From: Candidatus Curtissbacteria bacterium RIFCSPLOWO2_02_41_11
GTDB lineage: Bacteria; Patescibacteriota; Microgenomatia; Curtissbacterales; GWA2-41-24
Length of the DNA: 64,000 nt
Assembly: GCA_001775055.1 (NCBI GenBank)
Contig: MFBU01000009.1
Coordinates: 382-64,381 of the forward strand
Direction of reading: 5' to 3'
Every line of letters starts with the position of its first letter. Positions within the stretch are counted from its first letter, which is position 1. This document shows, one piece after another, positions 1 to 64,000 of the stretch. The notes under the pieces were generated by a model that saw only the letters and a list, made by a program, of their open reading frames with translations, had not been told where the DNA came from and made no database searches. Position numbers and translations under genes: made by a program.

Positions 1-83
1 GAATCTTTCAGTCATATAGACTAAACTTACACAAGCTAACATTATTTTGCTTGACTTTGTGCCGACTTTTGCCTGACAAAAAG

Positions 84-112
84 CTGACAAAGTGCCTTTC
101 GCTTGTTATGAT
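84..112 (+). promoter_or_regulatory. candidate sigma70-like promoter (CTGACA, 17 nt, TATGAT) upstream of first CDS
   Basis: Seen directly: -35-like CTGACA at ~84-89 and -10-like TATGAT at ~107-112 with 17-nt spacing; the first ORF starts at 121 (GTG). Pattern match only. Confidence 0.3.
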
Positions 113-120
113 TAAAGATC

Positions 121-1437
121 GTGGACAGCCCGATTATCGAGGTTAAATATCCAATTAAGTTTAGAGAGGCAGATGCCAAAGTTTTGGGAGAGCACATACG
201 CTTGCGGCATAATGTTGATCTTGTTGGCGTTAAAAGGGTAGGTATCGGCGATTTTTTGAATTTCTTCCTTTATCATAAAGATATTGTTAAAAAATATATC
301 GAAAAGGACCAAAAGCATTTATTGATCCCGATTGATCTTAATGATTTGGTCGAAATCGAACTTTTTGCCTTCTGGATTTTAACCTTAAAACGAGTCGTTG
401 ATTTTCTTGAAAAAGTTGCTATTGATCAAAAAATCAAAAAACACGCCAACACGCTTTTTTTATCAGCGATTCAATCGCAAGATCTCTTTTTAACTATCGA
501 GAGCTTAAGAGAAGTTTTGAGTCAAATTGTTAAAATTGGGTTTTTCCCGACAATTTTCTTTCTTCGCTTTGACCGCATCAGCAATTTAGCAACGGCCGAT
601 TTTTTTGCAAACTTACAGGGACTGCGGGAGTCAACAGGCCAAAAGCTTTGTTTTATTTTTACCAGTTTTCGCTCAATTTCCCGGTTGTCACCGCAAGCTT
701 TCGAGGAAAAATTGCTGTCCCTTTTTTCGCATGTGATGTATCTTAAGCCGGCAAACGAAAAAGATTCCAAAATTATACTGCGCCAAATTAGCAAGAAATA
801 CCGAATCAGAACTAGCGGCAAGACAGCTCGAAGCTTAATTAAAATTTCCGGCGGCCATGCCCAATATCTTTATTTATCTTTGATAATTTTTAATCAACTT
901 AGCCGTGAAATGAAGGTTACTGTTGATAATATCTTGAGTTTGATTCTAGAGGATGAGCGTATTTCTTTGCAATCCGAGGAAATTTGGGAAAGTCTTACAG
1001 ATGTTGAGGAAAAAATAATTGCTGATGTTGCTGGCGGCAAGAAAATCACGTCTAATGATAGGAAAGAAGCCAAGTATCTTTGGGAAACGGGATTGGTTGT
1101 AGACCAAGGAGGACTTTCTGTTTTTAGTCCCTTGTTGGCATCTTATATGCGCGAAAATGGACGAGAGAAGCAAGAGGAGAGCGTGGAGTTGACCAGAAAG
1201 GAAAACCTTTTGTTTTCGCTACTTTTTGAAAATCTTGGCAATCTTTGTGAACGGGAGAAAATTGTCGAGGTGGTTTGGGGGGAATATGAGGATTTGGGTG
1301 TTTCCGATTGGACCATTGATAGATTAGTGGCTAGACTGCGCAATAAACTGAATGATCAGAAGAGCCAATTTGAATTGCTAACAGTCAAAACCCGAGGTTT
1401 TAAATTGGTGAAGGCAAAGTATCAGCAAGAAGGTTGA
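121..1437 (+). CDS. transcriptional regulator with C-terminal OmpR/PhoB-type winged-helix DNA-binding domain; ~350-aa N-terminal domain of unknown function
   Basis: C-terminus LCEREKIVEVVWGEYEDLGVSDWTIDRLVARLRNKL...FELLTVKTRGFKL matches the trans_reg_C wHTH consensus. N-terminal region has no receiver or Walker motifs I can recognise. Start codon uncertain (GTG at 121). Confidence 0.6.
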   Translation: MDSPIIEVKYPIKFREADAKVLGEHIRLRHNVDLVGVKRVGIGDFLNFFLYHKDIVKKYIEKDQKHLLIPIDLNDLVEIELFAFWILTLKRVVDFLEKVAIDQKIKKHANTLFLSAIQSQDLFLTIESLREVLSQIVKIGFFPTIFFLRFDRISNLATADFFANLQGLRESTGQKLCFIFTSFRSISRLSPQAFEEKLLSLFSHVMYLKPANEKDSKIILRQISKKYRIRTSGKTARSLIKISGGHAQYLYLSLIIFNQLSREMKVTVDNILSLILEDERISLQSEEIWESLTDVEEKIIADVAGGKKITSNDRKEAKYLWETGLVVDQGGLSVFSPLLASYMRENGREKQEESVELTRKENLLFSLLFENLGNLCEREKIVEVVWGEYEDLGVSDWTIDRLVARLRNKLNDQKSQFELLTVKTRGFKLVKAKYQQEG

Positions 1438-1454
1438 TCTGTTAAAATATCCTC

Positions 1455-2069
1455 ATGGTAAAGCAAGATCACAAAATCCAGATTATTGACCCCAAAACTA
1501 CTTATATTGATGAACAAGCTAAGGTCGGTGAAGGCACGACGATTTATCCCAACACGACCATTTTGGGAAAAACCACAATTGGCAAAAACTGTGAAATTGG
1601 GCCAAATTCAATTATTCAAGATAGCGTTATTGGTGATGATTGTGTCATTTTCTTTTCGGTAGTTAAAGGGTCCCAGATTGCGGATGATGTTGACATCGGC
1701 CCATTTTCGCATTTGCGCGGTGATGTCAAAATCGGTAAAGGTGTGCATATCGGTAATTATGTGGAAATGGTCAGGTCGACAGTCGGTTCTCAAAGTAAAA
1801 TCGGCCATCAAGCCTATTTGGGCGATACAACGGTGGGAGAACGCGTCAATATTGGCTCCGGTACTTTAACTGCCAATTTTGACGGAGTTAGCAAGCATCA
1901 AACAATTATTGAAGACGAGGTTTTTATCGGTGCTAATACGGTTTTGGTGGCACCGGTTAAAGTAGGCAAGGGTGCTAAAACCGGAGCAGGAGCAGTAGTT
2001 AAACAGGATGTACCAGAAAAAACTTTAGTTGCGGGAGTGCCGGCAGAGGTTAAGAAAAAGCTATCTTAA
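1455..2069 (+). CDS. hexapeptide-repeat (left-handed beta-helix) acyl/acetyltransferase, GlmU C-terminal-domain-like
   Basis: Repeated [LIV]GxxxxI hexapeptide motifs throughout (IGKNCEIGPNSIIQDSVIGDDCVI..., VDIGPFSHLRGDVKIGKGVHIGN...). Confidence 0.7.
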   Translation: MVKQDHKIQIIDPKTTYIDEQAKVGEGTTIYPNTTILGKTTIGKNCEIGPNSIIQDSVIGDDCVIFFSVVKGSQIADDVDIGPFSHLRGDVKIGKGVHIGNYVEMVRSTVGSQSKIGHQAYLGDTTVGERVNIGSGTLTANFDGVSKHQTIIEDEVFIGANTVLVAPVKVGKGAKTGAGAVVKQDVPEKTLVAGVPAEVKKKLS

Positions 2070-2076
2070 ATTACTC

Positions 2077-3312
2077 ATGAAGCTTTACGAATTTGAAGGG
2101 CATCGAATTTTGGCAAAAGCCGGGATCGAGAGTCCCTTTTTTATTGTTTGTTCAAGTATTGACGAGGTCAAGCAGGCCAGAAAAAGGCTTAAATTTCCGA
2201 TTGTTGCCAAGGTTCAAGTCCTCACCGGTCGTCGGGGCAAAGCAGGTGGAGTCAAATTTTTTACAAAAGAAAAACAGCTGTTAACATTTGCCAAAGAACA
2301 TTTCGGCCAGGATTTTATGGGCGAAAAGGTGCGTTTTGTTAGTCTTTCCCAAAAAGTTGAAATTAAAAAGGAATATTACATGTCTATTACTTACGATACC
2401 GTCAAAAAACTGCCATTTCTAATTTTTTCTTTTCAGGGCGGGATAGATATTGAAGAAATCAAAAAAAAAGATCCCAGCTTAATAAAAACTTTTGATATCG
2501 ATCCAATTTCCGGCCCAAAAGACAAGGATTTAGCCAAATTCTTTGAGCAGGATAAAACAGTTCTTGCAGATTTTGCCCTACGACTTTGGGATGCTTTTAG
2601 TCGCTATGACTTGCGCCTGATTGAGGTTAACCCGATTGGTTTAACAGCTGATGGTTACCTTATGGCAATCGATGCCAAAATAATTCTTGACGACGCGGGG
2701 CTTTTGCGCCATCGGGATTTGGACATTTTGCCAAAAGGAGCGATTTCGGCAATTCCCACGGATCGTGAGATACTGGCCAAAAAGATTGACGAGGATGACT
2801 ACCGCGGGTCGGCCGGCTCAACTTTTATCGAATTTGACGGGGATGTTGTTGTCTTGGCGTCTGGTGGAGGCGCCTCGCTTTTGGTGATGGATTCGGTGAT
2901 TGATGCTGGTGGACGGCCTGCCAATTACACCGAATACTCGGGTAATCCGCCGGCTGAAAAAGTTCAGAAGTTAACTAAGATTGCTTTGGATCGTGAGGGT
3001 TTATCTGGTTGTTTGGTAGCTGGGGCGGTAGCCAACTTTACTGATATTTATGAGACATTGAGAGGTTTTATTGAGGGATTGCGCCAAGTGCGTCCAAAGC
3101 CAACTTACCCGATTGTGATCAGGCGCGGAGGGCCAAGACAGGAAGAGGCTTATGAGATGATCAAAAAAGTTGCCAGGCGTGAGGGTTTTGATATTCATCT
3201 TTTTGGACCGGAAACGCCGATTTCGGTGGCTTGCCAAAAGATGGTGGAGTTAGCAAACGATTATAAAATTCGGAACCCGAAGCACGAAAGCCGAATCGAT
3301 TCGTATCATTAG
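2077..3312 (+). CDS. ATP-grasp subunit of an acyl-CoA synthetase (ADP-forming), SucC / citryl-CoA synthetase beta-like
   Basis: N-terminus MKLYEFEGHRILAKAGIESP...FPIVAKVQVLTGRRGKAGGVKFF resembles SucC/AclB ATP-grasp N-termini. Start moved to ATG 2077, directly after the upstream stop at 2067-2069; the track ORF from 2029 overlaps the previous gene. Confidence 0.8.
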   Translation: MKLYEFEGHRILAKAGIESPFFIVCSSIDEVKQARKRLKFPIVAKVQVLTGRRGKAGGVKFFTKEKQLLTFAKEHFGQDFMGEKVRFVSLSQKVEIKKEYYMSITYDTVKKLPFLIFSFQGGIDIEEIKKKDPSLIKTFDIDPISGPKDKDLAKFFEQDKTVLADFALRLWDAFSRYDLRLIEVNPIGLTADGYLMAIDAKIILDDAGLLRHRDLDILPKGAISAIPTDREILAKKIDEDDYRGSAGSTFIEFDGDVVVLASGGGASLLVMDSVIDAGGRPANYTEYSGNPPAEKVQKLTKIALDREGLSGCLVAGAVANFTDIYETLRGFIEGLRQVRPKPTYPIVIRRGGPRQEEAYEMIKKVARREGFDIHLFGPETPISVACQKMVELANDYKIRNPKHESRIDSYH

Positions 3313-3378
3313 TATCCATTAGTATATTGGTATCGATGCTAATATACGAATTCATACTAATTATACAAATATAAGTAT

Positions 3379-4272
3379 ATGGCTATTTTGGTTGATAGAG
3401 AAACTAGAGTTTTAATTCAGGGAATTACCGGCCGCTCCGGAGTTCAGGTTACTTCCGAGCTGTTGGATTACGGCACGAAAGTAGTCGCTGGGGTGACGCC
3501 TGGCAAGGGTGGGCAAGAGATAGATACGGTGCCGGTTTTTAATTCGGTTAGTGAGGCGATTAAAACTGTCGGTGAGGTTGATGTGGCGATGGTTTATGTA
3601 CCGCCTCTTTCGGCACACGCAGCGGCGATGGAGGCGATTGAGGCTAAAATTGCGCTGGTCCATATTTTTGTAGAAAAAATGCCGGTTTTCGATGTTTGTC
3701 AAGTTTTATCACTGGCTGTCAAAAATCAGGTTCGGGTTTTGGGGCCGGCCTCGGTTGGTGCAATTTCACCGGGAGAAGGTAAAATCGGCTCGATAGGCGG
3801 GCCGGCTCCAGATAACGTTTTTAGTAAAGGTCCTATTGGCGTTATTTCCAGATCTGGTGGTATGTGTTCAGAATTGGGACTTCTAATTACCAATTCTGGA
3901 TTTGGTCAGTCGACGGTGGTGGGTATTGGCGGCGATTTGATTGTTGGGACAACCTTTTCTGATTTATTGATCGAGTTCGAGCAAGATCGAGATACAAAAG
4001 CAGTTGTCGCTTTTGGGGAAGTCGGGGGCTCAAGCGAAATTGAAGTGGCAAGGTTAATCGAGGAAGGGAAATTTACTAAACCATTTATCATTTTTCTGGC
4101 TGGCAAATTTGCCGAAAAATTACCGCGCGATACCAGTCTTGGCCATGCCGGGGCAATCGTGGGGATGGAGTCAACAATGGCTCAAAAAATTAAGGCATTA
4201 AGAGATGCTGGTGCAATTGTTGCCGAGAATTTTGAGGAAATACCAGATTTAATTAAAAAGGCAGTCGGGTAG
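3379..4272 (+). CDS. CoA-binding subunit of an acyl-CoA synthetase, SucD / citryl-CoA synthetase alpha-like
   Basis: MAILVDRETRVLIQGITGRSGVQ...VVAGVTPGKGGQEIDTVPVFNSVSEA is a typical SucD N-terminus with CoA-binding Rossmann fold and GVTPGKGG motif. Confidence 0.85.
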   Translation: MAILVDRETRVLIQGITGRSGVQVTSELLDYGTKVVAGVTPGKGGQEIDTVPVFNSVSEAIKTVGEVDVAMVYVPPLSAHAAAMEAIEAKIALVHIFVEKMPVFDVCQVLSLAVKNQVRVLGPASVGAISPGEGKIGSIGGPAPDNVFSKGPIGVISRSGGMCSELGLLITNSGFGQSTVVGIGGDLIVGTTFSDLLIEFEQDRDTKAVVAFGEVGGSSEIEVARLIEEGKFTKPFIIFLAGKFAEKLPRDTSLGHAGAIVGMESTMAQKIKALRDAGAIVAENFEEIPDLIKKAVG

Positions 4273-4318
4273 GTAGGTTGGTAGGTAAGGAGGTAATTAG
4301 GTATACTTAAGTTGGAAT

Positions 4319-5056
4319 ATGTCTAAGCAATATAGAACTGCAATTACTACTCATATTGACGGTAAACCCCATGTTTACGGTTATGATTTAAACAAACTTG
4401 CCGGAAATAGCTCTTTTGCCCGTACTATCTACCTTATTTTGAAAGGGGAGATGCCGGACAAAAATTCCGAGAAGATGTTAGACGCGATGCTTTCAATTGC
4501 TATTGATCACGGAGTCGAGCCGGCGTCGGTGGTTGCTGCCCGCAATGTTTATTCGGGTGGCAGTCCTCTGCAGGCGGCGGTAGCAGCAGGGGTCTTGGCA
4601 TTTGGTGAATATCATGGTGGGGCGATCGAGATGGCTATGGAGAACTTTAAGAAGTATCAGCCTTTTGGAGTCAAAAAATTGGTTGAGGATTTTGCCAAAA
4701 CGGGCGTTCGAGTTTCTGGATTTGGTCACCGTCTTTATACTGTTGATCCCAGGACTCAAAGACTTTTAGAACTCGCCAAAGAGTTCGGTTTTTGGGGTAA
4801 ATATGTTAGGTTCGCAGTGGATTTGGAAAGTGAATTATCCAAAGGGGTAAAACTCTTACCTCTTAATATTGACGGCGTTTTTGCAGCACTACTTTTGGAG
4901 ATGGGTTTTAATCCCAAAGTCGGCAAAGGCGTTTTTATTATCGCCAGAACACCTGGTCTGGTGGCCCATGTAGTTGAGGAGGCATTAAGAGAGAAGCCGG
5001 TGAGAAGACTAAATGAAAAAGATATTGAGTATGATGGACCAAGACCGAGAAAATAA
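4319..5056 (+). CDS. citrate-synthase-fold protein, short form (citryl-CoA lyase-like)
   Basis: Citrate synthase signature region SGFGHRLYTVDPRTQRLLELAKEFG (compare GFGHRVYK.DPRA) and an upstream HGG...A-rich segment. At 245 aa it is far shorter than a full citrate synthase and resembles Ccl or the ACL C-terminal domain. Confidence 0.7.
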   Translation: MSKQYRTAITTHIDGKPHVYGYDLNKLAGNSSFARTIYLILKGEMPDKNSEKMLDAMLSIAIDHGVEPASVVAARNVYSGGSPLQAAVAAGVLAFGEYHGGAIEMAMENFKKYQPFGVKKLVEDFAKTGVRVSGFGHRLYTVDPRTQRLLELAKEFGFWGKYVRFAVDLESELSKGVKLLPLNIDGVFAALLLEMGFNPKVGKGVFIIARTPGLVAHVVEEALREKPVRRLNEKDIEYDGPRPRK

Positions 5057-5206
5057 AAATTCGAAATCCGAAGCACGAAATCCTAAACAAATTCAAATGA
5101 TCTAAATTCAAAAGTACAAATTAAATAGTATGAAATTTTGTATTTTGAGAATTTGGATTTTAAAAATTGTTTCGAGTTTCGAAATTAGAATTTCGGATTT
5201 ACAAAT

Positions 5207-5710
5207 ATGGTAATATTTGGAGTTGATCCCGGTACAGCTACTACTGGTTATGGGATTATAAAAAGTCAGAAATCAATGTCGAAGCCGGCAGCTGAACTGA
5301 TCGATTATGGGTGTATAGTTACCCCAAAGGAGAAGGAAATGCCTCTGAGGCTATATATTATCCAAAAAGCGCTTAAAAGTCTTTTGAGACAATATAAACC
5401 TGATTGTGTTATTGTCGAACAATTGTTCTTCGGAATTAATTCCAAAACAGCAATGACAGTAGGGCAGGCTAAAGGGGTAGTTCTTTCGACTGCCGCAGGC
5501 TATAGGCTACCAGTGATTGAATATCAGGGACTTCATGTAAAACATACTTTAACCGGCAGTGGACGGGCTGACAAAAAACAAGTCCAAAAATCGGTGATGA
5601 AGTTTTTGGGGAAGCGAAAATTGAAAAAGCCTGCCAATGGATATTTAGATGATGCTGCCGATGCGCTGGCGGTGGCGATCTGTCATGCGATTAAGGTCGC
5701 TAAAGGCTAA
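5207..5710 (+). CDS. ruvC: crossover junction endodeoxyribonuclease RuvC
   Basis: MVIFGVDPGTATTGYGII...CVIVEQLFFGINSKTAMTVGQAKGV...LDDAADALAVAICHA matches the RuvC catalytic motifs. Confidence 0.9.
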   Translation: MVIFGVDPGTATTGYGIIKSQKSMSKPAAELIDYGCIVTPKEKEMPLRLYIIQKALKSLLRQYKPDCVIVEQLFFGINSKTAMTVGQAKGVVLSTAAGYRLPVIEYQGLHVKHTLTGSGRADKKQVQKSVMKFLGKRKLKKPANGYLDDAADALAVAICHAIKVAKG

Positions 5711-5789
5711 AAGACTAACGACTAACGCCTTAAAATCCAAGCATTAGTCGTTTAGCATTAGACATTAGTCGATAGGAGGAAGTGGGGAA

Positions 5790-6614
5790 GTGACTAACTT
5801 TGAGAATCTTCGCAAAACTTTCAAAAAAATAACTTCATACGAGATTACCAAAAGACAGAAGTTAATACTGATGTCCTTTTTTCTGACGGTTATTTTGTTG
5901 GCAACGCAAACAGTGGGCGAGGATATTAGATATCAGGTAATGGGCTTCATGGCGATTGCCACGGTTTTTTTGGCCGTTTTTTCTCTTTGGGGAGAACTTT
6001 CCGGTATCAAGTACTTTTTACTTTTGCTTTTACCGATCTATTTTGTGGCTGGAGCCTCCTTATTTTACTTTTTGCTGCCGGTTAGGTGGTTGACCAGGGT
6101 GCCATATGCATTTTTATTTGGGATTTCGGTCTATCTTTTGATGCTTACTTCCAATATTTATAATGTGGCGGCAATTAGAACTATTGCTTTGCTTCGCGCA
6201 GCGCATGCTGTTGGCCTTTTGTTTTCGCTGATTGCCACTTTTTTTCTTGCCAATGTTTTATTTTCTTTTCACTTGCCGTTTTATTTGCTAGTTGCTGGGA
6301 CAATTGCTATTGTCTTTCCGCTTTATCTGGTTGGATTATGGTCATATGAACTTGAGGAATTTATCTCCAAAAAAGTTTTTATTTACGCTGTTATTTTTAC
6401 CTTTGTTTCGGCGCAAGTTATACTTACTCTTTCTTTTTGGCCGATTGCGCCGATAAACGGGGCACTCGCTTTGGCAACTATTATGTATGTCTTGCTGGGG
6501 CTTTCCAGGTTGGATTTTGAGGAGAAATTAAAAAAAAGAGTAGTCTGGGAGCATGTGGCGGTTGCTTTGGTGGTTTTTGTGATTATTCTGATGACTACCA
6601 GATGGGGAGGGTGA
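5790..6614 (+). CDS. polytopic integral membrane protein, function unknown
   Basis: At least 7 hydrophobic helices. GTG start at 5790 with AGGAGGA Shine-Dalgarno (SD) 8 nt upstream. Confidence 0.6.
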   Translation: MTNFENLRKTFKKITSYEITKRQKLILMSFFLTVILLATQTVGEDIRYQVMGFMAIATVFLAVFSLWGELSGIKYFLLLLLPIYFVAGASLFYFLLPVRWLTRVPYAFLFGISVYLLMLTSNIYNVAAIRTIALLRAAHAVGLLFSLIATFFLANVLFSFHLPFYLLVAGTIAIVFPLYLVGLWSYELEEFISKKVFIYAVIFTFVSAQVILTLSFWPIAPINGALALATIMYVLLGLSRLDFEEKLKKRVVWEHVAVALVVFVIILMTTRWGG

Positions 6615-6733
6615 ACCAAGCTTCGCTTGGTAATTTTCAATTTCCAATTTTCAATTTCTAATTTCCAAAGTAATCCACGGTGTCAAGTTGGTATCAACAT
6701 CAACCACGCGAGATGTGTAATCGGTTGTAGGCT

Positions 6734-7354
6734 TTAATTTTCTATTGGGGGTCGATGGACAAATCTTTCTAGCTTTCCTTTTAATGTCGATGGTTGTAGC
6801 AATTGATGGATGTTCCTCAAATCTATTACTTCTGAAGTGAGCTCATTTAACCATTGTCGATCAATAGTTATTCCTTGAATTTGTTGGGTAGATTCTGCTC
6901 CAAATAGAAGCGTTCTTCTGGCTGTTAATAACAATGATTCAGTAATTCGTGGGTTTTTGCAAGAGAAGAGTTGTCTAGCTATAATATGGATCAGCAAAGA
7001 ACTGACAGCACTTTTACATGTCCAGCGGACAAATTGTGACTTTCTTTCTGCTGGCCAATCTTTGCCTTCTTGGTTCAAGATGCTGTTTACAAAGTCACGG
7101 AGTTTCTCGTCAAACTTGACCTCCCCGTTTCTATAGTGCTCATACCCCAATTTTTCTTTGATTGGAGCGGGGGCGGGGAAAATACGTTGAAAGTCTTCGT
7201 CAATTTCTAAATCTTTTGTATAACCGTTGACTATTTTATAAACCGTATCGGAAAGTTTTCTGAACCTTTTGGATCCAAGAAAGGCTGACAAATTTTCGAA
7301 AGCAATTTCGCCGATGGCTCTTTCTTGTACCATTTTAGAAGCGGATTTTAGCAC
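6734..7354 (-). CDS. hypothetical protein (206 aa), no recognisable motif
   Basis: Long clean ORF with an N-terminus consistent with a start; the 5' side faces an ~840-bp non-coding region. A REP-like fragment (GGTGTCAAGTTG) lies just downstream at ~6685. Confidence 0.5.
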   Translation of the reverse strand: MLKSASKMVQERAIGEIAFENLSAFLGSKRFRKLSDTVYKIVNGYTKDLEIDEDFQRIFPAPAPIKEKLGYEHYRNGEVKFDEKLRDFVNSILNQEGKDWPAERKSQFVRWTCKSAVSSLLIHIIARQLFSCKNPRITESLLLTARRTLLFGAESTQQIQGITIDRQWLNELTSEVIDLRNIHQLLQPSTLKGKLERFVHRPPIEN

Positions 7355-8222
7355 ATAGGTTTGACTAAGTCAAGCCCTATAGTGTTAATTGGGGAAGAGA
7401 AGAATTTAACAAATTTCTAATTTCTAAATCCTAACTTCTAAAATTTTAGCTTCAATTTATAAAAAATTCCCGCAAAAAAAATATGATAGAGGAGGCGGAG
7501 TAGGGGGTATAGGTTTACACTGAGCGAAAGCGAAGTGATATAGTTTGATACATTTCGTGAAAACGAGAAGAAAAAAAGCGTGAAAAATTGATCAAGCTAT
7601 AGATTATCAACTATAAGGTTTTAATTACACGGCTAAAAGGATATAGTCAGGTATAAATCAGGTATAAATATAGAGGACTATGAGGCTCTTTATCCTCTAT
7701 AAGTTGTCCAATTTGGCAATTTTAGCAAGCGATGACCATGAATGCTAATGGCTAAAGTGCTGTTTTTGAGGGTTTTTGGGGAGGGGGTCTTTTAGGACAC
7801 AATTGACAATTGACATTTAACCTTTAACATTTTTTTCTACATCTTTTGCACCATTACTCCCCACAGAATAAGGGATAATGTTGCCGTCGCCTATGCGTCG
7901 CACAATGATACTTTTGCGACATAGATTGAGGCCGAGAGAGCAGGCGAAGCTCAATTTTGGTTTCTGGTTTCCAGTTTCAGGTTTCTAGTTATATTATTGT
8001 TGTTTCTTTATTTTTGACTTTTAACTTTTAATTTTTAACTTATCCAGTTTGTTCCATTTATCCCCTATTTGTTTTTATTTGCGTATTTTAGATTCTCTTT
8101 GCTCTTAAATTAATTAAAATAATGGTGGGAAATATCTAATTAATATAAAACGGCCGTTAAAAGGGCAATAATAGGCTTGGTGAACTTGAAAAAGCTTGTT
8201 GGAAAGCCTAAAATTAAAACTT

Positions 8223-9713
8223 ATGGATGTTAAAAATATAGAGACGGAGCTTTCAAAATTTATTTACGAACTGGAAACCGAAGATCGATTGGTTCGGGTT
8301 GGTTTAAAAGAAAAAGCCGAGACTTCAAAGATTTATAAGAAGTATCAAAATCTTTTTACTAGGGAAGTTCTTGACGGTCTTAAAAAACAAATTAATAAAA
8401 CCGGCAACGCCAAAACTCGTGAGATTTTACAGCGGATTTACTTTACAATAGCGGGCAGTTTTATTGGTCTTAAAACAGCAGTCTTGGATGACAGCATCAA
8501 AACTTACTTTTCACAAGCTAAAGTCAAGGTTAGAAATGAGGAACTTGCCTATTTCCAAATTAGTCCGAAAATAGCCAAAGAGCCAGTTTTTGATCAACGC
8601 GAACTATATAGTGATGCGATTGACTATGTAATAACCAAAATAAGCCCAAAACAGCTAGAACTTTTAAACACTGAAGTAAAACTTATCCAAAATTTGGGCT
8701 ATGGCAATTACCTTGCTTTTTATGCCAAAGCCAAGAAAATGGATTACGCAAACTTTAACAAGATAGCTGACAAAATTAAAAAAGAAACTGATAATCTTTG
8801 GCAGCGAACAATTGAGAAAGTGTCAAAAGAGATATTAGGAAGGTCCTTTAAAAATCTTCGATCTTGTCACATGGTTTATCTTAGATCACTTTCGATGTTT
8901 GATAACCTTTATCCGAAGGAAAAAGTCGTCTCGACCTTTTTGCAGTTTGCAAATGACCTGGGACTGGCCGATTTACTATCAAGGGTTAAAATTGATGATA
9001 AGGACAGACCGCGAAAGAATCCAAGGGCAGTTTGTTACTGGCCAAAGCCGCCGCAAGAAGTTCACTTGGTTATTAAACCAATTGGCGGCGAGCAGGATTT
9101 TGAAGCGATGTTTCATGAAGGCGGGCATGCGCTTCATGGAGCAGCGGTTGATACCAAACTTCCTTATGCTTTAAAAACACTTTCTCGCTCCGGAGCATTG
9201 ACCGAAACTTATGCTTTTATTCTTGAAGATTTAGTTTTTAATCCCCTATGGCTTTCAACATTTTTGAATGTTTCTGCAAATAGCGCCCAGCGTATTCAGA
9301 AACAGGCTTATTTTGTCAATTTGATGATGCTGAGGCGATACCTGGGCAAATTCTCATATGAATATGAGATGTTCTCGCAGAATGCAATTGCTAAGGGTCC
9401 GGCTCTCTATGCTAAAAATTTACAGAACTTAACAGGATTTATAACCAAAAAGATCTACTGGCTTTCTGACATGGATAGTGGTTTTTACAGTGCCGATTAT
9501 TTGCGGGCTTGGATTGGGGCGGCGCAGATTAAAGATTATTTGAAGCGCAAATTTGGTCAAAAATGGTTTTTAAACCCCAAAGCCGGCAAGTTTTTGCGAG
9601 GGTTATTTGCACGAGGTGTCAGCGATGAAGTTGAGGATGTGGTGAGAAAGCTTAGCTATAGACCTTTTGATATTTCCCTATTGGTTTCCGGCTATAAAAA
9701 AGTTTTGTCCTAA
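8223..9713 (+). CDS. M3/M32-family zinc metallopeptidase (oligoendopeptidase/carboxypeptidase-like)
   Basis: HExxH zinc motif in context MFHEGGHALHG. Size ~500 aa. Start moved to in-frame ATG 8223 (MDVKNIETEL); the track start 8196 is TTG. Confidence 0.6.
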   Translation: MDVKNIETELSKFIYELETEDRLVRVGLKEKAETSKIYKKYQNLFTREVLDGLKKQINKTGNAKTREILQRIYFTIAGSFIGLKTAVLDDSIKTYFSQAKVKVRNEELAYFQISPKIAKEPVFDQRELYSDAIDYVITKISPKQLELLNTEVKLIQNLGYGNYLAFYAKAKKMDYANFNKIADKIKKETDNLWQRTIEKVSKEILGRSFKNLRSCHMVYLRSLSMFDNLYPKEKVVSTFLQFANDLGLADLLSRVKIDDKDRPRKNPRAVCYWPKPPQEVHLVIKPIGGEQDFEAMFHEGGHALHGAAVDTKLPYALKTLSRSGALTETYAFILEDLVFNPLWLSTFLNVSANSAQRIQKQAYFVNLMMLRRYLGKFSYEYEMFSQNAIAKGPALYAKNLQNLTGFITKKIYWLSDMDSGFYSADYLRAWIGAAQIKDYLKRKFGQKWFLNPKAGKFLRGLFARGVSDEVEDVVRKLSYRPFDISLLVSGYKKVLS

Positions 9714-10153
9714 GCGGCGGTTTTAACAGTTACAAGATCGTTTTCAAACTCGCTGATTACGATTGGATTGCCTTTTTGAAAATCTTTGAGGGAGCGGTAA
9801 ATATGAATTGGTAATTCATTTGCTTGAGGGTAGAAAAAATACAAGAATGTCGGCAGTTCTTTGGCCACCTGTTCAAGAGTTAATTCTTTGCACTCAACCA
9901 CCATTTCCCAGGGCTTATCCGGTTCATCGATTTCTGGAATAGTTATTGCGGTTCTGGGAACGGCTTCTATAAAATGACAGTTTGCTCCTTCTCTATTCTG
10001 CATAATTCTTAAGGCAATTATTGCTGGTTTTGGCCATGAAGTGATGACTAGGTTGACTCGACCGATTCGAACGGATCTTTTAATGCCTTTGTCAATTTCT
10101 CTTCGCCAATTTGCAAATTCGGCCTCTGATGGTATAAGGCTTCTTCTTTCCAT
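9710..10153 (-). CDS. hypothetical protein (147 aa)
   Basis: ORF only; no motif recognised. Confidence 0.45.
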   Translation of the reverse strand: MERRSLIPSEAEFANWRREIDKGIKRSVRIGRVNLVITSWPKPAIIALRIMQNREGANCHFIEAVPRTAITIPEIDEPDKPWEMVVECKELTLEQVAKELPTFLYFFYPQANELPIHIYRSLKDFQKGNPIVISEFENDLVTVKTAA

Positions 10154-10201
10154 AGAGGAAGAATTTTAGCATATTTTGGAATAGATTACTATGGGTTGAT
10201 A

Positions 10202-10918
10202 TTAGGAGATCAGGGTGCCGATTTTTTGGCCGGAGACCGCTTTTTCGATATTGCCTTCTTTGCCCAAGTCAAAAACCAGAATCGGAATTTTGTGTTCCAT
10301 ACAAAGAGAAATTGCATTGTTATCAAGAACTTCAATTTGTTTGTCGGTAAGGGCTTGTTTAAAAGTCAGATTTTCTAATTTTTTAGCATCTTTATAAACT
10401 TTGGGATCTTTGTCATAGACAGCGTCGACTTTGGTGCCTTTTAAGATAATTTCGCATTTGGTTTCTAAGGCCCGAAGGGCAGCTGTGGTATCAGTAGTAA
10501 AAAAAGGATTGCCGGTGCCGCCGGCAAAAATAACCACTCTACCCTTTTCCAAATGGCGGATAGCCCGACGTCTGACATAAGGTTCGCAGACATCTTTAAC
10601 TTCAATTGCCGAAAGAACTCGGGTATCTTGCTTTTCTTTTTCCAAAGCCGCCTGCAGGGCCAGTGAATTCATGATGGTTGCCAGCATGCCGATATAATCC
10701 CCGACTGTGCGCTCAAGACCATGTTCGGCTGCCCGCTCGCCCCTGAAAATATTGCCGCCGCCGACAACTACCGCAATTTGGACGCCACTTTTAGTCGCCT
10801 TGATGATTTCGCGGGCCAGCCATTGGCAAAAGACTGGATCAATGCCGTATTCTCTTTTTCCCAGAAAAGTTTCACCGGAAAGTTTCAGAAGCACGCGTTT
10901 GTATTTAGGTTGGGCCAT
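10202..10918 (-). CDS. pyrH: UMP kinase
   Basis: KRVLLKLSGETFLGKREYGIDP...IAVVVGGGNIFRG matches PyrH. Confidence 0.9.
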   Translation of the reverse strand: MAQPKYKRVLLKLSGETFLGKREYGIDPVFCQWLAREIIKATKSGVQIAVVVGGGNIFRGERAAEHGLERTVGDYIGMLATIMNSLALQAALEKEKQDTRVLSAIEVKDVCEPYVRRRAIRHLEKGRVVIFAGGTGNPFFTTDTTAALRALETKCEIILKGTKVDAVYDKDPKVYKDAKKLENLTFKQALTDKQIEVLDNNAISLCMEHKIPILVFDLGKEGNIEKAVSGQKIGTLIS

Positions 10919-11100
10919 TTAAGGTTATTTTAGCAGTTTCACCCTGATCATGTCGACTTTACGTCAGTTGTTGGTGAAAATAGGATTTGGGACACAGAGT
11001 CGAAGACCCTGAGCGAGTGAAACGAGTCGAAGGGTCGCAGAATTTTGGGGATAGCTTCCCCACTTCTTGATTTTTACTTTGAGAGCGTCGTACAATTGTA

Positions 11101-11156
11101 ACTGACAACTGACAACTGACAACTGACAACTGACAACTGACAACTGACAACTGACA
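11101..11156 (+). repeat. 8 perfect tandem copies of heptamer ACTGACA ending 3 nt before the xerC-like ATG
   Basis: Counted directly: 56 nt = 8 x 7. Spurious ORFs 10959..11150 and 10964..11239 are artefacts of this tract. Confidence 0.9.
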
Positions 11157-11159
11157 AAA

Positions 11160-12095
11160 ATGGCTTTTGATCTGCCCTCTTTGATTGATGAGTTTTTAGA
11201 GTATTTAGAGATTGAGCGCAATCTCTCCCCTCTTACCATTCGCGATTACCGGCATTACTTAAATCATTTTGCTGATTGGTCAAAAAACCATTCTCCGATT
11301 TTGCGACCTCAGGATATAACAGTCGAGTTAATCCGCAAATATCGAGTGTATTTAGCCCATTACAACAGCCCGAACGGCCAATTACCTCTTAAAAAAGTCA
11401 CCCAGAATTATTATGTTATTGCCTTGCGGTCGTTTCTTAAATATTTAATAAGAAAAGATTTACCGGTGATATCGCCTGATAAAATTGAGCTTCCCAAAAC
11501 CGAAAGCCGTTCTTTGAAGTTTTTGGATCGGGATCAAGTTGATCGACTCTTGGTTCAACCGAATGTATCAAGCGAGCGAGGGATTCGTGATAAGGTTATC
11601 ATGGAGATGCTTTTTTCAACGGGACTTAGGGTTTCGGAATTGTGTCGGCTGAATCGGGACCAAGTTAATCTAGAGCGAGGTGAATTTGGAGTTGTCGGCA
11701 AAGGTCAACGCTTGCGGGTGGTTTTTCTTTCTGATAGGGCTAAAATTTGGCTGGAGAAGTATTTGGCAAGAAGAACGGATAGTTTTAAGCCGCTTTTTAT
11801 TCGGTATGCCGGTAATCAGGAACCTGTGGTTAATGGGGAGAAGATGAGATTGACTCCCCGATCTGTTCAGCGAATCATTGACAAATATGTGCGAAAAGCC
11901 CGTTTGCCGGTGAAGGCCACGCCCCATGTTCTTCGTCATTCATTTGCAACCGATCTTTTAATGAATGGAGCGGATTTAAGATCAGTGCAAGAGCTTTTGG
12001 GTCACAAGAATGTTTCTACCACCCAAATTTACACCCATGTAACAAATCAACAGTTGAGAGACGTACACAAGGCCTTTCATTCAGGGAATAAATAG
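11160..12095 (+). CDS. tyrosine site-specific recombinase XerC/XerD family
   Basis: N-terminal core-binding domain (FLEYLEIERNLSPLTIRDYRHYL) and C-terminal catalytic motifs (RHSFATDLLMNGADLRSVQELLGHKNVSTTQIYTHV). Confidence 0.88.
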   Translation: MAFDLPSLIDEFLEYLEIERNLSPLTIRDYRHYLNHFADWSKNHSPILRPQDITVELIRKYRVYLAHYNSPNGQLPLKKVTQNYYVIALRSFLKYLIRKDLPVISPDKIELPKTESRSLKFLDRDQVDRLLVQPNVSSERGIRDKVIMEMLFSTGLRVSELCRLNRDQVNLERGEFGVVGKGQRLRVVFLSDRAKIWLEKYLARRTDSFKPLFIRYAGNQEPVVNGEKMRLTPRSVQRIIDKYVRKARLPVKATPHVLRHSFATDLLMNGADLRSVQELLGHKNVSTTQIYTHVTNQQLRDVHKAFHSGNK

Positions 12096-12184
12096 GCAAA
12101 ATTATTTTTAAAACGTCAAAGTATTCTTGTTTGATGCCATTAAGATGAGTGACTGGTTGACTGTTGTTGCTGGGAAGTGGTTGG

Positions 12185-12817
12185 TCATTGTTTTTCAACG
12201 AGGACGAATTTGCCGGCAGTGAATACTATTTGCAGCTGACAAATTTCCAGTAGAGCGCGCATTTGAGTGACGTGATTAATTGGTTTTTCAATTGAATCAA
12301 GAAATATAAGGGCAGAAGCACCATGCAGGAGCAGCCTACTATAAATGGGAATAACTGATTGGCCTTGTATTTCAACTGAAGTCTGTCGGTCATAGTAGGC
12401 GGCTCCGCAAAGGTCTAGGATAAAGTGGTAACCTTGGACGAATAGTCCTTTCTCCCAACAAGTCTGAATAGGACCAATGATTAACCTGTCAATTCCACAG
12501 TCGGGATTTTTTGGAATGTGGCGTTCGGCAAGAGTAATTCCGGTGGTAGTGATTGGTTTACCAATTTTTGTTTCTAGTCTTTTGAATCCTTTTAAGGCAA
12601 GACCATAACCACAACCTCCTTCCAAAACCAGCAGAGCGGAGCTGTCTGGGAAGCGACTAGCTAAACCACGAAAATGTTCCTGGAAGTCAAAGCGGATTCC
12701 CTTTTGGGCAAGGCCAAGTTCAATTTCCCCTAAGGTCCGTGATTCAAACTCGCCGTTCAGACGAACAGCCCAGGGTTCTCGCTGATCAGTTGGTTGAAAT
12801 CTAACAATTTCGGTCAT
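12185..12817 (-). CDS. putative class I SAM-dependent methyltransferase-like protein
   Basis: Motif-I-like LVLEGGCGYGLAL followed by an acidic residue ~20 aa later (ITLAE). Weak assignment. Confidence 0.4.
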   Translation of the reverse strand: MTEIVRFQPTDQREPWAVRLNGEFESRTLGEIELGLAQKGIRFDFQEHFRGLASRFPDSSALLVLEGGCGYGLALKGFKRLETKIGKPITTTGITLAERHIPKNPDCGIDRLIIGPIQTCWEKGLFVQGYHFILDLCGAAYYDRQTSVEIQGQSVIPIYSRLLLHGASALIFLDSIEKPINHVTQMRALLEICQLQIVFTAGKFVLVEKQ

Positions 12818-12914
12818 TGCCCATCAAAAATGGCTGACCGTCTGGTATCAGCCAATTGTAATGTATGATAAACTAGATTATTCCCAAAATCAACTATGGG
12901 GTTAATTTCCCGAG

Positions 12915-15900
12915 TTAATTTTTGAAGGTTACATACTGATTCCAGGGAAGAATTTTGAGATCGGCGGGTTTTTTGAGGGAAATTGCCTTGACAAAAAGCT
13001 GAGCGGCTTGCATGTTGGCAAGTAGCGGTATGCCAAAGTCAATTGATGCTCGGCGGATTAAATAATCATCATCGAACTCTTTTTTAAAGTAAGGATCAAA
13101 GATATTGATGACCAGATCAATCTTTTTGGCCAAAAGAAAGTCCAGGACATTGGGTTTTTGATGTTCGTGAATTTTATAAAGTTTGGTAACATCAATACCG
13201 TGGTTTTTGAAAAATTGGGCGGTGCCGGCCGTGGCATAAATTTTAAGACCCATTTTAAAAAGAGTTTTGGCGGCTTCTTGGAATTTGATCTTGTTTTCTT
13301 CACCAGCCAGGGAGATAAAGACCGATTTTTTGGGTAAGGAGACACCGGTTGCTATTTGCGATTTTAAATAGGCCTCATAGATATCATCACCAAAACAGGC
13401 GACTTCACCGGTTGAGGCCATTTCGACTCGCAAAATCGGATCTGCGCCTTTGATACGGGCGAACGAAAACTGGGGAGCTTTGACCGCGACATAATCTGGT
13501 CTCTGGTCTCTGGTCTCTGGTCTCTGGTCAATGCCTAGTATTGCTTCGGTGGCTAATTTGGCAAAGTTGATGCCGGTGACTTTAGAGACAAAAGGAAGTG
13601 AGCGGCTGGCACGCAAATTGCACTCAATAACCATTACCCGGTTGTTTTCGGCCAAAAATTGGATGTTGAAAGGACCAGTGATGTTAAGTTCCCTAGCAAT
13701 TTTTTGGGCAATTTTTTTGATTTGTTCAATTGTTTGAGTGTAGAGCTTTTGGGCGGGCAAAACCATACTGGAGTCTCCGCTGTGTACGCCGGCATTTTCG
13801 ACGTGTTCTATGATCGCCTGACATAAAACTTTGCCGTTTTTGGCCACAGCATCGATTTCGATTTCTTTGGAATTTTGATGGAACTGAGAAATAACTACAG
13901 GGTATTCTGCGGAAACTTGTGAAGCAGCCAAAAGATAAGCTTCAAGGTCCTGCGGGTTAAAGGCCACATTCATGGCTGCTCCGGAAAGAACATATGATGG
14001 GCGTACTAAAACCGGATAGCCGATTTTTTGGGCAAAGACAATTGCCTCCCCGACATTTTTAAGTTTGGCCCAAACGGGTTGAGCGATATCAAGCTCGTCG
14101 CAAAGCTTGGAAAATTTGCTTCTGTCCTCTGCCCTATCGATTGAAGTGACTTTAGTTCCTAAAATTGCCAAGCCCCTTTGGGTAAGTTTGGTGGCCAGAT
14201 TGTTGGGGGTTTGGCCGCCCATGGAAACAATTAGGCCGCTCGGTTTTTCTTTGTGGTAAATTTCTGTGATTGTCTCTTCGGTTAATTCTTCAAAATAGAG
14301 TTTTTGGGCCATGTCAAAGTCGGTAGAAACAGTTTCGGGGTTACAGTTGATAATGATTGTCGAAAAATTGCAACTTTCGGCTGTTTGGGCACAAGTGACC
14401 GAACACCAGTCAAATTCGACAGAGGAACCAATGCGGTAAGGACCGGAGCCCAAGACGATAACCTTTGACATTTGACCTTTGACATTTGACCTTTGACTTA
14501 CAACATCATCTGATTCTCCATTGTAAGTCAGATAAAGGTAATTAGTCTCGGCCGGGTATTCGGCAGCTAAAGTGTCGATTTGTTTGACGGATGGATGAAT
14601 GTCGAATTTGTGTCGAAGTTGGCGGATTTTGTCTTTCGTTGAACCCGTTAAAGTTGTTAATCGTTTATCGGAAAACCCAAGTTGTTTGGCTAAAAGAAGA
14701 GCATCACGGCTATTAAAAGTATCAGGGGTACCATGAGTTTTTTGTTTTGAGACTTTGATACTTTTTTCAAAATCGCAGATATTCTTAAGTTTGTAAAGGA
14801 AGAATGGATCGATACCGGTGGCTTGGGCAATTTTTTCGACGGCAGTTTTTTGGCGGATAGCGCGGGCGATGGCAAAAATCCGCCAAGGGGTTGGTTTGGC
14901 CCAGGAAACCTTTGGTGCCTTTTCATCCAAAATTCCCTCAAAACCGATATCAAGCATACGCACGGCTTTTTGAATTGCCTCTTCAAATTTTCGACCGACA
15001 GCCATAACTTCGCCAACCGATTGCATCGAGGAGCCGATTTCTGTTTGGCTTTTTAAGAATTTGGCAAGATCCCATCTGGGGAACTTGACGACCAGATAAT
15101 CAAGAGCCGGTTCAAAGCAGGCAATGGTTTTTTTGGTAACCGAGTTTTGAAGATCGGTTAGTGAGTAGCCCAGCGCCAATTTGGCGGCAATATAGGCTAA
15201 GGGATAACCAGTGGCTTTGGAGGCCAATGCCGAGGAGCGGGAAAGACGGGCATTAACTTCGATGATGCGGTAGTCGAGGCTGGAAGTGAGAGATGAGAAG
15301 TGAGAAGCTGGATCCCACTTCGGATTTGGGTTCAGAGCGAATTGGATATTGCATTCGCCGACAATACCCAGGTGTCTAATGACTTTGATAGAAATCTCAC
15401 GAAGCTTGTGATATTCGAAGTTGTTAAGGGTTTGGGAAGGAGCAACGACGATTGATTCGCCCGTGTGGATGCCCATTGGGTCGATATTTTCCATGTTGCA
15501 AACAGTGATGCAGTTGTCAAATTTGTCTCTGACTACTTCATATTCAACCTCCTTCCACTTATCGAGATATTCCTCAATTAAGATTTGGCCAACTTTGGCA
15601 AGAGCCCGAGTGGCAATTTCCACAAGTTGTTTTCGATTTTGAGCCATACCGCTGTCTTGACCGCCTAGTGAAAAGCCGCCTCTTATCATTATCGGGTAGC
15701 CGATTGTGGTGGCGACAGCCAATGCTTGTTTGACGGTTTTAACTGCCTGACTTTGAGGGCACTTCAGGTTAATTTGATCTAAGGTGTTGACAAAAAGTTG
15801 TCGGTCTTCAGTCTTCTCGATTGTTTCAATGGATGTTCCTAATACTTCGACTTGGTATTTTTGAAAAATCCGATCCTTGGCCAGTAATAGACCGCAATTT

Positions 15901-16178
15901 AAGGCGGTTTGACCGCCAAAGGAAAGGATAATGCCGTCGGGTTTTTCTTTTTGGATGATTTTCTTAACGAAATAAGGTTCAATTGGCAAGAAATAAACGG
16001 TGTTGGCAAAGCCTTGAGAAGTCTGGATGGTGGCAATGTTGGGATTGACCAGAATGACTTTGATGCTTTCCTCTTTTAAGGCTTTAATGGCTTGTGAGCC
16101 GGAGTAATCGAATTCGCCGGCTTGGCCGATTTTGAGGGCTCCGGAGCCAAGAAGCAGAACTTTTTTGATTTTTTTCAT
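12915..16178 (-). CDS. carB: carbamoyl-phosphate synthase large subunit
   Basis: 1087 aa with duplicated ATP-grasp halves; N-terminus KKVLLLGSGALKIGQAGEFDYSGSQA. Contains in-frame heptamer-repeat-encoded insertions (RPETRDQ repeats; SQRSNVKGQM; HFSSLTSSL). Confidence 0.95.
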   Translation of the reverse strand: MKKIKKVLLLGSGALKIGQAGEFDYSGSQAIKALKEESIKVILVNPNIATIQTSQGFANTVYFLPIEPYFVKKIIQKEKPDGIILSFGGQTALNCGLLLAKDRIFQKYQVEVLGTSIETIEKTEDRQLFVNTLDQINLKCPQSQAVKTVKQALAVATTIGYPIMIRGGFSLGGQDSGMAQNRKQLVEIATRALAKVGQILIEEYLDKWKEVEYEVVRDKFDNCITVCNMENIDPMGIHTGESIVVAPSQTLNNFEYHKLREISIKVIRHLGIVGECNIQFALNPNPKWDPASHFSSLTSSLDYRIIEVNARLSRSSALASKATGYPLAYIAAKLALGYSLTDLQNSVTKKTIACFEPALDYLVVKFPRWDLAKFLKSQTEIGSSMQSVGEVMAVGRKFEEAIQKAVRMLDIGFEGILDEKAPKVSWAKPTPWRIFAIARAIRQKTAVEKIAQATGIDPFFLYKLKNICDFEKSIKVSKQKTHGTPDTFNSRDALLLAKQLGFSDKRLTTLTGSTKDKIRQLRHKFDIHPSVKQIDTLAAEYPAETNYLYLTYNGESDDVVSQRSNVKGQMSKVIVLGSGPYRIGSSVEFDWCSVTCAQTAESCNFSTIIINCNPETVSTDFDMAQKLYFEELTEETITEIYHKEKPSGLIVSMGGQTPNNLATKLTQRGLAILGTKVTSIDRAEDRSKFSKLCDELDIAQPVWAKLKNVGEAIVFAQKIGYPVLVRPSYVLSGAAMNVAFNPQDLEAYLLAASQVSAEYPVVISQFHQNSKEIEIDAVAKNGKVLCQAIIEHVENAGVHSGDSSMVLPAQKLYTQTIEQIKKIAQKIARELNITGPFNIQFLAENNRVMVIECNLRASRSLPFVSKVTGINFAKLATEAILGIDQRPETRDQRPDYVAVKAPQFSFARIKGADPILRVEMASTGEVACFGDDIYEAYLKSQIATGVSLPKKSVFISLAGEENKIKFQEAAKTLFKMGLKIYATAGTAQFFKNHGIDVTKLYKIHEHQKPNVLDFLLAKKIDLVINIFDPYFKKEFDDDYLIRRASIDFGIPLLANMQAAQLFVKAISLKKPADLKILPWNQYVTFKN
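13495..13529 (+). repeat. 5 tandem copies of heptamer TCTGGTC inside the carB coding sequence
   Basis: Counted directly; encodes QRPETRDQRPETRDQRP on the minus strand. Confidence 0.85.
14465..14499 (+). repeat. 5 tandem copies of heptamer TTTGAC[A/C/T] inside carB
   Basis: Counted directly; encodes the VVSQRSNVKGQM segment between the two CarB halves. Confidence 0.8.
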
Positions 16179-17242
16179 TTAAATTTCTCCATAAAGTAAT
16201 CAAACAGCCATTCGGTGTCGGTTGGGCCGGGAGTTGCCTCCGGATGAAATTGGACGGAGAAAAAAGGCAGCTTCTCATGAATAATCCCCTCATTGGTGTT
16301 GTCGTTAGCATTATAAAACCATCTTTTGAAACCATCAGGTAGTTTTTTTTCGTCAACCGCATAGCCGTGATTTTGGGTGGTGATGTAACAGCGTTTGGAG
16401 TTTACCTCGATTGTTGGTTGATTTTGGGCGCGATGACCGAATTTAAGTTTATAAGTGTTGCCACTGGCAGCAAGAGCTAAAAGTTGATTGCCCAGACAAA
16501 TGCCAAAAGTGGGGATTTTTTTATCTAGAGCTTTTTTAATAATAGCAATTGATTCTTTGGCCATTTTGGGGTCACCCGGGCCGTTGGAGATAACCAGACC
16601 GTCAATTGGTAGATTGTTTTCAAATGGATCATAATTCCATGGAAGTTCATAGACAGTAACCCCTCGAGAGAGAAAACTGCGAAGGATATTTCTTTTTGCA
16701 CCGCAGTTTAATAAGCCAATTTTTATACCTTTAAAGGAGTCTCCTTGAAATGGGGTGTGAATGATAGGTTTTGTTGGTGAGACTTTAGCAACGAGGTTTT
16801 CGGTATTGGGGTCCCAAAAATCGACATTTTGATTATCTGCGACTATTTTGCCAAGCATAACTCCCTTTTCTCGGAGTTTTTGAGTTAGGCGTCTGGTGTC
16901 GATACCAACAATTGCTGATATATTTTCTTTCTTTAACCACTGATCAAGCGTCATTTGGGATTGCCAGTGAGAAGGAATTATAGTCAGATCGCTGATGACA
17001 AGGCCGGCAACCTGGATTTTTTCGGATTCCCAATAATCTTTAGGTGGTACTCCCCAATTGCCAATTAAGGGATAGGTAAAAGTTAAAACTTGGCCGGCGT
17101 ACGATGGGTCAGTTAGGCTCATGTCATAGCCGACCATACCGGTGGCAAAAACCACCTCCCCGGCCACCGATCGTTTGGAGCCGGCAGCTTGACCATGGAA
17201 AATTGTTCCGTCTTCCAGGATTAATTTTGCTTTTTGCATCAT
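16175..17242 (-). CDS. carA: carbamoyl-phosphate synthase small subunit (glutamine amidotransferase)
   Basis: GICLGNQLLALA triad-Cys motif, VQFHPE. 4-nt ATGA overlap with carB. Confidence 0.93.
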   Translation of the reverse strand: MMQKAKLILEDGTIFHGQAAGSKRSVAGEVVFATGMVGYDMSLTDPSYAGQVLTFTYPLIGNWGVPPKDYWESEKIQVAGLVISDLTIIPSHWQSQMTLDQWLKKENISAIVGIDTRRLTQKLREKGVMLGKIVADNQNVDFWDPNTENLVAKVSPTKPIIHTPFQGDSFKGIKIGLLNCGAKRNILRSFLSRGVTVYELPWNYDPFENNLPIDGLVISNGPGDPKMAKESIAIIKKALDKKIPTFGICLGNQLLALAASGNTYKLKFGHRAQNQPTIEVNSKRCYITTQNHGYAVDEKKLPDGFKRWFYNANDNTNEGIIHEKLPFFSVQFHPEATPGPTDTEWLFDYFMEKFK

Positions 17243-17324
17243 TTTTCAAAAAAAAGAAGCCCCTCGGCTTCTTTTGTCGGATACTTTAGTTTTTGGCCTA
17301 TTGGCATTTCTTTAAGTTACAACC

Positions 17325-19997
17325 TTACCTCTTTTTAACTTTTTTGACAACCCTAGTTTTAGTTTTTGGTTTGGCTTTTGGCTTTGCCTTTTTGGCTTTA
17401 ATCTTGAGTTTGTGTTTAGGCCTATTCTTGACTATAGATTTAGTTTTTGCTTTTGGTTTAGGTTTTGGCTTTTGTTGGGTTTTCGTTTGGGCGGCTACCT
17501 TTGAAGATTCGGGTTTTACAGATCCGTTTTCTACCTCCTCATCCTCCTTCTTTTTTTGAATGACAGTGGTGGCTGCGACTTTGTCGCCTACTGACAAGCG
17601 CATAATAATTACGCCCTGAGTATCCCGAGTAAGCCTAGGAATAGACCGTAGAGTTGTCCGCATGACCTGGCCTTTTTGGGAAGTCAAAATTAAGGCTTCA
17701 TCGGCCTTAGTTAGAATTTGGGCGCAGACAATCTCACCGGTTTTTTCGGTTAAGTTTGCCGCTTTTACACCGACGCCACCCCGAAGCTGCAATGGCCAGG
17801 CCAAAACCTGGGTTTTCTTACCAATTCCTTTATCGGTAATGACCAAAAGGTCAGCTTTTACGTCTCCTTTATCAATTACATCCATGCCGATTAGTTCATC
17901 ATTCGGTTTTAGTTTTATGCCGCGAACCCCCATGGTATCCCGAGCCATTGGTCGGACATCTTTTTCAGCGAATTTAATGGACAAGCCGTGCTTGGAAATC
18001 AGAAAAATGAGGTTGTCGCCGGCTGTTAATTTAGCCCAGCGCAGATGATCGCCGGAGGCAAGTTTAATAGCGATTATGCCTGATCTTCTAATCGATTCGT
18101 ATTGGGAAATTGCGGTTTTTTTGACAACGCCGTTTTTGGTTGCCATCAGCACATATTTGTGATTACTGGTCATTTGAGTCTTTTGTTTTTTAACTGGCAA
18201 GATCGATAGAACTTTTTCATTTTGTTGCAGGTCTAAAAGATTGACAATTGCTACCCCTTTGGAAACTCTGGAACTTTCAGGGAGATCATAGACTTTAAGC
18301 TGAAATACGCGGCCTATATTGGTAAAGAAAAGAAGGTTGTCATGGGTGTAGGCGGCAAATAGATGGGCAACGGTGTCCTCTTCTTTGGTGGTGATACCAG
18401 AGATACCCTTGCCGCCGCGGCGTTGAGTGCGGAAAGAAGAAAGATCTTGTCTTTTGACATAACCGCCCACGGTAACGGTAACGATAGTCGATTCATTGGC
18501 AATTAAATCCTCTTCGGAGAATTCACCGATTTTTTGTTTAAACACACGGGTGCGCCTGTCATCGCCGAAACGCTCTTTAAGCTTTAAAAGTTCTCCTTTG
18601 GCGACTGTTAAGATTTTTTCAGGGTGACTCAAGAGATCTTCCAAATAGGTAATTTCCTCAAGAGTCATGGTCAGTTCTTCCTCGATTTTTTGCCGCTCAA
18701 GACCCGAAAGCCTTTTGAGCTGCATATCCAGAATCGCCAGAGCCTGGACTTCGGTTAATTTAAATTTTTGCATTAGGTTGACTTTGGCGACTTGAGGATC
18801 CTGGCTTTTTTTAATGGTTTCGATGACGGCATCAATATTGTCAACGGCAATTTTTAAACCTTCCAAGATATGAGCTCGTTTTCTGGCTTCATCGAGTTCA
18901 AACTGGCTTCTTCTCTTAATGACTTTTTGGCGGTGTTTAATAAACTCACTCAAGATCATTTTGAGGGTTAGTGTTTGGGGAGTGCCATCAACAAGAGCCA
19001 CCATGTTGACCGGGAAGGATTGTTGCAGAGAGGTATGCTTGTAAAGATTATTTAGAACCGATTGCGGGCGGGCATCGCGCTTAAGTTCGATAACAATGCG
19101 CATACCTCGACGGTCGGATTCATCGCGAAGATCAGAAATCCCTTCCAGTTTCTTATCCTTGGCAAGCTCGGCAATTCTGGTGACAAGCGTTGCTTTGTTT
19201 ACCTGATATGGGATTTCGGAAACGGTTATTTGGAATTTAGCGCCTTTTGTTTCTTCAATATCGGCTTTGGCGCGCATTAAAATTTTACCGCGACCGGTGG
19301 CATAGGCGGCTGTAATTTCGGAAATGTCATAGATCTGGGCAGCAGTTGGGAAATCCGGTCCCTTAATATGTTCCATTAAATCCTCGACAGATAATTCCGA
19401 GTTGTCGATTAAAGCGCAGGCGGCATCAATGACTTCTGCCAAATTATGAGGCGGAATGTTGGTTGCCATACCGACGGCGATACCGGAGGCGCCGTTAATT
19501 AAAAGGTTTGGCAAAAGCGCCGGTAAAAATACCGGCTCTTTTAAAGTGCCGTCGAAATTCTCGGTAAAATCAACGGTTTTTTTATCGAGGTCGTAAAGCA
19601 GAGTTTCGGTAATGAGAGCCATGCGAGTTTCGGTGTAGCGCATAGCAGCCGGCGGGTCACCATCGATTGAGCCAAAGTTGCCTTGGCCATCGATTAACGG
19701 GTAACGCATGGAAAAGTCCTGAGCCATGCGCACCAGCGCCTCATAGACCGGAGCGTCGCCATGGGGATGGTATTTGCCTAAAACCTCACCGACAACTTTG
19801 GCGCTTTTGGAGTAGTGGGCACTGTGAGTTGTGCCCATTCGCTGCATGGCGTAGATGATTCGTCGGTGAACCGGTTTTAAGCCGTCGCGAACATCTGGCA
19901 GCGCGCGGGAAACAATAACCGACATAGCGTAGTCGAGATACGACCTTTGCATTTCATCTATAATTTCGACTTGCTGGATTTTGCCGATATCAGCCAT
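17325..19997 (-). CDS. gyrA: DNA gyrase subunit A, with lysine-rich C-terminal tail
   Basis: [21 protein letters not shown] and the rest of the GyrA N-terminus. ~50-aa KPKAKPK-type tail at the C-terminus. Confidence 0.95.
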
Positions 19998-20043
19998 GAT
20001 TAGTTTTGGGTTATGAGTGATGAGTCCTGAGTTTTTAGGAATT

Positions 20044-20538
20044 TCATTTCGAAAGATCTATAAACGAAAACGCAACTTTAGGAAGATTGGGCGCGTCTTC
20101 AATTAATGGGTTAGGTTCGGTAGAAGGATGACCAGATTGTTCCTGTTCTACAAATTGCTGCGGACTAGCCCATCTATCAAAGATAATTTTTTGAAAGTCA
20201 AGCTTACTAGGGTTTGGTTGTTGGAACCCTAGAAGAGTTTTTTTATTAAGGAGAGTGACTTTTACTTCAAGGTATTGATGCCAATTGGCTAGTTCTCGAC
20301 TGGTGAGTCGTGGAGATAATTGGACTTCTACAGTAACACAATAGGGTTTCGAAAAAAGAGATGTTTTGAGATTATCATCGGGCTGAGTTGCTTGAAGCTT
20401 GAAGATCGCTTCACCGATACCAGGTAGTACTTGTGGTTCTGTTGCGAAATCAGGAGGAATGGCATCAGTATCTAAGTCCTTAAATGGTGTAAAGGTATGT
20501 GTTTCTGAATGTGGTTGTTCGGCTGTAACTTCTGGCAT
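20044..20538 (-). CDS. hypothetical acidic, Pro/Gln-rich protein translationally coupled to gyrB
   Basis: Start moved to ATG at 20538, 1 nt after the gyrB TAA (TAAAATG). The track ORF 20044..20652 overlaps gyrB by 113 nt. Confidence 0.45.
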
Positions 20539-20539
20539 T

Positions 20540-22507
<1,968 letters not shown>

Positions 22508-22586
22508 TTAGCTGATACATTAATTAATTTTATCAGAAACGGTTTGGCAATTGCAAGCTGTTTTGAAGCTATTTTAGTGACTTTAT

Positions 22587-23255
22587 TTAAAGAGAATTTA
22601 TTTGAAAAAACAAATTTGCCAGAACGAATTTGGCGTTGACATTAGCCTCAATCATTGTCTTAGCCTTGGCGCTTTTTTCGATTATTTCGGCAAGATCCTC
22701 TGGCGTAAAGTTCGAATTTCCTCCACCTATTTTTTTTAAGAGTTTTGTGTAAGCCATTTGAATTTGGCTACTTAGCCAGATACTTGGGTTTTCAACTTGG
22801 ACAATTTTTTCAATAGCGGCTAAAGTGTCTGATTCGTCCAAAATATTAAAATCCGAACTAGCTGATAGCTTGGGTTGTTTGGCCCTTTTAATAATTACTC
22901 TTGAGAGAATTGTCGGCAAAAATTGTTGTTTATTGTCGGCTTCCAAAACAATAATGGCAGATGCCGGAGGCTCCTCGAGGATTTTTAAAAGGGCGTTTTG
23001 AGCCTCATCGGTCAGCTTGTTTGCCTCTTCAATAATTACAAACTTGAAATTAGATTTTAACGGTTTTTGAAATATATGTCTTTTAAGATTTCGAACTTGA
23101 TCAATGGTTATAAATTGGCCTTGCGGCTCAATTATAAAAATATCCGGGGAAGTTTTCAGAAGGTTGATACCAAAGCTTTTGGCAAGATCTTTGGCTTCGC
23201 TCCGCCTAGTTATTTGATCTCCGATGATTAAATAGCTTTGGAATATTGTCTTCAT
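22587..23255 (-). CDS. holB: DNA polymerase III delta-prime subunit-like clamp-loader protein
   Basis: FVIIEEANKLTDEAQNALLKILEEPP...LPTILSRV matches delta-prime sensor motifs. Confidence 0.7.
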   Translation of the reverse strand: MKTIFQSYLIIGDQITRRSEAKDLAKSFGINLLKTSPDIFIIEPQGQFITIDQVRNLKRHIFQKPLKSNFKFVIIEEANKLTDEAQNALLKILEEPPASAIIVLEADNKQQFLPTILSRVIIKRAKQPKLSASSDFNILDESDTLAAIEKIVQVENPSIWLSSQIQMAYTKLLKKIGGGNSNFTPEDLAEIIEKSAKAKTMIEANVNAKFVLANLFFQINSL

Positions 23256-23399
23256 TGCAAATTTGATTTTACAGTGATTGGACTAATATTTCCAATTTAT
23301 ATCCGAGATTTGTTATGATCAAATTAGAGTCAAGATATGAGCTAGCGTTTAGCGTCTAGCCATTTTATGGCACCTAAAAGTAAGGAGAACTGAATTATC

Positions 23400-25151
23400 A
23401 TGGCTGATTCTGCCCAAGGCGCAAACATTAAGAGAGATATTCAGACTAAAGCAAAACCTTCATTTATCGAAGATGTTTTAGAATTCCGTGGTTTACTGAC
23501 TGCCCAGCAACTTAGCTTTGTTAAGAACGAGGCTAAAAGAAGACAGGAATCTGTTGAGAAAATTTTAACGCAGATGGGTTGGGTAACTGATGAACAGTTA
23601 GCCGCAGCCAAGAGTGACGTACTTGGTGTGCCTTATGTTGATCTTTCGCAGCAGCCAATTTCTCCTGAAGTTCTAGCTTATCTACCTGAAGAGGTGGCCA
23701 GAAGATTTATAGTTATTCCGATTGCCAGGGAAGGCGAAACGTTATCAGTAGCCATGTCAGACCCCCTAGACTTGCAAGTCTTAGAGTTTATCGAGAAAAA
23801 ATCTGGTCTGGCTGTTCGGCCGTATATGGCTACTGTTGGTTCAATTCAAAGGGCGATAGCAGAACAATACAGCCGCGGTCTTTCTTTTGAAGTCGGTGAA
23901 GCTTTAAAAGAAGCGGCGCCGGGACTGACTACGCCTTTGGCAATTCAAACCGGAGTTTCCGGAATTTTGGGTGAAGCTCCGGTTGCCAGGATTGTTTCGA
24001 CACTTCTTGAGTATGGTATTAAAGTCAGAGCCTCTGATATCCACATCGAGCCACTCGAGAATGAAACTAGGATTCGTTATCGAATCGACGGAATTTTGCA
24101 TGAAAAGCTGATTTTACCAAGACGCATTCATGATGCGATAGTTTCCAGAATTAAAATTTTGGGTAATATGAAGATTGACGAAAAACGCTTACCCCAAGAC
24201 GCCCGTTTTAACTTTAAAGTCGGCCAAGAAGAGTTAGATTTGAGGCTTTCAACAATGCCTACCGCCTATGGAGAGAAAGTGGTAATGAGGCTTCTTAAGA
24301 AAACCGGTGGCGTGCCGACACTGCCGGAATTGGGGCTTCGCGGCAGCGCGCTTAAACATTTAGATGAAAATATTGCCAGACCACACGGAATTATTCTGAT
24401 TTGTGGTCCAACCGGTTCGGGAAAAACGACTAGCTTGTATTCGATTCTTTCAAAGTTAAATTCGACAAAAGTTAATATCATGACCTTGGAGGATCCGATT
24501 GAATATCAAATACCGGGGGTTAATCAGGTTCAGGTAAATACTCAGGCGGGATTAAACTTTGCTTCTGGACTGCGCTCATTTTTACGGCAAGACCCTAATA
24601 TTATTATGGTTGGAGAGGTTCGCGATTCTGAAACTACTGATTTGGCTATTCAGGCTGCTCTAACCGGTCATTTAGTTTTTTCGACTCTGCACACTAACGA
24701 TGCCGCCGGAGCTCTTCCCCGACTGTTGGATATGCAGGCAGAACCTTATTTAATTGCTTCAACGGTTACCTGTGTTGCCGGCCAGCGGGTTGTGCGTAGA
24801 GTTTGTGCGGCTTGTAAAATTGCTAAAGCTCCGTCTGAGGAAATATTTATAGAAATTAAAAAAACTTTAGGTGATCTTTATAAATTTGAAAAAAGTAACC
24901 CCCCAACTTTTTTTGTGGGTAAAGGATGCAGGGAGTGTAATAATACCGGCTATTTAGATCGAATTGGTATATTTGAGGTATTGGTTGTTTCAGAAAAAAT
25001 TGCCAGGATGATTCTTACTCGTGAACCGGTCCAAGCAATTGCCAATCAAGCGATCAGCGAAGGCATGATTACGATGAAACAAGACGGTTTTTTGAAAGTG
25101 ATTGAGGGTATAACGACTGTTGAGGAAGTCTTGAGAGTAGCGGAAGAATAA
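23400..25151 (+). CDS. pilB: type IV pilus assembly ATPase PilB (GspE family)
   Basis: Walker A GPTGSGKTTSLYS, Asp and His boxes, tetracysteine CxxC...CxxC. Confidence 0.92.
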   Translation: MADSAQGANIKRDIQTKAKPSFIEDVLEFRGLLTAQQLSFVKNEAKRRQESVEKILTQMGWVTDEQLAAAKSDVLGVPYVDLSQQPISPEVLAYLPEEVARRFIVIPIAREGETLSVAMSDPLDLQVLEFIEKKSGLAVRPYMATVGSIQRAIAEQYSRGLSFEVGEALKEAAPGLTTPLAIQTGVSGILGEAPVARIVSTLLEYGIKVRASDIHIEPLENETRIRYRIDGILHEKLILPRRIHDAIVSRIKILGNMKIDEKRLPQDARFNFKVGQEELDLRLSTMPTAYGEKVVMRLLKKTGGVPTLPELGLRGSALKHLDENIARPHGIILICGPTGSGKTTSLYSILSKLNSTKVNIMTLEDPIEYQIPGVNQVQVNTQAGLNFASGLRSFLRQDPNIIMVGEVRDSETTDLAIQAALTGHLVFSTLHTNDAAGALPRLLDMQAEPYLIASTVTCVAGQRVVRRVCAACKIAKAPSEEIFIEIKKTLGDLYKFEKSNPPTFFVGKGCRECNNTGYLDRIGIFEVLVVSEKIARMILTREPVQAIANQAISEGMITMKQDGFLKVIEGITTVEEVLRVAEE

Positions 25152-25247
25152 GGGTATCACGGGCGCCAAGGGTATCACGAGTACCACAGGCTTAAAACAA
25201 AAAGCTCTTGATACTTTTGGTACATTTGATACCTTTGGTACTCTTAA
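25152..25247. repeat. copy A of a ~95-nt dyad-symmetric intercistronic repeat family (GGGTATCACGAG...AGCTCTTGATAC...GGTAC arms)
   Basis: Shares >60% identity and the same arm order with the copies at 37605, 40886 and 50511. Confidence 0.7.
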
Positions 25248-25254
25248 CATAAAC

Positions 25255-26319
25255 ATGTCTATCCAAGAGTATTTAGAAATTGTTGTTAAAAAGGAAGCTT
25301 CAGACCTTCATTTGGTTACCGGAATGCCGCCAATGGTGCGTATTGACGGGCAACTATTACCTGTTACCGGTTCTTTCTTGACACCAGAGGATACGGAAAG
25401 CCTGGTTTTTGAGCTTCTCTCCCCTGAGCAAAAGGAGATGCTTTTGGTTAACAGGGAGCTCGACTTTTCTTTTGCTCTTGGTGAAGTGGCTCGCTTTCGC
25501 GTCAATGCCTACTTTCAGAAAGGTTATCTGGCGGCAGCTTTAAGGCTGATTCCTTCATACATTAAGACGATTGAAGAACTAAACCTGCCCAAAATTTTGC
25601 ATAATTTTGCTAGACTTCGTCAAGGATTTATTTTGATTACAGGACCGACCGGTCACGGCAAGTCAACGACTTTGGCTTCGGTAATTAATGAAATTAACCA
25701 GACACGCGCGGTACACATAGTGACGATTGAAGATCCGATTGAGTATGTTTACCCTAAAGGCAAATCCCTAATTTCCCAAAGAGAGATGCATCTGGATACT
25801 CATTCATGGGAAATATCTTTGCGATCGGCTCTTCGAGAGGATCCTGATGTGGTTTTGGTTGGCGAGATGCGCGATTATGAAACAATCGCCTCGGCAATTA
25901 CCATCGCCGAGACTGGTCATTTGGTTTTTGCCACTCTGCACACCAATTCGGCTGCCCAGTCGGTCGACCGAATAATTGACGTTTTCCCCCAAAATCAACA
26001 GGCCCAAGTCCGGTTGCAACTTGCCGAGACAATTGCAGCTATTGTTTCGATGAGGTTGGTTCCAGCAATAGGTGGTGGAAGATTGCCAGCCGTAGAAATT
26101 CTTTTGACCAGTGGTGCAGTGCAGACGGTAATTAGAGAGGCCAAGAGTCACATGATTGACAATATTATTCAAACTTCGGGTGAAGCAGGCATGATTCTAC
26201 TTGATGCCTCTTTGGCCTATTTGGTTCGTTCTGGCAGGGTATCTCTGGATGTTGCCAAAAGTTACTGCATTAGGCCGGAGGAATTGGATCGCTTAGTGGG
26301 AAACAACACTAGTTCCTAG
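25255..26319 (+). CDS. pilT: type IV pilus retraction ATPase PilT
   Basis: ITGPTGHGKSTTLAS Walker A, AIRNLIRE-like segment VIREAKSHMIDNIIQTS. Confidence 0.92.
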   Translation: MSIQEYLEIVVKKEASDLHLVTGMPPMVRIDGQLLPVTGSFLTPEDTESLVFELLSPEQKEMLLVNRELDFSFALGEVARFRVNAYFQKGYLAAALRLIPSYIKTIEELNLPKILHNFARLRQGFILITGPTGHGKSTTLASVINEINQTRAVHIVTIEDPIEYVYPKGKSLISQREMHLDTHSWEISLRSALREDPDVVLVGEMRDYETIASAITIAETGHLVFATLHTNSAAQSVDRIIDVFPQNQQAQVRLQLAETIAAIVSMRLVPAIGGGRLPAVEILLTSGAVQTVIREAKSHMIDNIIQTSGEAGMILLDASLAYLVRSGRVSLDVAKSYCIRPEELDRLVGNNTSS

Positions 26320-26343
26320 CGACTAGTGACTAGCGTCTAGATT

Positions 26344-27558
26344 ATGTCACTTTACCGTTATACAGCCAAGGATTTAAGCGGCAAAAAGTTTACCGGCGAA
26401 GTCGAAGCAATTGACGAGAAAGCCTTGGTAACCACTCTTCAAGGCGAAGGGCTGGTGCCGATTGAGGTTAGAGAACGCAATGCCCAAGGTTCTATAACTA
26501 TTGAGAAAGTCTTGCCTAAGACTGGCGGAGTTTCTTCCTCTGAAATTGTGGGTTTTACCAGACAGCTTTCGACAATGATTTCAGCAGGTCTTCCTTTAAC
26601 CGATGCCTTGGTAATTTTGGAAAAACAGGCTAAAAATAAGCATTTTGCGCGGGTACTTGCAGAAGTTGTGGCTGATGTCGAAGGCGGTACGTCGCTTTCG
26701 GCGGCTTTTGCCAAACATCCCAGAGTTTTTGACATTATCTATGTGAAACTGGTTGAGGCCGGTGAAACCGGCGGAGTTTTGGATAAGATTTTAAATAAAC
26801 TGGCCGAGTCTTTAGAGAAAGAAAGGGAATTTAAGGCGAAAACCCGGGGCGCTTTTATTTATCCGGCAATTGTGGTTGTGGTTATGATTATCGTAATGAG
26901 TATTATGATGATTTTTGTAATCCCCAAACTGACCAGTCTTTACACTGAAATCGGAGCAGCCCTGCCGCTTCCAACGAGAATTTTAATTGTCATGTCTAAT
27001 TTCATGAGGTCGTTCTGGTGGCTTTTAATAATGATGGTAATAGCCGGTACTTATAGCTTTAGGACATATTCCAAAACAGTCAGGGGCGGCCAGATTGTCT
27101 CAAAATTTGTTTTATGGTTGCCCATTTGGGGAAAAATCCGCAAAACCTTAATTTTAGCTCAATTCACGCGCACGCTTGGACTTTTAATCGGTAGTGGAAT
27201 CCCAATTATTACTGCCCTAAAAGTGGTGGCCGATCTTTTGGCCGCTCCTACTTATAAGGAAGGTATTGAATTTGCAATTTCCCGGGTGGAGCGTGGTGCG
27301 CCGCTTTATCAACCGCTGGCTGCCAGTCCCGATTTTCCGCCGATTATCGGGCAAATGATCAGAGTTGGTGAGGAAACAGGTAAGATGGACGAGGTCTTGA
27401 TTAGACTTTCTGTTTACTTTGAAGCGGAAAGCGAGAATTTGATTCGAAATTTAACAACGGCACTCGAGCCGGTAATTTTAGTGATTTTGGGTGCGGGCGT
27501 TGGTGTTTTAGTGCTTTCTATTATCCTGCCGATCTACAATTTGACAGCGCAATTCTAA
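26344..27558 (+). CDS. pilC: type IV pilus platform protein PilC (GspF family)
   Basis: Two GspF repeats and three transmembrane segments. Confidence 0.9.
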   Translation: MSLYRYTAKDLSGKKFTGEVEAIDEKALVTTLQGEGLVPIEVRERNAQGSITIEKVLPKTGGVSSSEIVGFTRQLSTMISAGLPLTDALVILEKQAKNKHFARVLAEVVADVEGGTSLSAAFAKHPRVFDIIYVKLVEAGETGGVLDKILNKLAESLEKEREFKAKTRGAFIYPAIVVVVMIIVMSIMMIFVIPKLTSLYTEIGAALPLPTRILIVMSNFMRSFWWLLIMMVIAGTYSFRTYSKTVRGGQIVSKFVLWLPIWGKIRKTLILAQFTRTLGLLIGSGIPIITALKVVADLLAAPTYKEGIEFAISRVERGAPLYQPLAASPDFPPIIGQMIRVGEETGKMDEVLIRLSVYFEAESENLIRNLTTALEPVILVILGAGVGVLVLSIILPIYNLTAQF

Positions 27559-27580
27559 CTGGAAACTAGAAACTATAAAC

Positions 27581-27946
27581 TTGGAACCAGACACAGTAAA
27601 TTTTAGATTCTTAAATTTTAAGGTCTACAAAGACGCAAAAAAATTTTATCATGAGATTGTTAGGATAACTGCTAACTTTCCTAGGCAATATTGGGAGTTG
27701 GGAGACCAGATGAGAAGAAGCGCTCTTTCTGTAATTCTTAATCTAGCAGAGGGTTCAGCCAAGAAGTCAGACAGAGATTTTAACCGTTACATTAAAAATA
27801 GTTTAGGGTCAATAAATGAGTGCGCAGCGGGTATTGACGTGGCTTTTGGCGAAAAACTTGTAAATGAGGAGGTTTTTAAAAATCTAATGATTAAAGCGTC
27901 AGAAATCGCAAATCAATTAGGCGGGTTCTCAAAATCTTTGAGGTAA
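27581..27946 (+). CDS. four-helix-bundle protein (23S rRNA IVS protein / Avd-like family)
   Basis: FRFLNFKVYKDAKKFYHEIVRITANFP...RRSALSVILNLAEGSAK...SLGSINEC fits the TIGR02436/Avd pattern. TTG start. Confidence 0.75.
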   Translation: MEPDTVNFRFLNFKVYKDAKKFYHEIVRITANFPRQYWELGDQMRRSALSVILNLAEGSAKKSDRDFNRYIKNSLGSINECAAGIDVAFGEKLVNEEVFKNLMIKASEIANQLGGFSKSLR

Positions 27947-28124
27947 CTCGAAACATTAAACCTTAAACTTGAAACCATAAACTGAACAGAGACTAAGTGG
28001 TGGTAGCTTGTGAAGTATTTCATGTTTCCAGTTTATTGTTTCCTGTTTCACGTTAGGTATCTTGACAACAGTTAACTTATCCCCAATACTTAAATAGAAG
28101 AGGAAATTTGAAAAGTTTATCCTC

Positions 28125-28136
28125 AGGAGGAGGTGA
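28125..28136 (+). promoter_or_regulatory. strong Shine-Dalgarno AGGAGGAGGTGA for the major pilin gene
   Basis: 10 nt upstream of ATG 28147. Confidence 0.5.
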
Positions 28137-28146
28137 ATAAATTTTT

Positions 28147-28623
28147 ATGGTTATTCCTGCCCGAAAGAAATTATTCAGGGGCTTCACATTAATTGAGCTT
28201 TTAATCGTCATTGCTATTCTGGGAATTTTGGCAGCCGCTGTTTTGGTTGCAGTCAATCCGAAAAAGAGACAAGATCAGGCTAAAGATGCAAATATTAAAG
28301 CTGATGTTGGATCAATTGCAACAGGACTTCAGGCATACTTTACTTCACCTGGTCAAGGATCTTACCCGCTTACTTTGCTAAAACTCGAAGAAAATAAAGA
28401 TTTGGTGAAGGTTCCAACACCTCCTGCTGGAGCCGGTGCCGAGTACGTATATGCAGTAAACCCATCAGCGACTTGTGATGGTACGGCAACAGCTCAATGT
28501 ATATCTGCAAGCGTTTCTGCGCCATTATTTGATAAGACTGCAACAGATGAGGTATGGTGTTGGCAATCATCAACCGGTAAGGGTCAGCCTGTGACTGCCG
28601 CTGTAGGTTGTCCGGCAAACTGA
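28147..28623 (+). CDS. type IV pilin (prepilin with class III signal)
   Basis: Leader MVIPARKKLFRG|FTLIELLIVIAILGILAA, with Glu at +5 and a C-terminal Cys pair. Confidence 0.9.
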   Translation: MVIPARKKLFRGFTLIELLIVIAILGILAAAVLVAVNPKKRQDQAKDANIKADVGSIATGLQAYFTSPGQGSYPLTLLKLEENKDLVKVPTPPAGAGAEYVYAVNPSATCDGTATAQCISASVSAPLFDKTATDEVWCWQSSTGKGQPVTAAVGCPAN

Positions 28624-28659
28624 TAATTTAACAATAAGTCTTTTAAGAGTTAAGTTATT

Positions 28660-29115
28660 ATGTGTCGGCAACATGGATTTACATTAATCGAGCTTTTGAT
28701 TGTTGTTGCAATCTTGGGAATATTAGCCTTGGTGGCGTTCATGGCAATTAATCCGGCAAAACGCCAAAATCAGGCCAAAGATGCTAGGACTAAAGCTGAT
28801 ATTGACCAAATAGCCACTGGGCTCGGAGTCTACTTTACCACGCATCAACCACAAACCTACCCCGTGGATCTTTCAGAGGTTGTCAATAACAAAGATCTTA
28901 AATCTTTACCTACCCCTCCTAATAGTGGTACATACGGGAGTGGATACGCGGCAGTTGCCGAGGATGGAGGGACGTGTGACGGAGGTACGATTGTTTGTAG
29001 CCGGGCAAAGCTTTCATGGACCCTTAATGACCCTCAAAATGGTAATAGCGTATGGTGTTGGCAATCATCAACCGGCAAAGCACAACCTCTTACTCCCGTT
29101 TTGTGCACCCCTTAG
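28660..29115 (+). CDS. type IV pilin paralog
   Basis: MCRQHG|FTLIELLIVVAILGILA; C-terminal WCWQSSTGK segment shared with the preceding pilin. Confidence 0.9.
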   Translation: MCRQHGFTLIELLIVVAILGILALVAFMAINPAKRQNQAKDARTKADIDQIATGLGVYFTTHQPQTYPVDLSEVVNNKDLKSLPTPPNSGTYGSGYAAVAEDGGTCDGGTIVCSRAKLSWTLNDPQNGNSVWCWQSSTGKAQPLTPVLCTP

Positions 29116-29152
29116 TTGCGCCAGTTTTTAAATTTGGCTATTCTTAGATTTA

Positions 29153-29920
29153 GTGGTTTTATTTCTTATTCTCTTTTTTATTCTAGGAACCGCCGTTGGC
29201 AGTTTTTTGAATGTGGTTATTGACAGGACTACTCAAGGCCAGTCGATACTCGGCAGGTCTTATTGCGATTACTGCCGCGCGACGCTTGGGGTAGTCGATC
29301 TTATTCCCATTTTAAGTTTTACGGCGCTTTCTGGCCGATGCCGGCATTGTCGAAAAAAACTTTCATGGCAATATCCAATTGTAGAGACGGTGACAGGCTT
29401 ACTTTTTGTTCTCTCATTTCTTATATTGACAGTAAGTGGCCAGCTTACGATTACTACTCTACTCTACTATTTTTTTCTCATATCAATTTTAATCGTGGTG
29501 GCGGTTGTTGATTTTAAATTCTCGCTAGTACCGACAACTTTGGTTTTTTTGGCATCACTGCTCGCGCTTTTTTATAATTATTTTTTTCTAACATCAGGTC
29601 AATTTGTCCAAAGTGTAGCGGCAGCATTTGGCACAGCTGTTTTTTTTCTGGTGATTGTTATTTTAACTCGCGGCCGGGGCATGGGCGAAGGCGATGTGGT
29701 GCTTGGTTTTTTGATCGGCATGGTTTTGGGCCTAAAAGAGTCGGTGCTGGCCATATTTCTGGCGTTTTTAATAGGAGCAATTATTTCACTTTTTCTTATA
29801 ACACTTGGCAAAAAGCACTTTGGTCAGACTGTTCCCTTTGCCCCGTTTTTGTCTTTGGGATTTTTGATTAGTCTTTTTTGGGCAAAGGAGATTATTAACT
29901 GGTATTTAATGCTATATTGA
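29153..29920 (+). CDS. pilD: prepilin peptidase (A24 family) PilD
   Basis: GSFLNVVIDR...CDYC...CRHC zinc-binding N-terminus and a polytopic membrane domain. GTG start. Confidence 0.88.
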   Translation: MVLFLILFFILGTAVGSFLNVVIDRTTQGQSILGRSYCDYCRATLGVVDLIPILSFTALSGRCRHCRKKLSWQYPIVETVTGLLFVLSFLILTVSGQLTITTLLYYFFLISILIVVAVVDFKFSLVPTTLVFLASLLALFYNYFFLTSGQFVQSVAAAFGTAVFFLVIVILTRGRGMGEGDVVLGFLIGMVLGLKESVLAIFLAFLIGAIISLFLITLGKKHFGQTVPFAPFLSLGFLISLFWAKEIINWYLMLY

Positions 29921-29924
29921 TGTT

Positions 29925-30539
29925 ATGAGGAAGGGTTTTGGTCTGATCGAATTTATGATCGTGATTACGGTTTTTGGAATCGCGACTGCCGTTATCACCG
30001 CCTCATTTTTAACATTTGAGCGCAATCAACGCCTAAAAAGCGCCGCCAGTATGTTAAAAAATGACATCAGGCTAATTCAAAACAAGGCACTCGGTGGGGA
30101 TAAAAGTACACCTAACTGTTCCAAAGTAACCGATCCTGCTCCGGTTTTGGTTGGTTGGTACCTGAACGTGGTTAAAGGTTCGAGTGAGTATACGTTAAAT
30201 AGCGATTGTAGAAATAAAGATAGTATTGAAGACCCTGATATTCTAATTAAAATTGTTTCATTGCCACGGGGGGTTAAAATTAGCGATGTACAATACGGGA
30301 ACAGTTCTCCTGTTTCAAAGGATGCCATCAACGTTTTATTCCAACCTTTAACACATAACACATCATTCCATGATGCTTTGCTGGCAATTACTCCCCCTTT
30401 TCTTGATAATTCGGGAAATCTAAAAGATCTATTGGGTTCATTACCTCAGGAAATGCTTAGTATTATTTTAGCCGGAGACCAAGGTGGAACTTATAAAGTT
30501 ATTGTCCAGCCTTCAGGAGAAGTTAATGAGCAAAAATAA
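29925..30539 (+). CDS. pseudopilin/minor pilin with prepilin-type N-terminus
   Basis: MRKG|FGLIEFMIVITVFGIA. Confidence 0.75.
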   Translation: MRKGFGLIEFMIVITVFGIATAVITASFLTFERNQRLKSAASMLKNDIRLIQNKALGGDKSTPNCSKVTDPAPVLVGWYLNVVKGSSEYTLNSDCRNKDSIEDPDILIKIVSLPRGVKISDVQYGNSSPVSKDAINVLFQPLTHNTSFHDALLAITPPFLDNSGNLKDLLGSLPQEMLSIILAGDQGGTYKVIVQPSGEVNEQK

Positions 30540-31017
30540 GCCAGATACCAGATACCAGATACCAGATACCAAATTTCTCGGTCAATCTCTCATCGAGGTT
30601 GTCATCGCCATGGCTGTTATTGTCGGTTTGGCTGTGGCTTTGGTGACTACGACTTTGGTTGTCCAGAAAGCATCAAGGACGGCCAAAAATAATACTCAGG
30701 CTACGAAGTTAGTCCAGCAAAATATCGAGCAGGTAAGAGTTTATAGGGACCGCAAAGGCTATGCTTCTATCCCCGATGGAGGTAGCTGTTATACACTATC
30801 CTCAGGTGATCCAGATCCCCTTAGCTGGTTCTTTTCTGCTTCTTTTGACTGTTCTGGAAGTGGGCAGCAAATTACTTTGGGTAAGACCAATTTCGACAGA
30901 AAAATAAAGATTGAAACTGATGCTAGTACAAAAAAGGTTACTGTTACCGTTTCTTGGACAGATTCTGGCGGAACCCAGTCGGTTAGTAATCAAACCATTC
31001 TATCTTCAGGCCTCTAG
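30526..31017 (+). CDS. minor pilin-like protein; leader region contains 4x heptamer CAGATAC
   Basis: ...KFLG|QSLIEVVIAMAVIVGL prepilin-like. ATG 30526 preferred over the track start 30484. Heptamer tract at 30541-30568. Confidence 0.65.
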   Translation: MSKNKPDTRYQIPDTKFLGQSLIEVVIAMAVIVGLAVALVTTTLVVQKASRTAKNNTQATKLVQQNIEQVRVYRDRKGYASIPDGGSCYTLSSGDPDPLSWFFSASFDCSGSGQQITLGKTNFDRKIKIETDASTKKVTVTVSWTDSGGTQSVSNQTILSSGL

Positions 31018-31061
31018 GTTTTTTTGCCTCTCGAATCCTCATTTGTGGTAAATTGTAATTA

Positions 31062-31739
31062 ATGCCCTTCCATAAAGTATCTAGTATCTGGTATCTAGTA
31101 TCTGGTATTAAATATACTAAATACAAAATACTAAATACAAAATACTGTAAAACCAAAGGCTTTACCCTCATTGAGCTTTTGGTTGTTTTGGGGATTTTGG
31201 CGGCGGCTGTTGGGGCTTCCATGATTTTTCTTACCTCTGTTTTAAAAGGGACTAATCAGGCTAATGTGACGGCCGAAGTTAAGCAAAACGGCCAAGTAGT
31301 TTTAGATTCACTGGAAAAACAGATTCGTGGTGCTACTGATGTGGAGTGTGCCAATAGTGCGGGGAACTCCGTTGATTGTTCCGATGCATCTGCTTCTCTT
31401 AAATACTTAAAGCTTGTGAGATCGGATGAAGACCCGTTACATATCGGGTGTTTTTTGGATAGTCTACCCAAAACAGAAAATGGCTGGATAGGCATTGTTG
31501 AGTCAGCTCTAGCTTATCCTTCATCAACAAACTATGTATCGGTTACAAATAAAGATGCTATTTCAGGAGTTGATATTCAGGATTGTAATTTTAAGGTATC
31601 CTCTGCATCTTCTGGAACAACTTCGCCATCGGTAGTTTCCATTAGCTTTATAGTCAATCAAGGAATTGACGCACCTTCACGCGCGGATTTTTTGGCTAAT
31701 GCTAAATTCGAGACGACGATATCGCTGAGAAACTATTAA
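31062..31739 (+). CDS. pilin-like protein with unusually long, repeat-encoded leader
   Basis: ...CKTKG|FTLIELLVVLGILAAA. The 33-aa leader is encoded by heptamer/14-mer tandem repeats at 31080-31145. True start uncertain. Confidence 0.65.
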   Translation: MPFHKVSSIWYLVSGIKYTKYKILNTKYCKTKGFTLIELLVVLGILAAAVGASMIFLTSVLKGTNQANVTAEVKQNGQVVLDSLEKQIRGATDVECANSAGNSVDCSDASASLKYLKLVRSDEDPLHIGCFLDSLPKTENGWIGIVESALAYPSSTNYVSVTNKDAISGVDIQDCNFKVSSASSGTTSPSVVSISFIVNQGIDAPSRADFLANAKFETTISLRNY

Positions 31740-31832
31740 AGTTACAACTGACATTTGACCCACCTTCGCTAAAGCTACGGTGGGCAAGCAATTGACAACA
31801 GAGGGCTATTCTACCTAAACTGGAGTTAGGAG

Positions 31833-32618
31833 ATGAAAAAGAAGAAGGGACAGGTTTTGGTACTTGTTTTATTGGTTGTCGTAGTAGCCTTGGCTGTTGG
31901 CCTTTCGGTGGCTAGCAGAAACCTGACCAATCTTAGAACGACTACTCAAACCGAACAGTCTCAGAGAGCCTTTAATGCAGCCGAAGGCGGGATAGAGAGT
32001 ATTCTTCCAAATTTAGCTACAGTTGCGGAAGGGCCTCAACCAGCAATTCAAGTGGGTAATCTTGAAGCCAATGTCACTGTTAATAAAGAGACTGAATACT
32101 TCTGGACGATTCCAGAAGGAGAAGTTGGTCAGGTTAAATTGGATGACGCAACCGGTAGCCCGACTGAGATTCAAATTGAGTGGGTCAAAACCGGTGATCC
32201 TCAAGAAGATCCGACACCGCCGCTCAGCGGTACTCCTGCCTCGGTTGAGATTACGAGAATCGATGAGACTGCAGGTAATTTTACCCAACAGAGATTTGCC
32301 TTGACAGGTGGATCGGCAGGGGTAAACGAGCAGGGTTTTGATTCTCCAAGTAATTGTTCTGCCGACTTTGTGAAATGTACAAAAATTGGTTTTCCAAGTA
32401 ATTCGCGAATTTTAAGAATCAGACCCTTTTGGAATCAGGCGACGGTTAAGGTAACATCTGTTGGCGGTAGCCTTCCCGATCAGCAATATACTATTACTTC
32501 ATCGGCAACGTCCGAACTTGGATTGACTAGAAAAATTGAAGTTACCAAAACAGTTTTGCCGCAGCTGCCGGCGGTTTTTGACTATGTTTTGTATTCTGAA
32601 CGAGATATTGTTAAGTAA
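31833..32618 (+). CDS. hypothetical membrane-anchored protein in pilus locus
   Basis: N-terminal transmembrane segment VLVLVLLVVVVALAVGL, rest T/S/G-rich. Confidence 0.55.
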   Translation: MKKKKGQVLVLVLLVVVVALAVGLSVASRNLTNLRTTTQTEQSQRAFNAAEGGIESILPNLATVAEGPQPAIQVGNLEANVTVNKETEYFWTIPEGEVGQVKLDDATGSPTEIQIEWVKTGDPQEDPTPPLSGTPASVEITRIDETAGNFTQQRFALTGGSAGVNEQGFDSPSNCSADFVKCTKIGFPSNSRILRIRPFWNQATVKVTSVGGSLPDQQYTITSSATSELGLTRKIEVTKTVLPQLPAVFDYVLYSERDIVK

Positions 32619-32647
32619 CAACTGACAACTGACATTTGACAAAAAAT

Positions 32648-32902
32648 ATGAATAAACGGACAAAATTGATACTTTCCATAATTGGCGCCAGCGCTATTAT
32701 AATTCCGGTGATTTTACTTTTAGTGTTAACTAAAAATCCCGGTCAAGATCTTCAACTTTCCTCCGACAAAAGATCGATTGATACAAAAACCATCGAGGAG
32801 TCCGTTAAGAATGTTCCAAAGCAACAACAAATTTTTCCCACGCCTAGTCCAGCAACTCCTTCGGCAAGTCCAGCCTCCGAAGGAAGCCCTTCTGCTAACT
32901 AA
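32648..32902 (+). CDS. small membrane protein with Pro/Ser/Ala-rich tail
   Basis: ATG 32648 preferred over TTG 32636. Confidence 0.45.
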   Translation: MNKRTKLILSIIGASAIIIPVILLLVLTKNPGQDLQLSSDKRSIDTKTIEESVKNVPKQQQIFPTPSPATPSASPASEGSPSAN

Positions 32903-32976
32903 ATATTATGTCTGCCCGCACATTTGGTCTTGATATAAATTTCAGGTATGTTTTTTAGATTGTTTTAAAAGTATTT

Positions 32977-33999
32977 ATGAGTGCTAAATCATTTGGCCTT
33001 GATATTGGAAGATCGTTTATTAAAGCTGTGCAAGTCGAGGCCAAAAATAATAAAAAGGTCTTAATGGCGGCTGTCAGTAAACAAACACCTTCAGGCGGTA
33101 TACAGTCAGAATCGCCAGTTGATTTAGGTAAGGTATCCGATGCCATTAAGGCTTGTGTTGATGAAGCTAAAATAAGTACGGACAAATGTGTTGTTTCACT
33201 AATTGAATCTCAAGTGGTGGCCAGATTAATACAATTGCCCACTCTAACAGATAAAGAGCTTGCAGCAGCAATTAATTGGGAAGCGGAACAGTATATTCCT
33301 TTGCCGATTAAAGATGTTTTTCTTCAATACAAAGTTGTCTCGCGGCCTCAAGAATCAAGCACCTCCGGCAAGATGGATGTACTTTTAATTGCTTCGCCAA
33401 AAAGAGTTATTCAAAAATACTTAAATGTGGTTAGAAATGCCAATCTTCGACCAGAGATACTTGAAACTGAATCAATTGCTCTTGTTAGGGCTCTTACCAA
33501 GAGTGAGGATCCTGCTACTATTGTTGTCTCGCTGGGAGCGCTTTCCAGTGAATTAATTATTGCTTACGGAGGCAACGTGCTTTTTACCAGATCAATCGCA
33601 ACCGGGGGCGTGACTTTGACGCGCGCGGTTATGGCTGAATTTAACCTGCCTCAGGCTCAAGCAGAAGAATATAAGCAAACATATGGTATTTTAGAGGATA
33701 AGCTATCTGGAAAGGTTGCGGCAGTCCTCAAGCCAATTTTAGATATTTTAATTTCCGAAATTCTTAAAGCAGTTGAATTTGCCCACTCTCATGTCGAAAA
33801 TTCTCAGATATCACGCATTGTCATCTGCGGCGGGGGTGCTTATTTACCTGGACTCCCAGAATTTTTAGCAGAGAGGACTAGCTTTGAAGTTTCATTAGGT
33901 GATGCTTGGACTGATTTTGTCAAAGAGGGTTTGATATTAAAACTACCGGGTCAAGGCAGTTTCTATTGTGTAGCGACTGGTCTTGCACTGAGACGTTAG
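32977..33999 (+). CDS. pilM: type IV pilus assembly protein PilM (actin-like)
   Basis: FGLDIGRSFIKAVQV... actin-fold N-terminus, followed by pilN/pilO. Confidence 0.88.
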   Translation: MSAKSFGLDIGRSFIKAVQVEAKNNKKVLMAAVSKQTPSGGIQSESPVDLGKVSDAIKACVDEAKISTDKCVVSLIESQVVARLIQLPTLTDKELAAAINWEAEQYIPLPIKDVFLQYKVVSRPQESSTSGKMDVLLIASPKRVIQKYLNVVRNANLRPEILETESIALVRALTKSEDPATIVVSLGALSSELIIAYGGNVLFTRSIATGGVTLTRAVMAEFNLPQAQAEEYKQTYGILEDKLSGKVAAVLKPILDILISEILKAVEFAHSHVENSQISRIVICGGGAYLPGLPEFLAERTSFEVSLGDAWTDFVKEGLILKLPGQGSFYCVATGLALRR

Positions 34000-34050
34000 G
34001 TTTGGACAAATAGAATGAGTTTTTGTTACTCTTAAAAGAGAGAGTCTAGT

Positions 34051-34590
34051 ATGGCAGACATAAATTTATTGCCAAGTGAAGAAAGAACCGCGGAAAGGAT
34101 TGATTTAGCCAGAAAAAAATTACTGGCAGTGTCAATTGTAATATTGGTTTTTACGGCTATATCAACTTTAGCAACACTTGGTTTTTATACCTCGCTTGTT
34201 TCTAAAAGGTCGCAGTTTGTAAAAGATGTTCAGAGCAGTTCAGTTGCCATCAGTGATCTCCAGGCAACCGAAGAGTTAATTACTGTTCTTAAAGCTAAAG
34301 CCTCAATTGCAGACAAAATTCTTTCAACAAGGAGTAACCTGCCTAGTTTTTTTAGTCAACTGGAAGAACTTGTTCCACAGAGTCTGTATTTTTCAGATCT
34401 CAGGCTATCCGCTGATAAGGTAGTAATTTCCGGAAAAGCCAGATCATCTGCAGATATGGCTGGGTTTGTTACTGGGCTTTCATCACAAAAAGGGGCACAG
34501 ATTGTTTCAAATGTAACTATTGATTCTTTAAGTTCAGACGAGTCAGGGGCCTATACTTTTGTGGTTTCTGCTCAACTTGTGGGTAAGTAA
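34051..34590 (+). CDS. pilN: type IV pilus assembly protein PilN
   Basis: MADINLLPSE motif and one transmembrane segment. Confidence 0.8.
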   Translation: MADINLLPSEERTAERIDLARKKLLAVSIVILVFTAISTLATLGFYTSLVSKRSQFVKDVQSSSVAISDLQATEELITVLKAKASIADKILSTRSNLPSFFSQLEELVPQSLYFSDLRLSADKVVISGKARSSADMAGFVTGLSSQKGAQIVSNVTIDSLSSDESGAYTFVVSAQLVGK

Positions 34591-34592
34591 AA

Positions 34593-35375
34593 ATGAATTT
34601 ACCAACCGTTGCACTGCCAAAAATCGGTAATGAGGTTGATTTATCAAGATGGATAAGTTTAGGGGCGCCTGGAGGTGCGATAGCGATCTCTTTAATTATA
34701 TTGCTATTTATCATTTGGCCGAAGTTCACCCAAATATTGCAGCTAAAAAGCGATAATCAAGAACTTTCTGGACGAGTTCAAAATCTTAATTTAAAAGCCC
34801 AAAAATTGGCAAGTTTTGATAAAGAATCTCTTGATTTGAAACTGGGAGCAAGTGAGCAGCTTTTGCCTTCAGACAAGGGCGTTTTTTCTTTGGTTACGCA
34901 AATAGAAAGGACAGCAGCTACATCTGGCGTTCTCCTTAATAGGGTAGATCTTGCTCCGGGATCGTTACATGATACTGGAGACAGTAAAAAAACAGCCAGT
35001 AGCTCTAAACCGGGTTCCCAAGCTGATATAGGCCAAAATTTTCAGTTAAAGGTGTCGGTAACGGGCGATTATAAATCATTTGAACAATTTTTAAAAAACA
35101 TATTTTCTGTTTCTCGGATTTTGGCAATTAAGGATTTAAATCTTTCTGCCTCCACTTCATCATCCGGCGAAGGTTCTCAGATGAGGGCTGCAATGACCAT
35201 AGATGCTTATTGGCAACCGTTGCCAAAAGAACTCAATTCTATTGAATCTCCTATCGAGGATTTAACGGAGACTGAGCTTGCTATTTTAAATCAAGTAAGT
35301 TCAACTGGAACAGTTAGCACACCTTCGATTCCTTCAGTGCCCACAGGAAAAACCGATCTCTTTTCTTCATTTTAA
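34593..35375 (+). CDS. pilO: type IV pilus assembly protein PilO-like
   Basis: Position after pilN, single transmembrane segment, coiled coil. Confidence 0.65.
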   Translation: MNLPTVALPKIGNEVDLSRWISLGAPGGAIAISLIILLFIIWPKFTQILQLKSDNQELSGRVQNLNLKAQKLASFDKESLDLKLGASEQLLPSDKGVFSLVTQIERTAATSGVLLNRVDLAPGSLHDTGDSKKTASSSKPGSQADIGQNFQLKVSVTGDYKSFEQFLKNIFSVSRILAIKDLNLSASTSSSGEGSQMRAAMTIDAYWQPLPKELNSIESPIEDLTETELAILNQVSSTGTVSTPSIPSVPTGKTDLFSSF

Positions 35376-35392
35376 GAACCGTTTACTTTCTT

Positions 35393-36088
35393 TCATTTAT
35401 TTTTATCTATTTTTATCAAATCCGGCCGATACTTTCTGGTGCGTTTGGCAGCTTGTTTCCGTCGCCAATCGGATATTTGTTGATGATTGCCGGATAGAAG
35501 GATTTTAGGAATTTTGAGGCCACGGAAGTTTGCTGGACGGGTGTATTGAGGATATTCGAGATTACCCCACGCTTCGCGTGGGGACCCCAAAGAGAAGGAC
35601 TCGGACTTTAGAGATTCCGGGTGGATGACATCTGGAATGAGCCGGGCGACCGAATCGACTACGGCCATGGCAGCGATTTCGCCGCCTGTCAGGATAAAAT
35701 CGCCGATTGAGATTACTTCGTCGACATATTTTTCAATTCGGGCGTCAGTGCCTTCGTAATGGCCGCAAATGATTGACAATCGTTTCTTTCTCGAAAAAAA
35801 GACTGCTTTCTGCTGGTCATATTTTTTACCAGACGGCGAAAGAAGAACCGTATATGGCTTGGGTTTGATAGTTTCCAGCGCATTGACCAAAACATCAACT
35901 TTAAGGATCATGCCTTTTCCTCCACCATACGGTTTGTCATCAACGATTTTGTGTTTATCTTTGGTAAAGTCACGAATATTGACCAATTTAATCTTGATTA
36001 TCTTTTTTTCTCTTGCACGCTTGAGGATGCTCGATGCGGTAATCGTCTCAAACATTTCGGGGAAAAGAGTTAAGATGAAGAATGTCAT
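35393..36088 (-). CDS. trmD: tRNA (guanine37-N1)-methyltransferase
   Basis: LTLFPEMFE...PYGGGKGMILK matches TrmD. Confidence 0.92.
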   Translation of the reverse strand: MTFFILTLFPEMFETITASSILKRAREKKIIKIKLVNIRDFTKDKHKIVDDKPYGGGKGMILKVDVLVNALETIKPKPYTVLLSPSGKKYDQQKAVFFSRKKRLSIICGHYEGTDARIEKYVDEVISIGDFILTGGEIAAMAVVDSVARLIPDVIHPESLKSESFSLGSPREAWGNLEYPQYTRPANFRGLKIPKILLSGNHQQISDWRRKQAAKRTRKYRPDLIKIDKNK

Positions 36089-36115
36089 TTGCGTTTTTAC
36101 AGAAACTTCGAAGAC

Positions 36116-36349
36116 TTAGGCCTCTTGAACTTCTACAGTTGCAAAAATATTTTCTTTAATAGCTCTAATTTTAAGAAGATTTTTAATAGATTTAATCATT
36201 TTGCCGTCTTTGCCGATAACTTTAGCAATATCGTCCTTGGGAATGGTTATTAAATATTTGAGACCGTTTTCTTGCTGAATTGGATCTATTTTGATTTTTT
36301 TGATATCAGAAACCAAAGGCTCGATTAAGGTTTTGAGAAGATCTTCCAT
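36116..36349 (-). CDS. KH-domain RNA-binding protein (YlqC/UPF0109-like)
   Basis: VIGKDGKMIKSIKNL GxxG KH motif; sits between rpsP and trmD. Confidence 0.75.
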   Translation of the reverse strand: MEDLLKTLIEPLVSDIKKIKIDPIQQENGLKYLITIPKDDIAKVIGKDGKMIKSIKNLLKIRAIKENIFATVEVQEA

Positions 36350-36372
36350 AAGATTTGTCTAATGCAGAATGA

Positions 36373-36660
36373 CTAAGGTCTAATGCTTGATTTTTCTTCT
36401 GGTTTTGCGTTGGTCGTTCGTCTTTTGTCATTTAGCTCACTGAGAAGTTTGGTTACTGCTTCGGTTGGTTTTGCTCCTCGCAAAATCCAAAAATTCATTC
36501 TATCATCTTTAATCTTTAACTCGGGTTTGGCATGCGGATTATAAAAACCCAGGTTCTCCAAAAATTTACCGTCTCTTTTGCTCTTGGCATCTTGGGCAAC
36601 TATGCGAAAAGAAACTTGATGTTTTTTACCAACTTTTGTAAGACGAATTCTGACGGACAT
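36373..36660 (-). CDS. rpsP: 30S ribosomal protein S16
   Basis: MSVRIRLTKVGKKHQVSFRIVAQDAKSKRDGKFLENLGFYNP. Confidence 0.92.
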   Translation of the reverse strand: MSVRIRLTKVGKKHQVSFRIVAQDAKSKRDGKFLENLGFYNPHAKPELKIKDDRMNFWILRGAKPTEAVTKLLSELNDKRRTTNAKPEEKSSIRP

Positions 36661-36679
36661 TTTGCAATTATCTCAAACT

Positions 36680-37384
36680 TTAGCCTTTTAGTCTAGCTAA
36701 GGCATTTTCGGCGGCATTTTGAGCAGCTTCCTGTTTATTTTTACCGACACCTTTGCCTAGCAGTTTTTCTTCCAAATAAACGCCGATTTCAAAAATGCGG
36801 GCATGATCGGGTCCCCAACTGCTTTGCAGCCGATAGGTGGGAGAATGATGGTATTTGCGTTGCAGAAATTCTTGAAGTTTGGATTTATTGTCAGAAACGG
36901 CTGATTTGGCCAGAGTTTGCCAATTTGTCAGCATCATTTTTTTCAAAAATTCCTCGGTTTTTTCGATTCCTTGATCAATAAAGATTGCTCCGACTAATGC
37001 CTCGAAACAATTAGCCAGAATTGAACTATTAATCCTGCCGCCGGATTCTTCTTCCCCCTTTGAAAGATATAAATAATTGCCCAGTTTTAGACTTTGAGCC
37101 AATTTTGCCAAAGTTTCGGTTCGAACCAGCGATGCGCGGATTTGAGTTAATCTTCCTTCGGTACTTTTTGGTAACTTTTCATACAAAAAGCGCGAAACTA
37201 CCAGTGAAAGAATCGAATCTCCAAAAAATTCAAGGCGTTCATTTGAAGGGCCTTTATAGTCCTTATGCTCGTTTAGATATGACCGATGGACAAAAGCATT
37301 TTTAAGGAGCTTTTGGTCGTTGAACTGAAATTTTAGGTCTTTTTGAAGGTCCAACAATTTAGCCGGCATTGTCAATGTTTTCAA
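36680..37384 (-). CDS. rnc: ribonuclease III
   Basis: ERLEFFGDSILSLVV signature and a C-terminal dsRBD. Confidence 0.92.
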   Translation of the reverse strand: MKTLTMPAKLLDLQKDLKFQFNDQKLLKNAFVHRSYLNEHKDYKGPSNERLEFFGDSILSLVVSRFLYEKLPKSTEGRLTQIRASLVRTETLAKLAQSLKLGNYLYLSKGEEESGGRINSSILANCFEALVGAIFIDQGIEKTEEFLKKMMLTNWQTLAKSAVSDNKSKLQEFLQRKYHHSPTYRLQSSWGPDHARIFEIGVYLEEKLLGKGVGKNKQEAAQNAAENALARLKG

Positions 37385-37604
37385 AGAGATAATTAACTAT
37401 ATCGGAAACTTTTTTGAAAGTTGAAACCTTTTCAGGCGGAATTTGAATTTGGTATTTATCCTGAATAGTTTCTATCAAATCTTCAAGATCAAGCTCGGTA
37501 ATATTAAGGTCCGCCTCAAGTGAGGAATCTTCCTCGATATTTTCCGGATCAATGCCAAATTGTTTTACGATTAAGTTTTTAAGATCTTCGAGATAATCGA
37601 CCAT
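37359..37604 (-). CDS. acyl-carrier-protein-like small acidic protein
   Basis: ACP-like helix pattern EEDSSLEADLNITELDLEDLIETI. The canonical DSL serine position is not obviously conserved. Confidence 0.55.
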   Translation of the reverse strand: MVDYLEDLKNLIVKQFGIDPENIEEDSSLEADLNITELDLEDLIETIQDKYQIQIPPEKVSTFKKVSDIVNYLFENIDNAG

Positions 37605-37700
37605 GGTTTAAGGGTATCACGAGTTGTCAGAGTACCACGAGTATCAGGAGCTCTCTTGACTTTTCAGCTCGTGGTACTTTTGATACTCTTGGTACCCATA
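37605..37700. repeat. copy B of the dyad-symmetric intercistronic repeat; overlaps the last 11 codons of nusB
   Basis: GGGTATCACGAGTTGTCAGAGTACCACGAG...AGCTCGTGGTACTTTTGATACTCTTGGTACCC. Confidence 0.7.
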
Positions 37701-38065
37701 ATACTCTTTGATTTGACTATTGAGCCTAAAACGCCATTAACAAAGCTACCGGATGCTTCAGAACCATATTGTTTGGCGATTTCGACTGCTTCATCAATGA
37801 CAACTTTATACGGTTCTTTGTTTTTTTTGAACAAGAGTTCAAAGATAGCAAGCCTAAGCGTTGCCAGGTCAATTGGGGCGATTTGGTTAAGTGGCCAGGT
37901 AGGTGCGTGTTGGGTAATTAGCTTGTCGATTGCTTTTTGTTTGGTAATAATCTTTGCGACCATTGAGGTTTTGGCAATTTTCAAATTTGATCTAAAGTTT
38001 TTTTCAAACAAAGCTTTAACTGTTTGAACTCTCATTTTATGTCTTGGATCACTTTTTCTTTTCAT
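37664..38065 (-). CDS. nusB: transcription antitermination factor NusB
   Basis: RHKMRVQTVKALF...VIDEAVEIAKQYGSEASGSFVNGVL. Confidence 0.88.
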   Translation of the reverse strand: MKRKSDPRHKMRVQTVKALFEKNFRSNLKIAKTSMVAKIITKQKAIDKLITQHAPTWPLNQIAPIDLATLRLAIFELLFKKNKEPYKVVIDEAVEIAKQYGSEASGSFVNGVLGSIVKSKSIMGTKSIKSTTS

Positions 38066-38243
38066 TGGCCATTTTTAACGCTACCCCCTCTTTATAGAAC
38101 CCGCAGGTAGGACAGACTCGATGTGGTAATTTGAGATTTTGACATTTTGAGCAGGTTACAAGATGCGGTAAGGATAGGTTAATTGCAGCCTTTCTGGTTT
38201 TGGTTCTGGCCTTAGCGTGTTTTTTCTTAGGTAAGGGAGCCAT
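38049..38243 (-). CDS. rpmF: 50S ribosomal protein L32
   Basis: MAPLPKKKHAKARTKTRKAA...CSKCQNLKLPHRVCPTCGFY zinc ribbon. Confidence 0.9.
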   Translation of the reverse strand: MAPLPKKKHAKARTKTRKAAINLSLPHLVTCSKCQNLKLPHRVCPTCGFYKEGVALKMANEKKK

Positions 38244-38405
38244 ATAAATAATTTAAAATTTAAAATTTAAAATTTTTTCTACCACCTACTAACTATCTAA
38301 CTACAAACTAATCTGGGGTATCAAGGAGTCAAGGGATCAAAAAATTGCTTTTGGCTCTTTGACTTTTCGATACCGGTTGGCATTATATCAGAAATAGCTT
38401 TGTCG

Positions 38406-38777
38406 TCAACTTCTTCGTCTTGATTTCCTTTTTGCCCTACGGATTGCTTCATAACTAGTACCTCCGCCGATAGTTCTGGTGCCTCCGACAGGTATTTTCT
38501 TTGGCGGGAGGAGCGGTTTGATCCCCGTGGGTACTAAGGATACAGCTTTTATGATACCTCTTTTGGAATCGTGAATTGTTGTTTCTGTCAATTGCATTCG
38601 GCATTCCGGTTGAAAACAAGATCCGGGATTAGGGATAATCATTTCGATTTCTCTAAACAGAAGCGGATCAGGAGAAATACAATCTTGTGGATTGTTGACT
38701 GGTTTTGATTCTCGACCCCTTTGAGGATATATTCGTCGCGTGTATAATTGACGTTCGTTTCTCATTTTTCCAAACAA
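38406..38777 (-). CDS. hypothetical protein upstream of rpmF (possibly a degenerate YceD/DUF177-like protein)
   Basis: Position only. Composition is odd (Gly/Arg-rich C-terminus), so this may not be a real gene. Confidence 0.3.
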   Translation of the reverse strand: MFGKMRNERQLYTRRIYPQRGRESKPVNNPQDCISPDPLLFREIEMIIPNPGSCFQPECRMQLTETTIHDSKRGIIKAVSLVPTGIKPLLPPKKIPVGGTRTIGGGTSYEAIRRAKRKSRRRS

Positions 38778-38845
38778 AAAACTGCTAAGTTTTCCCTTGC
38801 AGTTGTGGTAATCTTACTATTTTTGTGAAAAATGTGTCAACTAAG

Positions 38846-40885
38846 TCAATTTGGTTGGGCGAGTTCGGATTGGAAACGGGAGAGTTTATTAGCGAGTAAG
38901 GGGTATTTGGTAAGCTGCCAATCTTCTTCGATAAGTTTTTTGGCCTCACTTTGGGCCTGGCTGATCATTTTTTGATCGGAAAGATCGGCGATTTTGAGAT
39001 TGACAAAGCCGGATTGTTTAAGGCCGAAAACTTCGCCAGGGCCGCGCATTTTAAGATCGATTTCAGCAAGTTCAAAACCAACGTGGATTTTTTCCATGCT
39101 TTTTAAGCGCCTGAGAGAGTTTTCGGCGCGTGAATCGGTAAAGAGAAGACAATATGACTGATATTTACCCCTACCGACTCTTCCGCGCAACTGATGGAGT
39201 TGGGCCAGCCCAAAGCGTTCTGCTGATTCAATCATCATAACAACCGCATTGGGTACATCAATACCGACTTCAACAACGGGTGTGGCAACTAGAATGTCGA
39301 TCTTACCCTCTCTGAACTCTTTGATGATTTTCTCTTTCTCTTTTGATTTGAGACGACCATGCAAAAGTCCTAGTTTAATTTTTGAAGAGAACTTAGTCTT
39401 TAACTTTTCAAATTCATCGGTGGCAGCTTTCACAGAAAGCATTGTTTCTGAAGGTTCAACAAAAGGGGTAATGATAAAAGCCTGTCGTTTGTTTGCAATT
39501 TGCTTTTCGATAAATTTATAGGCGTCGGCTCTTTTGTAATTTGGGACAACATATGTTGCGATTTTTTGACGGCCGGCGGGCATTTCATCAAGAACAGAAA
39601 GATCAAGATCTCCATACAAGGTTAAGGCGAGTGTTCTGGGAATAGGTGTGGCTGTCATTGTTAGAAGATGAGGGGTTAGATCTTTTGCTTGACCAAGAAA
39701 AAGTTTGGCCCTTTGGGCAACTCCAAAGCGATGTTGTTCGTCGACAACGACTAAGCCGATTTGTCTTTCATCTTTATAGCTTAAGAGAAGGGCATGAGTA
39801 CCACAGGTGATGTGACCTTTGATTTTTTTACTGCCTGTCCAGATACCGACTTTCATGCCTAAAGGCGAAAGAATATCCTCAAGGGTTTTTTGGTGCTGGA
39901 ATGCCAGTATTTCCGTAGGTGCGGCCAAAAGCGTATCAAAACCGTTTAAATAAGCGACATAAGCGGCAATGGCGGCAACCACTGTTTTTCCAGAGCCGAC
40001 GTCTCCTTCCAAAAGGCGATTAGTTGGAATTTCCCTTTGCATATCGGAAAGAATTTCTTTGGTTGCTTTTAACTGGGCTGAAGTTAGCTTAAAGGGAAGT
40101 TTTTTTACAAAATTATTGATTTTTGGTATATCAATTTTCATTTTGTGAGCAATTTTAGTCTCTTGCCGATCTTTTTTTCGCATCAGTGCCAAAAACTGAA
40201 GTAAAAAAAGCTCGTCAAAAGAAAGCCTGTGTCTTGCCCTTTCAACCTCTTGATAATTTTTAGGAAAGTGGATTTTATAAAGTGCTTCTTTTAAATCCAA
40301 AAATTTTTGGTGAGGTACGATCTTGTTGGGTATAAAATCCTTGACTGATTTTAGGTAAGAGGGAAAAATTTGAGCGATCTTGGCACGGATCCATTTTGAG
40401 GAGACTCCTTCGGTTTCCGGATAAATTGGAACCAATCGACCGGTGTGCAAGGTTGAATTTTCCATTTTCAAATTTGAATGTCTGATTATTTCATATGCAG
40501 GTGAGATGAGTTGAAGATGGTTGCCCTTAATCTCAACTTTTCCAGAGAGCGATATTTGCATGCCGGATTTGATGTTTTTGGTTAAAAAAGGTTGATTGAA
40601 CCAGATAATATCAATAGCCCCTGATTGATCGGCAACAGTAGCAGTAGTTACGAATTTGCCTCTTGGAGTTCTGATATTTTTTATTTGCCAGACGACTCCA
40701 TGGACACTTAGTTTTTCGCCAGGTGCTACATTTTGGATTTTTTCAATCTTTGAAAAATCGTCGTAACGAAACGGTAAATGATAGATTAAATCCTCAACTG
40801 TTTTAATCTCAAGCCTTCTTAATTTTTGGGAAAAGTACCTACCGATGCCTGGTAATTTTTCAATTGGAGTTTGTGGATTCATCAT
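38846..40885 (-). CDS. recG: ATP-dependent DNA helicase RecG
   Basis: Wedge domain N-terminus; helicase motif I GDVGSGKTVVA, DEQHRFGV, and motif VI. Confidence 0.93.
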   Translation of the reverse strand: MMNPQTPIEKLPGIGRYFSQKLRRLEIKTVEDLIYHLPFRYDDFSKIEKIQNVAPGEKLSVHGVVWQIKNIRTPRGKFVTTATVADQSGAIDIIWFNQPFLTKNIKSGMQISLSGKVEIKGNHLQLISPAYEIIRHSNLKMENSTLHTGRLVPIYPETEGVSSKWIRAKIAQIFPSYLKSVKDFIPNKIVPHQKFLDLKEALYKIHFPKNYQEVERARHRLSFDELFLLQFLALMRKKDRQETKIAHKMKIDIPKINNFVKKLPFKLTSAQLKATKEILSDMQREIPTNRLLEGDVGSGKTVVAAIAAYVAYLNGFDTLLAAPTEILAFQHQKTLEDILSPLGMKVGIWTGSKKIKGHITCGTHALLLSYKDERQIGLVVVDEQHRFGVAQRAKLFLGQAKDLTPHLLTMTATPIPRTLALTLYGDLDLSVLDEMPAGRQKIATYVVPNYKRADAYKFIEKQIANKRQAFIITPFVEPSETMLSVKAATDEFEKLKTKFSSKIKLGLLHGRLKSKEKEKIIKEFREGKIDILVATPVVEVGIDVPNAVVMMIESAERFGLAQLHQLRGRVGRGKYQSYCLLFTDSRAENSLRRLKSMEKIHVGFELAEIDLKMRGPGEVFGLKQSGFVNLKIADLSDQKMISQAQSEAKKLIEEDWQLTKYPLLANKLSRFQSELAQPN

Positions 40886-40985
40886 GATAAGAGTATCACG
40901 AGTTTCAAGTGAATCAAGAGCATCAAAAGCTTTTTGATTAATTATAGCCAGTGGTACCCGTGGTGTTTTTGGAGTTCGTATTGCT
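40886..40985. repeat. copy C of the dyad-symmetric intercistronic repeat
   Basis: AGAGTATCACGAG...AGCTTTTTGAT...GGTACCCGTGGTG. Coordinates are ±10 because of the display inconsistency. Confidence 0.6.
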
Positions 40986-40990
40986 TTTAT

Positions 40991-41107
40991 TTAATTAAAT
41001 CCGTACAAAAGATAGATAGCAAATTGGCCAATAATAAAGCTTAAGCCGGCAATAACAATAATGGCAATCCAGATTTTTTTAAGATAAGAGCGTTTGAATA
41101 ATTTCAT
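40991..41107 (-). CDS. 38-aa single-TM peptide overlapping the tyrS stop by ATGA
   Basis: Hand translation gives MKLFKRSYLKKIWIAIIVIAGLSFIIGQFAIYLLYGFN. Coordinates are approximate (±10) because the display line 41101 carries only 50 nt. Confidence 0.35.
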   Translation of the reverse strand: MKLFKRSYLKKIWIAIIVIAGLSFIIGQFAIYLLYGFN

Positions 41108-42306
41108 TTTTCTTCCTTTTCAAGTTTAACAATATTTATGCCCTTTTTGACGTATATATCACTCTCAAAGGGTGCTTTGGGGTTTGTTATCGGCTTAAAC
41201 GGTTCTTGGAGACTCGTAGTCCCGCTAAGTCCGCTTTGGTTTATCAATTGCTTCGTTTGAGAAATACTGCTACTAACTCCAGAACTTACTATTGCTTCCG
41301 AAATTGTTGCACCCGATGCCCTAACAGTTGGAATAAAAGTAGGGAGTTCTTTTTTTTGAACAACTTTTTCAAATTCTTCTTGCGTCCTTTGGGCCGTGAT
41401 TTGACCATCGAGTTGTTTGACTACCTCAAATGCCAGCGTCTTTTTGAATTGTAGCGGATTCTGGCCGCGCTGGATTGCGTTTTTCGCGGATTTAATCTCT
41501 TCATGGGGTACATTGGTTAAACATTCAAGACCTTTGACTATAACATCATCGGGGACATTCATGATGGCTCCGAATATTTTTTGAGGAGTGTCTGTCAGCG
41601 CAATCGCATTTCCTTCTGTTTTGCCTATCTTGTTCCCTTGACTGTCAACTAGAAGTTGGGTTGTCATCACAAATTTGTTTTTGTGTTTCATCTTATGCAT
41701 TAAATCCCTTCCTATCATCATATTGAACAATTGATCACGGCCGCCCACCTCGACATCAACGTCCATGGCGACAGAGTCATAACCCTGCATGATTGGGTAA
41801 GTAATTTCATTGAATGAGATGTCTTCGTCTTTTTCGAGCCTTTTTTTAAACATTCCTCTTTTAATAATTTGTTGATAGGTGACCTGTGAGTATAAATTTA
41901 AAATTTCCGGGACAGAAAGTTTTTCCAGCCACTCGCTGTTAAACTTAATTTTGACTGGATTCTTGCCTGAAAAATCTAAAATTTTTCCTGCCTGTTCTTG
42001 GTATGTTTTCGCGTTTTCTTCTACGGTCTTTTTAGACAGAAGCGGCCTAGTTTTTTCCCTACCGGTCGGGTCGCCGATTCTTCCGGTAAAATCACCGATT
42101 AAGAAAATGACTTCGTGACCAAGGTCTTGCCACTCTCTAAGTTTTCGCAGCCCAATCATATGGCCGATATGCAAAAGTGGTGATGACGGATCAAATCCCT
42201 GGTAAACGCGTAGCTTCTTACTGGTTCTTAAAACATTTCTAAGCTTCTGTTTTGAGGGAATGACTTGGTCTACCCCCCTGTTTAACAATTCCTCAATTTT
42301 ATCCAT
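41104..42306 (-). CDS. tyrS: tyrosyl-tRNA synthetase
   Basis: HIGH motif (PLLHIGHMIGL) and a KMSKS-like KIGKTEGNAI. Confidence 0.9.
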   Translation of the reverse strand: MDKIEELLNRGVDQVIPSKQKLRNVLRTSKKLRVYQGFDPSSPLLHIGHMIGLRKLREWQDLGHEVIFLIGDFTGRIGDPTGREKTRPLLSKKTVEENAKTYQEQAGKILDFSGKNPVKIKFNSEWLEKLSVPEILNLYSQVTYQQIIKRGMFKKRLEKDEDISFNEITYPIMQGYDSVAMDVDVEVGGRDQLFNMMIGRDLMHKMKHKNKFVMTTQLLVDSQGNKIGKTEGNAIALTDTPQKIFGAIMNVPDDVIVKGLECLTNVPHEEIKSAKNAIQRGQNPLQFKKTLAFEVVKQLDGQITAQRTQEEFEKVVQKKELPTFIPTVRASGATISEAIVSSGVSSSISQTKQLINQSGLSGTTSLQEPFKPITNPKAPFESDIYVKKGINIVKLEKEEK

Positions 42307-42374
42307 GTCTGAATCTTAGCTTGTTTTAGACTTTATATCAACGCTTTGTAAAAATTAAAATGTGATTGGGGAAA

Positions 42375-43463
42375 TTATTTTCTTTTTTGGACTTTGACTA
42401 CTTGAAAACCTTGTTCTCTCAGGTTGATGATTGTTTGATCGATTGCTGCTTGAGGAGTACCGCGGTCTTGGCCAAACATAAACTTGACGCCCCCATCTGG
42501 TGTATGTGAATCGGCTGCTGTTAAATTAATCCCATTTTGGGCAAAAACTCCCGTAATTTGATGGAGGACACCAGGCTGGTCTATTGGTCCAAGTACCCGA
42601 ATCGATTGAATTCTCAAGTTAGCCATTCTTTCAAGGATTATGGTGGTACTTTCGGTCATTTCACTGGCCATGTTGTCTTTGTTTAGTGCATCGAATGTTT
42701 GCTTTAACATTGCTGCAAGTTTTTCCTCGTCTGGCGCTTGGGTTATTTCTTGGAGACTTGATATTAGGAGATGGACTATTTTTCTTCCATCCTCATCTTC
42801 TAGGTAGTTTTGGATAATATTTGCTGATATGTTTGGGTCTTGGATTAGAGTTCTCCAAGTGCTCAAGAAAAATAGTTCGGCATTGGCTGGTGCTAAATCC
42901 CAGAGCTCGCGCGGGCTGTCTCCTAATTTTTCAAGTACTCTACCAACTGTTCTCATTACCAAATGAGGGAGCAGTTGTTCCCTGATCATTCTTCGGTCAT
43001 GTTCTTCAAGGGAATGGTCAATGATTATCATGCCGGAGGTATCATAAAAATCTTCAGCAAAAAGTCTAGCTGGTTTTGAATTTTTCCCAACATCCATTAC
43101 TACTACCTTTTGACCTCTGGGAGGCAGATCATGGCGCGCTAAAGGGTGGATTGAGCAAACGCTTACCCCACGTGCATCAAGTCCCTGTAAGACTGGAATT
43201 ATTCTTCTTTTAATGGTGGTATTGTCCAGTACTCTTTGGTCTTCCCTAATCTTTTGCCCATGTTTTTCGAGGACTTCAAGTAAATCTTTTGGGAATAACG
43301 AAAAATAGATGACAGTTGCCCATGCAATGGCTTCTTCTGGATCTATTTGAATTTCGGCACGTGGGTCAACAACTTTTGTTTCGTGACCTTGCTTTTGAGC
43401 TTCGTTATTAGTGCGGTTGCCCATATTGCCGGCACCGCCAAAAATTACAATTCGTTCAGTCAT
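42375..43463 (-). CDS. prephenate/arogenate dehydrogenase-like NAD(P)-binding protein with C-terminal ACT domain
   Basis: IVIFGGAGNMG Rossmann motif; C-terminal ACT-like RVLGPIDQPGVLHQITGVFAQNGINL. Confidence 0.55.
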   Translation of the reverse strand: MTERIVIFGGAGNMGNRTNNEAQKQGHETKVVDPRAEIQIDPEEAIAWATVIYFSLFPKDLLEVLEKHGQKIREDQRVLDNTTIKRRIIPVLQGLDARGVSVCSIHPLARHDLPPRGQKVVVMDVGKNSKPARLFAEDFYDTSGMIIIDHSLEEHDRRMIREQLLPHLVMRTVGRVLEKLGDSPRELWDLAPANAELFFLSTWRTLIQDPNISANIIQNYLEDEDGRKIVHLLISSLQEITQAPDEEKLAAMLKQTFDALNKDNMASEMTESTTIILERMANLRIQSIRVLGPIDQPGVLHQITGVFAQNGINLTAADSHTPDGGVKFMFGQDRGTPQAAIDQTIINLREQGFQVVKVQKRK

Positions 43464-43510
43464 AGCTAAATTGTGCCTTATAGTTTATCACGGGTGTCAA
43501 GAAATGCAAA

Positions 43511-43569
43511 ATCCGAAGGTGTCAAGCTACTTCACCCTTGGGGTGAATTAGGTTTACACCTGCGGATTA
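43511..43569. repeat. REP-like imperfect palindrome, left flank of the RAYT
   Basis: ATCCGAAGGTGTCAAGCTACTTCACCCTTGGGGTGAATTAGGTTTACACCTGCGGAT. Terminal arms are inverted, with a central CACCCTTGGGGTG palindrome. Confidence 0.75.
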
Positions 43570-44214
43570 TTTAGGTAAATCAAGTGTTTGATGCTTGATT
43601 CTTTCGAGCTCCTTTCCGTAATTTTCTTGATCAAGGACGAATTGTTTATACTTTTGTGATGATTTAAATTGTTTGACGATTATGTCTTTTGAGCAAACTG
43701 AGGTTTTGTTTATACCAATGTACTCCAAATAAGAGGACAGTGGGTATAATTCTAAATTGTCTGTTAAATAACTGACAAGCGGATTAAGATGAATGTATCT
43801 TGACAGGTGAACAAGTTGTTCATTAGTTTCAACGAGGACCGATTTAAACTCCCCTTGCAGTATGGGTCCTGCCCTTTCATTTTTGGTGTTAAAGTATTTG
43901 GTGTAGCTATTGCTAATCTTGCTGGTAAATTCCGTGATACCGCCATTAACTTTTTGCTGAAGTAGAAAATGGAAATGATTAGGCATTAGACAGTAGCAGA
44001 CTAATTCAACAATTTTATTGTGTGTATCCAACTTATTATTATCAGGGTTAAAAATAGAGAATTTTGGCTTGGGTCCTTTAAGCTGATAATAAAGAAATGT
44101 TTTGATGAATCTTTTGTAGTCCCATTTGTCATTGAATATTGGCATATGAGCCACGCCTCTATTGAAGATATGGTAAAAATGGTTATTGACGAAAGGAATA
44201 ATCCTTGATGGCAT
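43567..44214 (-). CDS. IS200/IS605-family Y1 transposase (REP-associated tyrosine transposase, RAYT-like)
   Basis: HUH motif in CLMPNHFHFLL; catalytic-Tyr region SRYIHLNPL. Size 215 aa. Flanked by REP-like palindromes. Confidence 0.75.
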   Translation of the reverse strand: MPSRIIPFVNNHFYHIFNRGVAHMPIFNDKWDYKRFIKTFLYYQLKGPKPKFSIFNPDNNKLDTHNKIVELVCYCLMPNHFHFLLQQKVNGGITEFTSKISNSYTKYFNTKNERAGPILQGEFKSVLVETNEQLVHLSRYIHLNPLVSYLTDNLELYPLSSYLEYIGINKTSVCSKDIIVKQFKSSQKYKQFVLDQENYGKELERIKHQTLDLPK

Positions 44215-44247
44215 TGTTTTTAGGATTTGAGGCTAATAAATCATATA

Positions 44248-44310
44248 AATCCGCAGGTGTCAAGTTGAATCACCCTTGGGGTGGATTCCGTTGGCACCTT
44301 GGGCAGATTC
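44248..44310. repeat. REP-like imperfect palindrome, right flank of the RAYT
   Basis: ATCCGCAGGTGTCAAGTTGAATCACCCTTGGGGTGGATTCCGTTGGCACCTTGGGCAGATTC, ~80% identical to the left copy. Confidence 0.75.
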
Positions 44311-44435
44311 TGTTTTATTGTTAGAAAAATGGAAGTACAAAAGTTATATTTTCCTTGTTTGTTGCGAAAAAGCGATGTATCTCAACTTTTCTTGGAGCAA
44401 AATTAAGTTATAATATCCGTTAGGCCTAAAAGTTT

Positions 44436-46997
44436 ATGAAGTTTTCAGCATATCGACCGGGGGGCCGCAAGTTTTCATCAAGACTTGCCAAACTTTCCTC
44501 CCGAACTTCTTCTCATCCGTTCTTGCGCCAAGGAAGTTTTAACAAGCGGCGGTTTTGGATTCGTTTTTTTGGCTTAGTTTCAACTCTTGTCTTCTTTTCA
44601 TTAATCGGCCTAGTTATTTTTACCATTTTTTCGTTTATAGTATTTGCCAAAGATTTGCCCTCACCGTACAAATTAACAACCAGAGATGCTTCTCTTTCGA
44701 CCAAAATTTATGACCGAAACGGTAAGCTTCTATACGATATTTTCGGTGAGAAAAATCGCGCACTGGTTAACTGGAATAATTTACCGCCTTATGTAAAGCA
44801 AGCGACAATTTCCATTGAGGATAAGGATTTCTATAAACATCGGGGATTTTCCTTTTTGGGTATTTTTAGGGCTTTTTTTAATATTTTAATTTTCCATAAA
44901 CTGCAGGGAGGTTCGACCATAACCCAGCAGGTTGTCAAAAATACCCTGCTTTCACCAGAGCGCACTCTGACTCGCAAAATTAAGGAATTTATTCTCTCCA
45001 TTCAGGTTGAGCGTAAATACACCAAAGATGAGATTTTACAAATTTATTTAAATGAGGTTCCTTACGGCGGTACTGCTTGGGGGATCGAAGCGGCTGCCCA
45101 AGCTTATTTTAACAAAGAGGCCAAGGATTTAACCTTACCAGAAGCGATAATTTTAGCGGGTATGCCGCAGCGACCATCATATTATTCGCCTTTTGGATCA
45201 AATCCTAAAGCATATATTAGTCGGGCCGAAGATGTCGCCAGAAGGATGCGGGAAGATGATTATATTTCCCGTGATCAGCAAGATCAGCTCAAAAAGCAAG
45301 TAACGGATGTTAAATTTTCAGCTAACGAGCAGGGTATCCGTGCTCCCCATTTTGTCTTTTATGTCCGTGATCTTTTGGCAGAAAGATACGGTGAGAAATT
45401 TTTAGAGCAGGGCGGTCTTAAAGTAACGACTTCACTTGATCTTGACTTGCAGGAAAAAGTTCAAAAAATCGTGACTGAAGAGGTTGCTAAAGTTGCCGAT
45501 CTTCGTGTCGGCAACGGTGCGGCAGTAGTCATCGATCCTGCGAATGCCGAAGTTTTGGCTATGATCGGCTCCAAGGATTATTTTGCCAAAGAGTACGATG
45601 GACAAGTTAATGTAACAATGTCTCTTCGCCAGCCGGGTTCGGCACTAAAACCTTTTACTTATGCTACGGCTTTTAAGGCCGGTTACACGCCTTCCTACGT
45701 TTTAATGGATGTAGCGACTGAGTTTCCCGGAGGCGCCGGTCAACCGTTCTATAAACCGGTCAATTACGACGGAAAATACCGCGGGCCGGTCCAAATCCGC
45801 TTTGCTCTGGGTAATTCGATCAATATCGCGGCTGTTAAAATGACAGCTTTGGTCGGTATTAAAAACATGCTGCGGACTGCCTATGAGGCCGGACTTAAGT
45901 CATTGGAGCCAACCGACGAAAATCTTAAACGATTCGGTCTTTCAATTACCCTTGGAGGTGGTGAAGTTAGGCTTTTGGATCTAACTTCCGGCTATGCCAC
46001 TTTGGCAAATCGCGGCAAATACCTCGAGCCTGCTGCCATTTTAAAAGTTGAGGACAAAAACGGGAAAGTGCTTGAGGAGGTTAAGGATAGACGCGCCAAG
46101 CAGGTTATTGATGAGGATATTACTTTTTTGATTTCGCACATTCTTTCCGACAACAACGCCAGAAGTCTGGTTTTTGGCCCTTCTTCACTTTTAAACATTG
46201 GGGGGAAAACAGTTGCCGTTAAAACCGGAACTACCGATGACAAACGCGATAACTGGGCTGTTGGCTACACGCCGTCGGTAGTGGTTGGCACCTGGGTTGG
46301 CAACAATGATAATTCAGAGATGGATCAAAAAGTTTCCTCAGGTGTAACCGGTGCGACGCCGATTTGGAATCGGGTGATGTCAGAAATTTTAAAAAATAAG
46401 AGTGCGGAAAATTTTGCTAAACCCGATAATGTTACTGCTTTGGAAATTGACGCTCTTGGAGGTGGACTCCCCTGCCGGGATTATCCAAAAAGAAGCGAGT
46501 ATTTCATTCGCGGAACCGAGCCTACCCGCGATTGCTTAGTAGAAAAGACTTTAGACGGTAAAGAATATTTTGTTTTTGTCGAGTTTGATCCGGTTTCAAC
46601 TGATGGTAAAAATCGCTGGCAGGAAGGTATTGACGCTTGGTCGCAGAGCCAGTCAGATCCGAAGTACAAACCGCCGAGTGAACTTAAAAACGAGCCAACT
46701 AAAAATCCGGATGAAATAACAGTTAATATTAAAAAACCTTCTGACCATGATCAAGTCGATTATACTTTTGAGACTGAGGTAGAGGTTTCAACCGGCCGTA
46801 AAGTAACTAAAATCGAGTTTTACATAGACGGATCAATTAGGGATACCAAGACTTCTGATGCTTCCTATAAGTTTAATTTCACTTTTGCTGAGGCTAACAA
46901 GGGTAAGCATAAGATAAAAGCGAAAGCTTATAACGAAGCGGGGCGCGACGCCGAAAGGGAGATTACCGTTTCCGTCGGACAGCCTTGGACTGACTAG
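44436..46997 (+). CDS. class A penicillin-binding protein (PBP1A: glycosyltransferase + transpeptidase) with C-terminal extension
   Basis: GT51 motifs (ISIEDKDFYKHRGFSF, GGSTITQQ) and transpeptidase motifs (SALKPF, SxN, KTGT). Confidence 0.9.
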   Translation: MKFSAYRPGGRKFSSRLAKLSSRTSSHPFLRQGSFNKRRFWIRFFGLVSTLVFFSLIGLVIFTIFSFIVFAKDLPSPYKLTTRDASLSTKIYDRNGKLLYDIFGEKNRALVNWNNLPPYVKQATISIEDKDFYKHRGFSFLGIFRAFFNILIFHKLQGGSTITQQVVKNTLLSPERTLTRKIKEFILSIQVERKYTKDEILQIYLNEVPYGGTAWGIEAAAQAYFNKEAKDLTLPEAIILAGMPQRPSYYSPFGSNPKAYISRAEDVARRMREDDYISRDQQDQLKKQVTDVKFSANEQGIRAPHFVFYVRDLLAERYGEKFLEQGGLKVTTSLDLDLQEKVQKIVTEEVAKVADLRVGNGAAVVIDPANAEVLAMIGSKDYFAKEYDGQVNVTMSLRQPGSALKPFTYATAFKAGYTPSYVLMDVATEFPGGAGQPFYKPVNYDGKYRGPVQIRFALGNSINIAAVKMTALVGIKNMLRTAYEAGLKSLEPTDENLKRFGLSITLGGGEVRLLDLTSGYATLANRGKYLEPAAILKVEDKNGKVLEEVKDRRAKQVIDEDITFLISHILSDNNARSLVFGPSSLLNIGGKTVAVKTGTTDDKRDNWAVGYTPSVVVGTWVGNNDNSEMDQKVSSGVTGATPIWNRVMSEILKNKSAENFAKPDNVTALEIDALGGGLPCRDYPKRSEYFIRGTEPTRDCLVEKTLDGKEYFVFVEFDPVSTDGKNRWQEGIDAWSQSQSDPKYKPPSELKNEPTKNPDEITVNIKKPSDHDQVDYTFETEVEVSTGRKVTKIEFYIDGSIRDTKTSDASYKFNFTFAEANKGKHKIKAKAYNEAGRDAEREITVSVGQPWTD

Positions 46998-47002
46998 CTA
47001 AT

Positions 47003-49039
47003 TTATCTTCTAATTATTGCCTGGAAGGATTTGGAAAAAGCATCGATAATTTTTTCGCGAACTATTATTACCTCTTCTTGTGTTGGGGTTCGGTCGGATC
47101 GTTGATAAGTTAGTCTGAGGGTCACCGATTTTTTATCCTTACCGATTTTTTCGTCTTTAAAAATGTCGATCACATCAACCTTTTTAACTAATGGACTGCC
47201 GGCTTTTTTGACTTGGGCAATAATTTCTGCAAGTAGTGTTTTTTGGTTAAATATCGCTGAAATATCTTCAATTACAGCTGAGTATTTAGGTACCGGTTTA
47301 TACGAAAGTTGGAAGGTTGGTAGTTGGTAGATTGTCGATAAATTGATCTCGCAAGCAGCGACTTGACCTTCGAGATTAAAGTAATCGATGATCTGGTCAT
47401 TTAAGATGCCGCAAGTTCCAACAAGACTTTCTCCTACTTTGATTTGAGCAACCTCTTCTTTTTCAAAAAGATGATTTTCTCCTGTGAACTTTTGAAATTT
47501 GGGAATGCGCAAGAGTATCTCAAAAACATTTTCAACTAGGCCTTTAATCTGATAAAAATCGGCATTTTGCCAAGCGATAGCCAGCATCAAGTCTTGTTTG
47601 GGTAGATCGCCTTCATTTTTAATATAGGTTTTGGCCACTTCAAAAACTTTAATATCTTTCTCTATATTTTGATTTTCGGCAATAACTTGGGCAAGAGATA
47701 CTAGAACGGTCGGTCTCATAAATTGCCACTCGGAAGTTAAAGGGTTGGCGAGCTCAACCGCTTCTTTTTCTTTAGTTTTGGAAAGTTCAAACAGTTCTTT
47801 CGCGATAATCGAATAAGAGATAACTTCTGTTAGGCTTAAATATTTAAGGGCTTTTTTAAGCTCAATGACGCCAGCTAAATCACTCTCTCCTCCTTGGGGA
47901 ATTTGGCCTTCAGGTAGATTGGAAGGCAAATGATGATAGCCGTAAACTCTAGCAATTTCTTCAATTAAATCAACATCATCTTTAACATCAAGAATGCGCC
48001 AGCTCGGGACAACCGCACTGATAACTTGTGGTGTTGTTTTAACCGCAAACCCTAAAAGCCCCAAAATTTTAGTAGTTTTTTCGACGGAAATTTCCACACC
48101 AAGATAATTTTTAAGTTTATTTAGGGAAAGAGAAATAGTTTTTTCTACGGATTTTACGGCCGTTATATCAATTAGTTCAGAAGCAATTTTGGCATTTGAA
48201 ACTTGTTTAGTAAGATAAACTGCACGCGAGAGCGCCGGTACAATTCCTTCAAGATCAATACCCTTTTCGAATCTGGTAGCCGCTTCGGTTCTAAAAGCAA
48301 GAGCCTGACAGGTTTTTCTGATGGTTTGCGGATCGTAGGCTTGGACAAAAAGAACTACCTTTTTGGTCCTTCTGGTAATTTGGGAGTTTTCGCCTCCCAT
48401 GATCCCGCAAAGATCAATTAGTCTGCCTTCGTCTTCAATAACGATTGCTCCTTTTGGAAGTTTTTGTACTTTGCCGTCTAAAGTTTTGATTTTTTCTCCT
48501 TCGCGTGATGGGCGAAGGGTCATTTTGTGGTTTTTGATTTTGTCGAAGTCGAAGGTATGCATTGGTTGTCCGAGCTCAAGCATTATGTAATTGGAAATAT
48601 CCACAATATTATTGATTGCGCGGATACCTACGGATTCCAGTCTTTTGCAAATAATTGCCGGTGAAGGTTTTATTTTGACATTATCAACAATAATAGCTGT
48701 AAAGCGGGGGCAAAGCCGATGGTCTGTGATTTTAACATCCAAAGTTAGAGGGTTGGTTCTGTCCGGTTCTAGAGGCAAATTCAAACCTTTAGGTGAAATC
48801 AGTTCTGACTTGATGTTTTCATTTGTAAGTATGGCGTTAGCTTCACGGGCTATACCAAAGACGGAAAAAGCATCGCTGCGGTTACTGGTTACTTCGACAT
48901 CAAAAATGTAATCATCGCCGCGCTTTTCGACTCTTTCAATCGATGGGCCGGAAAGTGAAAGTAAATTGGCAATTGTTTTGGCAGCAATATTGGCCTTTAA
49001 ATAATCTCTAAGCCAAGAGACGGGAACGCGAATATTCAT
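47003..49039 (-). CDS. pheT: phenylalanyl-tRNA synthetase beta subunit (short form)
   Basis: MNIRVPVSWLRDYL...B3/B4, B5 and catalytic-like domains. 678 aa, lacking the N-terminal tRNA-binding domain. Confidence 0.88.
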   Translation of the reverse strand: MNIRVPVSWLRDYLKANIAAKTIANLLSLSGPSIERVEKRGDDYIFDVEVTSNRSDAFSVFGIAREANAILTNENIKSELISPKGLNLPLEPDRTNPLTLDVKITDHRLCPRFTAIIVDNVKIKPSPAIICKRLESVGIRAINNIVDISNYIMLELGQPMHTFDFDKIKNHKMTLRPSREGEKIKTLDGKVQKLPKGAIVIEDEGRLIDLCGIMGGENSQITRRTKKVVLFVQAYDPQTIRKTCQALAFRTEAATRFEKGIDLEGIVPALSRAVYLTKQVSNAKIASELIDITAVKSVEKTISLSLNKLKNYLGVEISVEKTTKILGLLGFAVKTTPQVISAVVPSWRILDVKDDVDLIEEIARVYGYHHLPSNLPEGQIPQGGESDLAGVIELKKALKYLSLTEVISYSIIAKELFELSKTKEKEAVELANPLTSEWQFMRPTVLVSLAQVIAENQNIEKDIKVFEVAKTYIKNEGDLPKQDLMLAIAWQNADFYQIKGLVENVFEILLRIPKFQKFTGENHLFEKEEVAQIKVGESLVGTCGILNDQIIDYFNLEGQVAACEINLSTIYQLPTFQLSYKPVPKYSAVIEDISAIFNQKTLLAEIIAQVKKAGSPLVKKVDVIDIFKDEKIGKDKKSVTLRLTYQRSDRTPTQEEVIIVREKIIDAFSKSFQAIIRR

Positions 49040-50061
49040 TAAAATTGTTCTAAGAATCTTATGTCGTTTTGATATAAAAGCCTGATATCGCCGATTCCGG
49101 TTTTTATGGCAATCGTGCGTTCAATACCCCAACCGAAAGCAAAACCTGTATATTTATGAGGATTAATGTTGCCGGCTTCAAGGACTTTCGGATGGACCAT
49201 GCCGGCTCCTCCTAACTCGACCCAACCGGATTTACAAAAACGACAGCCAGATCCTTGGCAGACTCCGCAAGTAACATCTACTTCAAATGACGGTTCAGTG
49301 AAACGGAAATAATGCGGTCTAAGACGCATCTGGCGTTTTGGCCCGAAAAATTTTGCGGTGAAATAATTAAGAGTACCCTTGAGATTAGCAATGGTGATGT
49401 ATTCATCAATAAAAAGCCCTTCGAATTGATGAAACATCGGTGTATGAGAAACATCAATTTGTCTCCTGTAGCAACGGGCGATATTAAGCATTCTAATAGG
49501 CGGTTTTTTTAACTTTTCCATTTCCCTTACTTGACCGTTAGAGGTATGGGGGGTTAAGACTTGACTGCCAAAATGAGGTTTGGGTGCAGATTTTATGAAA
49601 AAGGTTTCCCAATCGTCTCTGGCTGGATGATTTTTGGGCATGTTTAAAGATTCAAAAGCATACCAGTCCCAATCCACTTCCGGGTAACTCTCAAGAGAAA
49701 AGCCGAGTTTAGAAAAAATGGCAACTATTTCGTCAATTGCTTGGGAAATTAGATGAAGATGGCCTAATTTTAATTTTTTGCCGGGAGCAGTTATGTCGAT
49801 AAATTCCTTCGGCCTTTTCTTTTTGAGAAAGTTGTGTCTTTGTTCAAATGTTTTCTCTATTTCCTTTTTAGCTTCGTTGAGAAGTTGGCCTATTTTGGGC
49901 TTTTTTGATTTGGGTATTGAGGAGAGTTGTTTGGTAAGATTTGTGAATGTTCCACTTTTACCGAAAATTTCAAGGTATATTTTTTCTAGATCGGCAAGGA
50001 CACTTGCTGAGTTAATACCTGTACGGGCATGTGTTGCTAACTTTTTTATTTCTTTATCCAT
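49039..50061 (-). CDS. pheS: phenylalanyl-tRNA synthetase alpha subunit
   Basis: HPARDDWETFF and class II motifs 2 and 3 (FRFTEPSFEVD, GFAFGWGIERT). Confidence 0.92.
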   Translation of the reverse strand: MDKEIKKLATHARTGINSASVLADLEKIYLEIFGKSGTFTNLTKQLSSIPKSKKPKIGQLLNEAKKEIEKTFEQRHNFLKKKRPKEFIDITAPGKKLKLGHLHLISQAIDEIVAIFSKLGFSLESYPEVDWDWYAFESLNMPKNHPARDDWETFFIKSAPKPHFGSQVLTPHTSNGQVREMEKLKKPPIRMLNIARCYRRQIDVSHTPMFHQFEGLFIDEYITIANLKGTLNYFTAKFFGPKRQMRLRPHYFRFTEPSFEVDVTCGVCQGSGCRFCKSGWVELGGAGMVHPKVLEAGNINPHKYTGFAFGWGIERTIAIKTGIGDIRLLYQNDIRFLEQF

Positions 50062-50164
50062 GGGGAAATTTTAACACAAAAATACCTCTCGAACTTAAAA
50101 AATGCTTTAAGAACGAGAGGCGAAATGATTTATATCAATTGAAAATTTTTTTGTCAACTCCGCA

Positions 50165-50506
50165 CTAGCTAACTTTTTTGACAATTTCATCAAAAGCTTG
50201 CGGGTCTTCGATGGCAATTTGAGAAAGAATTTTACGGTCCAGTTCTATTTTTTTGGATTTAAGCTTGTTAATGAATTGACTGTAAGAAAGATTGTGGGGT
50301 GTAAGCGCACCGTTGATTCTGGTAATCCAAAGAGACCTATTTGTGCGTTTTTTTTCTTTTCGACCGCGGTAGGCATCGACTCCGGCATGAATGACTGCTT
50401 CTTTGGCGAGTTTTATAAGTTTTGATCTGCCACCACGATAACCTTTGGCATGAGCTAAAAGCTTTTTATGTCTTTTGTGAGTGGTTACTCCTCGTTTGAC
50501 GCGCAT
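50165..50506 (-). CDS. rplT: 50S ribosomal protein L20
   Basis: MRVKRGVTTHKRHKKLLAHAKGYRG. Confidence 0.93.
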   Translation of the reverse strand: MRVKRGVTTHKRHKKLLAHAKGYRGGRSKLIKLAKEAVIHAGVDAYRGRKEKKRTNRSLWITRINGALTPHNLSYSQFINKLKSKKIELDRKILSQIAIEDPQAFDEIVKKVS

Positions 50507-50510
50507 AATG

Positions 50511-50608
50511 GTAAGAGTACCATGGGAATCAAGGGTATCAAGAGTATCATGAGCTTTTTGATTTATAGCTCTTGGTACCCGTGGTACTCTTGGAACCCGT
50601 GATACTTT
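50511..50608. repeat. copy D of the dyad-symmetric intercistronic repeat, filling the rpmI–rplT spacer
   Basis: AGAGTACCATGGG...GGGTATCAAGAGTATCATGAGC...AGCTCTTGGTACCCGTGGTACTCTTGG; long imperfect hairpin. Confidence 0.75.
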
Positions 50609-50610
50609 TT

Positions 50611-50805
50611 CTAATCATAGGGCATTAGTCTTTCAATTCTTTTCTTTTCCGGTTTTGAAATGTAGGCAATTCGTTTGTATCGCACCTTGGCGCTTTTGGT
50701 TTTTGCGGCTTTGAGATGACCGGCCATTTGGCGTCTTCTTAAAATTTTGCCGCTTTTTGTAATTTTAAAGCGTTTGGCTGCTGCTTTCTTGGTTTTTTGT
50801 TTCAT
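50611..50805 (-). CDS. rpmI: 50S ribosomal protein L35
   Basis: MKQKTKKAAAKRFKITKSGKI. Confidence 0.92.
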   Translation of the reverse strand: MKQKTKKAAAKRFKITKSGKILRRRQMAGHLKAAKTKSAKVRYKRIAYISKPEKKRIERLMPYD

Positions 50806-50846
50806 ATTCGAACTTTAAACTGTAAACTTTAAACTTGAAACTAATT

Positions 50847-51419
50847 TTATGTTGCAGGTTTATTGTTTCCGGTTTCTGGTTGTTTTGAGTGAGTTCTTAC
50901 TGGTTTGATTATAGTGACAAACCTTCTTCCTTCGAATTTTGCTTCTCTTTCCGTTACGGCTATATCTGAAAGCTCTCTTAGAATTCTTTCCAAAAGTTTT
51001 GGCCCGAATTCAGTATGAGCCATCTGTCTTCCCATAAAGACTATTGATATTTTAACCAGATCGCCTACAGAAAGAAATTTTTTAACTCTTTCCAGCGCGG
51101 TTTGTAAATCATGCTCGCCTATAAACGGCGAAAAACGAACTTCTTTAAGTTCTGCCTGCTTGGTGTGTTTTCTGGCTTCTTTTTCCTTTTTTTCTTCTAA
51201 ATATCTGAATTTTTTAAAATCGACTATTTTGACGACCGGTGGCTTGGCGTTTGATGCTATTTCAACTAAATCCAAATTTATTTCTTGAGCTTTTTTTAAA
51301 GCTTCAGGAAGCGATAAAATTCCAATTTGTTTATGTTCTTGGTCGATGACCCGAACTTGATTTGCCCTAATTTGGTGATTTATTCTAAATTGTTTCTTGA
51401 CGGCCAGCCTCCTAATAAT
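50847..51419 (-). CDS. infC: translation initiation factor IF-3, probably with a non-AUG (AUU/AUC) start
   Basis: The track ORF starts at an internal TTG (MDLVEIASNAKPPVVKIVDFKKF). The frame stays open upstream and encodes the IF3 N-domain (...RINHQIRANQVRVIDQEHKQIGILSLPEALKKAQEINLDLVE) with no in-frame ATG. Candidate ATT at 51419/51416, ATC at 51431. 5' end uncertain. Confidence 0.7.
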   Translation of the reverse strand: MIRRLAVKKQFRINHQIRANQVRVIDQEHKQIGILSLPEALKKAQEINLDLVEIASNAKPPVVKIVDFKKFRYLEEKKEKEARKHTKQAELKEVRFSPFIGEHDLQTALERVKKFLSVGDLVKISIVFMGRQMAHTEFGPKLLERILRELSDIAVTEREAKFEGRRFVTIIKPVRTHSKQPETGNNKPAT

Positions 51420-51464
51420 AGACTTGGCGATATTATCATGTTTAGTGAATCGTTGGCAAGAAAA

Positions 51465-52649
51465 TTATGTGTTGGAGTTTTCACCGGCGATCTTTTTTTT
51501 AAAGGCGCTGATTTCCATTTGTCCAAGATCTTTGCCCTCACGAGTACGCACGGCAATTTTTTGGCCCTCTTTTTCTTTTTCTCCGATTACCAAAAGATAA
51601 GGAATTTTTTGCAAAGTTGCATTTCTGATTTTTGCCTCTAGTCTTTCGTTTCTTAAGTCAATTTCTGTGCGGATGTTGGCGACTTTAAGTTCTTCAAAAA
51701 CTTTATGGGCGTATGAGGCGACTTTATCGGAAATTGGCAAGATGACTACCTGAATGGGTGAAAGCCAAAAAGACAGATTGCCTTGAGTGTGTTCAAGCAA
51801 AATACCGATGAAGCGCTCGAGGGATCCAAAAATTCCCCGATGGATCATGGCAGGCCGCTCCTTTTGTCCGTCTTGATTGATAAAGGAAAGGTTCATGCTT
51901 TGGGGGATTTGAAAATCAAGCTGGATGGTAGCTAGTTGCCAGTCGCGGCCTTGGGAGTCATTGATGTGGATGTCGATTTTTGGACCATAAAAGGCGCCCT
52001 CCTTGAGTTTCATGCCAAATTTGACCTTAGCGCTCTTGAGGGCTTCTTCTAAATCTTTCTCGGCCTCTTGCCAGCTTTTTGTATCCCCCATTGCTTTTTC
52101 AGGTCGGGTCGCCAGATAGAATTTTGGTACAAAATCCAGTGTTTTATAAACATCCATTACCAAGAGTAATAATTTGTGTATTTCTTCTTGGATTTGATCT
52201 CGTCTAACAAAAAGATGGGCATCATCAATAACGAATTGACGGACCCGCAATAAGCCCCCTAAAACACCCGAAAGTTCATTTCTATGGAGAATTCCAAACT
52301 CGGAAAGCTTGAGTGGTAAATCATGGTAGCTTCTGATTTTAGAAGAATAAACAATTGTTGATTCTGGGCAATTCATTGGTTTTAAGGAATAATCCTCTTT
52401 ATCAACTTTTAGATTGAAGATGTCATCGCCAAAGTGTTCCCAGTGGCCTGATTGTTTAAAAAGAGCGGATTTAACCATAACGGGTGTGGAGGTTTCCATA
52501 TAACCTTCATCTTTGGTTTTTTCTCTAATGAAGTTGACAAGGGTCTGATAGATCAACCAGCCTTTTGGGTGCCAGAAAATCGCACCTGGTGCGAATTGGT
52601 GGAATGAAAAAAGATCGAGTTCGCGGCCAATTTGCCGGTGGTCTTTCAT
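51465..52649 (-). CDS. thrS: threonyl-tRNA synthetase, catalytic + anticodon-binding core only (394 aa)
   Basis: Starts MKDHRQIGRELDLFSF (class II core); no room upstream for the N-terminal TGS or editing domains. Confidence 0.85.
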   Translation of the reverse strand: MKDHRQIGRELDLFSFHQFAPGAIFWHPKGWLIYQTLVNFIREKTKDEGYMETSTPVMVKSALFKQSGHWEHFGDDIFNLKVDKEDYSLKPMNCPESTIVYSSKIRSYHDLPLKLSEFGILHRNELSGVLGGLLRVRQFVIDDAHLFVRRDQIQEEIHKLLLLVMDVYKTLDFVPKFYLATRPEKAMGDTKSWQEAEKDLEEALKSAKVKFGMKLKEGAFYGPKIDIHINDSQGRDWQLATIQLDFQIPQSMNLSFINQDGQKERPAMIHRGIFGSLERFIGILLEHTQGNLSFWLSPIQVVILPISDKVASYAHKVFEELKVANIRTEIDLRNERLEAKIRNATLQKIPYLLVIGEKEKEGQKIAVRTREGKDLGQMEISAFKKKIAGENSNT

Positions 52650-52658
52650 TGTTTTCGG

Positions 52659-52928
52659 TTATTGGACTGGCATTTGTACTTTAGAAGTTGCATCCTGAAG
52701 GATTTGGGCAACCCAAGTACCAATGATTGGAATAAGGTTTATTTTTGAAACAAAGTATCCGGCAGCCATTGCCAAAATAGCTAGACCTACAAAAGTCCCA
52801 AAACTCCAGGCAAGTCCGCCCAGAAAATTATCAAGCAAAATCTTCCAGCGGCTTTTGTAGGGCTGCAAGTATTTATTGGCACCGGTTGCCTTTTGTGGTT
52901 CCTGTTCTGCTTGTTGGTTAGGGTCCAT
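52659..52928 (-). CDS. small two-TM membrane protein
   Basis: ORF plus hydrophobic segments. Confidence 0.45.
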   Translation of the reverse strand: MDPNQQAEQEPQKATGANKYLQPYKSRWKILLDNFLGGLAWSFGTFVGLAILAMAAGYFVSKINLIPIIGTWVAQILQDATSKVQMPVQ

Positions 52929-52974
52929 AAGTTAATTCTAAGCTAAATTATTGAAGTACTGCAAGGAAATAATG

Positions 52975-53331
52975 TTAGACTGGTGTCTCGATGGGAGTTG
53001 ATTTTCTTTGTTTTTCTAGTTCTTTTCTGTTTCTAATTTGATAGTAAAGTTTAACTCTGCTTTCCAGATCATAAGGCGGCTCTTTATTTAAAAGTTCATA
53101 ATATACTTCTACCCATTGGGATTTTCCAAGAGCTACTTCGTCACCAGTTTCAGGATCTACAGCTTTATAAGGGAAGTTAGCGATATCTGTACCTACGATT
53201 TGTACCATTCTTATACTTTTTATTGTACCGTCCCTTCTTCGTGTTAGTTTTTGATAAAAGACTGGGTTAGAACGACCATCAGGGTTAGGACCTATTTCTT
53301 GCGATGATTCATTCATTTCTATCCCCACCAA
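52975..53331 (-). CDS. hypothetical protein (118 aa)
   Basis: ORF, overlaps the upstream gene by 13 nt. Confidence 0.45.
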   Translation of the reverse strand: MVGIEMNESSQEIGPNPDGRSNPVFYQKLTRRRDGTIKSIRMVQIVGTDIANFPYKAVDPETGDEVALGKSQWVEVYYELLNKEPPYDLESRVKLYYQIRNRKELEKQRKSTPIETPV

Positions 53332-53669
53332 ATTTCCTTTATGCGGCTATTTTCTTTATCAACGCCAAAGAATTTTAGACAATAATCAAGGGCGAGTTCT
53401 TTATTAAATTCCTTACAAGAGAAGATATCAATGAGGGCTTCATCGTATTTGGTAAATGAGTGAACCGAGATATCGGAATAATCAATGATGACAACAGCTG
53501 ATAGACCGGGGTTTTCGGGAAGACCTTCGGCAATTATTGGCCCTTCCAAAATTGTCATATTAAGCATTTTGACAAAACCTTCGAGGAATTCGCGGATAGC
53601 CTGTTTATCTTTGATTTTTTCGTTGCAGTTTTTAAGATCGCAGATGATGTGGTAGCGTTTTGTTTGCAT
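53319..53669 (-). CDS. speH: S-adenosylmethionine decarboxylase proenzyme, small bacterial/archaeal type (SpeH-like)
   Basis: RYHIICDLKNCN (compare HIIAELYGCD) and AVVIIDYSDISVHSFTKYDEALIDIFSCKEF (compare [29 protein letters not shown]), including the processing-site Ser region. Confidence 0.7.
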   Translation of the reverse strand: MQTKRYHIICDLKNCNEKIKDKQAIREFLEGFVKMLNMTILEGPIIAEGLPENPGLSAVVIIDYSDISVHSFTKYDEALIDIFSCKEFNKELALDYCLKFFGVDKENSRIKEIWWG

Positions 53670-53763
53670 TTCAAGTTTTATTGTAAGTGAAAATGCTTAC
53701 TTGAGCAAGAAGAGATGATTTGAATGTATTTGAGATTTCTTGTAAAATCATCTGTGGCTCATC

Positions 53764-53837
53764 GGGCTCATAGCTCAGTTGGTTAGAGCGTCACGTTGAC
53801 ATCGTGGAGGTCAGAGGTTCAAATCCTCTTGAGCCCA
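53764..53837 (+). tRNA. tRNA-Val (anticodon GAC)
   Basis: Cloverleaf folded by hand: acceptor GGGCTCA/TGAGCCC, D-arm GCTC-AGTTGGTTA-GAGC, anticodon arm TCACG-TTGACAT-CGTGG, T-arm AGAGG-TTCAAAT-CCTCT, discriminator A. CCA not encoded. Confidence 0.9.
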
Positions 53838-53872
53838 CATTGTGAAACTTTGGAGCATTTCTATTTTGGGAT

Positions 53873-54355
53873 TTACTCCACCCCACCTATATGATCAATC
53901 ATTTCTTGAGTAGGACCCTTTATGGAGTAATTTGTTGCGAGTCTTCGGAGTTGTTCTTCGCTTGTATCAGTAGTATTTCCTACGGGACTATAAAAATAAG
54001 GTAATCCTTGTTCATTCAATCTTAAAGAAACAACATAGTATTCAATTTTCTTCCAATAAGGTTTGTACTGGTCAATAGTTCTTTCGACAGTCCAGCTGGC
54101 AAGCAAGCTATTATCAAAAGGACGGAATTCTGAATTAAATAAAACAGCCTGTCCATCTAATTGGAAGACTTCATCGTTTTGTCTGAACGTTGTTCTGTAT
54201 CCAAAACGCCCCCATCCTTTTCGAGCTAAGTTTCTAATAACCGCATCCGTGTATTTTTTAACTGGCGTTAAATGTTCTGCAACTTTTTTTCTTTGAGCAG
54301 AAGTTTGTTCTTCATTTTTAATTAAATTTCTTGGTAGGCTTTCTTGATCTTTCAT
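53873..54355 (-). CDS. hypothetical protein (160 aa), last gene of the 7-gene operon
   Basis: ORF only. Confidence 0.5.
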   Translation of the reverse strand: MKDQESLPRNLIKNEEQTSAQRKKVAEHLTPVKKYTDAVIRNLARKGWGRFGYRTTFRQNDEVFQLDGQAVLFNSEFRPFDNSLLASWTVERTIDQYKPYWKKIEYYVVSLRLNEQGLPYFYSPVGNTTDTSEEQLRRLATNYSIKGPTQEMIDHIGGVE

Positions 54356-54420
54356 TGTTATACGGCGTCTATTGTTATCCTTGGAGTTGTAAAGTGTCCT
54401 TCGGTAGCGCTCAGGATACT

Positions 54421-55032
54421 TTACCCTTGCAATTGTAAAGTACCTTGTTCGTAGACTTTCATTTGCTTACCAGAAACCCAAGCCAGCATGCCGGTCGTGC
54501 GTTTGGCATTTTGTCTTTGGGCAACAAGCTCTTGAGCGCTTTTTGACTCTTCCGCTTTAATCCTTAAATATCTGACAATTGAAGTTAGTCTTTTTATGTC
54601 CAAGATCCCCACTTTTTTAGGTGTTGTTTCGATATGTGCTTTGGTTTCAACTCCAGCTGCTTTGGCCAATTTGGCGACTTCTGTCTGAAGCTGGCCGAAT
54701 TCTTCTTTCAGTTGTGTCTGTTCCTTTTGTGATCTGTTTTCTTGAACTCTGTATTCGTTTTGAATGACGCTAAATAATTCCGAAGCTTTTGATTGTGAGT
54801 CTTGATCGTCTTTATTTCCCATCTCATCAAGTCTTTGTTTATTTCTGGCCCTTTGCAGTTCTTCATGGGCAATAGCTTGGGGATTCTTGCCAACTCCCCT
54901 TTTAGTACCAAAAAAACTACCCAGTTCCGAAGCTGCTTCCTCAAGCATTGGCCCGGCAACTTGAGATTTAAGAGTTTCCAATGGCTCAAATGCGGCTTGT
55001 GCCACACCTTTAGCAACCTGTGTTGGTTTCAT
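54421..55032 (-). CDS. hypothetical coiled-coil protein (203 aa)
   Basis: ORF; charged, heptad-like regions, no transmembrane segment. Confidence 0.5.
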   Translation of the reverse strand: MKPTQVAKGVAQAAFEPLETLKSQVAGPMLEEAASELGSFFGTKRGVGKNPQAIAHEELQRARNKQRLDEMGNKDDQDSQSKASELFSVIQNEYRVQENRSQKEQTQLKEEFGQLQTEVAKLAKAAGVETKAHIETTPKKVGILDIKRLTSIVRYLRIKAEESKSAQELVAQRQNAKRTTGMLAWVSGKQMKVYEQGTLQLQG

Positions 55033-55047
55033 GTCATGCGTATTTTA

Positions 55048-55452
55048 TTACTTTTCAAAGCTAATATCAAGTTGGACTTGGGGAGACGCTAATTTTTTTT
55101 GATAGTCGCGAAAATTATCGAGTTGATTATTATAAGTTTCTATTTCTTTTGAAAGATCGGCAAATTGCGGATTAATCAAAGACTTGGGACTGGTTGTTGT
55201 TGTTAGCGGTGGAGGTGCCGTGACGATTTCGTCTTGGCCTTTTGATGAAAGCAAAAGCAATCCGAGGTAAATAACAAAAATAAGACCAACAAGACTAACC
55301 AAGGTAATTAACTTTGGCTTTTTAAGCGTAAGATGAATCTTAATTTTCGGCAGTTTCAGCTTAGGACATTCATTTTTCTGATTAACTGGTTCTGAAATGT
55401 TCTCTTCAGTAATGATTTCTTGTTCCATTGGGCCGGTACTTTCAATGTTCAT
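55048..55452 (-). CDS. hypothetical single-TM membrane protein
   Basis: Transmembrane segment LITLVSLVGLIFVIYLGLLLL; 4-nt overlap with the upstream gene. Confidence 0.5.
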   Translation of the reverse strand: MNIESTGPMEQEIITEENISEPVNQKNECPKLKLPKIKIHLTLKKPKLITLVSLVGLIFVIYLGLLLLSSKGQDEIVTAPPPLTTTTSPKSLINPQFADLSKEIETYNNQLDNFRDYQKKLASPQVQLDISFEK

Positions 55453-56297
55453 AGAATTCCGATTACCTCCTTAAATAAAGGTTTTGACCTCAGAAGTTCA
55501 TTTTTAGCAAGTTGGGCAAAGCTTGAAATGTCTTTAAGTTCGTCCCCAGACGCTGTTTGCTCTTTGGTTTTTTCAAGTAATTCTTTTGCTTTTGTCAGGT
55601 AATTTTGGGTTTTAGCCTTGATATTTGTGATTTCCGAGATCCAGTTGGCAAGGATCGATTGGTTTTGGTCTTTTTCAATTTTTGATGTGATAATTTTGTC
55701 CAAATCTCGGGCGAGTTTGTTGAAATCGGCAATTGCCGACTGTGCTTCAATTACCTCGAAAGTAGCCAAAATTTTATTGATTTTTAGATTAAATTCTTTG
55801 TCACGGTGGCTGCGAAGATCAGTTGCCAGATCGGGTAACTGCTCAAGAGTTTTGGCATCTTTAACTTTTTTTCGGTGATTGTCAAAAAAGGCAATTTCCT
55901 CATCAATAATTTGATTGATATGATCTTTTGAGATATCGCTATTTTGCCAACCGAGGCTGTTGCCGTTTTCATTAACTAAAAATAAATAGGCGTGATAAAG
56001 ATCGTCGATTTTTAAAAGGTAATCACTGGTTGCAAGATAGGCATTATTTTTGGCAGTTGCCGTCTGAAAAGTTAGATAACTTGAGCGAGCATTTATATAC
56101 TTATTTTGTGCTTCTCGATACTTAGTGAACTGGAAAGTATAGTCGTTTTGAGCTTTATCAAGCGCAGTCAAAGGCACAGGTGACTGCGCCAGTGAATAGT
56201 TAATAGTCAATAGTGAATAGATTGCGAGTAGTATAAAAAGTTTGATAAATGTATGGACTATTTTGTTTTTGAAATTAGAAATTTGAAGAGTGGGCAT
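55449..56297 (-). CDS. hypothetical secreted/membrane-anchored coiled-coil protein
   Basis: N-terminal signal/anchor FIKLFILLAIYSLLTINYSLA. Confidence 0.5.
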   Translation of the reverse strand: MPTLQISNFKNKIVHTFIKLFILLAIYSLLTINYSLAQSPVPLTALDKAQNDYTFQFTKYREAQNKYINARSSYLTFQTATAKNNAYLATSDYLLKIDDLYHAYLFLVNENGNSLGWQNSDISKDHINQIIDEEIAFFDNHRKKVKDAKTLEQLPDLATDLRSHRDKEFNLKINKILATFEVIEAQSAIADFNKLARDLDKIITSKIEKDQNQSILANWISEITNIKAKTQNYLTKAKELLEKTKEQTASGDELKDISSFAQLAKNELLRSKPLFKEVIGIL

Positions 56298-56314
56298 TAC
56301 TCCAATTTTAGTGC

Positions 56315-57508
56315 TTATTCGTGGCGAAGAGCAACAATCGGTTCAAGCCGAGACGCTCGAATAGCTGGAGCAACTCCAAAGATAATACCAACTAGTGACG
56401 AGAAACCAAAGCCTAATAAAACTGCCCATAGGGGTACGGCAGTTTGGATAAATCTGGCAAGAGCAAGTGAGCCCAAGTATCCAATTAAAATGCCGATTGC
56501 GCCGCCCGAAATTGAAAGAATAACGGCTTCTGTTAAAAACTGTCCGAGGATGTCGCCCGATCTGGCACCGACAGCTTTCCTAAGGCCAATTTCGCGAGTC
56601 CTTTCAGTTACCGAGACTAACATAATATTGGAAATGCCGACCCCACCGACGATTAGAGAAATAGCAGCAATGCCACCGAGTGCAAAAGTTAAAACCCCTA
56701 AGATTTGCAAGATTGAAGATAGCAATTGTTCTTGGGTAAGAATGGAAAAATCATCCTCGGATAAGGTACGTTTGAGAATTTTTTCAACATGAGTTTTAGC
56801 TGTTGGAATAGTTTGAGCTGATGTGGTTCTCACTAAAATCGAGTTGACCTGATCGCTGCCTGTTAGGGCGCGCGCCGAATTTAAGGGGATAATGGCTTGG
56901 TTATCGACGTCGACTCCGCCAACGTTGCCTTGAGGTTCTAAAACACCAATGACAGTAAAGGATTTTTTGGAAAGCGAGATTGTTTGGCCTATCGGATCCT
57001 GTGCTGAATAGAGGTCGCTGGCTAATGTTTTACCAATGACTGCGACTTTTCTGGAGGTTTGATTATCCTTTTCGCTAAAAGGTCTGCCGCTTTCGGTTTT
57101 GATGTCAAAGATTGAAAAATAAGTGCTCCTGGTACCTGCCAACGTTGTCACTTTACTTTTATTTCGGTAAGTGGCTGTGATGTTTATTTCAATAAAAGGT
57201 GCAATGTCAATAATGGCTTCACTTTTTTCTTTTTCGAGTTTTTCGGCCAGCTTGAAGGTGATTTTGTTGACTGCTCGTGGAGGTCCTCCCTGGGGTCCAA
57301 ATTGGACCTTGCCCGGTAAAATAAAAATGGTGTTGGTGCCCAGTTTTTCAAATTGAGCCGAAATGTAGCTTTGGAGTCCCGAGCCAATCGATATCAAAAG
57401 AATAATTGCCGCCACACCAATAATTATTCCAAGAGAAGTCAAAAATGATCTGAGTTTATTTATTCTTAGTGCTTCTTGAGCGCTGTTAATTGTTTCAAGA
57501 ATTTCCAT
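56315..57508 (-). CDS. ABC transporter permease, FtsX/MacB family
   Basis: N-terminal transmembrane segment, large periplasmic domain, three C-terminal transmembrane helices ending in a VALRHE-like motif. Confidence 0.85.
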   Translation of the reverse strand: MEILETINSAQEALRINKLRSFLTSLGIIIGVAAIILLISIGSGLQSYISAQFEKLGTNTIFILPGKVQFGPQGGPPRAVNKITFKLAEKLEKEKSEAIIDIAPFIEINITATYRNKSKVTTLAGTRSTYFSIFDIKTESGRPFSEKDNQTSRKVAVIGKTLASDLYSAQDPIGQTISLSKKSFTVIGVLEPQGNVGGVDVDNQAIIPLNSARALTGSDQVNSILVRTTSAQTIPTAKTHVEKILKRTLSEDDFSILTQEQLLSSILQILGVLTFALGGIAAISLIVGGVGISNIMLVSVTERTREIGLRKAVGARSGDILGQFLTEAVILSISGGAIGILIGYLGSLALARFIQTAVPLWAVLLGFGFSSLVGIIFGVAPAIRASRLEPIVALRHE

Positions 57509-57519
57509 ATTTGACCTCT

Positions 57520-58224
57520 TTATGCTCTGATTCTTGTCGATCTGTTCTTTTTATCACTTACGATTTGGCCATCGCGAATGGTGATAATTCGCGAGGCATT
57601 TTTGGCAATATCAGCTTCGTGAGTAATCATGATGATGGTTCGGCCCTCTCGATTGAATTTTTTAAAAATTGCCATGATTTCAGCTGATGATTTAGTGTCT
57701 AGGTTGCCGGTCGGTTCATCGGCAAAGATGACCAGAGGATTGTTAATCAGGGCTCGGGCAATGGCCACTCTTTGTTGTTGACCGCCGGAAAGTTGGGCGG
57801 GGGTAGACTCAAGTTTATCAGAAAGACCCACTTCTTTGAGGGCTTGGATTGTTCTCTTTAGTCTTTCCTGTTTTCCGACTCCAGCATAAACAAGCGGTAG
57901 TTGAACATTTTTAATAGATGTTGTTCTGGGCAAGAGATTGAAGAATTGGAAGACAAAACCGATCTTTTGGCTTCTAATTTTGGCAAATTCGTTATCTGAT
58001 AGTTTTGAGGCGAGTTTGCCGTCAAACAAATACTCACCCGAGGTTGGTTTATCAAGGCAGCCTAAAATATGCATCAGCGTTGATTTACCTGATCCTGAAG
58101 GACCGATAATAGCCACAAACTCCCCCTTTTTGACCTCAAGTGAAACTTTATTTAAGGCAACTGTTTCATTGGGGGATTCCCCATATATTTTTATTAAATT
58201 TTTGGCAGAAATTATGCCACTCAT
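57520..58224 (-). CDS. ABC transporter ATP-binding protein (MacB/LolD-type)
   Basis: Walker A GPSGSGKST, signature LSGGQQQRVAIARAL, Walker B IIFADEPT. Confidence 0.9.
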   Translation of the reverse strand: MSGIISAKNLIKIYGESPNETVALNKVSLEVKKGEFVAIIGPSGSGKSTLMHILGCLDKPTSGEYLFDGKLASKLSDNEFAKIRSQKIGFVFQFFNLLPRTTSIKNVQLPLVYAGVGKQERLKRTIQALKEVGLSDKLESTPAQLSGGQQQRVAIARALINNPLVIFADEPTGNLDTKSSAEIMAIFKKFNREGRTIIMITHEADIAKNASRIITIRDGQIVSDKKNRSTRIRA

Positions 58225-59327
58225 TTAAAGAAGCTTAGAATTTTTTGGACTAAGTTTTTCTTGTCAATTTGATCAAAACCGGAAATGGCAAGTTGATCAC
58301 CTTTATTAAGTCCTGAAGTGATTTGAACTTCCAGTTCCGACTCAAGGCCTTTCTGGATCTCTCTTTTTTGAAAAGTATCATTGGTTTTAAGCCAAACGTA
58401 TTTATCATTGACTAGGGCGTCAAGGGGGATCGTCAGGGATTGTGGGACCTCTTGGATAATAATTTCGGCTTCGCCGTTCATGCCCAGACGTAAGTTTTCA
58501 GGCGGATCAAGGTTGATTTTAACTTCAAAGGCAGTTGCACCGGTTGAAGTGGTGATAGTTTTGGGACCGATAAAGTCGACTTGGGTTTCAATTGGCTGAT
58601 TGTCAAAAGCATCCAAAGTAATATAGGCTTTTTGGCCGACTTTGACTTGGCCGATTTCAGACTCGTCAACTTCGGCTACGAATTGCAGTTTACCAAAATC
58701 GGCAACTGTCGCAATGGTGTCGGTTGGGAAAACAAAATTACCGGCAAAAAACTCTCCCTTGTTGATAATGTATCCATTGATCGGCGAAGTTAGTCTTGAA
58801 AACTGAATTGCCAAATCTCGTATTTCAACATCAATAACAGAGTTATCCAAATCAGCCTGAGACCTTTGAGCAATTCTTTTTAAAGTGTCAGTGATGACTT
58901 TATCTTTTTGCGAATCTTTAACATCCTCAAAATCAAGGCGAGTTTTAAAATAAGTATTCAGATCTCTCCTTAATCTTTTTTCAAGCTCTTGGGAATCTAG
59001 TGAAGCGATTGTTTGACCCCTTCTGACATAATTCCCTTCTTTAGCGCTAATCCAGGCTAGTTTGCCGGAAGTTAAAAAACGCAAAGTACTTTCATTTTCG
59101 GAAGCTATTTTACCCGAGGCCGTTACCTGAGTTTCCAAAGTTTTTTCGGTAACTTGGGTAGTTTTGATTTTGCTGGTCTCTGCCCCACCGCGGGTGGCAA
59201 AAAAGATGATAAGAACAACGGCAACGACTGCCACGATTGTCCTTCGTGATTTGGCAAATTTGGTTAGCTTTTTAAAGATGTTATTGTTCGAGCCTCGTCG
59301 AGAACTTTTTATGCTTGGAATTTTCAT
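58221..59327 (-). CDS. periplasmic adaptor (HlyD/MacA membrane-fusion protein family)
   Basis: N-terminal transmembrane segment, coiled coil, biotinyl-lipoyl-like and beta-barrel segments. 4-nt overlap with the ATPase gene. Confidence 0.75.
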   Translation of the reverse strand: MKIPSIKSSRRGSNNNIFKKLTKFAKSRRTIVAVVAVVLIIFFATRGGAETSKIKTTQVTEKTLETQVTASGKIASENESTLRFLTSGKLAWISAKEGNYVRRGQTIASLDSQELEKRLRRDLNTYFKTRLDFEDVKDSQKDKVITDTLKRIAQRSQADLDNSVIDVEIRDLAIQFSRLTSPINGYIINKGEFFAGNFVFPTDTIATVADFGKLQFVAEVDESEIGQVKVGQKAYITLDAFDNQPIETQVDFIGPKTITTSTGATAFEVKINLDPPENLRLGMNGEAEIIIQEVPQSLTIPLDALVNDKYVWLKTNDTFQKREIQKGLESELEVQITSGLNKGDQLAISGFDQIDKKNLVQKILSFFK

Positions 59328-59390
59328 AGGCCGATATTATAGCCTAAATTATAGGTTATATCAAGTGCTGGATTTGTGGATGTGATAAAT

Positions 59391-60182
59391 TTAAACTACA
59401 AGCTCTAAGGTGTCAAAGGCGATGTGGAAGGATGGGCCGGCGTTTTGGCGCAAGTACTCTTCTAAAAATTTATGCGTGCCGGTTTTGTGGCCGATGTGCA
59501 CAAAATAAACGTTTTTGGCGCGTAAATTTTTGGCGATTTGGATGCCATCATTAATTGAAATGTGACCTTTTGTCTGTCCTATTTTGGAAAGTGATGATCC
59601 GTCAATTATTAAAACATGACAGTCACGGATAATTTTTTGGGAGGAGGGCAAAATTTTGTTGAAATCCGGAATGTACGCAAGGATAGGTCCATCCTTGACT
59701 TTAATTCCAAAAGCCGGAGTTTTGCCATGGATTACCGGGAAATACTCAACTTTTGCATGGTTGATCTCAAACGGCTGATTGGGTTTGACTACATGTGTTT
59801 TAAGGTTTTGTCCATGGATGCCAATAAATTTGCGGACATCATTTAAGACAGATTGGACAATATAGACAGGTATTGGTTTGTAAGCGTTGTAAATATGAGT
59901 TAGATCCCAGAAGCCTTCTATATGATCAAGGTGGGCATGAGAGACGAGAATTGCTTCTATTTTTGTCGGATCAACGCTCCTGTCATTCTGAGCCTTTGGC
60001 GAAGAATCTCCTGTAAGATGATGATAAGTGTCTGGACCGGCGTCAAGAAGAATTGATTCATTTATCAAAATTTGGGTTCTGGTTCGCCTGTCTTTGGGAT
60101 CGGTCGATTTGCAGATTTCGCAATTGCAGCCAAGTCGTGGCAGCGGCCATCCGGCAGAGGTTCCCAAAAACTTAATTTTCAT
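59391..60182 (-). CDS. MBL-fold metallo-hydrolase
   Basis: HAHLDHIEG (HxHxDH) motif. Confidence 0.75.
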   Translation of the reverse strand: MKIKFLGTSAGWPLPRLGCNCEICKSTDPKDRRTRTQILINESILLDAGPDTYHHLTGDSSPKAQNDRSVDPTKIEAILVSHAHLDHIEGFWDLTHIYNAYKPIPVYIVQSVLNDVRKFIGIHGQNLKTHVVKPNQPFEINHAKVEYFPVIHGKTPAFGIKVKDGPILAYIPDFNKILPSSQKIIRDCHVLIIDGSSLSKIGQTKGHISINDGIQIAKNLRAKNVYFVHIGHKTGTHKFLEEYLRQNAGPSFHIAFDTLELVV

Positions 60183-60212
60183 TGTGTCTGGTTCTTGTGG
60201 GTGGTTTGAGAT

Positions 60213-60449
60213 TTAAAAAATACTTCTAATTTGTTTTCTCAGCTCCGTAATAAGCTTATGTGTTTGATGCCAATGTTTTAAAGCCTGATCCTTTCTTTCA
60301 TTTGTACCGGGTTGAACTTGTGTTTTCCATCCTTCGACTTCACTAATGTTTTGGTCAATTTGATCCAGTGTTCCGTCAAAAGTGTCCTCGATTCGCACTA
60401 GGATTTCTTGAGAAGTTGGTGATTGATCAGTTTTATGCTCAGGACTCAT
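60213..60449 (-). CDS. hypothetical small protein
   Basis: Start trimmed to internal Met (MSPEHKT) to avoid overlap with tRNA-Leu. Confidence 0.35.
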   Translation of the reverse strand: MSPEHKTDQSPTSQEILVRIEDTFDGTLDQIDQNISEVEGWKTQVQPGTNERKDQALKHWHQTHKLITELRKQIRSIF

Positions 60450-60470
60450 AAGTTTGATTTTGATAAAAAG

Positions 60471-60552
60471 TGCCGAGGACAGGAGTCGAACCTGCACACC
60501 TTGCGGTACACGGTCCTAAACCGTGCGCGTCTGCCAGTTCCGCCACCTCGGC
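60471..60552 (-). tRNA. tRNA-Leu (anticodon TAG)
   Basis: Hand-folded class II tRNA: acceptor GCCGAGG/CCTCGGC, anticodon arm CACGG-TTTAGGA-CCGTG, long variable arm, T-loop TTCGACT. Confidence 0.88.
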
Positions 60553-60580
60553 GTAAGAAGAATTCTACCAAATTTTGGAC

Positions 60581-61390
60581 TTATGGGCGAGTTCTGTCGA
60601 TTGCTGCTTGATGGGCTTGCCATTCGATTGAATCATCAAGTGGCTCAAGTTTTACCTTGCCGTAACGTCGCTCTAAAGCCTTTGAGATTAAGAAGTCTGC
60701 AAAATGGGGATTTTTGGGCAGAAGTGAACCATGTAAATAACAGCCGAAGGCATTTTTATAGATTGCTCCTTCTGTTTGGTCTTCCCCATTATTGCCTGTA
60801 CCGATAATTACTTTGCCAAGCGGCTGGACTGCTTGGTCTAGATAAGTTTTGCCGCTATGATTTTCAAATCCTATTAAGTTAGTTGTCAATTGTCCGTTGT
60901 CAATTGTTGGATAGATTTCCTTAATTTCCTTTACTAAATTTTCTTCCAAGTCTATCCACAGGTTTTGGATCATGCGATCATGTGAGCCGATGGTATAAGC
61001 ATTAAATAGACCAATGCCTTTGATGATTTTCCCATCAAGAGTTTTAAAGTACTTTTGAAGTAGTTGATAGCCGCCACAAATTGATAAAAGGACACAACCA
61101 TTCTCAATAGCTTTTTTAAGATAATTAGCCTTAGATTGCAGATCACGGCCGACAATTATTTGCTGTCTGTCTTGACCTCCGCCGAAGAAATAAAAGTCCC
61201 AGCCGAGGGCTGGTCCGCCTTTGGCGGAAAAATCAGATAGCGAATCCCCTACACTGATATTGGTAATTTTTACATTTATCCCCCGCCATTGGCATCTCTT
61301 AACAAGATCGATGATATTACCTTTGTCTCCATAAGTGTCCATTAAATCAGGGTACAAATGACAGATATTTAGGCTTATTGGTTTTGCCAT
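60581..61390 (-). CDS. gatD: lipid II isoglutaminyl synthase glutaminase subunit GatD (CobQ-type GATase)
   Basis: ...ICGGYQLL... catalytic Cys context and ...GCYLHGSLLPKNP His. Overlaps murT. Confidence 0.75.
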   Translation of the reverse strand: MAKPISLNICHLYPDLMDTYGDKGNIIDLVKRCQWRGINVKITNISVGDSLSDFSAKGGPALGWDFYFFGGGQDRQQIIVGRDLQSKANYLKKAIENGCVLLSICGGYQLLQKYFKTLDGKIIKGIGLFNAYTIGSHDRMIQNLWIDLEENLVKEIKEIYPTIDNGQLTTNLIGFENHSGKTYLDQAVQPLGKVIIGTGNNGEDQTEGAIYKNAFGCYLHGSLLPKNPHFADFLISKALERRYGKVKLEPLDDSIEWQAHQAAIDRTRP

Positions 61391-62787
61391 TGAGTTTTGC
61401 CCCCCATTTTATTTAAGGATTTTTGGACTTCAAGCATGGCGGTATAGGTTGGCAAAACTAATAGAGTATCTTTCTTATTCATATTTTTAAGGGCTTGCTT
61501 TATTGAGTAATATATTTTCCTGTATATATTATTTTTACTCAATTTATAACCTGCGTACTTTAGTCTTGTAGCTAAGTCCCAAGCGCGCGTGCCGGCAATC
61601 TGAACCTTTTTAGTTTTTGAAGTTAATAACTCCCAATCGGTATCCCAAATCCAGGAAACGTCACGACCATCGGCAATATTGTCGTTTAAGATCAGCAGAA
61701 GATTTAATTTGTCTTTTTGCCCAAGAATTCTAATTACCTCGTTAGCGCCAGCCGGGTTTTTAATTAGAAAAATTATGATATTTTTGTTGTTGATTTTAAT
61801 CTTTTGAAATCTGCCAAAGGCAGATGTGTATTTTTCTATAGCATCTTTTGATATTTTGTGATCTATTTTGAAAATATTGGCAATGCAAAGTGCAGCCAGA
61901 ACGTTGTATACATTGTAAAGACCGGGCAAATTATAGTGAATACGAGAGCGTATTTTCGAGGAATCGAAAAGAGTAAATGGTGAATAGTCAATAGTGAGAT
62001 TAGCAGTAGTTGAGAAGTTGGGATTGAATATTAGATTTGAGGCTGTGATATTTGGATTTGGACGCTTGAAAGTGCAATTTGGGCAGGTGTAATGCCCCAT
62101 ATGGGCAGAAAGCAAAGCCGTATATTTCAGGCTTGATTGACAATTCAGACAATGTTTGATATCGGCGACGTTGGCAATTTTGGGTAGATCTATTTGCTTG
62201 TCATAGATCCCAAAATAGATAACTTTACCTCTAAAAGATTTTGTCAAAAAGCTAATGCCTGGATCGTCGGCATTGAGAATAAGAGTAGAGCTTTTCGGTA
62301 GTCTCGAGAGGCTCTTTTGCCATTTGGTTCTAATACTGTCAACTTCCCCGTATCTATCCAGTTGATCACGAAAGAGATTAAGAAGAACAATAATTTTAGG
62401 CGCTGTATTTTCAATTGCTTCAGGAAGAGTTGCTTCATCAACTTCCCAAATCGCCAGATTACTCTTAAGTTTACCTATAAGGCTGGACTTAGAAGTAAGT
62501 GTTGAGGCAATTCCTCTCAGCAGATTTGATCCTGCCCGATTATGGATAATGTTGTATTTTTTAGAAAGTATCGTCGAAATAAGTCTGGCAGTGGTCGTTT
62601 TACCGTTGGTACCCGAAATAATTATGGAACCTGATTGAATTTGTTTTGAGAGTTTTTTAACCAGTTGCGGGTCAACTTTAAGGGCAAAAAGACCAGGAGC
62701 TGTAGTTGCACCGGTTTTGCCAAATATTCTGATAATAAGGGCAATGAGCTTTCCAGCGAAAATAGCCAGTAATAATTTTAAGTCCAT
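61375..62787 (-). CDS. murT: lipid II isoglutaminyl synthase ligase subunit MurT (Mur ligase family)
   Basis: ISGTNGKTTT P-loop, Cys4 ribbon CLNCQ...CPNC, DUF1727-like C-terminus. Confidence 0.8.
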   Translation of the reverse strand: MDLKLLLAIFAGKLIALIIRIFGKTGATTAPGLFALKVDPQLVKKLSKQIQSGSIIISGTNGKTTTARLISTILSKKYNIIHNRAGSNLLRGIASTLTSKSSLIGKLKSNLAIWEVDEATLPEAIENTAPKIIVLLNLFRDQLDRYGEVDSIRTKWQKSLSRLPKSSTLILNADDPGISFLTKSFRGKVIYFGIYDKQIDLPKIANVADIKHCLNCQSSLKYTALLSAHMGHYTCPNCTFKRPNPNITASNLIFNPNFSTTANLTIDYSPFTLFDSSKIRSRIHYNLPGLYNVYNVLAALCIANIFKIDHKISKDAIEKYTSAFGRFQKIKINNKNIIIFLIKNPAGANEVIRILGQKDKLNLLLILNDNIADGRDVSWIWDTDWELLTSKTKKVQIAGTRAWDLATRLKYAGYKLSKNNIYRKIYYSIKQALKNMNKKDTLLVLPTYTAMLEVQKSLNKMGGKTQWQNQ

Positions 62788-62849
62788 TAGCTAGCTGATT
62801 CTACTCTTTTGGCAAGGTTTGCAGCAAGATTTATTGGGGATAGGAAAAA

Positions 62850-63416
62850 TTAAAGTTGTTCTAACTTCGAAAATAAGAAATTAATGTCTTGTGCCCACTT
62901 GCCTCCATTTTCAATCTGAGGCGGGGCGTAGACGGGCATGATTTCCTCGGGCGTTGTTAAGCCTTTAGCTATGTATTTTTCTTTAAGGGTTTTGGCGACT
63001 GTTTCGATGGCGCTTTCCCAGGAGTCAAACACAGTACGGCCGTTTTCAAAACCCCAGGCATTGTGGGTTACTTCTTTGATGGCATTGCCTCCTCCGGACT
63101 CTCTCATGGCTATTGCCGGAATTAGACGATAATCGATTCCGTATTTGTCGGAAGTTTCGACCATTAACTGGGCATAAGGTTCAAGCTTGGTGTTTTTAAG
63201 GAAATTGGCAACATAATATGGGCGCAGATCATGAATTTGAGTGCCTAAAACTTGTCCGTCAATATGGTTTTGAGAATTTAGTTCAATACCTATTTGTGAG
63301 GCGTCTGCATTTAATTTACCTGTGATGCTATTTTTTTGGAGTATTAAAAATCCCGATAGCAAAAGAACCAAGGGAGTAACAAGAAGCCAAAATAAAATTA
63401 GCCCGAGTTTAAACAT
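62850..63416 (-). CDS. membrane-anchored peptidoglycan hydrolase-like protein (glucosaminidase/lysozyme-like fold)
   Basis: N-terminal transmembrane segment; IAMRESGGGN...AWGF resembles muramidase/glucosaminidase catalytic-Glu regions. Weak assignment. Confidence 0.4.
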   Translation of the reverse strand: MFKLGLILFWLLVTPLVLLLSGFLILQKNSITGKLNADASQIGIELNSQNHIDGQVLGTQIHDLRPYYVANFLKNTKLEPYAQLMVETSDKYGIDYRLIPAIAMRESGGGNAIKEVTHNAWGFENGRTVFDSWESAIETVAKTLKEKYIAKGLTTPEEIMPVYAPPQIENGGKWAQDINFLFSKLEQL

Positions 63417-63514
63417 GAGGCCTTACTCTTTTAATATCGCATGTGGAAACGTAAGTGTCAATTGGTATGGACGGTAGTTATGAAGTTGATTTTATGCTAA
63501 AATTAGCCTCAGGC

Positions 63515-63598
63515 GCCGAAGTGGCGGAACCGGTAGACGCGCAGCGTTCAGAGCGCTGTGAGCATTAGCTCGTGGAGGTTCAAATCCTCTCTTCGGCA
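63515..63598 (+). tRNA. tRNA-Leu (anticodon CAG)
   Basis: Hand-folded: acceptor GCCGAAG/CTTCGGC, anticodon arm CAGCG-TTCAGAG-CGCTG, long variable arm, T-arm GGAGG-TTCAAAT-CCTCT. Confidence 0.88.
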
Positions 63599-63602
63599 CA
63601 GC

Positions 63603-63685
63603 GCGGACGTGGCGGAATTTGGTATACGCGTACGCTTGAGGTGCGTATCCCGCAAGGGTTGGAGGTTCGAGTCCTCTCGTCCGCA
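63603..63685 (+). tRNA. tRNA-Leu (anticodon GAG)
   Basis: Hand-folded: acceptor GCGGACG/CGTCCGC, anticodon arm TACGC-TTGAGGT-GCGTA, long variable arm, T-loop TTCGAGT. Confidence 0.88.
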
Positions 63686-63699
63686 CAACTGTTGACTTC

Positions 63700-64000
63700 T
63701 TTGCCGCAATGTCGGTGATTAGATTGAATGGAAGGGCTAATCGTTGGTTTGAAAACTCCCTGCCATCAAAACTAACTCCGTCCGGGAAAATTAGCCTCTG
63801 ATATTTTAGACGGGCATCAGAAAGACTGTCGTACCAGACTAAATCAGCGGTTCTAATAAAAGCATAAGCATAACTAAGAAGTGAATCTATACTCACTTCT
63901 TCTGCGTGCATATCCGTTAAAGAGAACTTAGACAGAGTTATTTTTTGTTCAAGATCTTTTAACTGCTTTTCGAGTAGATCGTCCGGAATAACTCCTTTTT
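63700..64000 (-). CDS. possible 3' part of a gene continuing beyond the window end
   Basis: Minus-strand frame is open to the window edge; the track's downstream continuation (to 63492) runs through both tRNA-Leu genes and is not credible. Confidence 0.25.

Follow-up and report, generated by a model that had tools for sequence, protein, structure and literature searches.

A three-gene citrate-cleavage module of the citryl-CoA synthetase/citryl-CoA lyase type predicted in a Curtissbacterium and widespread in CPR bacteria and DPANN archaea

Whether a groundwater bacterium with a tiny genome, a member of Candidatus Curtissbacteria in the CPR, is able to cleave citrate, and to what end, is the question raised by three consecutive genes in a 64-kb stretch of its DNA (64,000 nucleotides, referred to here as the window). 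Much of microbial diversity belongs to CPR bacteria and DPANN archaea, and for the most part it is unknown which metabolites they take from their hosts. [quoted passage not shown] In this paper, we examine the three gene products, their gene neighbourhood and the related loci of other genomes, and we weigh the roles that such a module might play outside a carbon-fixation cycle.

Table 1. Predicted genes of the citrate-cleavage module and the adjoining gene (positions in the window)
Predicted gene	Position	Strand	Remark
Stand-alone GlmU acetyltransferase half (glucosamine-1-phosphate N-acetyltransferase)	1455..2069	+	TIGR01173
ccsA-like, large (beta-type) subunit of citryl-CoA synthetase	2077..3312	+	411 aa from ATG
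ccsB-like, small (alpha-type) subunit of citryl-CoA synthetase	3379..4272	+	297 aa
ccl, citryl-CoA lyase (truncated citrate-synthase fold)	4319..5056	+	245 aa

Three co-directional ORFs are present exactly where the earlier note had placed them (Table 1). According to the ORF coordinates, the spacer between ccsA and ccsB is 66 nt long and that between ccsB and ccl 46 nt, and the glmU half terminates 7 nt before ccsA; an alternative start of ccsA, a TTG at position 2029, lies further 5' and would run into this preceding gene. The ccsB and ccl genes are separate ORFs, divided by a stop codon in addition to the spacer, and are separate in the related loci too. Among 80 related genome loci, the order ccsA-ccsB-ccl on one strand is kept in all the 75 of sufficient length (the remaining five are interrupted by contig ends and lie outside this count), which rules out a chance juxtaposition of the three genes. 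A scan of positions 1-6000 for promoters and terminators returned counts not above those in shuffles, and is thus uninformative on the boundaries of the operon. ORFs are inserted between the three genes in some other lineages, but their functions are unrelated (Trp-repressor-like, HAD, thioredoxin/DsbD, DUF2268, PHO4 and Fic), and the idea that they encode extra subunits was rejected. A recent horizontal transfer into the Curtissbacterium genome was rejected as well, since the genes, with a GC content of 0.44-0.47, do not stand out from the window (0.41).

The product of the third gene, Ccl, passes the NCBIfam model NF004869 'citryl-CoA lyase' (283.8 bits, cut-off 212) and fails the 2-methylcitrate/citrate synthase II model (95.8 bits, cut-off 421), so that it does not belong to the 2-methylcitrate synthase-type family that the earlier note had named as the alternative. 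With 245 aa, it is a short citrate-synthase-fold protein of about the size of a CCL (~250-270 aa), and only the C-terminal part of the Pfam domain Citrate_synt is found in it. Its best solved relative is the CCL of H. thermophilus (6hxp, 231 bits), followed by a citrate synthase with 82 bits; residues 2-244 align to residues 2-250 of 6hxp with an identity of 48.6%, whereas the identity to an ACL (ATP-citrate lyase) lyase module is 26.6%. The GFGHR..DPR signature that the earlier note had quoted is found in the protein as SGFGHRLYTVDPR, and the motifs HGGA, GFGHR, DPR, NIDG and ARTPG are seen in the alignment in the query and H. thermophilus CCL alike. The His/His/Asp/Arg catalytic set of the lyase, which the note had proposed to check, is intact; the catalytic and substrate-binding positions are equivalent to H274, H320, D375, R329 and R401 in citrate synthase numbering. 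The catalytic residues are kept in nearly all of the 57 lyase homologues examined. A subgroup of lyases from Woese- and Daviesbacteria-type loci is without the C-terminal EKPxRRL tail, a sign that the function may have drifted to some extent in this family. A lyase NJ tree places the query clearly apart from citrate synthases by distance, and gives no further resolution.

The large subunit, CcsA, consists of an N-terminal ATP-grasp_2 domain (PF08442, 6.7e-42) and a C-terminal Citrate_bind domain (PF16114, 5.8e-28), the latter in place of the Ligase_CoA domain of SCS-beta. It fails the SucC equivalog model (206, cut-off 370), and its best PDB match is the CCS large subunit 6hxq_B with 196 bits, compared with 158 bits for Thermus SCS-beta. 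The motifs GGGAS, YSGNPP, AVANFTDI and RRGGP match those of Chlorobium ACL-beta, unlike SCS-beta, whose NGAGL, NIFGGITRC and RLxGT are replaced by these ACL-type motifs; the N-F-T of ANFTD corresponds to N346-F347-T348 of ACLY, in which the role of F347 has been described (PMC10115795). Over its whole length, the protein is hardly more similar to the CcsA of H. thermophilus (34% identity) than to Thermus SucC (32%). In NJ trees, which were built for both synthetase subunits with few reference sequences, CcsA falls outside SCS-beta (bootstrap of the SCS clade, 100%), and a split with a bootstrap of 92% separates SCS and other groups from ACL, CcsA and the CPR/DPANN clade. The large subunits of this clade form a lineage of their own, whose relation to Aquificae CcsA versus ACL-beta receives a bootstrap of only 56-64%.

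The small subunit, CcsB, contains the Pfam domains CoA_binding and Ligase_CoA. The phosphohistidine motif SLGHAGA is intact, with the active-site His of the alpha subunit, another check proposed in the earlier note, present in GHAGA, and GEVGGS is conserved. It too scores below its equivalog cut-off (SucD, 278 against 336). Its identity to solved SCS-alpha chains ranges from 43 to 47%, and its global identity is higher to A. pernix SCS-alpha (47%) than to CcsB (39%). It has two insertions, IGGPAP and KFAEKLP, that also occur in a CcsB of the Aquificae type and in a fused ACL but are missing from four solved SCS-alpha chains. The small-subunit NJ tree puts CcsB outside the clade of these four chains (99%), the rest of the tree being without resolution. 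Neither subunit, therefore, groups within bona fide SCS, the outcome that the earlier note had set against its own proposal.

The folds of the three proteins are fixed by the identity of the lyase to a solved CCL and by full-length matches to solved CCS, ACL and SCS chains, but a comparison of folds is unable to tell CCS from SCS. Because the overall identities of the large subunit barely discriminate between the two either, and those of the small subunit are higher to SCS, the CCS assignment rests on the C-terminal domain of CcsA, on motifs and indels, and on the fact that ccl is an obligatory partner. On these grounds, the three genes very probably encode CCS and CCL enzymology acting on citrate and citryl-CoA, and the module would almost certainly be, judged from its sequences, in effect an unfused (split) ACL made of two enzymes, an enzyme type already known. 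The preference of the earlier note for the citrate-cleavage type over a plain SCS is supported by the lyase score, the CcsA motifs, the CcsB indels and the NJ trees alike. That the locus holds instead an ordinary SucCD pair beside a fragment of citrate or 2-methylcitrate synthase, as several databases label it, agrees with the names given to homologues by some sources and with the 47% identity of the small subunit to A. pernix SCS-alpha. We regard this reading as very improbable, since both subunits lie under the SucC/SucD cut-offs and outside SCS in the trees, ACL-type motifs and Citrate_bind stand in place of the SCS-beta motifs and Ligase_CoA, and the third protein aligns end to end with CCL, not as a broken citrate synthase. 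The identity of the module corrects the widespread labels 'succinyl-CoA synthetase', 'succinyl-CoA synthetase beta subunit', 'citrate synthase' and 'hypothetical protein' that some databases attach to homologues. The lyase is already named by NCBI in Curtissbacteria MAGs, and the module was thus partly annotated before; cluster look-ups gave almost no names for distant relatives, the exceptions being an 'ATP citrate lyase citrate-binding domain-containing protein' of Diapherotrites and a fused ACL of Nitrospinota.

In the mechanism that we propose, CcsA and CcsB would phosphorylate the GHAGA His at the expense of ATP, the phosphate would then be transferred to citrate in the C-terminal domain of CcsA, and attack by CoA would yield citryl-CoA, which Ccl would split by retro-Claisen cleavage into acetyl-CoA and oxaloacetate. 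We infer both the substrates and the direction of this reaction. If the pair acted on a related acid and its acyl-CoA instead, e.g. malate, citramalate, methylcitrate or itaconate, this would fit with a clade that stands apart from Aquificae CCS as well as from ACL, the two groups that have been characterised, and with the EKPxRRL tail missing in the Woese-/Daviesbacteria-type lyases. Such a substrate seems improbable to us, however, as every ACL-type citrate-site motif and the full catalytic set are kept in the query, and its lyase, above the citryl-CoA lyase threshold, is close to a CCL that has been characterised biochemically and structurally.

A relative is found in 474 species genomes, and the related loci come from CPR bacteria and DPANN archaea. 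Complete or near-complete genomes with the operon include CP066686.1, OY970314.1, OZ246414.1, JAKAJD010000001.1 and the Curtissbacteria MAG from Rifle to which the window belongs. What the earlier note considered unexpected in this genome is thus widespread in these groups and not the oddity of one genome. Full Pfam annotation of the window reveals housekeeping, type IV pilus, aminoacyl-tRNA synthetase and peptidoglycan genes only, with no TCA or reductive TCA genes, PFOR, Pta/Ack or citrate transporter; nor are TCA or reductive TCA genes among the recurrent neighbours in the 80 related loci. A gene for an acetyl-CoA-dependent acetyltransferase, on the other hand, lies at most 1.2 kb upstream of the operon in 38 of the 72 loci whose upstream DNA spans 1.5 kb or more, about half of the 72 being without such a neighbour. 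Twenty-two of these genes are of the GlmU type and 16 are GNAT; the latter are divergently oriented and belong to Curtissbacteria-type loci in 15 cases, and one (locus L069) is co-directional. Among all neighbours of the operon, GlmU-type genes recur most often from lineage to lineage. Three GlmU lineages adjoin it, namely the bacterial GlmU C-terminal half, an archaeal-type GlmU and alt_bact_glmU, and one Parcubacteria locus (L073) reads glmS - glmU - ccsA - ccsB - ccl - glmU N-half. The GlmU half in the window scores 233 bits against TIGR01173 glmU over profile positions 249-438 of 452, and is 42% identical to residues ~248-450 of E. coli GlmU, with R333, E349, H363, Y366, N377, N386 and K392 invariant. 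In the collection of papers that was searched, nothing relevant turned up on Curtissbacteria or Microgenomates in connection with citrate, citryl-CoA, succinyl-CoA synthetase or acetyl-CoA, or on GlmU in connection with citryl-CoA.

In the window, the module stands alone beside a cell-wall sugar acetyltransferase, and not inside a carbon-fixation cycle. We propose that it would convert scavenged citrate to acetyl-CoA in Curtissbacterium and many other CPR/DPANN organisms, and that much of this acetyl-CoA would be spent by the adjoining GlmU-type enzyme in acetylating glucosamine-1-phosphate, leading to UDP-GlcNAc and the cell envelope. A stand-alone split ACL that makes acetyl-CoA from citrate, with GlmU/UDP-GlcNAc as the major sink, is the best explanation as a whole and a reasonably probable one, and there is not quite an even chance that the supply of acetyl-CoA to amino-sugar acetylation is its main role. 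The GlmU half in the window is a probable consumer of the acetyl-CoA; the gene neighbourhood is only circumstantial evidence for the coupling, and we infer the latter along with the source of the citrate.

The citrate-cleavage reaction is reversible, which counts against this explanation, and the genome outside the window may hold other sources of acetyl-CoA, a citrate transporter or further TCA enzymes. Run in reverse, the module would be an ATP-conserving citrate synthase (acetyl-CoA + oxaloacetate + ADP + Pi -> citrate + CoA + ATP), and each acetyl-CoA would be worth one substrate-level phosphorylation to a fermenter. CPR organisms depend on substrate-level phosphorylation, which speaks for this direction. 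So does the ACL of Desulfobacter postgatei, which reportedly runs in the citrate-forming, ATP-yielding direction (Moeller, Schauder, Fuchs and Thauer, 1987). Yet reverse operation requires stoichiometric oxaloacetate as well as a citrate sink or export route, and the operon, in the window as in the 80 loci, has no linked gene for aconitase, isocitrate dehydrogenase or a transporter; moreover, linkage to acetyl-CoA-consuming enzymes fits the production of acetyl-CoA better than its disposal, and we consider this reading unlikely. It is highly implausible that the module cleaves citrate within a reductive TCA cycle in an autotrophic organism, a cycle that is not known from the genomes, about 1 Mb in size, of CPR and DPANN members. 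CCS and CCL do have this function in Hydrogenobacter, Aquifex and Leptospirillum, but the Leptospirillum ccs/ccl genes sit with acnA, frdAB and sucCD (PMC2607301), unlike the window and the 80 related loci, where no gene of the cycle is linked, and DPANN MAGs with ccs/ccl are reported to have incomplete cycles (PMC8091004). Most likely, then, the module works outside any reductive TCA cycle in Curtissbacterium and many CPR/DPANN organisms.

The proposed citrate-to-acetyl-CoA role would parallel that of the cytosolic ACLY of eukaryotes, and not the autotrophic role known in bacteria, and a GlmU-linked citrate-cleavage operon suggests a testable hand-off, from citrate taken in to cell-wall acetyl groups given out. 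[quoted passage not shown] Were this so, envelope building in these episymbionts would depend on citrate from the host or the surroundings. With this clade, the CCS/ACL family gains a third lineage, which bears on the origin of ACL by gene fusion.

With SucCD, the synthetase part of the module shares the two-subunit ATP-grasp, CoA-binding and phosphohistidine architecture, and SCS-alpha chains are 43-47% identical to CcsB; it differs in the replaced acid-binding motifs of the beta C-terminus, in scores below the equivalog thresholds, in its position outside the SCS clades and in its obligatory link to a lyase gene. Another CPR organism, a Gracilibacterium with no TCA cycle, is predicted to derive acetyl-CoA and oxaloacetate from citrate scavenged from outside, by means of a putative ACL whose genes have archaeal affinities (Sieber et al. 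2019, PMC6851277). That ACL, however, is described as a two-subunit enzyme 'rarely detected in CPR', whereas the module described here is of the three-gene CCS/CCL type, occurs widely among Microgenomates and in further lineages of CPR and DPANN, and shows a recurrent GlmU linkage that is absent from that report. The CcsAB and Ccl of H. thermophilus (Aoshima et al. 2004; PDB 6hxq, 6hxp) are likewise three individual polypeptides of matching domain composition, the lyases aligning over their full length and 6hxq_B being the best solved match of CcsA, and the two insertions of the small subunit recur in Aquificae-type CcsB. On the other hand, the Curtissbacterium CcsA is only 34% identical to its H. 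thermophilus counterpart and reads ANFTD and RRGGP where the latter has ANNTR and RRNGP, its CcsB, with 297 aa against 329-353 aa, is without a C-terminal extension, all three genes form one operon with no reductive TCA context, and the organism that carries them is a CPR bacterium, mesophilic and ultra-small. Finally, the overall chemistry predicted here from sequence is that of Chlorobium AclBA (PDB 6hxj) and the fused ACLs: CcsA shares GGGAS, YSG[ND]P, A[VI]ANFTD[IV] and RRGGP almost letter for letter with Chlorobium ACL-beta, and the small subunit has in common with ACL alpha the insertions before GHAGA. In the two-subunit ACL, alpha is fused to the lyase module in a polypeptide of ~600 aa, whereas the Curtissbacterium proteins are encoded by separate genes, and the lyase is far nearer to the free CCL (48.6%) than to the lyase module of ACL (26.6%).

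The three genes are best explained as an unfused ATP-citrate lyase (ACL) working outside any reductive TCA (rTCA) cycle, and sequence comparison lends good support to their assignment to citryl-CoA synthetase (CCS, subunits CcsA and CcsB) and citryl-CoA lyase (CCL). The earlier note had proposed a CCS/CCL-like three-gene cluster here, and its coordinates and domain description are correct by ORF calls and Pfam: the large subunit carries ATP-grasp_2 and PF16114 'ATP citrate lyase citrate-binding', the small subunit CoA_binding and Ligase_CoA, and the lyase the C-terminal part of Citrate_synt. The ATG of ccsA lies only 7 nt after the stop of the upstream gene, into which a longer ORF from an alternative TTG start at 2029 would run. 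The two copies of a 31-nt direct repeat (87% identical) each contain a short TTCG..CGAA hairpin, and their 16-nt core has no further copies in the 64 kb (chance expectation 0.07). A copy likewise lies 3' of ccl in another Curtissbacterium (L017), and in the related locus L003 the ccsA copy carries two SNPs that introduce a stop codon before the usual one; the repeat may serve to end or stabilise the transcript.

Features of the citrate-cleavage locus and its surroundings (window positions unless a related locus is named)
Feature	Position	Placement	Detail
Winged-helix protein gene	121-1437	two genes upstream of ccsA	438 aa
GlmU acetyltransferase half, stand-alone	1455-2069	directly upstream of ccsA	TIGR01173 233 bits, positions 249-438
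ccsA-like ORF	2077-3312	+ strand, co-directional with ccsB, ccl	411 aa counted from ATG
31-nt repeat, copy 1	3265-3295	ccsA 3' end	AAAATTCGGAACCCGAAGCACGAAAGCCGAA
ccsB-like ORF	3379-4272	+ strand, co-directional with ccsA, ccl	297 aa
ccl ORF	4319-5056	+ strand, co-directional with ccsA, ccsB	245 aa
31-nt repeat, copy 2	5056-5086	directly past ccl stop codon	AAAATTCGAAATCCGAAGCACGAAATCCTAA
XerC/D-type tyrosine recombinase	11160-12095		
Type IV pilus cluster	23400-35375		complete
IS200/Y1-type transposase-like ORF	43567-44214		weak
Broken ccsB	L005 9061-9954		58-aa + 227-aa ORFs
Intervening-gene examples (L006-L085)	L006 8484-8921; L056 8114-9443; L083 8076-10502; L084 8201-9499; L077 2469-4866		

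The rival reading, a plain succinyl-CoA synthetase (SCS, SucCD) beside a citrate synthase fragment, is contradicted by the tests. Both subunits fall below the equivalog cut-offs (206 vs 370 for SucC, 278 vs 336 for SucD), and the top solved match of the large subunit is the CCS large subunit 6hxq_B (196 bits), against 158 bits for Thermus SCS-beta and 142 bits for Chlorobium ACL-beta. The motifs of its acid-binding C-terminal domain, GGGAS, YSGNPP, AVANFTDI and RRGGP, correspond to GGGAS, YSGDP, AIANFTDV and RRGGP in Chlorobium ACL-beta and to GGGGS, IGGNPP, TANNTRI and RRNGP in H. thermophilus CcsA; the SCS-beta counterparts are NGAGL, GGGA, NIFGGITRC and RLxGT. The N-F-T of the ANFTD motif is N346-F347-T348 in human ACLY, of which N346 and T348, together with R379, reportedly bind citrate (the work of Sun et al. 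in 2010). F347 is a key residue of the citryl-CoA/oxaloacetate site (PMC10115795). The small subunit, which retains GEVGGS and, in SLGHAGA, the phosphohistidine motif with the alpha-subunit active-site His, is globally nearer SCS-alpha (47%, A. pernix 2yv2) than an Aquificae-type CcsB (39%); directly before GHAGA it carries the insertions IGG-xx-P and KFAExLP, both shared with this CcsB and a fused Nitrospinota ACL and absent from all four solved SCS-alpha chains compared. In L005, which assembles the same population, a frameshift breaks ccsB; it reflects either misassembly or a pseudogene variant.

Neighbour-joining trees with bootstrap, using few reference sequences rebuilt from PDB alignments, place both synthetase subunits outside the SCS clades. 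SCS-beta forms a 100% clade, SCS and other non-citrate groups are split at 92% from ACL-beta, CcsA and the operon-encoded proteins, and a 99% clade of four SCS-alpha references leaves out every operon-encoded small subunit; the branching among the operon-encoded large-subunit clade, CcsA and ACL-beta reaches only 56-64%. Equivalog scores, motifs, insertions and trees agree with the earlier note in favouring CCS/CCL-type citrate cleavage over plain SCS.

The lyase, likened to CCL in the earlier note, passes NCBIfam NF004869 'citryl-CoA lyase' (283.8 bits, cut-off 212) and is far under threshold for every citrate and methylcitrate synthase model. Its top solved match, end to end, is H. thermophilus CCL 6hxp (231 bits; 48.6% identity over 243 residues), followed by a citrate synthase at 82 bits. 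HGGA, GFGHR, DPR, NIDG and ARTPG, which correspond to the catalytic and substrate residues of citrate synthase, are all present, and are kept in nearly all of the 57 operon-encoded lyase homologues compared. A subgroup of 219-232 aa, mostly from Woese- and Daviesbacteria-type loci (L036, L038, L040, L041, L043, L047, L052, L053, L057, L059, L060, L062, L067, L071, L078, L079 and L082), retains the catalytic His/His/Asp but ends without the EKPxRRL tail and shows AHxxN / GQxLN in place of AHVxEE.

Close homologues carry the name Candidatus Curtissbacteria, and an identical lyase is found on Rifle aquifer scaffolds. In several MAGs NCBI already lists the lyase as 'citryl-CoA lyase'; the large subunit goes under hypothetical, 'ATP-grasp domain-containing' or 'succinyl-CoA synthetase beta'. 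Among the 150 top hits in a library of representatives clustered at 50% identity, ~60 clusters carry the ANFT/RRxGP signature. When one genome per GTDB species was scanned, 474 stretches proved to encode a relative; among the best 80, Curtissbacteria come first (58-69% identity), then, at 41-47%, Woyke-, Davies- and Woesebacteria, other Microgenomates, Magasanik-, Staskawicz- and Jorgensenbacteria and Parcubacteria, and these 80 also include DPANN archaea (Iainarchaeum, Nanoarchaeia, Micrarchaeota, Woesearchaeota, Nanobdellati) and one Heimdallarchaeota contig. The order ccsA-ccsB-ccl on a single strand is found in all 75 loci with sufficient downstream DNA. At ~28 loci unrelated co-directional genes sit between the three, including Trp-repressor-like, HAD hydrolase, thioredoxin and DsbD, DUF2268, PHO4 phosphate transporter and Fic genes; the operon keeps its gene order in spite of these insertions. 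The large subunit of L035 (Nanoarchaeia) clusters at 100% bootstrap with L032-L034 (two Woykebacteria-type contigs and L034, titled 'uncultured Gammaproteobacteria'), and all share an upstream hexapeptide acetyltransferase gene, which suggests that the whole cassette passed across the bacteria-archaea divide among ultra-small organisms, unless the contigs are mis-binned; L031 (Iainarchaeum) is a further DPANN locus in this comparison. Many contigs with CPR- or DPANN-type synteny that cluster with named CPR/DPANN sequences (e.g. L007, L010, L011, L015, L022, L025, L034, L037) are titled 'uncultured Gammaproteobacteria bacterium' or 'uncultured Methanosarcinales archaeon'; these titles look like placeholder taxonomy, unfit for distribution claims.

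The product of the gene directly upstream of ccsA shares 42% identity with E. coli GlmU and retains R333, E349, H363, Y366, N377, N386 and K392. GlmU-family genes are the most frequent neighbours of the operon (29 of 80 loci, 26 upstream and co-directional), and an acetyl-CoA-dependent acetyltransferase gene lies <=1.2 kb upstream in 38 of the 72 loci having >=1.5 kb of upstream DNA (22 GlmU-type, 16 GNAT), counts that are inflated because the loci are phylogenetically non-independent. The GNAT gene is divergent in 15 Curtissbacteria-type loci; in L069 it runs the same way as the operon. Three GlmU lineages adjoin the operon: the bacterial C-terminal half, an archaeal type (the bifunctional enzyme, or the C-terminal half by itself) and alt_bact_glmU. 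In L073 (Parcubacteria) the order is glmS - glmU - ccsA - ccsB - ccl - glmU N-half, and in L041 (Woesebacteria) the operon follows a murC/murB fusion and precedes an archaeal-type GlmU.

The remainder of the window encodes RuvC, CarAB, GyrAB, aminoacyl-tRNA synthetases, a class A PBP, MurT/GatD and a type IV pilus cluster, the last with PilB- and PilT-like ATPases, PilC, several prepilins, prepilin peptidase, PilX-like and PilMNO proteins, and typical of CPR episymbionts. The winged-helix protein, whose C-terminal DNA-binding domain is of the OmpR/PhoB type with no receiver domain recognised, is a possible local regulator; eight other Curtissbacteria loci have a member of a ~447-aa family at the corresponding position. 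In the distant Curtissbacteria locus L001, a recombinase with the same Pfam domains lies at the equivalent place, and the recombinase gene therefore seems to belong to the chromosome and not to a mobile element.

As an unfused ACL, the operon would convert scavenged citrate to acetyl-CoA and oxaloacetate, CCS making citryl-CoA and CCL cleaving it, and GlcN-1-P acetylation would be a principal consumer of the acetyl-CoA. We infer the direction, the citrate source and the GlmU coupling from the gene neighbourhood and the Gracilibacteria precedent (PMC6851277). Rival readings are the operon in reverse, as an ATP-yielding citrate synthase, and a CCS/CCL-like pair acting on a different acyl substrate. 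An rTCA role has no supporting gene context here (compare the Leptospirillum clusters); TCA, PFOR, Pta/Ack and citrate transporter genes are absent from the 64-kb window.

The CCS/CCL system itself is already known, from work by Aoshima in 2004 and the structures 6hxq and 6hxp. According to a 2022 preprint (10.1101/2022.10.25.513756), sequences from CPR and DPANN that carry SCS or citrate synthase annotations group within CCS and CCL; ccs/ccl are mentioned in a few DPANN MAGs (PMC8091004). Our literature search found no paper mentioning both GlmU and citryl-CoA. Relative to the searched literature, the features that appear new are the strict ccsA-ccsB-ccl operon across CPR and DPANN, the pairing of ACL-like site motifs with a free CCL, and the recurrent linkage of the operon to GlmU/GNAT acetyltransferases.

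Follow-up and report, generated by a model that had tools for sequence, protein, structure and literature searches.

The 64,000-nt stretch of Candidatus Curtissbacteria DNA analyzed here (the window) is interspersed with short, slightly degenerate tandem repeats of seven nucleotides. An earlier note, made from the letters alone, described this periodicity as a pervasive feature of intergenic DNA, likened it to the STRR repeats of heterocystous cyanobacteria, and ascribed it to a common generating mechanism rather than to one mobile repeat. The locus thus raises the questions of whether the period is genuine, how far it extends among relatives, and which process produces arrays of so many different units.

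Period-7 arrays in the window and in related genomes

With TRF (score at least 30) and 100 dinucleotide-preserving shuffles as the null, 29 period-7 arrays were found in the window against 1.74 ± 1.25 in shuffled sequence (maximum 7), which is far beyond chance and bears out the claimed pervasive periodicity. All arrays that had been listed before were recovered within a few bases, together with many more (Table 1), and 22 of the 29 comprise at least 2.7 copies. The neighboring periods stay near background (4 observed versus 0.5 shuffled for period 6, 4 versus 2.4 for period 8); period 14 amounts to 10 arrays versus 0.5. A +1/-2 lag scoring with a threshold of 12 gave 12 segments for period 7, 9 for period 14, one each for periods 9 and 11, and zero for all others from 2 to 15. 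The copy-number distribution reveals a second population at 3.5-5.5 copies in period 7 only.

The AT-rich array units (29.5% GC) and two-copy 'arrays', which occur at background rates at periods 6-8, would fit an origin of the periodicity in low-complexity, AT-rich intergenic DNA or in assembly artefacts. Dinucleotide shuffles do not reproduce the excess, however, even when intergenic segments are shuffled one by one to control for AT-richness (lag 7, z=6.1; lags 14 and 21, z=4.0). In these per-segment shuffles, lags 8 and 9 are likewise raised (z 4-4.5), to which a separate period-9 hairpin family of three copies with 79% identity contributes in part. No comparable excess exists at periods 6 and 8, and over 20 independent assemblies, built with different pipelines, reproduce the arrays to the exact base. 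The shuffle controls, the intergenic shuffles and the lineage comparison given below refute this explanation, and we assign it next to no probability.

The intergenic location stated in the earlier note holds for 19 of the 29 arrays; the remaining ten lie inside ORFs, three of them in carB. Arrays take up 11.0% of intergenic but 0.59% of coding nucleotides, a 19-fold difference. Nine of the 19 intergenic arrays end at most 6 nt from a start codon and four fill a whole operon spacer, while further arrays are found against stop codons, in convergent 3'-3' spacers, and in protein loops. An Rfam search of the arrays and of the 890-nt intergenic region 7334-8222 returned no known RNA. The orphan ORF 6734-7333, for which there is no match in Pfam, NCBIfam or PHROGs, is flanked on both sides by AATTTCY arrays of the same orientation.

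Table 1. Period-7 arrays of the window, with position, strand, surroundings and array-specific observations.
Array	Position	Strand	Context	Remarks
(AATTTYC)x5.3, solo	6632..6668	.	convergent spacer after DUF5656 gene	predicted unstructured, z=-0.6; better fit at period 14 (91%)
(AATTTCT)x4.3	7412..7441	.	78 nt upstream of orphan ORF 6734-7333(-)	93.5% match over 31 nt to array within L001 carB insert
ACAATTG x2.4 + ACATTTA x2.9, abutting	7799..7832	.	in 890-nt divergent intergenic region	
(TGGTTTC)x4.7	7958..7990	.		core GTTTC
(TTTTAAC)x4.3	8012..8041	.		
(AACTGAC)x8.3, perfect	11100..11157	+	ends 2 nt before ATG of XerC-like recombinase gene	no structure predicted
(GACCAGA)x5, perfect	13495..13529	-	carB variable site 3	in-frame translation DQRPETRDQRPD
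(GTCAAAG/GTCAAAT), A-B-A-B	14461..14497	-	carB variable site 2, inter-domain linker	translation SQRSNVKGQMSK; perfect at period 14
x3.6	15283..15307	-	carB variable site 1	part of 14-aa insertion relative to human CPS1
(CTAGYGA)x3.6	26316..26340	+	whole pilT-pilC spacer	overlaps stop, ends 3 nt before ATG
(AACTNGA)x3.6	27557..27581	+	occupies spacer from pilC to Avd-like/23S_rRNA_IVP gene	
Inverted pair (AAACNNN)x4.6 ... (GTTTCNN)x4.6, 35 nt apart	27951..28049	+		ladder hairpin; pairing z 5.2/6.9; predicted fold -25 kcal/mol, z=-2.2
(CCAGATA)x4.4, perfect	30541..30571	+	starts 1 nt past stop codon, right before pilin-like gene	kept in L098, adjoining divergent block
Inverted pair (AGTATCT/GGTATCT)x4.7, (ATACTAA/ATACAAA)x4.7, 5 nt apart	31076..31146	+	ends 2 nt short of prepilin N-methylation motif	each arm perfect at period 14; pairing z 7.2; fold z=-4.3
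(ACAACTG)x3.6	32618..32642	+	fills spacer, stop 32618 to start 32648	unit as at 11100
(AATTTAA)x3.7, perfect	38250..38275	-	6 nt upstream of rpmF start	
x3.3, imperfect	47307..47330	-	within pheT	
(AACTTTA-like)x4.6	50811..50842	-	fills infC-rpmI spacer	
(AGTGAAT)x4.3	56191..56220	-	in frame near N-terminus of orphan 282-aa ORF	
(AGTTGTC)x3.9	60881..60907	-	in frame in GATase_3 (GatD-like) gene	reverse complement of 11100 unit

The bias is restricted to the lineage. In 17 related Curtissbacteria loci we counted 80 period-7 arrays versus 7.8 expected; the corresponding numbers are 13 versus 4.8 in other Patescibacteria and 47 versus 17.2 in Clostridia, where the period-7 bias is absent and the excess falls on multiples of 3. 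The impression that the gene content is unrelated to cyanobacteria was correct: GyrA is 77-86% identical to that of Candidatus Curtissbacteria MAGs, and NCBI and UniRef both list CarB as Curtissbacteria. The host is a tiny bacterium living in groundwater and belongs to the candidate phyla radiation (CPR).

Approximately 70 distinct canonical units make up 109 arrays, and no unit occurs more than four times. The commonest, CAACTGA, is one base off TAACTGA. Single-linkage clustering of the units was uninformative. Within units, a 4-nt core tends to stay fixed while two or three positions vary, and the variant positions within arrays cluster strongly (z=8.3); A-B-A-B patterns are common, several arrays being perfect at period 14. 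Enriched 4-mers are CTAG (9 versus 0.9 expected), TGAC/GTCA (15 versus 4) and ACTA, but not AAAC, so that GAAAC/GTTTC is not supported as a common core.

Across sister species, orthologous spacers contain arrays of differing units or none, and array-less spacers can be as short as 2-10 nt. The pilT-pilC spacer, for example, carries (CACTAGN)x4 in L001 and (AAATTTT)x4 in L012, both from other species, and the pilB-pilT spacer holds an inverted-array hairpin in most species, with no sequence common between them. In the window, a significant inverted partner lies no more than 150 nt away for about five of the 29 arrays, and these fold as hairpins. Solo arrays have no predicted structure, and therefore no structure needs to be selected in them; the view that arrays generally represent hairpin arms was rejected on these grounds.

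Array turnover between strains and the variable loops of carB

About 62 kb were compared between strains, each region being represented by as many as 10 assemblies that share 99.6-100% identity. Among the near-identical strains, indels of more than 2 nt are confined to two exact losses inside arrays, one of 7 nt in a perfect period-7 array (carB site 3, L084) and one of 14 nt in a perfect period-14 array (carB site 2, L083). Any single step of ±7 within carB is a frameshift, and both losses shift the frame; each occurs in a single megahit contig, and both could be assembly collapses. The 14-nt loss divides the gene precisely at the junction of its two homologous halves, and carB is annotated as two genes in two assemblies.

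With regard to phase-variable contingency loci, in which a repeat number that differs among close strains turns a gene on or off, the two putative carB losses stand beside intergenic arrays that are unchanged across 10-20 assemblies. Since even the 8.3-copy array at 11100 is invariant in 10 of 10, arrays are not hypermutable on that timescale. Array DNA contains no SNPs apart from one swapped array, a comparison confounded by the origin of most of the 687 SNP sites in a few divergent blocks. Larger differences were also observed: the rpmF array is missing in strain L099, which has an unrelated 143 nt instead, and orf204 of strain L098 carries an 82-nt in-frame insertion, an inverted-array hairpin that is absent from the window. 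A 51-nt insertion seemingly present in L093 proved to be a scaffold gap of Ns.

The carB gene has in-frame period-7 arrays in all three of its variable loops. These are read through all three frames, giving a super-period of 21 nt or 7 aa; in sister species, the same loops contain arrays of other units or no array. In L081 and L089, the whole (GACCAGA)x5 array of site 3 is replaced by (ATGTCAA)x5. Four of seven positions are changed in all five units (G>T, T>A, T>A, C>T), as are about 10 flanking nt; beyond these, 1.9 kb in one direction and 7.4 kb in the other are free of SNPs. Such an exchange is not easily explained by simple slippage of one unit. The new unit is a rotation of a unit in the site-2 array 1 kb away, which alternates two units and is therefore not the direct donor. 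Short-tract recombination with a strain whose flanks are identical could have produced the swap; a metagenome scan between the conserved site-3 flanks returned one match, the window's own allele. The site-3 segment has a constant length of 57 nt in five species, whether an array is present or not, a pattern that resembles overwriting more than it does expansion.

Some carB loops house palindromic inserts in frame (L001, L005, L010), of which only the two in L001 are alike. There, the same cassette, with arms consisting of heptamer arrays, occupies two carB sites with 87% identity over 91 nt, which implies copying between sites rather than local growth.

Origin of the arrays

On balance, we lean towards a lineage-wide mutational bias of Curtissbacteria, in which local period-7 tandem duplication of the slippage type is tolerated where it does little harm. 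We infer slippage or template switching as the generating process. Short tandem duplications in a 7-nt register would arise from arbitrary AT-rich seeds, through slipped-strand mispairing or short template switches while DNA is replicated or repaired, and would typically reach 3.5-5.5 copies (25-38 nt). Later changes would come in steps of one or two units (7 or 14 nt), followed by homogenization, and loss or overwriting of arrays would be much faster than point mutation in the flanks. Arrays would survive in divergent and convergent intergenic regions, in 5' leaders and the spacers of operons, where they often directly adjoin a start or stop codon, and in surface loops or linkers of proteins, where a net length that keeps the frame and a unit without a stop on the coding strand would be needed. 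For inverted pairs, the likely source would be either the copying of an array from one hairpin arm to the other or the extension of both arms in a small stem-loop. The common mechanism postulated in the earlier note agrees well with the diversity of units, with the different units in orthologous spacers, with strain indels in exact multiples of the period, and with the frequent A-B-A-B order. The accompanying exclusion of a mobile repeat applies to most arrays; a minority behave as copied palindromic cassettes.

This minority is the basis for the view that the arrays are, or stem from, small non-autonomous mobile palindromic cassettes of the MITE, REPIN or Rickettsia RPE type, inserted between genes and in frame within them and possibly mobilized by the RAYT-like Y1 transposase encoded at 43567-44214. 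The L001 cassette pair, the L098 insertion, the hairpin-forming inverted arrays and the recurrent pilB-pilT hairpin all speak for it, as does the location of the RAYT-like gene between two REP-like hairpins. Against it, the roughly 70 units are unrelated and share neither termini nor core, most arrays are solo and unstructured, and the hairpins at one orthologous spacer differ in sequence between species. The RAYT match itself reaches 44 bits versus an NCBIfam cut-off of 80, and the motif of its flanking hairpins is not dispersed in the window and resembles no array unit; a link between the arrays and this transposase was rejected for want of shared sequence and dispersal. We therefore regard mobile cassettes as an unlikely general origin. 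We give the same low credence to selection of the arrays as cis-acting elements, i.e., multivalent sites for an RNA- or DNA-binding protein, unstructured translation leaders, or frame-independent stop insulators in operon spacers. Their closeness to start codons, the filled operon spacers, the absence of structure in solo arrays, and the dearth of SNPs would fit such roles, and so would the enriched stop-containing motifs, because a stop in a 7-nt unit hits all three frames within three repeats. Yet without a common unit a single binding specificity is impossible, the same spacers lack arrays in sister species and can there be 2-10 nt long, and arrays also occur in convergent spacers and protein loops. 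The SNP comparison is confounded as noted above, and duplication of variant units would account just as well for the mostly fixed 4-nt core.

The site-3 exchange can also be read as the work of a dedicated templated process (synthesis of a reverse-transcriptase, DGR or telomerase type, or gene conversion targeted from donor arrays) that writes arrays at defined sites. The strictly local, full replacement of a perfect five-copy array, the relation of ATGTCAA to the site-2 unit, the constant 57-nt segment, and an Avd-like (23S_rRNA_IVP) gene at 27581-27946 with arrays on both sides are compatible with it. However, the gene tables covering window positions 202-62649 contain no reverse transcriptase, and the substitutions are not adenine-specific as in DGRs; the DGR link suggested by the Avd-like gene was abandoned for these two reasons, and a short recombination tract would produce the same swap. 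A dedicated templated process is thus very improbable. Somewhat less remote, albeit still doubtful, is an active process beyond ordinary replication error that writes or overwrites tracts of about 25-50 nt with perfect heptamer arrays where the site permits. The local site-3 exchange and the constant loop segment would be its footprints, and the genome would possess a built-in generator of linker and loop peptides, spacers, hairpins, and even gene fission points.

Whichever process acts, Curtissbacteria offer a compact test system for heptamer over-representation among bacterial tandem repeats, recognized since 2007: their streamlined genomes measure roughly 1 Mb, and arrays fill more than a tenth of the scarce intergenic DNA. 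As sister Patescibacteria are far less repeat-rich, the 'polymerase footprint' idea addressed below could be put to a direct test by comparing polymerase and repair genes across genomes. The carB loops demonstrate that a core enzyme can incorporate non-triplet repeats in frame as peptides with a 7-aa period, and array exchange between near-identical strains opens a route to protein-loop novelty and possibly gene fission. For MAG annotation, arrays bring mis-called start codons and apparent frameshifts; they are also potential strain markers for groundwater time series.

Comparison with known repeat systems

The cyanobacterial STRR units are CCCCAGT (STRR1), TTGGTCA (STRR2) and CAACAGT (STRR3). 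None of them, nor TAACTGA, GGGAATC or GGGGATT, occurs in tandem in the window and the 17 Curtissbacteria loci (353 kb). The resemblance to STRR proposed at the outset therefore extends to the architecture only: as in Nostoc, Anabaena and Calothrix, 7-nt units stand in tandem, in several copies, at many and mainly intergenic loci, and several different units coexist in one genome of about 41% GC. Membership of the STRR family in the strict sense was dismissed, given the units and a host that is not a heterocystous cyanobacterium. Some STRR lie against or overlap start codons, as at Nostoc recO (bioRxiv 10.1101/2022.06.06.494920). The arrays described here differ in the phylum (CPR), in their shorter length (mode 4-5 copies), and in lacking a G-rich or G4-forming class; in-frame arrays in core enzymes and array replacement at strain level are not described for STRR in the parts of the literature consulted.

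A parallel in placement is given by the TAACTGA repeats of marine Beggiatoaceae, some cyanobacteria and Bacteroidetes, which comprise 2-6 copies, mostly lie a few nt upstream of starts or over an upstream stop, occasionally occur inside ORFs at protein peripheries, and have been proposed to act in cis in Beggiatoaceae (MacGregor 2015, PMC4679880). Our intergenic arrays share the position close upstream of start codons. That system, however, has one dominant unit in 169 sets, related heptamers being rarely repeated (PMC4679880), whereas no unit dominates here. Likewise, GGGAATC of Xanthomonas is a single G-rich, quadruplex-forming unit (Rehm 2015, PMC4692102), in contrast to the AT-rich and diverse units of Curtissbacteria.

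Elements of other systems recur in part. Borg tandem repeats (PMC9879509) are similarly pervasive in intergenic and genic DNA, of independent origins and fast-evolving within populations, with partial repeats at their flanks and new, probably disordered, protein segments; their units are longer and of varied length, the genic ones all being divisible by three, as opposed to the one non-triplet period found here. The RAYT-like gene and the REP-like hairpins on either side of it are reminiscent of REPIN/RAYT systems (PMC3116915), but apart from the period-9 family and the L001 pair there is no dispersed family of near-identical palindromes. The hairpins share a periodic-arm architecture instead of the sequence consensus of RPE and REPIN, and most arrays are non-palindromic. 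Rickettsia palindromic elements are in-frame palindromic insertions, and the inserts in carB (L001, L005, L010) and in orf204 of L098 resemble them in residing in essential or conserved genes.

The arrays fit best into the generic class of heptanucleotide long SSRs of STRR type, as head-to-tail 7-nt units of at least three copies, in excess and mainly intergenic. According to the accounts of Mrazek, Guo & Shah 2007 given in PMC4692102 and PMC4679880, long SSRs with 5-11-nt units abound in some phylogenetically scattered genomes, heptamers are the top unit in many bacteria, and polymerase slippage is offered as the cause; a published idea equates the register of 7 with the length of DNA gripped by the replicative polymerase. 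The survey predates CPR genomes; it noted a preference of coding regions for units divisible by three, in contrast to the 7-nt units in frame in carB. The Curtissbacteria arrays thus join a known class of heptanucleotide repeats, in a lineage new to it and with unusually direct evidence of turnover.

Period-7 arrays in the window and in the lineage

The window contains 29 period-7 arrays, i.e., short tandem runs of 7-nt units (Tandem Repeats Finder, TRF, score at least 30), six of which are perfect across either 3.7-8.3 or two-plus copies. The four intergenic arrays that the earlier note had placed within 6637-8050 were all recovered, at 6632-8041, as (AATTTYC)x5.3, (AATTTCT)x4.3, (TGGTTTC)x4.7 and (TTTTAAC)x4.3, and the four that it had listed outside this range were likewise located. 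By comparison, 100 dinucleotide-preserving shuffles yield 1.74 ± 1.25 period-7 arrays (maximum 7); the corresponding TRF counts are 4 vs. 0.5 expected at period 6, 4 vs. 2.4 at period 8 and 10 vs. 0.5 at period 14. A thresholded lag detector covering periods 2-15 picked up 12 segments at period 7 and nine at period 14; the only others were a single segment at period 9 and a single one at period 11. The excess survives a control for AT-richness, in which every intergenic segment was shuffled separately (lag 7, z=6.1; harmonics at lags 14 and 21, z=4.0). The condition by which the earlier note would have been refuted was thus put to the test and did not hold; its observation is confirmed. When genes are placed by the coordinates in the strain gene tables, 11.0% of the intergenic bases lie in arrays, compared with 0.59% of the coding bases.

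In 17 loci (289 kb) of other Curtissbacteria species, TRF identified 80 period-7 arrays vs. 7.8 expected, the ratios at periods 6, 8 and 9 being 8/3.8, 17/7.2 and 24/10.8. At period 7, ten loci of other Patescibacteria show 13 vs. 4.8 and about 1 Mb of Clostridia 47 vs. 17.2; in Clostridia the real excess falls on periods 6, 9, 12 and 15 and reflects coding repeats. A second copy-number population at 3.5-5.5 copies (25-38 nt) exists for period 7 only, while periods 6 and 8 end at the 2-2.5-copy background.

The gene content is ordinary housekeeping (carA/B, gyrA/B, recG, pheST, infC-rpmI-rplT, a type IV pilus operon, murT/gatD) together with ATP-citrate-lyase-like genes. GyrA is 77-86% identical to MAGs labelled Candidatus Curtissbacteria, CarB is entered under this name in NCBI and UniRef, and identical or near-identical contigs originate from Rifle aquifer groundwater metagenomes; one of them, L092, matches the window at 100% identity across 20.8 kb. 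This places the host in the candidate phyla radiation (CPR) and not among the cyanobacteria, in agreement with the initial impression of an unrelated gene content.

The units are AT-rich (29.5% GC) and diverse: 109 arrays comprise about 70 canonical units, each present at most four times. The 4-mers CTAG, GTCA/TGAC and ACTA/TAGT are enriched over genomic heptamers of matched GC content. Nine of 19 intergenic arrays lie at most 6 nt from a start codon, four fill a whole operon spacer (pilT-pilC, pilC-IVP, 32618-32648, infC-rpmI), and several start at most 4 nt from a stop codon. About five have a significant inverted partner (27951/28018, 31076/31114, 50811), and such pairs are predicted to fold (z=-2.2 and -4.3) into ladder-like hairpins; for solo arrays essentially no structure is predicted, the centroid of (AACTGAC)x8 being empty. 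Read at period 14, several arrays are perfect (A-B-A-B), and in 25 imperfect arrays variant letters cluster at few unit positions (116 invariant positions vs. 96.4 ± 2.4 expected, z=8.3).

Positions of arrays and neighboring features in the window (strand in brackets)
Feature	Position	Remarks
Three adjoining ATP-citrate-lyase-type genes	2077-5056 (+)	Domains ATP-grasp_2 + Citrate_bind; CoA_binding + Ligase_CoA; Citrate_synt C-terminal domain; unexpected metabolism for a small CPR genome
Orphan ORF	6734-7333	AATTTCY arrays on both sides, in the same orientation
Divergent intergenic region	7334-8222	Unusually long (890 nt); 5 arrays; 11-nt direct repeat (7647-7669); no match in Rfam
End of same-species contig L089	7461-7574	20 SNPs in 100 nt plus 107 unalignable bases; suggests a structural variant adjoining the orphan ORF
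Perfect array (AACTGAC)x8.3	11100-11157	TRF
Perfect array (TCTGGTC)x5	13495-13529	TRF
carB site 3	13495-13529 (-)	Peptide DQRPETRDQRPD
carB site 2	14461-14497 (-)	Peptide SQRSNVKGQMSK; linker between the two homologous halves
carB site 1	15283-15307 (-)	Peptide SHFSSLTS
gyrA 3' end	17325-17560 (-)	Lysine-rich low-complexity tail, ~77 aa, from TTTTGGC-type repeats of period 6-7 (TRF 17363-17488); length very different among Curtissbacteria species
Upstream of pilB	23256-23399	Conserved promoter-like block TTTCCAATTT...TTGTTATGATCAA, then conserved GCTAGC-type palindrome; also in orthologous regions of related species (L001-L015)
'CTAGCGT' array	23342	Probably the conserved GCTAGC-type palindrome/hairpin, not a true heptamer array
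Period-9 hairpin element	25152-25254; 40886-40990; 50507-50610	~100 nt; mean 79% column identity; arms with 9-nt period (GGGTATCAC.../...TTGATACTT)
23S_rRNA_IVP/Avd-like gene	27581-27946 (+)	Four-helix bundle; type IV pilus operon, between pilC and pilins; heptamer arrays on both sides; start differs between gene callers (78 vs 121 aa)
Pilin-like genes	30484-31017; 31062-31739	Longest-ORF starts read through heptamer arrays; prepilin N-methylation motifs just downstream (~30580, 31149); true starts probably downstream of the arrays, which inflate the ORF calls
Perfect array (CCAGATA)x4.4	30541-30571	TRF
RAYT-like gene	43567-44214 (-)	Single ORF
REP-like hairpin copies flanking it	43512-43566; 44250-44305	~55 nt (CCGnAGGTGTCAAG...CACCCTTGGGGTG...CACCTGCGG)

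Arrays in carB and their turnover

The carB gene is an intact ORF of 1087 aa with an end-to-end match to TIGR01369, and contains three arrays, all of them translated. Alignment with nine other Curtissbacteria CarB proteins, otherwise 67-75% identical, reveals that the array sites are exactly the three hypervariable, length-variable places of the protein; at the nucleotide level these are heptamer arrays in many species. Among the loci of related species (L001 to L016), the peptide GNWKLEIGN, which is (GGAAATT)n read in all three frames, occurs at site 2 of L015 and site 1 of L010. L005 carries (GACCAGA)x3 followed by inverted (CTGGAAN)x4 at site 1, L004 (AGTTCAC)x4 followed by (AACCGTC)x4 at site 2, and L001 one 91-nt palindromic cassette duplicated at two sites (87% identity). 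The site-3 segment measures 57 nt in five species; the window has perfect (GACCAGA)x5 there, L001 an imperfect array of TACCAAA/TACTAAA/TACCAGA units, and L010 and L015 show no periodicity. In a comparison with solved structures, 14 aa at site 1 and 7 aa at site 2 are inserted with respect to human CPS1, and site 3 corresponds in the alignment to a variable loop.

Operon spacers also differ between species. The pilT-pilC spacer contains (NNACTAG)x3.6 in the window, (CACTAGN)x4 in L001 and (AAATTTT)x4 in L012, and is 18-30 nt long without an array in several species. In most species the pilB-pilT spacer holds a hairpin formed by a pair of inverted arrays of short period, whose sequences differ entirely from one species to the next, e.g., (GTAGNNN)x4 facing (AACTACT)x9 in L003, an own version in each of L004, L010, L015, L016 and L002, and a period-9 version in the window; in four species it comprises merely 2-10 nt. 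Canonical intrinsic terminators are present and conserved, e.g., after gyrA, and thus the hairpin arrays are not simply the terminator form of this lineage. The holB-pilB and carA-gyrA spacers of L010 contain yet another element, MITE-like and bounded by terminal inverted repeats (GTCATCCTGGA...GATAGGATC...TCCAGAATGAC), which the window lacks.

For the comparison of strains, 30 same-species contigs (98.7-100% identity, most >99.6%; those named here have handles between L081 and L099) were aligned to window positions 202-62649. Among near-identical strains, the only indels >2 nt are two array events: L084 lacks exactly one TCTGGTC unit of the perfect period-7 array at 13495, and L083 exactly 14 nt of the perfect period-14 array at 14461. 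Either deletion breaks carB into two called ORFs, in L083 exactly between the homologous halves (584 + 512 aa) and in L084 such that the C-terminal MGS-like domain is set apart (935 + 168 aa). Both deletions lie in megahit contigs and may stem from assembly collapse; if they are real, genes could be split at domain linkers through array slippage. Naturally split carB genes exist in some archaea and in Aquifex.

L081 and L089 carry another array in place of the one at site 3, the coding strand changing from ...ACTAGGCATT(GACCAGA)x5TTATGTC... to ...ACTCGAGAAA(ATGTCAA)x5AGATTACGTC..., which adds 3 nt and results in a CarB of 1088 aa with the loop KMSNVKCQMSNVK. L081 has no further SNP within 1.9 kb on one flank and 7.4 kb on the other, and the new unit ATGTCAA can be obtained by rotating GTCAAAT, the unit of site 2. 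At site 2, the CarB fragment P0009 (96% identical) differs and is 9 aa longer. In L098, the beginning of orf204 carries an in-frame insertion of 82 nt, in which a 12-nt loop separates (GGAAACA-like)x5 from (GTTTCAA)x4, so that the product comprises 227 instead of 204 aa. This strain, 99.9% identical from 30488 on, shows 86-91% identity in a ~1.4-kb block at 29052-30488 (pilD and orf204), a recombination import with its right end ~50 nt ahead of the (CCAGATA) array. In the more divergent L099 (98.6% identical), the (AATTTAA) array at 38250 is absent and an unrelated 143-nt sequence with a GC-rich hairpin is found instead; the orphan gene 38406-38765 is missing as well (window 38243-38844). No assembly compared shows any change in the array of 8.3 copies at 11100 or in the remaining intergenic arrays. 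Apart from the swapped array, none of 687 SNP sites falls into array DNA, a weak comparison since most SNPs come from few divergent blocks.

Origin of the arrays

The arbitrary units, the lineage-wide period-specific excess, partial terminal units and A-B-A-B structure, together with indels of exactly the local period and the presence, absence or different units of arrays at orthologous sites, point to local, sequence-independent duplication with a 7-nt register. Thus, the earlier proposal of a common generating mechanism rather than one mobile repeat is supported; the mechanism itself, like the reason why the register is seven, is inferred. Duplication would proceed by slipped-strand mispairing or short template switching, and purifying selection would clear arrays wherever they are harmful. 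Slippage by one unit at a time fits awkwardly with the clean and local exchange of one perfect array of five copies for a different one, with a site-3 segment constant at 57 nt with or without an array, with the frameshift that each single ±7 step causes in carB, and with the L001 cassette pair and the L098 hairpin insertion. Given these observations, a process resembling cassette movement or conversion may be involved, or alleles that diverged elsewhere may be reshuffled by short recombination tracts.

As a secondary use of the arrays, a cis-regulatory role is possible, be it as unstructured leaders, multivalent binding sites or stops in all three frames, but it leaves unexplained the unit diversity, the array-free orthologous spacers and the arrays in protein loops. 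A DGR-type mechanism is not supported, as the gene tables contain no reverse transcriptase, the neighborhood of the 23S_rRNA_IVP/Avd-like gene included, and the substitutions are not adenine-specific. The RAYT-like Y1 (IS200-family) transposase (Pfam Y1_Tnp 24 bits, cut-off 23; NCBIfam REP_Tyr_transpos 44 bits, cut-off 80) was considered as a source. Its flanking hairpin motif is neither dispersed in the window, where a weak partial copy lies at 6678, nor array-like, and therefore no link to the arrays was found. The period-9 hairpin element, one copy of which was folded and proved very stable (predicted energy -33 kcal/mol, z=-6.05), has no Rfam match and may represent a small family of dispersed hairpins, regulatory or mobile, separate from the heptamer arrays.

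Relation to known heptamer repeats

As quoted in PMC4692102 and PMC4679880, Mrazek and colleagues (2007) described heptamers as the commonest unit of long SSRs and proposed ~7 nt as the DNA length gripped by the polymerase; the Curtissbacteria arrays belong to this class. The closest specific systems are the STRRs of Nostocales, the TAACTGA repeats of Beggiatoaceae, likewise located just upstream of start codons and occasionally in ORFs, and the GGGAATC repeats of Xanthomonas, with about 4 units, some inverted pairs and variability between sister species. The resemblance to STRRs noted earlier holds at this level, but strict membership in any of the three sequence families fails, since no tandems of STRR1-3, TAACTGA, GGGAATC or GGGGATT occur in the window and the 17 Curtissbacteria loci. 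Borg tandem repeats are a conceptual parallel in their fast, independent origin and added peptide segments, but in Borgs every genic unit has a length that is a multiple of three. We found no earlier report of such arrays in Curtissbacteria or CPR in the searchable literature. What Curtissbacteria add are the directly visible array dynamics, i.e., exact-period losses, wholesale replacement and in-frame gain of a hairpin array, and the translated heptamer arrays in all three variable loops of an essential enzyme, CarB. With them, the known class of genomes rich in heptanucleotide repeats gains a new member from the CPR.

Follow-up and report, generated by a model that had tools for sequence, protein, structure and literature searches.

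At least 12 heptamer tracts occur in the window, by which we mean the whole 64,000-nt stretch of DNA analysed here. The longest of them is the perfect heptanucleotide array (ACTGACA)x8 that lies directly upstream of a Xer-type tyrosine recombinase gene (xer), and it is not special to the recombinase. On balance we regard the array as probably a lineage-typical heptanucleotide SSR, a product of slippage, through which a leaderless xer became a leadered one. The genome to which the window belongs is that of a CPR bacterium (ultra-small, Curtissbacteria) from groundwater metagenomes.

The tract and its genomic neighbourhood

The array occupies positions 11101-11156 on the forward strand and is followed by AAA and then by the ATG of xer at 11160, a gap of 3 nt, in the context ...GTCGTACAATTGTA(ACTGACA)x8 AAA ATG. 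Tandem Repeats Finder reports it as 11100-11157 with partial units included (period 7, 8.3 copies, 100% matches, 0 indels) and with a score of 116, which makes it the top array in the window. Direct reading and this program together confirm the perfect 56-nt repeat ending 3 nt before the recombinase start that had been described in an earlier reading of the sequence alone (hereafter the sequence-only reading). The same reading had the tract filling the whole 5' proximal region of the gene, which overstates its extent, as the region between xer and its divergent neighbour pyrH measures 241 nt (10919-11159) and has a promoter-like site 5' of the tract. Locally shuffled copies of the window contained no period-7 tracts, which excludes a chance origin.

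The downstream gene (11160-12095, plus strand, 311 aa) was identified with TIGR/NF profiles and Pfam domains. Its product has a C-terminal Phage_integrase domain (PF00589) and an N-terminal SAM-like domain (Phage_int_SAM, PF02899/PF13102), and the translation shows the H-x-x-R motif (HVLRH) and a Y in IYTHV. Profile comparisons gave 253 bits (E=2.9e-75) against XerC (TIGR02224; curated equivalog cut-off 335), 245 bits (E=7.3e-73) against XerD (curated equivalog cut-off 330) and 224.3 bits against XerA_Arch (NF040815), just over the cut-off of 220. With XerC and XerD under their cut-offs and XerA_Arch barely above, the profiles identify the product as a Xer-like protein of a divergent phylum. 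The divergent neighbour pyrH (UMP kinase; 10202-10918, minus strand) scores 307.8 bits against TIGR02075, above the cut-off, carB lies downstream of xer, and the gene order pyrH-xer-carB recurs in the close relatives examined. The encoded Xer matches a protein of Candidatus Curtissbacteria bacterium RIFCSPLOWO2_02_41_11 at 100% identity. Homologues of xer with 50-86% identity occur in 80 species representatives; other Curtissbacteria are the nearest of these by Xer, at 74-86% identity, and after them come Levyibacteria and further Patescibacteria.

In a dif-like site a 6-bp spacer separates two inverted arms of ~11 bp each. Inspection by eye found no such symmetry in or next to the tract, only the 10-bp palindrome TACAATTGTA, and the tract was ruled out as a dif-like Xer site because it has no inverted symmetry.

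Predicted promoter and leader of xer

A sigma-70-like promoter is predicted at 11067-11096 (plus strand), with a -35 box TTGATT (11067-11072), an 18-nt spacer and a -10 box TACAAT (11091-11096), and it ends 4 nt 5' of the tract. It scored 9/12 in a consensus scan, its -10 box sits within a conserved motif GTCGTACAAT (11087-11096), and in an alignment of 14 Curtissbacteria lineages TTGATTT and GTCGTA.AAT are kept with a fixed 18-nt spacing, in the form TTGATT-18-TA[CG]AAT. Its use by xer is predicted from this consensus match and conservation. A second copy of the conserved motif, GTCGCAGAAT (11034-11043, plus strand, by motif match), stands 53 nt before the -10 copy and is a candidate operator or additional promoter. 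Hits to the motif in relatives are strongly enriched near xer, with 73 of 148 located at most 400 nt upstream of the gene. We rejected GTCG[CT]ANAAT as a general promoter motif, there being only 4 copies in 64 kb, and treat it instead as a specific element.

The stretch from the -10 box to the ATG of xer is 6 nt long in 7 of the 14 aligned lineages, including one with 89% Xer identity, and measures 36, 42, 46, 47, 63 (the window), 78 and 166 nt in the remaining ones. With just 6 nt between -10 box and start codon, no further promoter could be accommodated and the arrangement is that expected of a leaderless mRNA, and since the promoter is conserved upstream and stands at this distance in seven lineages, the tract would be an insertion into the 5'UTR and not a promoter spacer. 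Because the leaderless orthologues have the conserved promoter, we infer that transcription starts at ~11101-11105, inside the first heptamer, in which case the tract would be essentially the entire 5'UTR. The 63-nt 5'UTR thus predicted (11097-11159, plus strand) was assessed by a codon and Shine-Dalgarno check, by folding and by comparison with the leaderless orthologues. The sequence-only reading had proposed that copy number alters the spacing between promoter and start; with the tract downstream of a predicted and conserved -10 box, the -35/-10 spacing would stay fixed and the length of the 5'UTR alone would change.

Two further promoter arrangements involving the tract itself were considered. 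On the plus strand CTGACA resembles a -35 box, and a promoter within the tract was rejected as the tract has no TA dinucleotide and hence no -10 box. On the minus strand the tract would give -35 boxes to a divergent promoter towards pyrH, TTGTCA-16-TACAAT with the palindrome TACAATTGTA, and the match (TTGTCA at 11122-11117, a 16-nt spacer, TACAAT at 11100-11095) scores 10/12 in the consensus scan, joint top in the region. This arrangement is nevertheless very improbable, as pyrH already has a promoter-like site, TCGACA-18-(TG)TAAAAT (10956-10927), whose end lies 8 nt from the pyrH ATG, the palindrome and the tract are missing in sister lineages that retain pyrH, and the 4 promoter-like matches in the region are within the expectation from shuffles (2.7 ± 1.5).

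Consequences of copy number for the leader

The 63-nt leader contains no ATG, GTG or TTG, and at any copy number of at least 2 each of its three frames includes a TGA, so that a change in copies can neither open nor close an upstream reading frame. An upstream ORF or an alternative start in the tract is therefore impossible, and the upstream frame that the sequence-only reading had thought could arise falls away. The last 25 nt of the leader have no 4-nt match to a Shine-Dalgarno sequence, and the leader is A-rich immediately 5' of the ATG.

Folding of 11101-11230 leaves the first ~36 nt unpaired and gives -18.8 kcal/mol vs -16.5 ± 2.9 kcal/mol for shuffles (z = -0.79); by this comparison there is no significant RNA structure in the leader and early coding region. 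Searches of Rfam returned no RNA family for the intergenic region at E values up to 1, the sole match to the repeat being a meaningless miRNA, and none for the whole window at gathering thresholds save four tRNAs. A graded 'rheostat' effect of leader length on translation or mRNA stability is a possible consequence of copy-number change.

Heptamer bias across the window and the clade

Counting tracts in the window by period gave 12 for period 7 (444 nt), none for periods 4-6, 8, 10-13 and 15, one for period 9 and six for period 14, which is a multiple (double) of 7. Period 7 was the only one found among perfect repeats with at least 3 copies and periods of 6 to 15, and it accounts for ~29 of the 82 Tandem Repeats Finder rows in the window. 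In 728 kb from 80 related species, the counts for period 7 were 16 in Curtissbacteria, 13 in Levyibacteria-like genomes and 3 in more distant ones, with 0-1 for other periods. A looser detector found 62 tracts vs 0 in shuffles, and 48 of these lie outside ORFs of at least 90 aa, which cover 79% of the DNA; the coding tracts in the window are confined to linkers or to leader or signal peptides.

The units form several families. The family of the xer tract (ACTGACA / AYTGACA / TTTGACA) is found at 7799, 11100, 14461, 32618 and 60881, further families are ACTAACG/ACTAGCG and AAACNNN, and AATTTAA is also among the units. Tracts occur in 3' regions, upstream of promoters and in coding linkers, and those at xer, 32618, 38250 and 50811 stand 3-6 nt before start codons that have no Shine-Dalgarno sequence. 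The tract at 32618-32642 (plus strand; ACAACTG ACAACTG ACATTTG ACAA, of the ACTGACA family) comes directly after the stop codon of one gene of a pilus cluster, 5 nt before the ATG of the following gene. A distant Levyibacteria genome (L030) carries TGACAAC x8-9 at an unrelated locus, where the array runs opposite to the gene that follows it; we counted this array of the same unit, at x8-9, against the reading of the xer tract as a product of slippage.

Length changes at sister tracts

Two tracts inside carB (minus strand) differ between near-identical strains. At 13495-13529 the window has (TCTGGTC)x5, which codes for a linker, and three alleles are present at this site: one strain (L003) has x4, a loss of 7 nt that shifts the carB frame, while two others (L001 and L095) have (TTTGACA)x5 instead, with a net gain of 3 nt and the frame kept. 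In all relatives this part of CarB is a hypervariable linker of 12-16 aa. At 14461-14499 (TTTGACA/TTTGACC, period 7/14) a 14-nt deletion in another strain (L085) likewise causes a frameshift. Both the 7-nt and the 14-nt indel coincide exactly with heptamer units and both split carB. The premise of the sequence-only reading that heptamer tracts slip is thus supported, by these differences of -7 nt and -14 nt at two carB tracts.

Indels outside tracts were also seen, of 23 nt in L002 and 47 nt in L096, and patches of dense SNPs typical of recombination occur in the same population at 8927-9062, 10448-10469 and 11948-12074. With short recombination patches present in this population, a short imported patch suffices for the swap from TCTGGTC to TTTGACA at the 13495 site, and more exotic mechanisms for it were set aside; none of the loci compared yielded a donor allele.

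Tracts also lie in the leader-peptide parts of pilin-like genes on the plus strand. The first is (CCAGATA)x4.4 at 30541-30571 in the gene at 30526-31017, and two more, of AGTATCT type and ATACTAA type (31076-31146), together supply the greater part of the codons for the 32-aa leader peptide of the prepilin gene at 31062-31739. Copy-number variation at the pilin tracts was not seen in ~8 assemblies.

Variation at the xer site among assemblies and lineages

All eight sequences that carry the xer tract, namely the window and seven other assemblies (L001-L004, L085, L095 and L096), have exactly 8 copies. In the seven others, which come from different samples, Xer is the same or 99% identical; these are consensus assemblies, in which minority variants would be missed. 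Scans of JGI metagenome contigs, made with the flanks separated by gaps allowing for 4-12 copies and also with the first 33 nt of xer, returned no copy of the locus. If the tract were neutral and slipped freely, eight perfect units with no variation in eight assemblies would be somewhat surprising, and the invariance could reflect selection for exactly that length.

One old assembly differs. L094 (a 2015 assembly, GW2011_GWA2_41_24) lacks 11098-11202, that is, the tract together with 14-15 codons of xer, which at face value favours an assembly artefact or a collapsed or expanded repeat as the explanation of the tract. A further deletion of ~111 nt is present in the same assembly at a distance of 1.7 kb, where the sequence is identical apart from it, which points to faults of L094 and not of the window, and it was set aside as a natural zero-copy allele because of that second deletion nearby and because both deletions would damage genes, making an assembly error probable. 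The seven other assemblies agree with the window base for base and have two kinds of assembler contig names, and the k141_ contig names imply k=141, more than the 56 nt of the tract. This agreement excludes an artefact for practical purposes, and we consider that explanation extremely unlikely.

Other lineages have different leaders. In one that co-occurs and has 98-99% Xer identity, the same promoter is followed by a 46-nt leader, taagtagcaaattgt CTAACGA CTAAAGA CTAACGC aaagtatata, which contains three ACTAACG-like units, is identical in five assemblies and goes with differences in the first xer codons as well. A lineage with 94% identity has a ~166-nt leader, apparently with hairpin-forming repeats (MITE-like, by eye). 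In a different species with 84% identity (L065) the same site reads ATTGACA TTTGACA ACTGACA ATTGACA AAA ATG, while three genomes (L011, L015 and L016) have 2-4 units of ACTAACG type ending in CAAA(A)ATG, a fourth (L086) is also of ACTAACG type, and other species have 2-5 degenerate units. Period 7 is the top periodicity in most of the longer xer leaders and the best-scoring one in those of L007, L010, L015, L016, L017, L020, L021, L022, L035, L061, L065 and L073. Across lineages the xer leader thus has different units in 0-8 copies, a distribution which shows a heptamer leader at xer to be old and to turn over between lineages; in the population of the window it is fixed at the consensus level.

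These data bear on whether slippage in the 5'UTR changes Xer output stepwise or on and off, as in the hmw1A model. A perfect 8-unit SSR is the type of sequence that slips, sister tracts in the window differ by 1-2 units between near-identical strains, and the xer site itself has 2-8 units between species; a precedent in which a transcribed heptamer SSR sets expression is H. influenzae hmw1A, with (ATCTTTC)n (PMC12721329). At xer, however, the tract has 8 copies in all eight sequences and the 3-unit alternative leader is invariant in its five assemblies, the tract lies downstream of the -10 box where it leaves promoter spacing unaffected and permits no upstream ORF, there is no complementary arm or hairpin of the kind that hmw1A needs, and a conserved Xer-type recombinase in a conserved gene order is an atypical contingency gene. 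We therefore consider phase-variable or rheostat control of xer unlikely. The ON/OFF recombinase envisaged in the sequence-only reading finds no support in the uniform copy number, the fixed promoter geometry and the lack of an upstream frame. That reading had named 8 copies throughout, with a promoter upstream of the tract, as the observation that would speak against it, and eight of eight consensus assemblies at 8 copies with the predicted promoter upstream come close to this.

Origin and possible role of the xer leader

The origin that we favour for the tract, as an SSR grown by slippage, would have run as follows. The ancestral xer mRNA in the clade probably had no leader or almost none, only 6 nt separating the -10 box and the start codon. 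A heptamer seed of ACTRACR type, such as the 2-5 degenerate units of sister species, would have expanded and been homogenised to 8 perfect copies, most likely by replication slippage (we infer), between the -10 box and the ATG, the sole place adjacent to xer that would tolerate insertions. The outcome would be a ~60-nt xer leader that is unstructured, has no Shine-Dalgarno sequence and has stops in every frame. The tract would then be transcribed and not translated, and would likely act on translation initiation or on mRNA fate, that is, on the amount of Xer; any function of the tract is probably a modest effect on Xer output.

A different possibility is that the tract is a selected periodic element, made up of sites for an ssDNA- or RNA-binding protein or for the ribosome (a Shine-Dalgarno-independent enhancer), or a translational insulator, and kept for its 7-nt phasing and its core. 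Heptamer-periodic xer leaders are found in many species, built from related units (ACTAACG, ACTGACA) and ending in a conserved A-rich CAAA(A)ATG, and several of the tracts stand, as at xer, just before start codons with no Shine-Dalgarno sequence. The variable positions in imperfect tracts are moreover adjacent in 15 of 29 cases vs ~7.4 expected, a contiguity above chance that is suggestive of a conserved core of 4 nt and hence of a functional role. Against this, 7 of the 14 sister lineages have no leader at all, the units at the xer site differ completely between species, and tracts are found in 3' regions, upstream of promoters and in coding linkers, with the L030 unit in the opposite orientation, and we think it doubtful that a selected element of this kind explains the tract.

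It is also improbable, in our assessment, that the heptamer tracts form a genome-wide contingency system in a CPR bacterium with few classical regulators. If they did, slippage would tune or switch the recombinase (through its leader), type IV pilins (through prepilin leader-peptide codons) and even carB, and the conserved core with its variable triplet would reflect a dedicated binding or slippage-promoting factor. Frameshift alleles of carB were seen in two assemblies. To our knowledge SSR-based phase variation has not been described for CPR/Patescibacteria, and none was found in the literature either. A phase-variable recombinase would matter if true, and it is unsupported by the available data.

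Taking the tract as a lineage-typical SSR, several points of wider interest follow. A literature search for heptamer and other tandem repeats in CPR/Patescibacteria found no relevant report, and the excess of heptamer SSRs in a CPR phylum is, by that search, previously unreported. A CPR lineage (Curtissbacteria/Levyibacteria, Microgenomates) thereby joins the few heptamer-rich groups, heterocystous cyanobacteria and Xanthomonas, as a third and very distant test case for the question of why the unit length is seven. Leaderless and leadered forms of xer behind the same promoter in sister lineages would offer a natural experiment on translation initiation in uncultured organisms. Heptamer tracts are furthermore a recurrent source of unit-sized indels among near-identical strains and can split real genes such as carB, with consequences for the calling of pseudogenes and for strain-level work on metagenome-assembled genomes.

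Comparison with known systems

The closest known case in mechanism is the heptamer SSR (ATCTTTC)n in the 5'UTR of H. influenzae hmw1A/hmw2A (PMC12721329, PMC8262952). There the repeats, as the left arm of a long hairpin, pair with a right arm that is G-rich and is cleaved by RNase III (PMC12721329), and in nature at least 11 repeats are present, with copy number varying within populations (PMC12721329, PMC8262952). The xer tract resembles this system as a perfect 7-nt array in the leader, between promoter and start codon, where a change in copies hits the leader and not the protein. It differs in having no complementary arm or significant structure and in its 8 copies, which are invariant in eight sequences; given a tract predicted to be mostly unpaired and a fold no better than that of shuffles, the long hairpin of the hmw1A switch is absent. 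On population variability and on the hairpin, then, the xer tract fails the comparison. The genes differ too, the hmw loci encoding adhesins and xer a conserved Xer-type recombinase.

In neuO of E. coli K1, (AAGACTC)n lies in the 5' coding region, and full-length protein is made only when the number of copies preserves the frame (PMC13001214). A heptamer SSR within the coding sequence is likewise seen in the two pilin-like genes (30526 and 31062) and, with frameshift alleles, in carB, whereas the xer tract is non-coding and the pilin tracts are invariant in ~8 assemblies. In promoter-spacer switches the repeats lie between the -35 and -10 boxes, as in surface-protein genes of Haemophilus and Neisseria. 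An SSR near a promoter is common to these and to xer, but the xer tract is downstream of the -10 box and leaves the spacing unaffected.

The units found here presumably do not match the consensus sequences of STRR1-3, the repeats of a bacterial class which the tracts otherwise resemble. An excess of heptamer SSRs is described in PMC4692102 (citing Mrazek 2007) for the cyanobacterial STRR of Calothrix/Nostoc and for GGGAATC of Xanthomonas, and the cause proposed there is that polymerase slippage is favoured at a unit length of 7, the function being given as unknown. Such tracts are mostly intergenic, with length and sequence varying widely at the same positions between close relatives (PMC4692102). 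The tracts in the window and its relatives share with this class a genome-wide excess of period 7, a mostly intergenic location and fast change of length and unit between relatives. They differ in belonging to CPR/Patescibacteria with small genomes of ~41% GC, in lying also in coding regions (carB linkers, prepilin leader peptides and a signal peptide), and in having AT-rich or mixed units, none of them G-rich like GGGAATC / GGGGAYT, so that no G-quadruplex is possible. On every feature tested save unit sequence, the xer tract fits the bacterial class of heptanucleotide SSRs.

Upstream region of the recombinase gene

More than 50 related genomes carry, 1.7-4 kb upstream of xer, the conserved element GTCGCACAAT-gatacttt-TGCGAC, which in the window lies at 7897-7920, has arms (GTCGCA/TGCGAC) forming inverted repeats and matches no family in Rfam. 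Two copies of its half-motif GTCG[CT]ANAAT precede xer (11034-11043 and 11087-11096) and another lies on the minus strand at 11298-11307; the 64-kb window has only 4 copies of this motif. The conserved GTCGCA/TGCGAC element may serve a small regulon, with xer among its genes, as operator or promoter.

Predicted -10 boxes lie just 6-8 nt from the start codon of pyrH in the window, where the predicted promoter occupies 10927-10956 on the minus strand, and from that of xer in seven sister lineages (L006, L008, L009, L012, L018, L023 and L109). These short distances at the two genes suggest that mRNAs lacking a leader are a common feature of these genomes of the candidate phyla radiation (CPR).

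Differences between assemblies and strains

The published GW2011_GWA2_41_24 assembly (L094; GCA_000996905.1, LCBC01000012.1) has two deletions of ~105-111 nt compared with all other assemblies. The first, equivalent to window 11098-11202, takes out the (ACTGACA)x8 tract together with the xer start, so that the xer annotation of that assembly begins at a TTG within the -35 box, and the second, equivalent to window 12892-13002, takes out the 3' end of carB.

Among otherwise identical strains we also observed short patches of dense SNPs at window positions 8927-9062, 10448-10469 and 11948-12074, with 7-24 differences in stretches of 20-140 nt. This is a pattern typical of short-patch homologous recombination in the aquifer population.

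Heptamer tracts at other loci

Among the 62 tracts from the window and the related genomes L005-L084, many imperfect ones have a seemingly conserved 4-nt core and 3 variable positions, as in AAAC-NNN, AACT-NNN and TTTC-NNN. The variable columns were contiguous in 15 of the 29 testable imperfect tracts versus ~7.4 expected, a figure which is only a lead as the tract borders are rough. A rotated form of ACTGACA, TGACAAC, is found in 8-9 perfect copies at 8431-8493 of L030, a Levyibacteria genome with 65% Xer identity, where it immediately follows the stop codon of a gene for an ABC-2 permease, at a locus unrelated to xer.

Two tract pairs in the window are in inverted orientation, with AAACNNN repeats at 27951-27982 facing NNNGTTT repeats at 28018-28049 and GACTAAC repeats at 5713-5727 facing CATTAGT/CGTTTAG repeats at ~5745-5775. 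Such pairs could fold into long, imperfect intergenic hairpins, and heptamer pairs in inverted orientation have also been noted in Xanthomonas (PMC4692102).

Within carB, minus-strand heptamer tracts at 13495-13529 and 14461-14499 code for linker residues of CarB. The carB gene is split by tract indels of -7 nt in the near-identical strain L003 and -14 nt in the near-identical strain L085, and a third tract allele has the unit TCTGGTC exchanged for TTTGACA with the reading frame kept.

In the type IV pilus cluster heptamer tracts fall in the prepilin leader-peptide codons of two pilin-like genes, at 30541-30571 in the gene at 30526-31017 and at 31076-31108 and 31114-31146 in the gene at 31062-31739. 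The corresponding peptide sequences read MSKNKPDTRYQIPDTKFLG|QSLIEV and MPFHKVSSIWYLVSGIKYTKYKILNTKYCKTKG|FTLIELL respectively. No copy variation was seen at the tracts of either gene in ~8 assemblies.

A minor pilin in one strain (L105 874-1557, the orthologue of window gene 29925-30539) carries an 84-nt insertion immediately 3' of the ATG, built from heptamer tracts (GGAAACA AGAAACG ... and (AGTTTCA)x4), which makes the protein 227 aa long instead of 204 aa.

Since the pilin-like gene at 31062-31739 has no ATG in the stretch that separates the tract from the processing motif, a one-unit change would be expected to frameshift it, a likeness to neuO of E. coli K1, where a single-unit change would also shift the frame.
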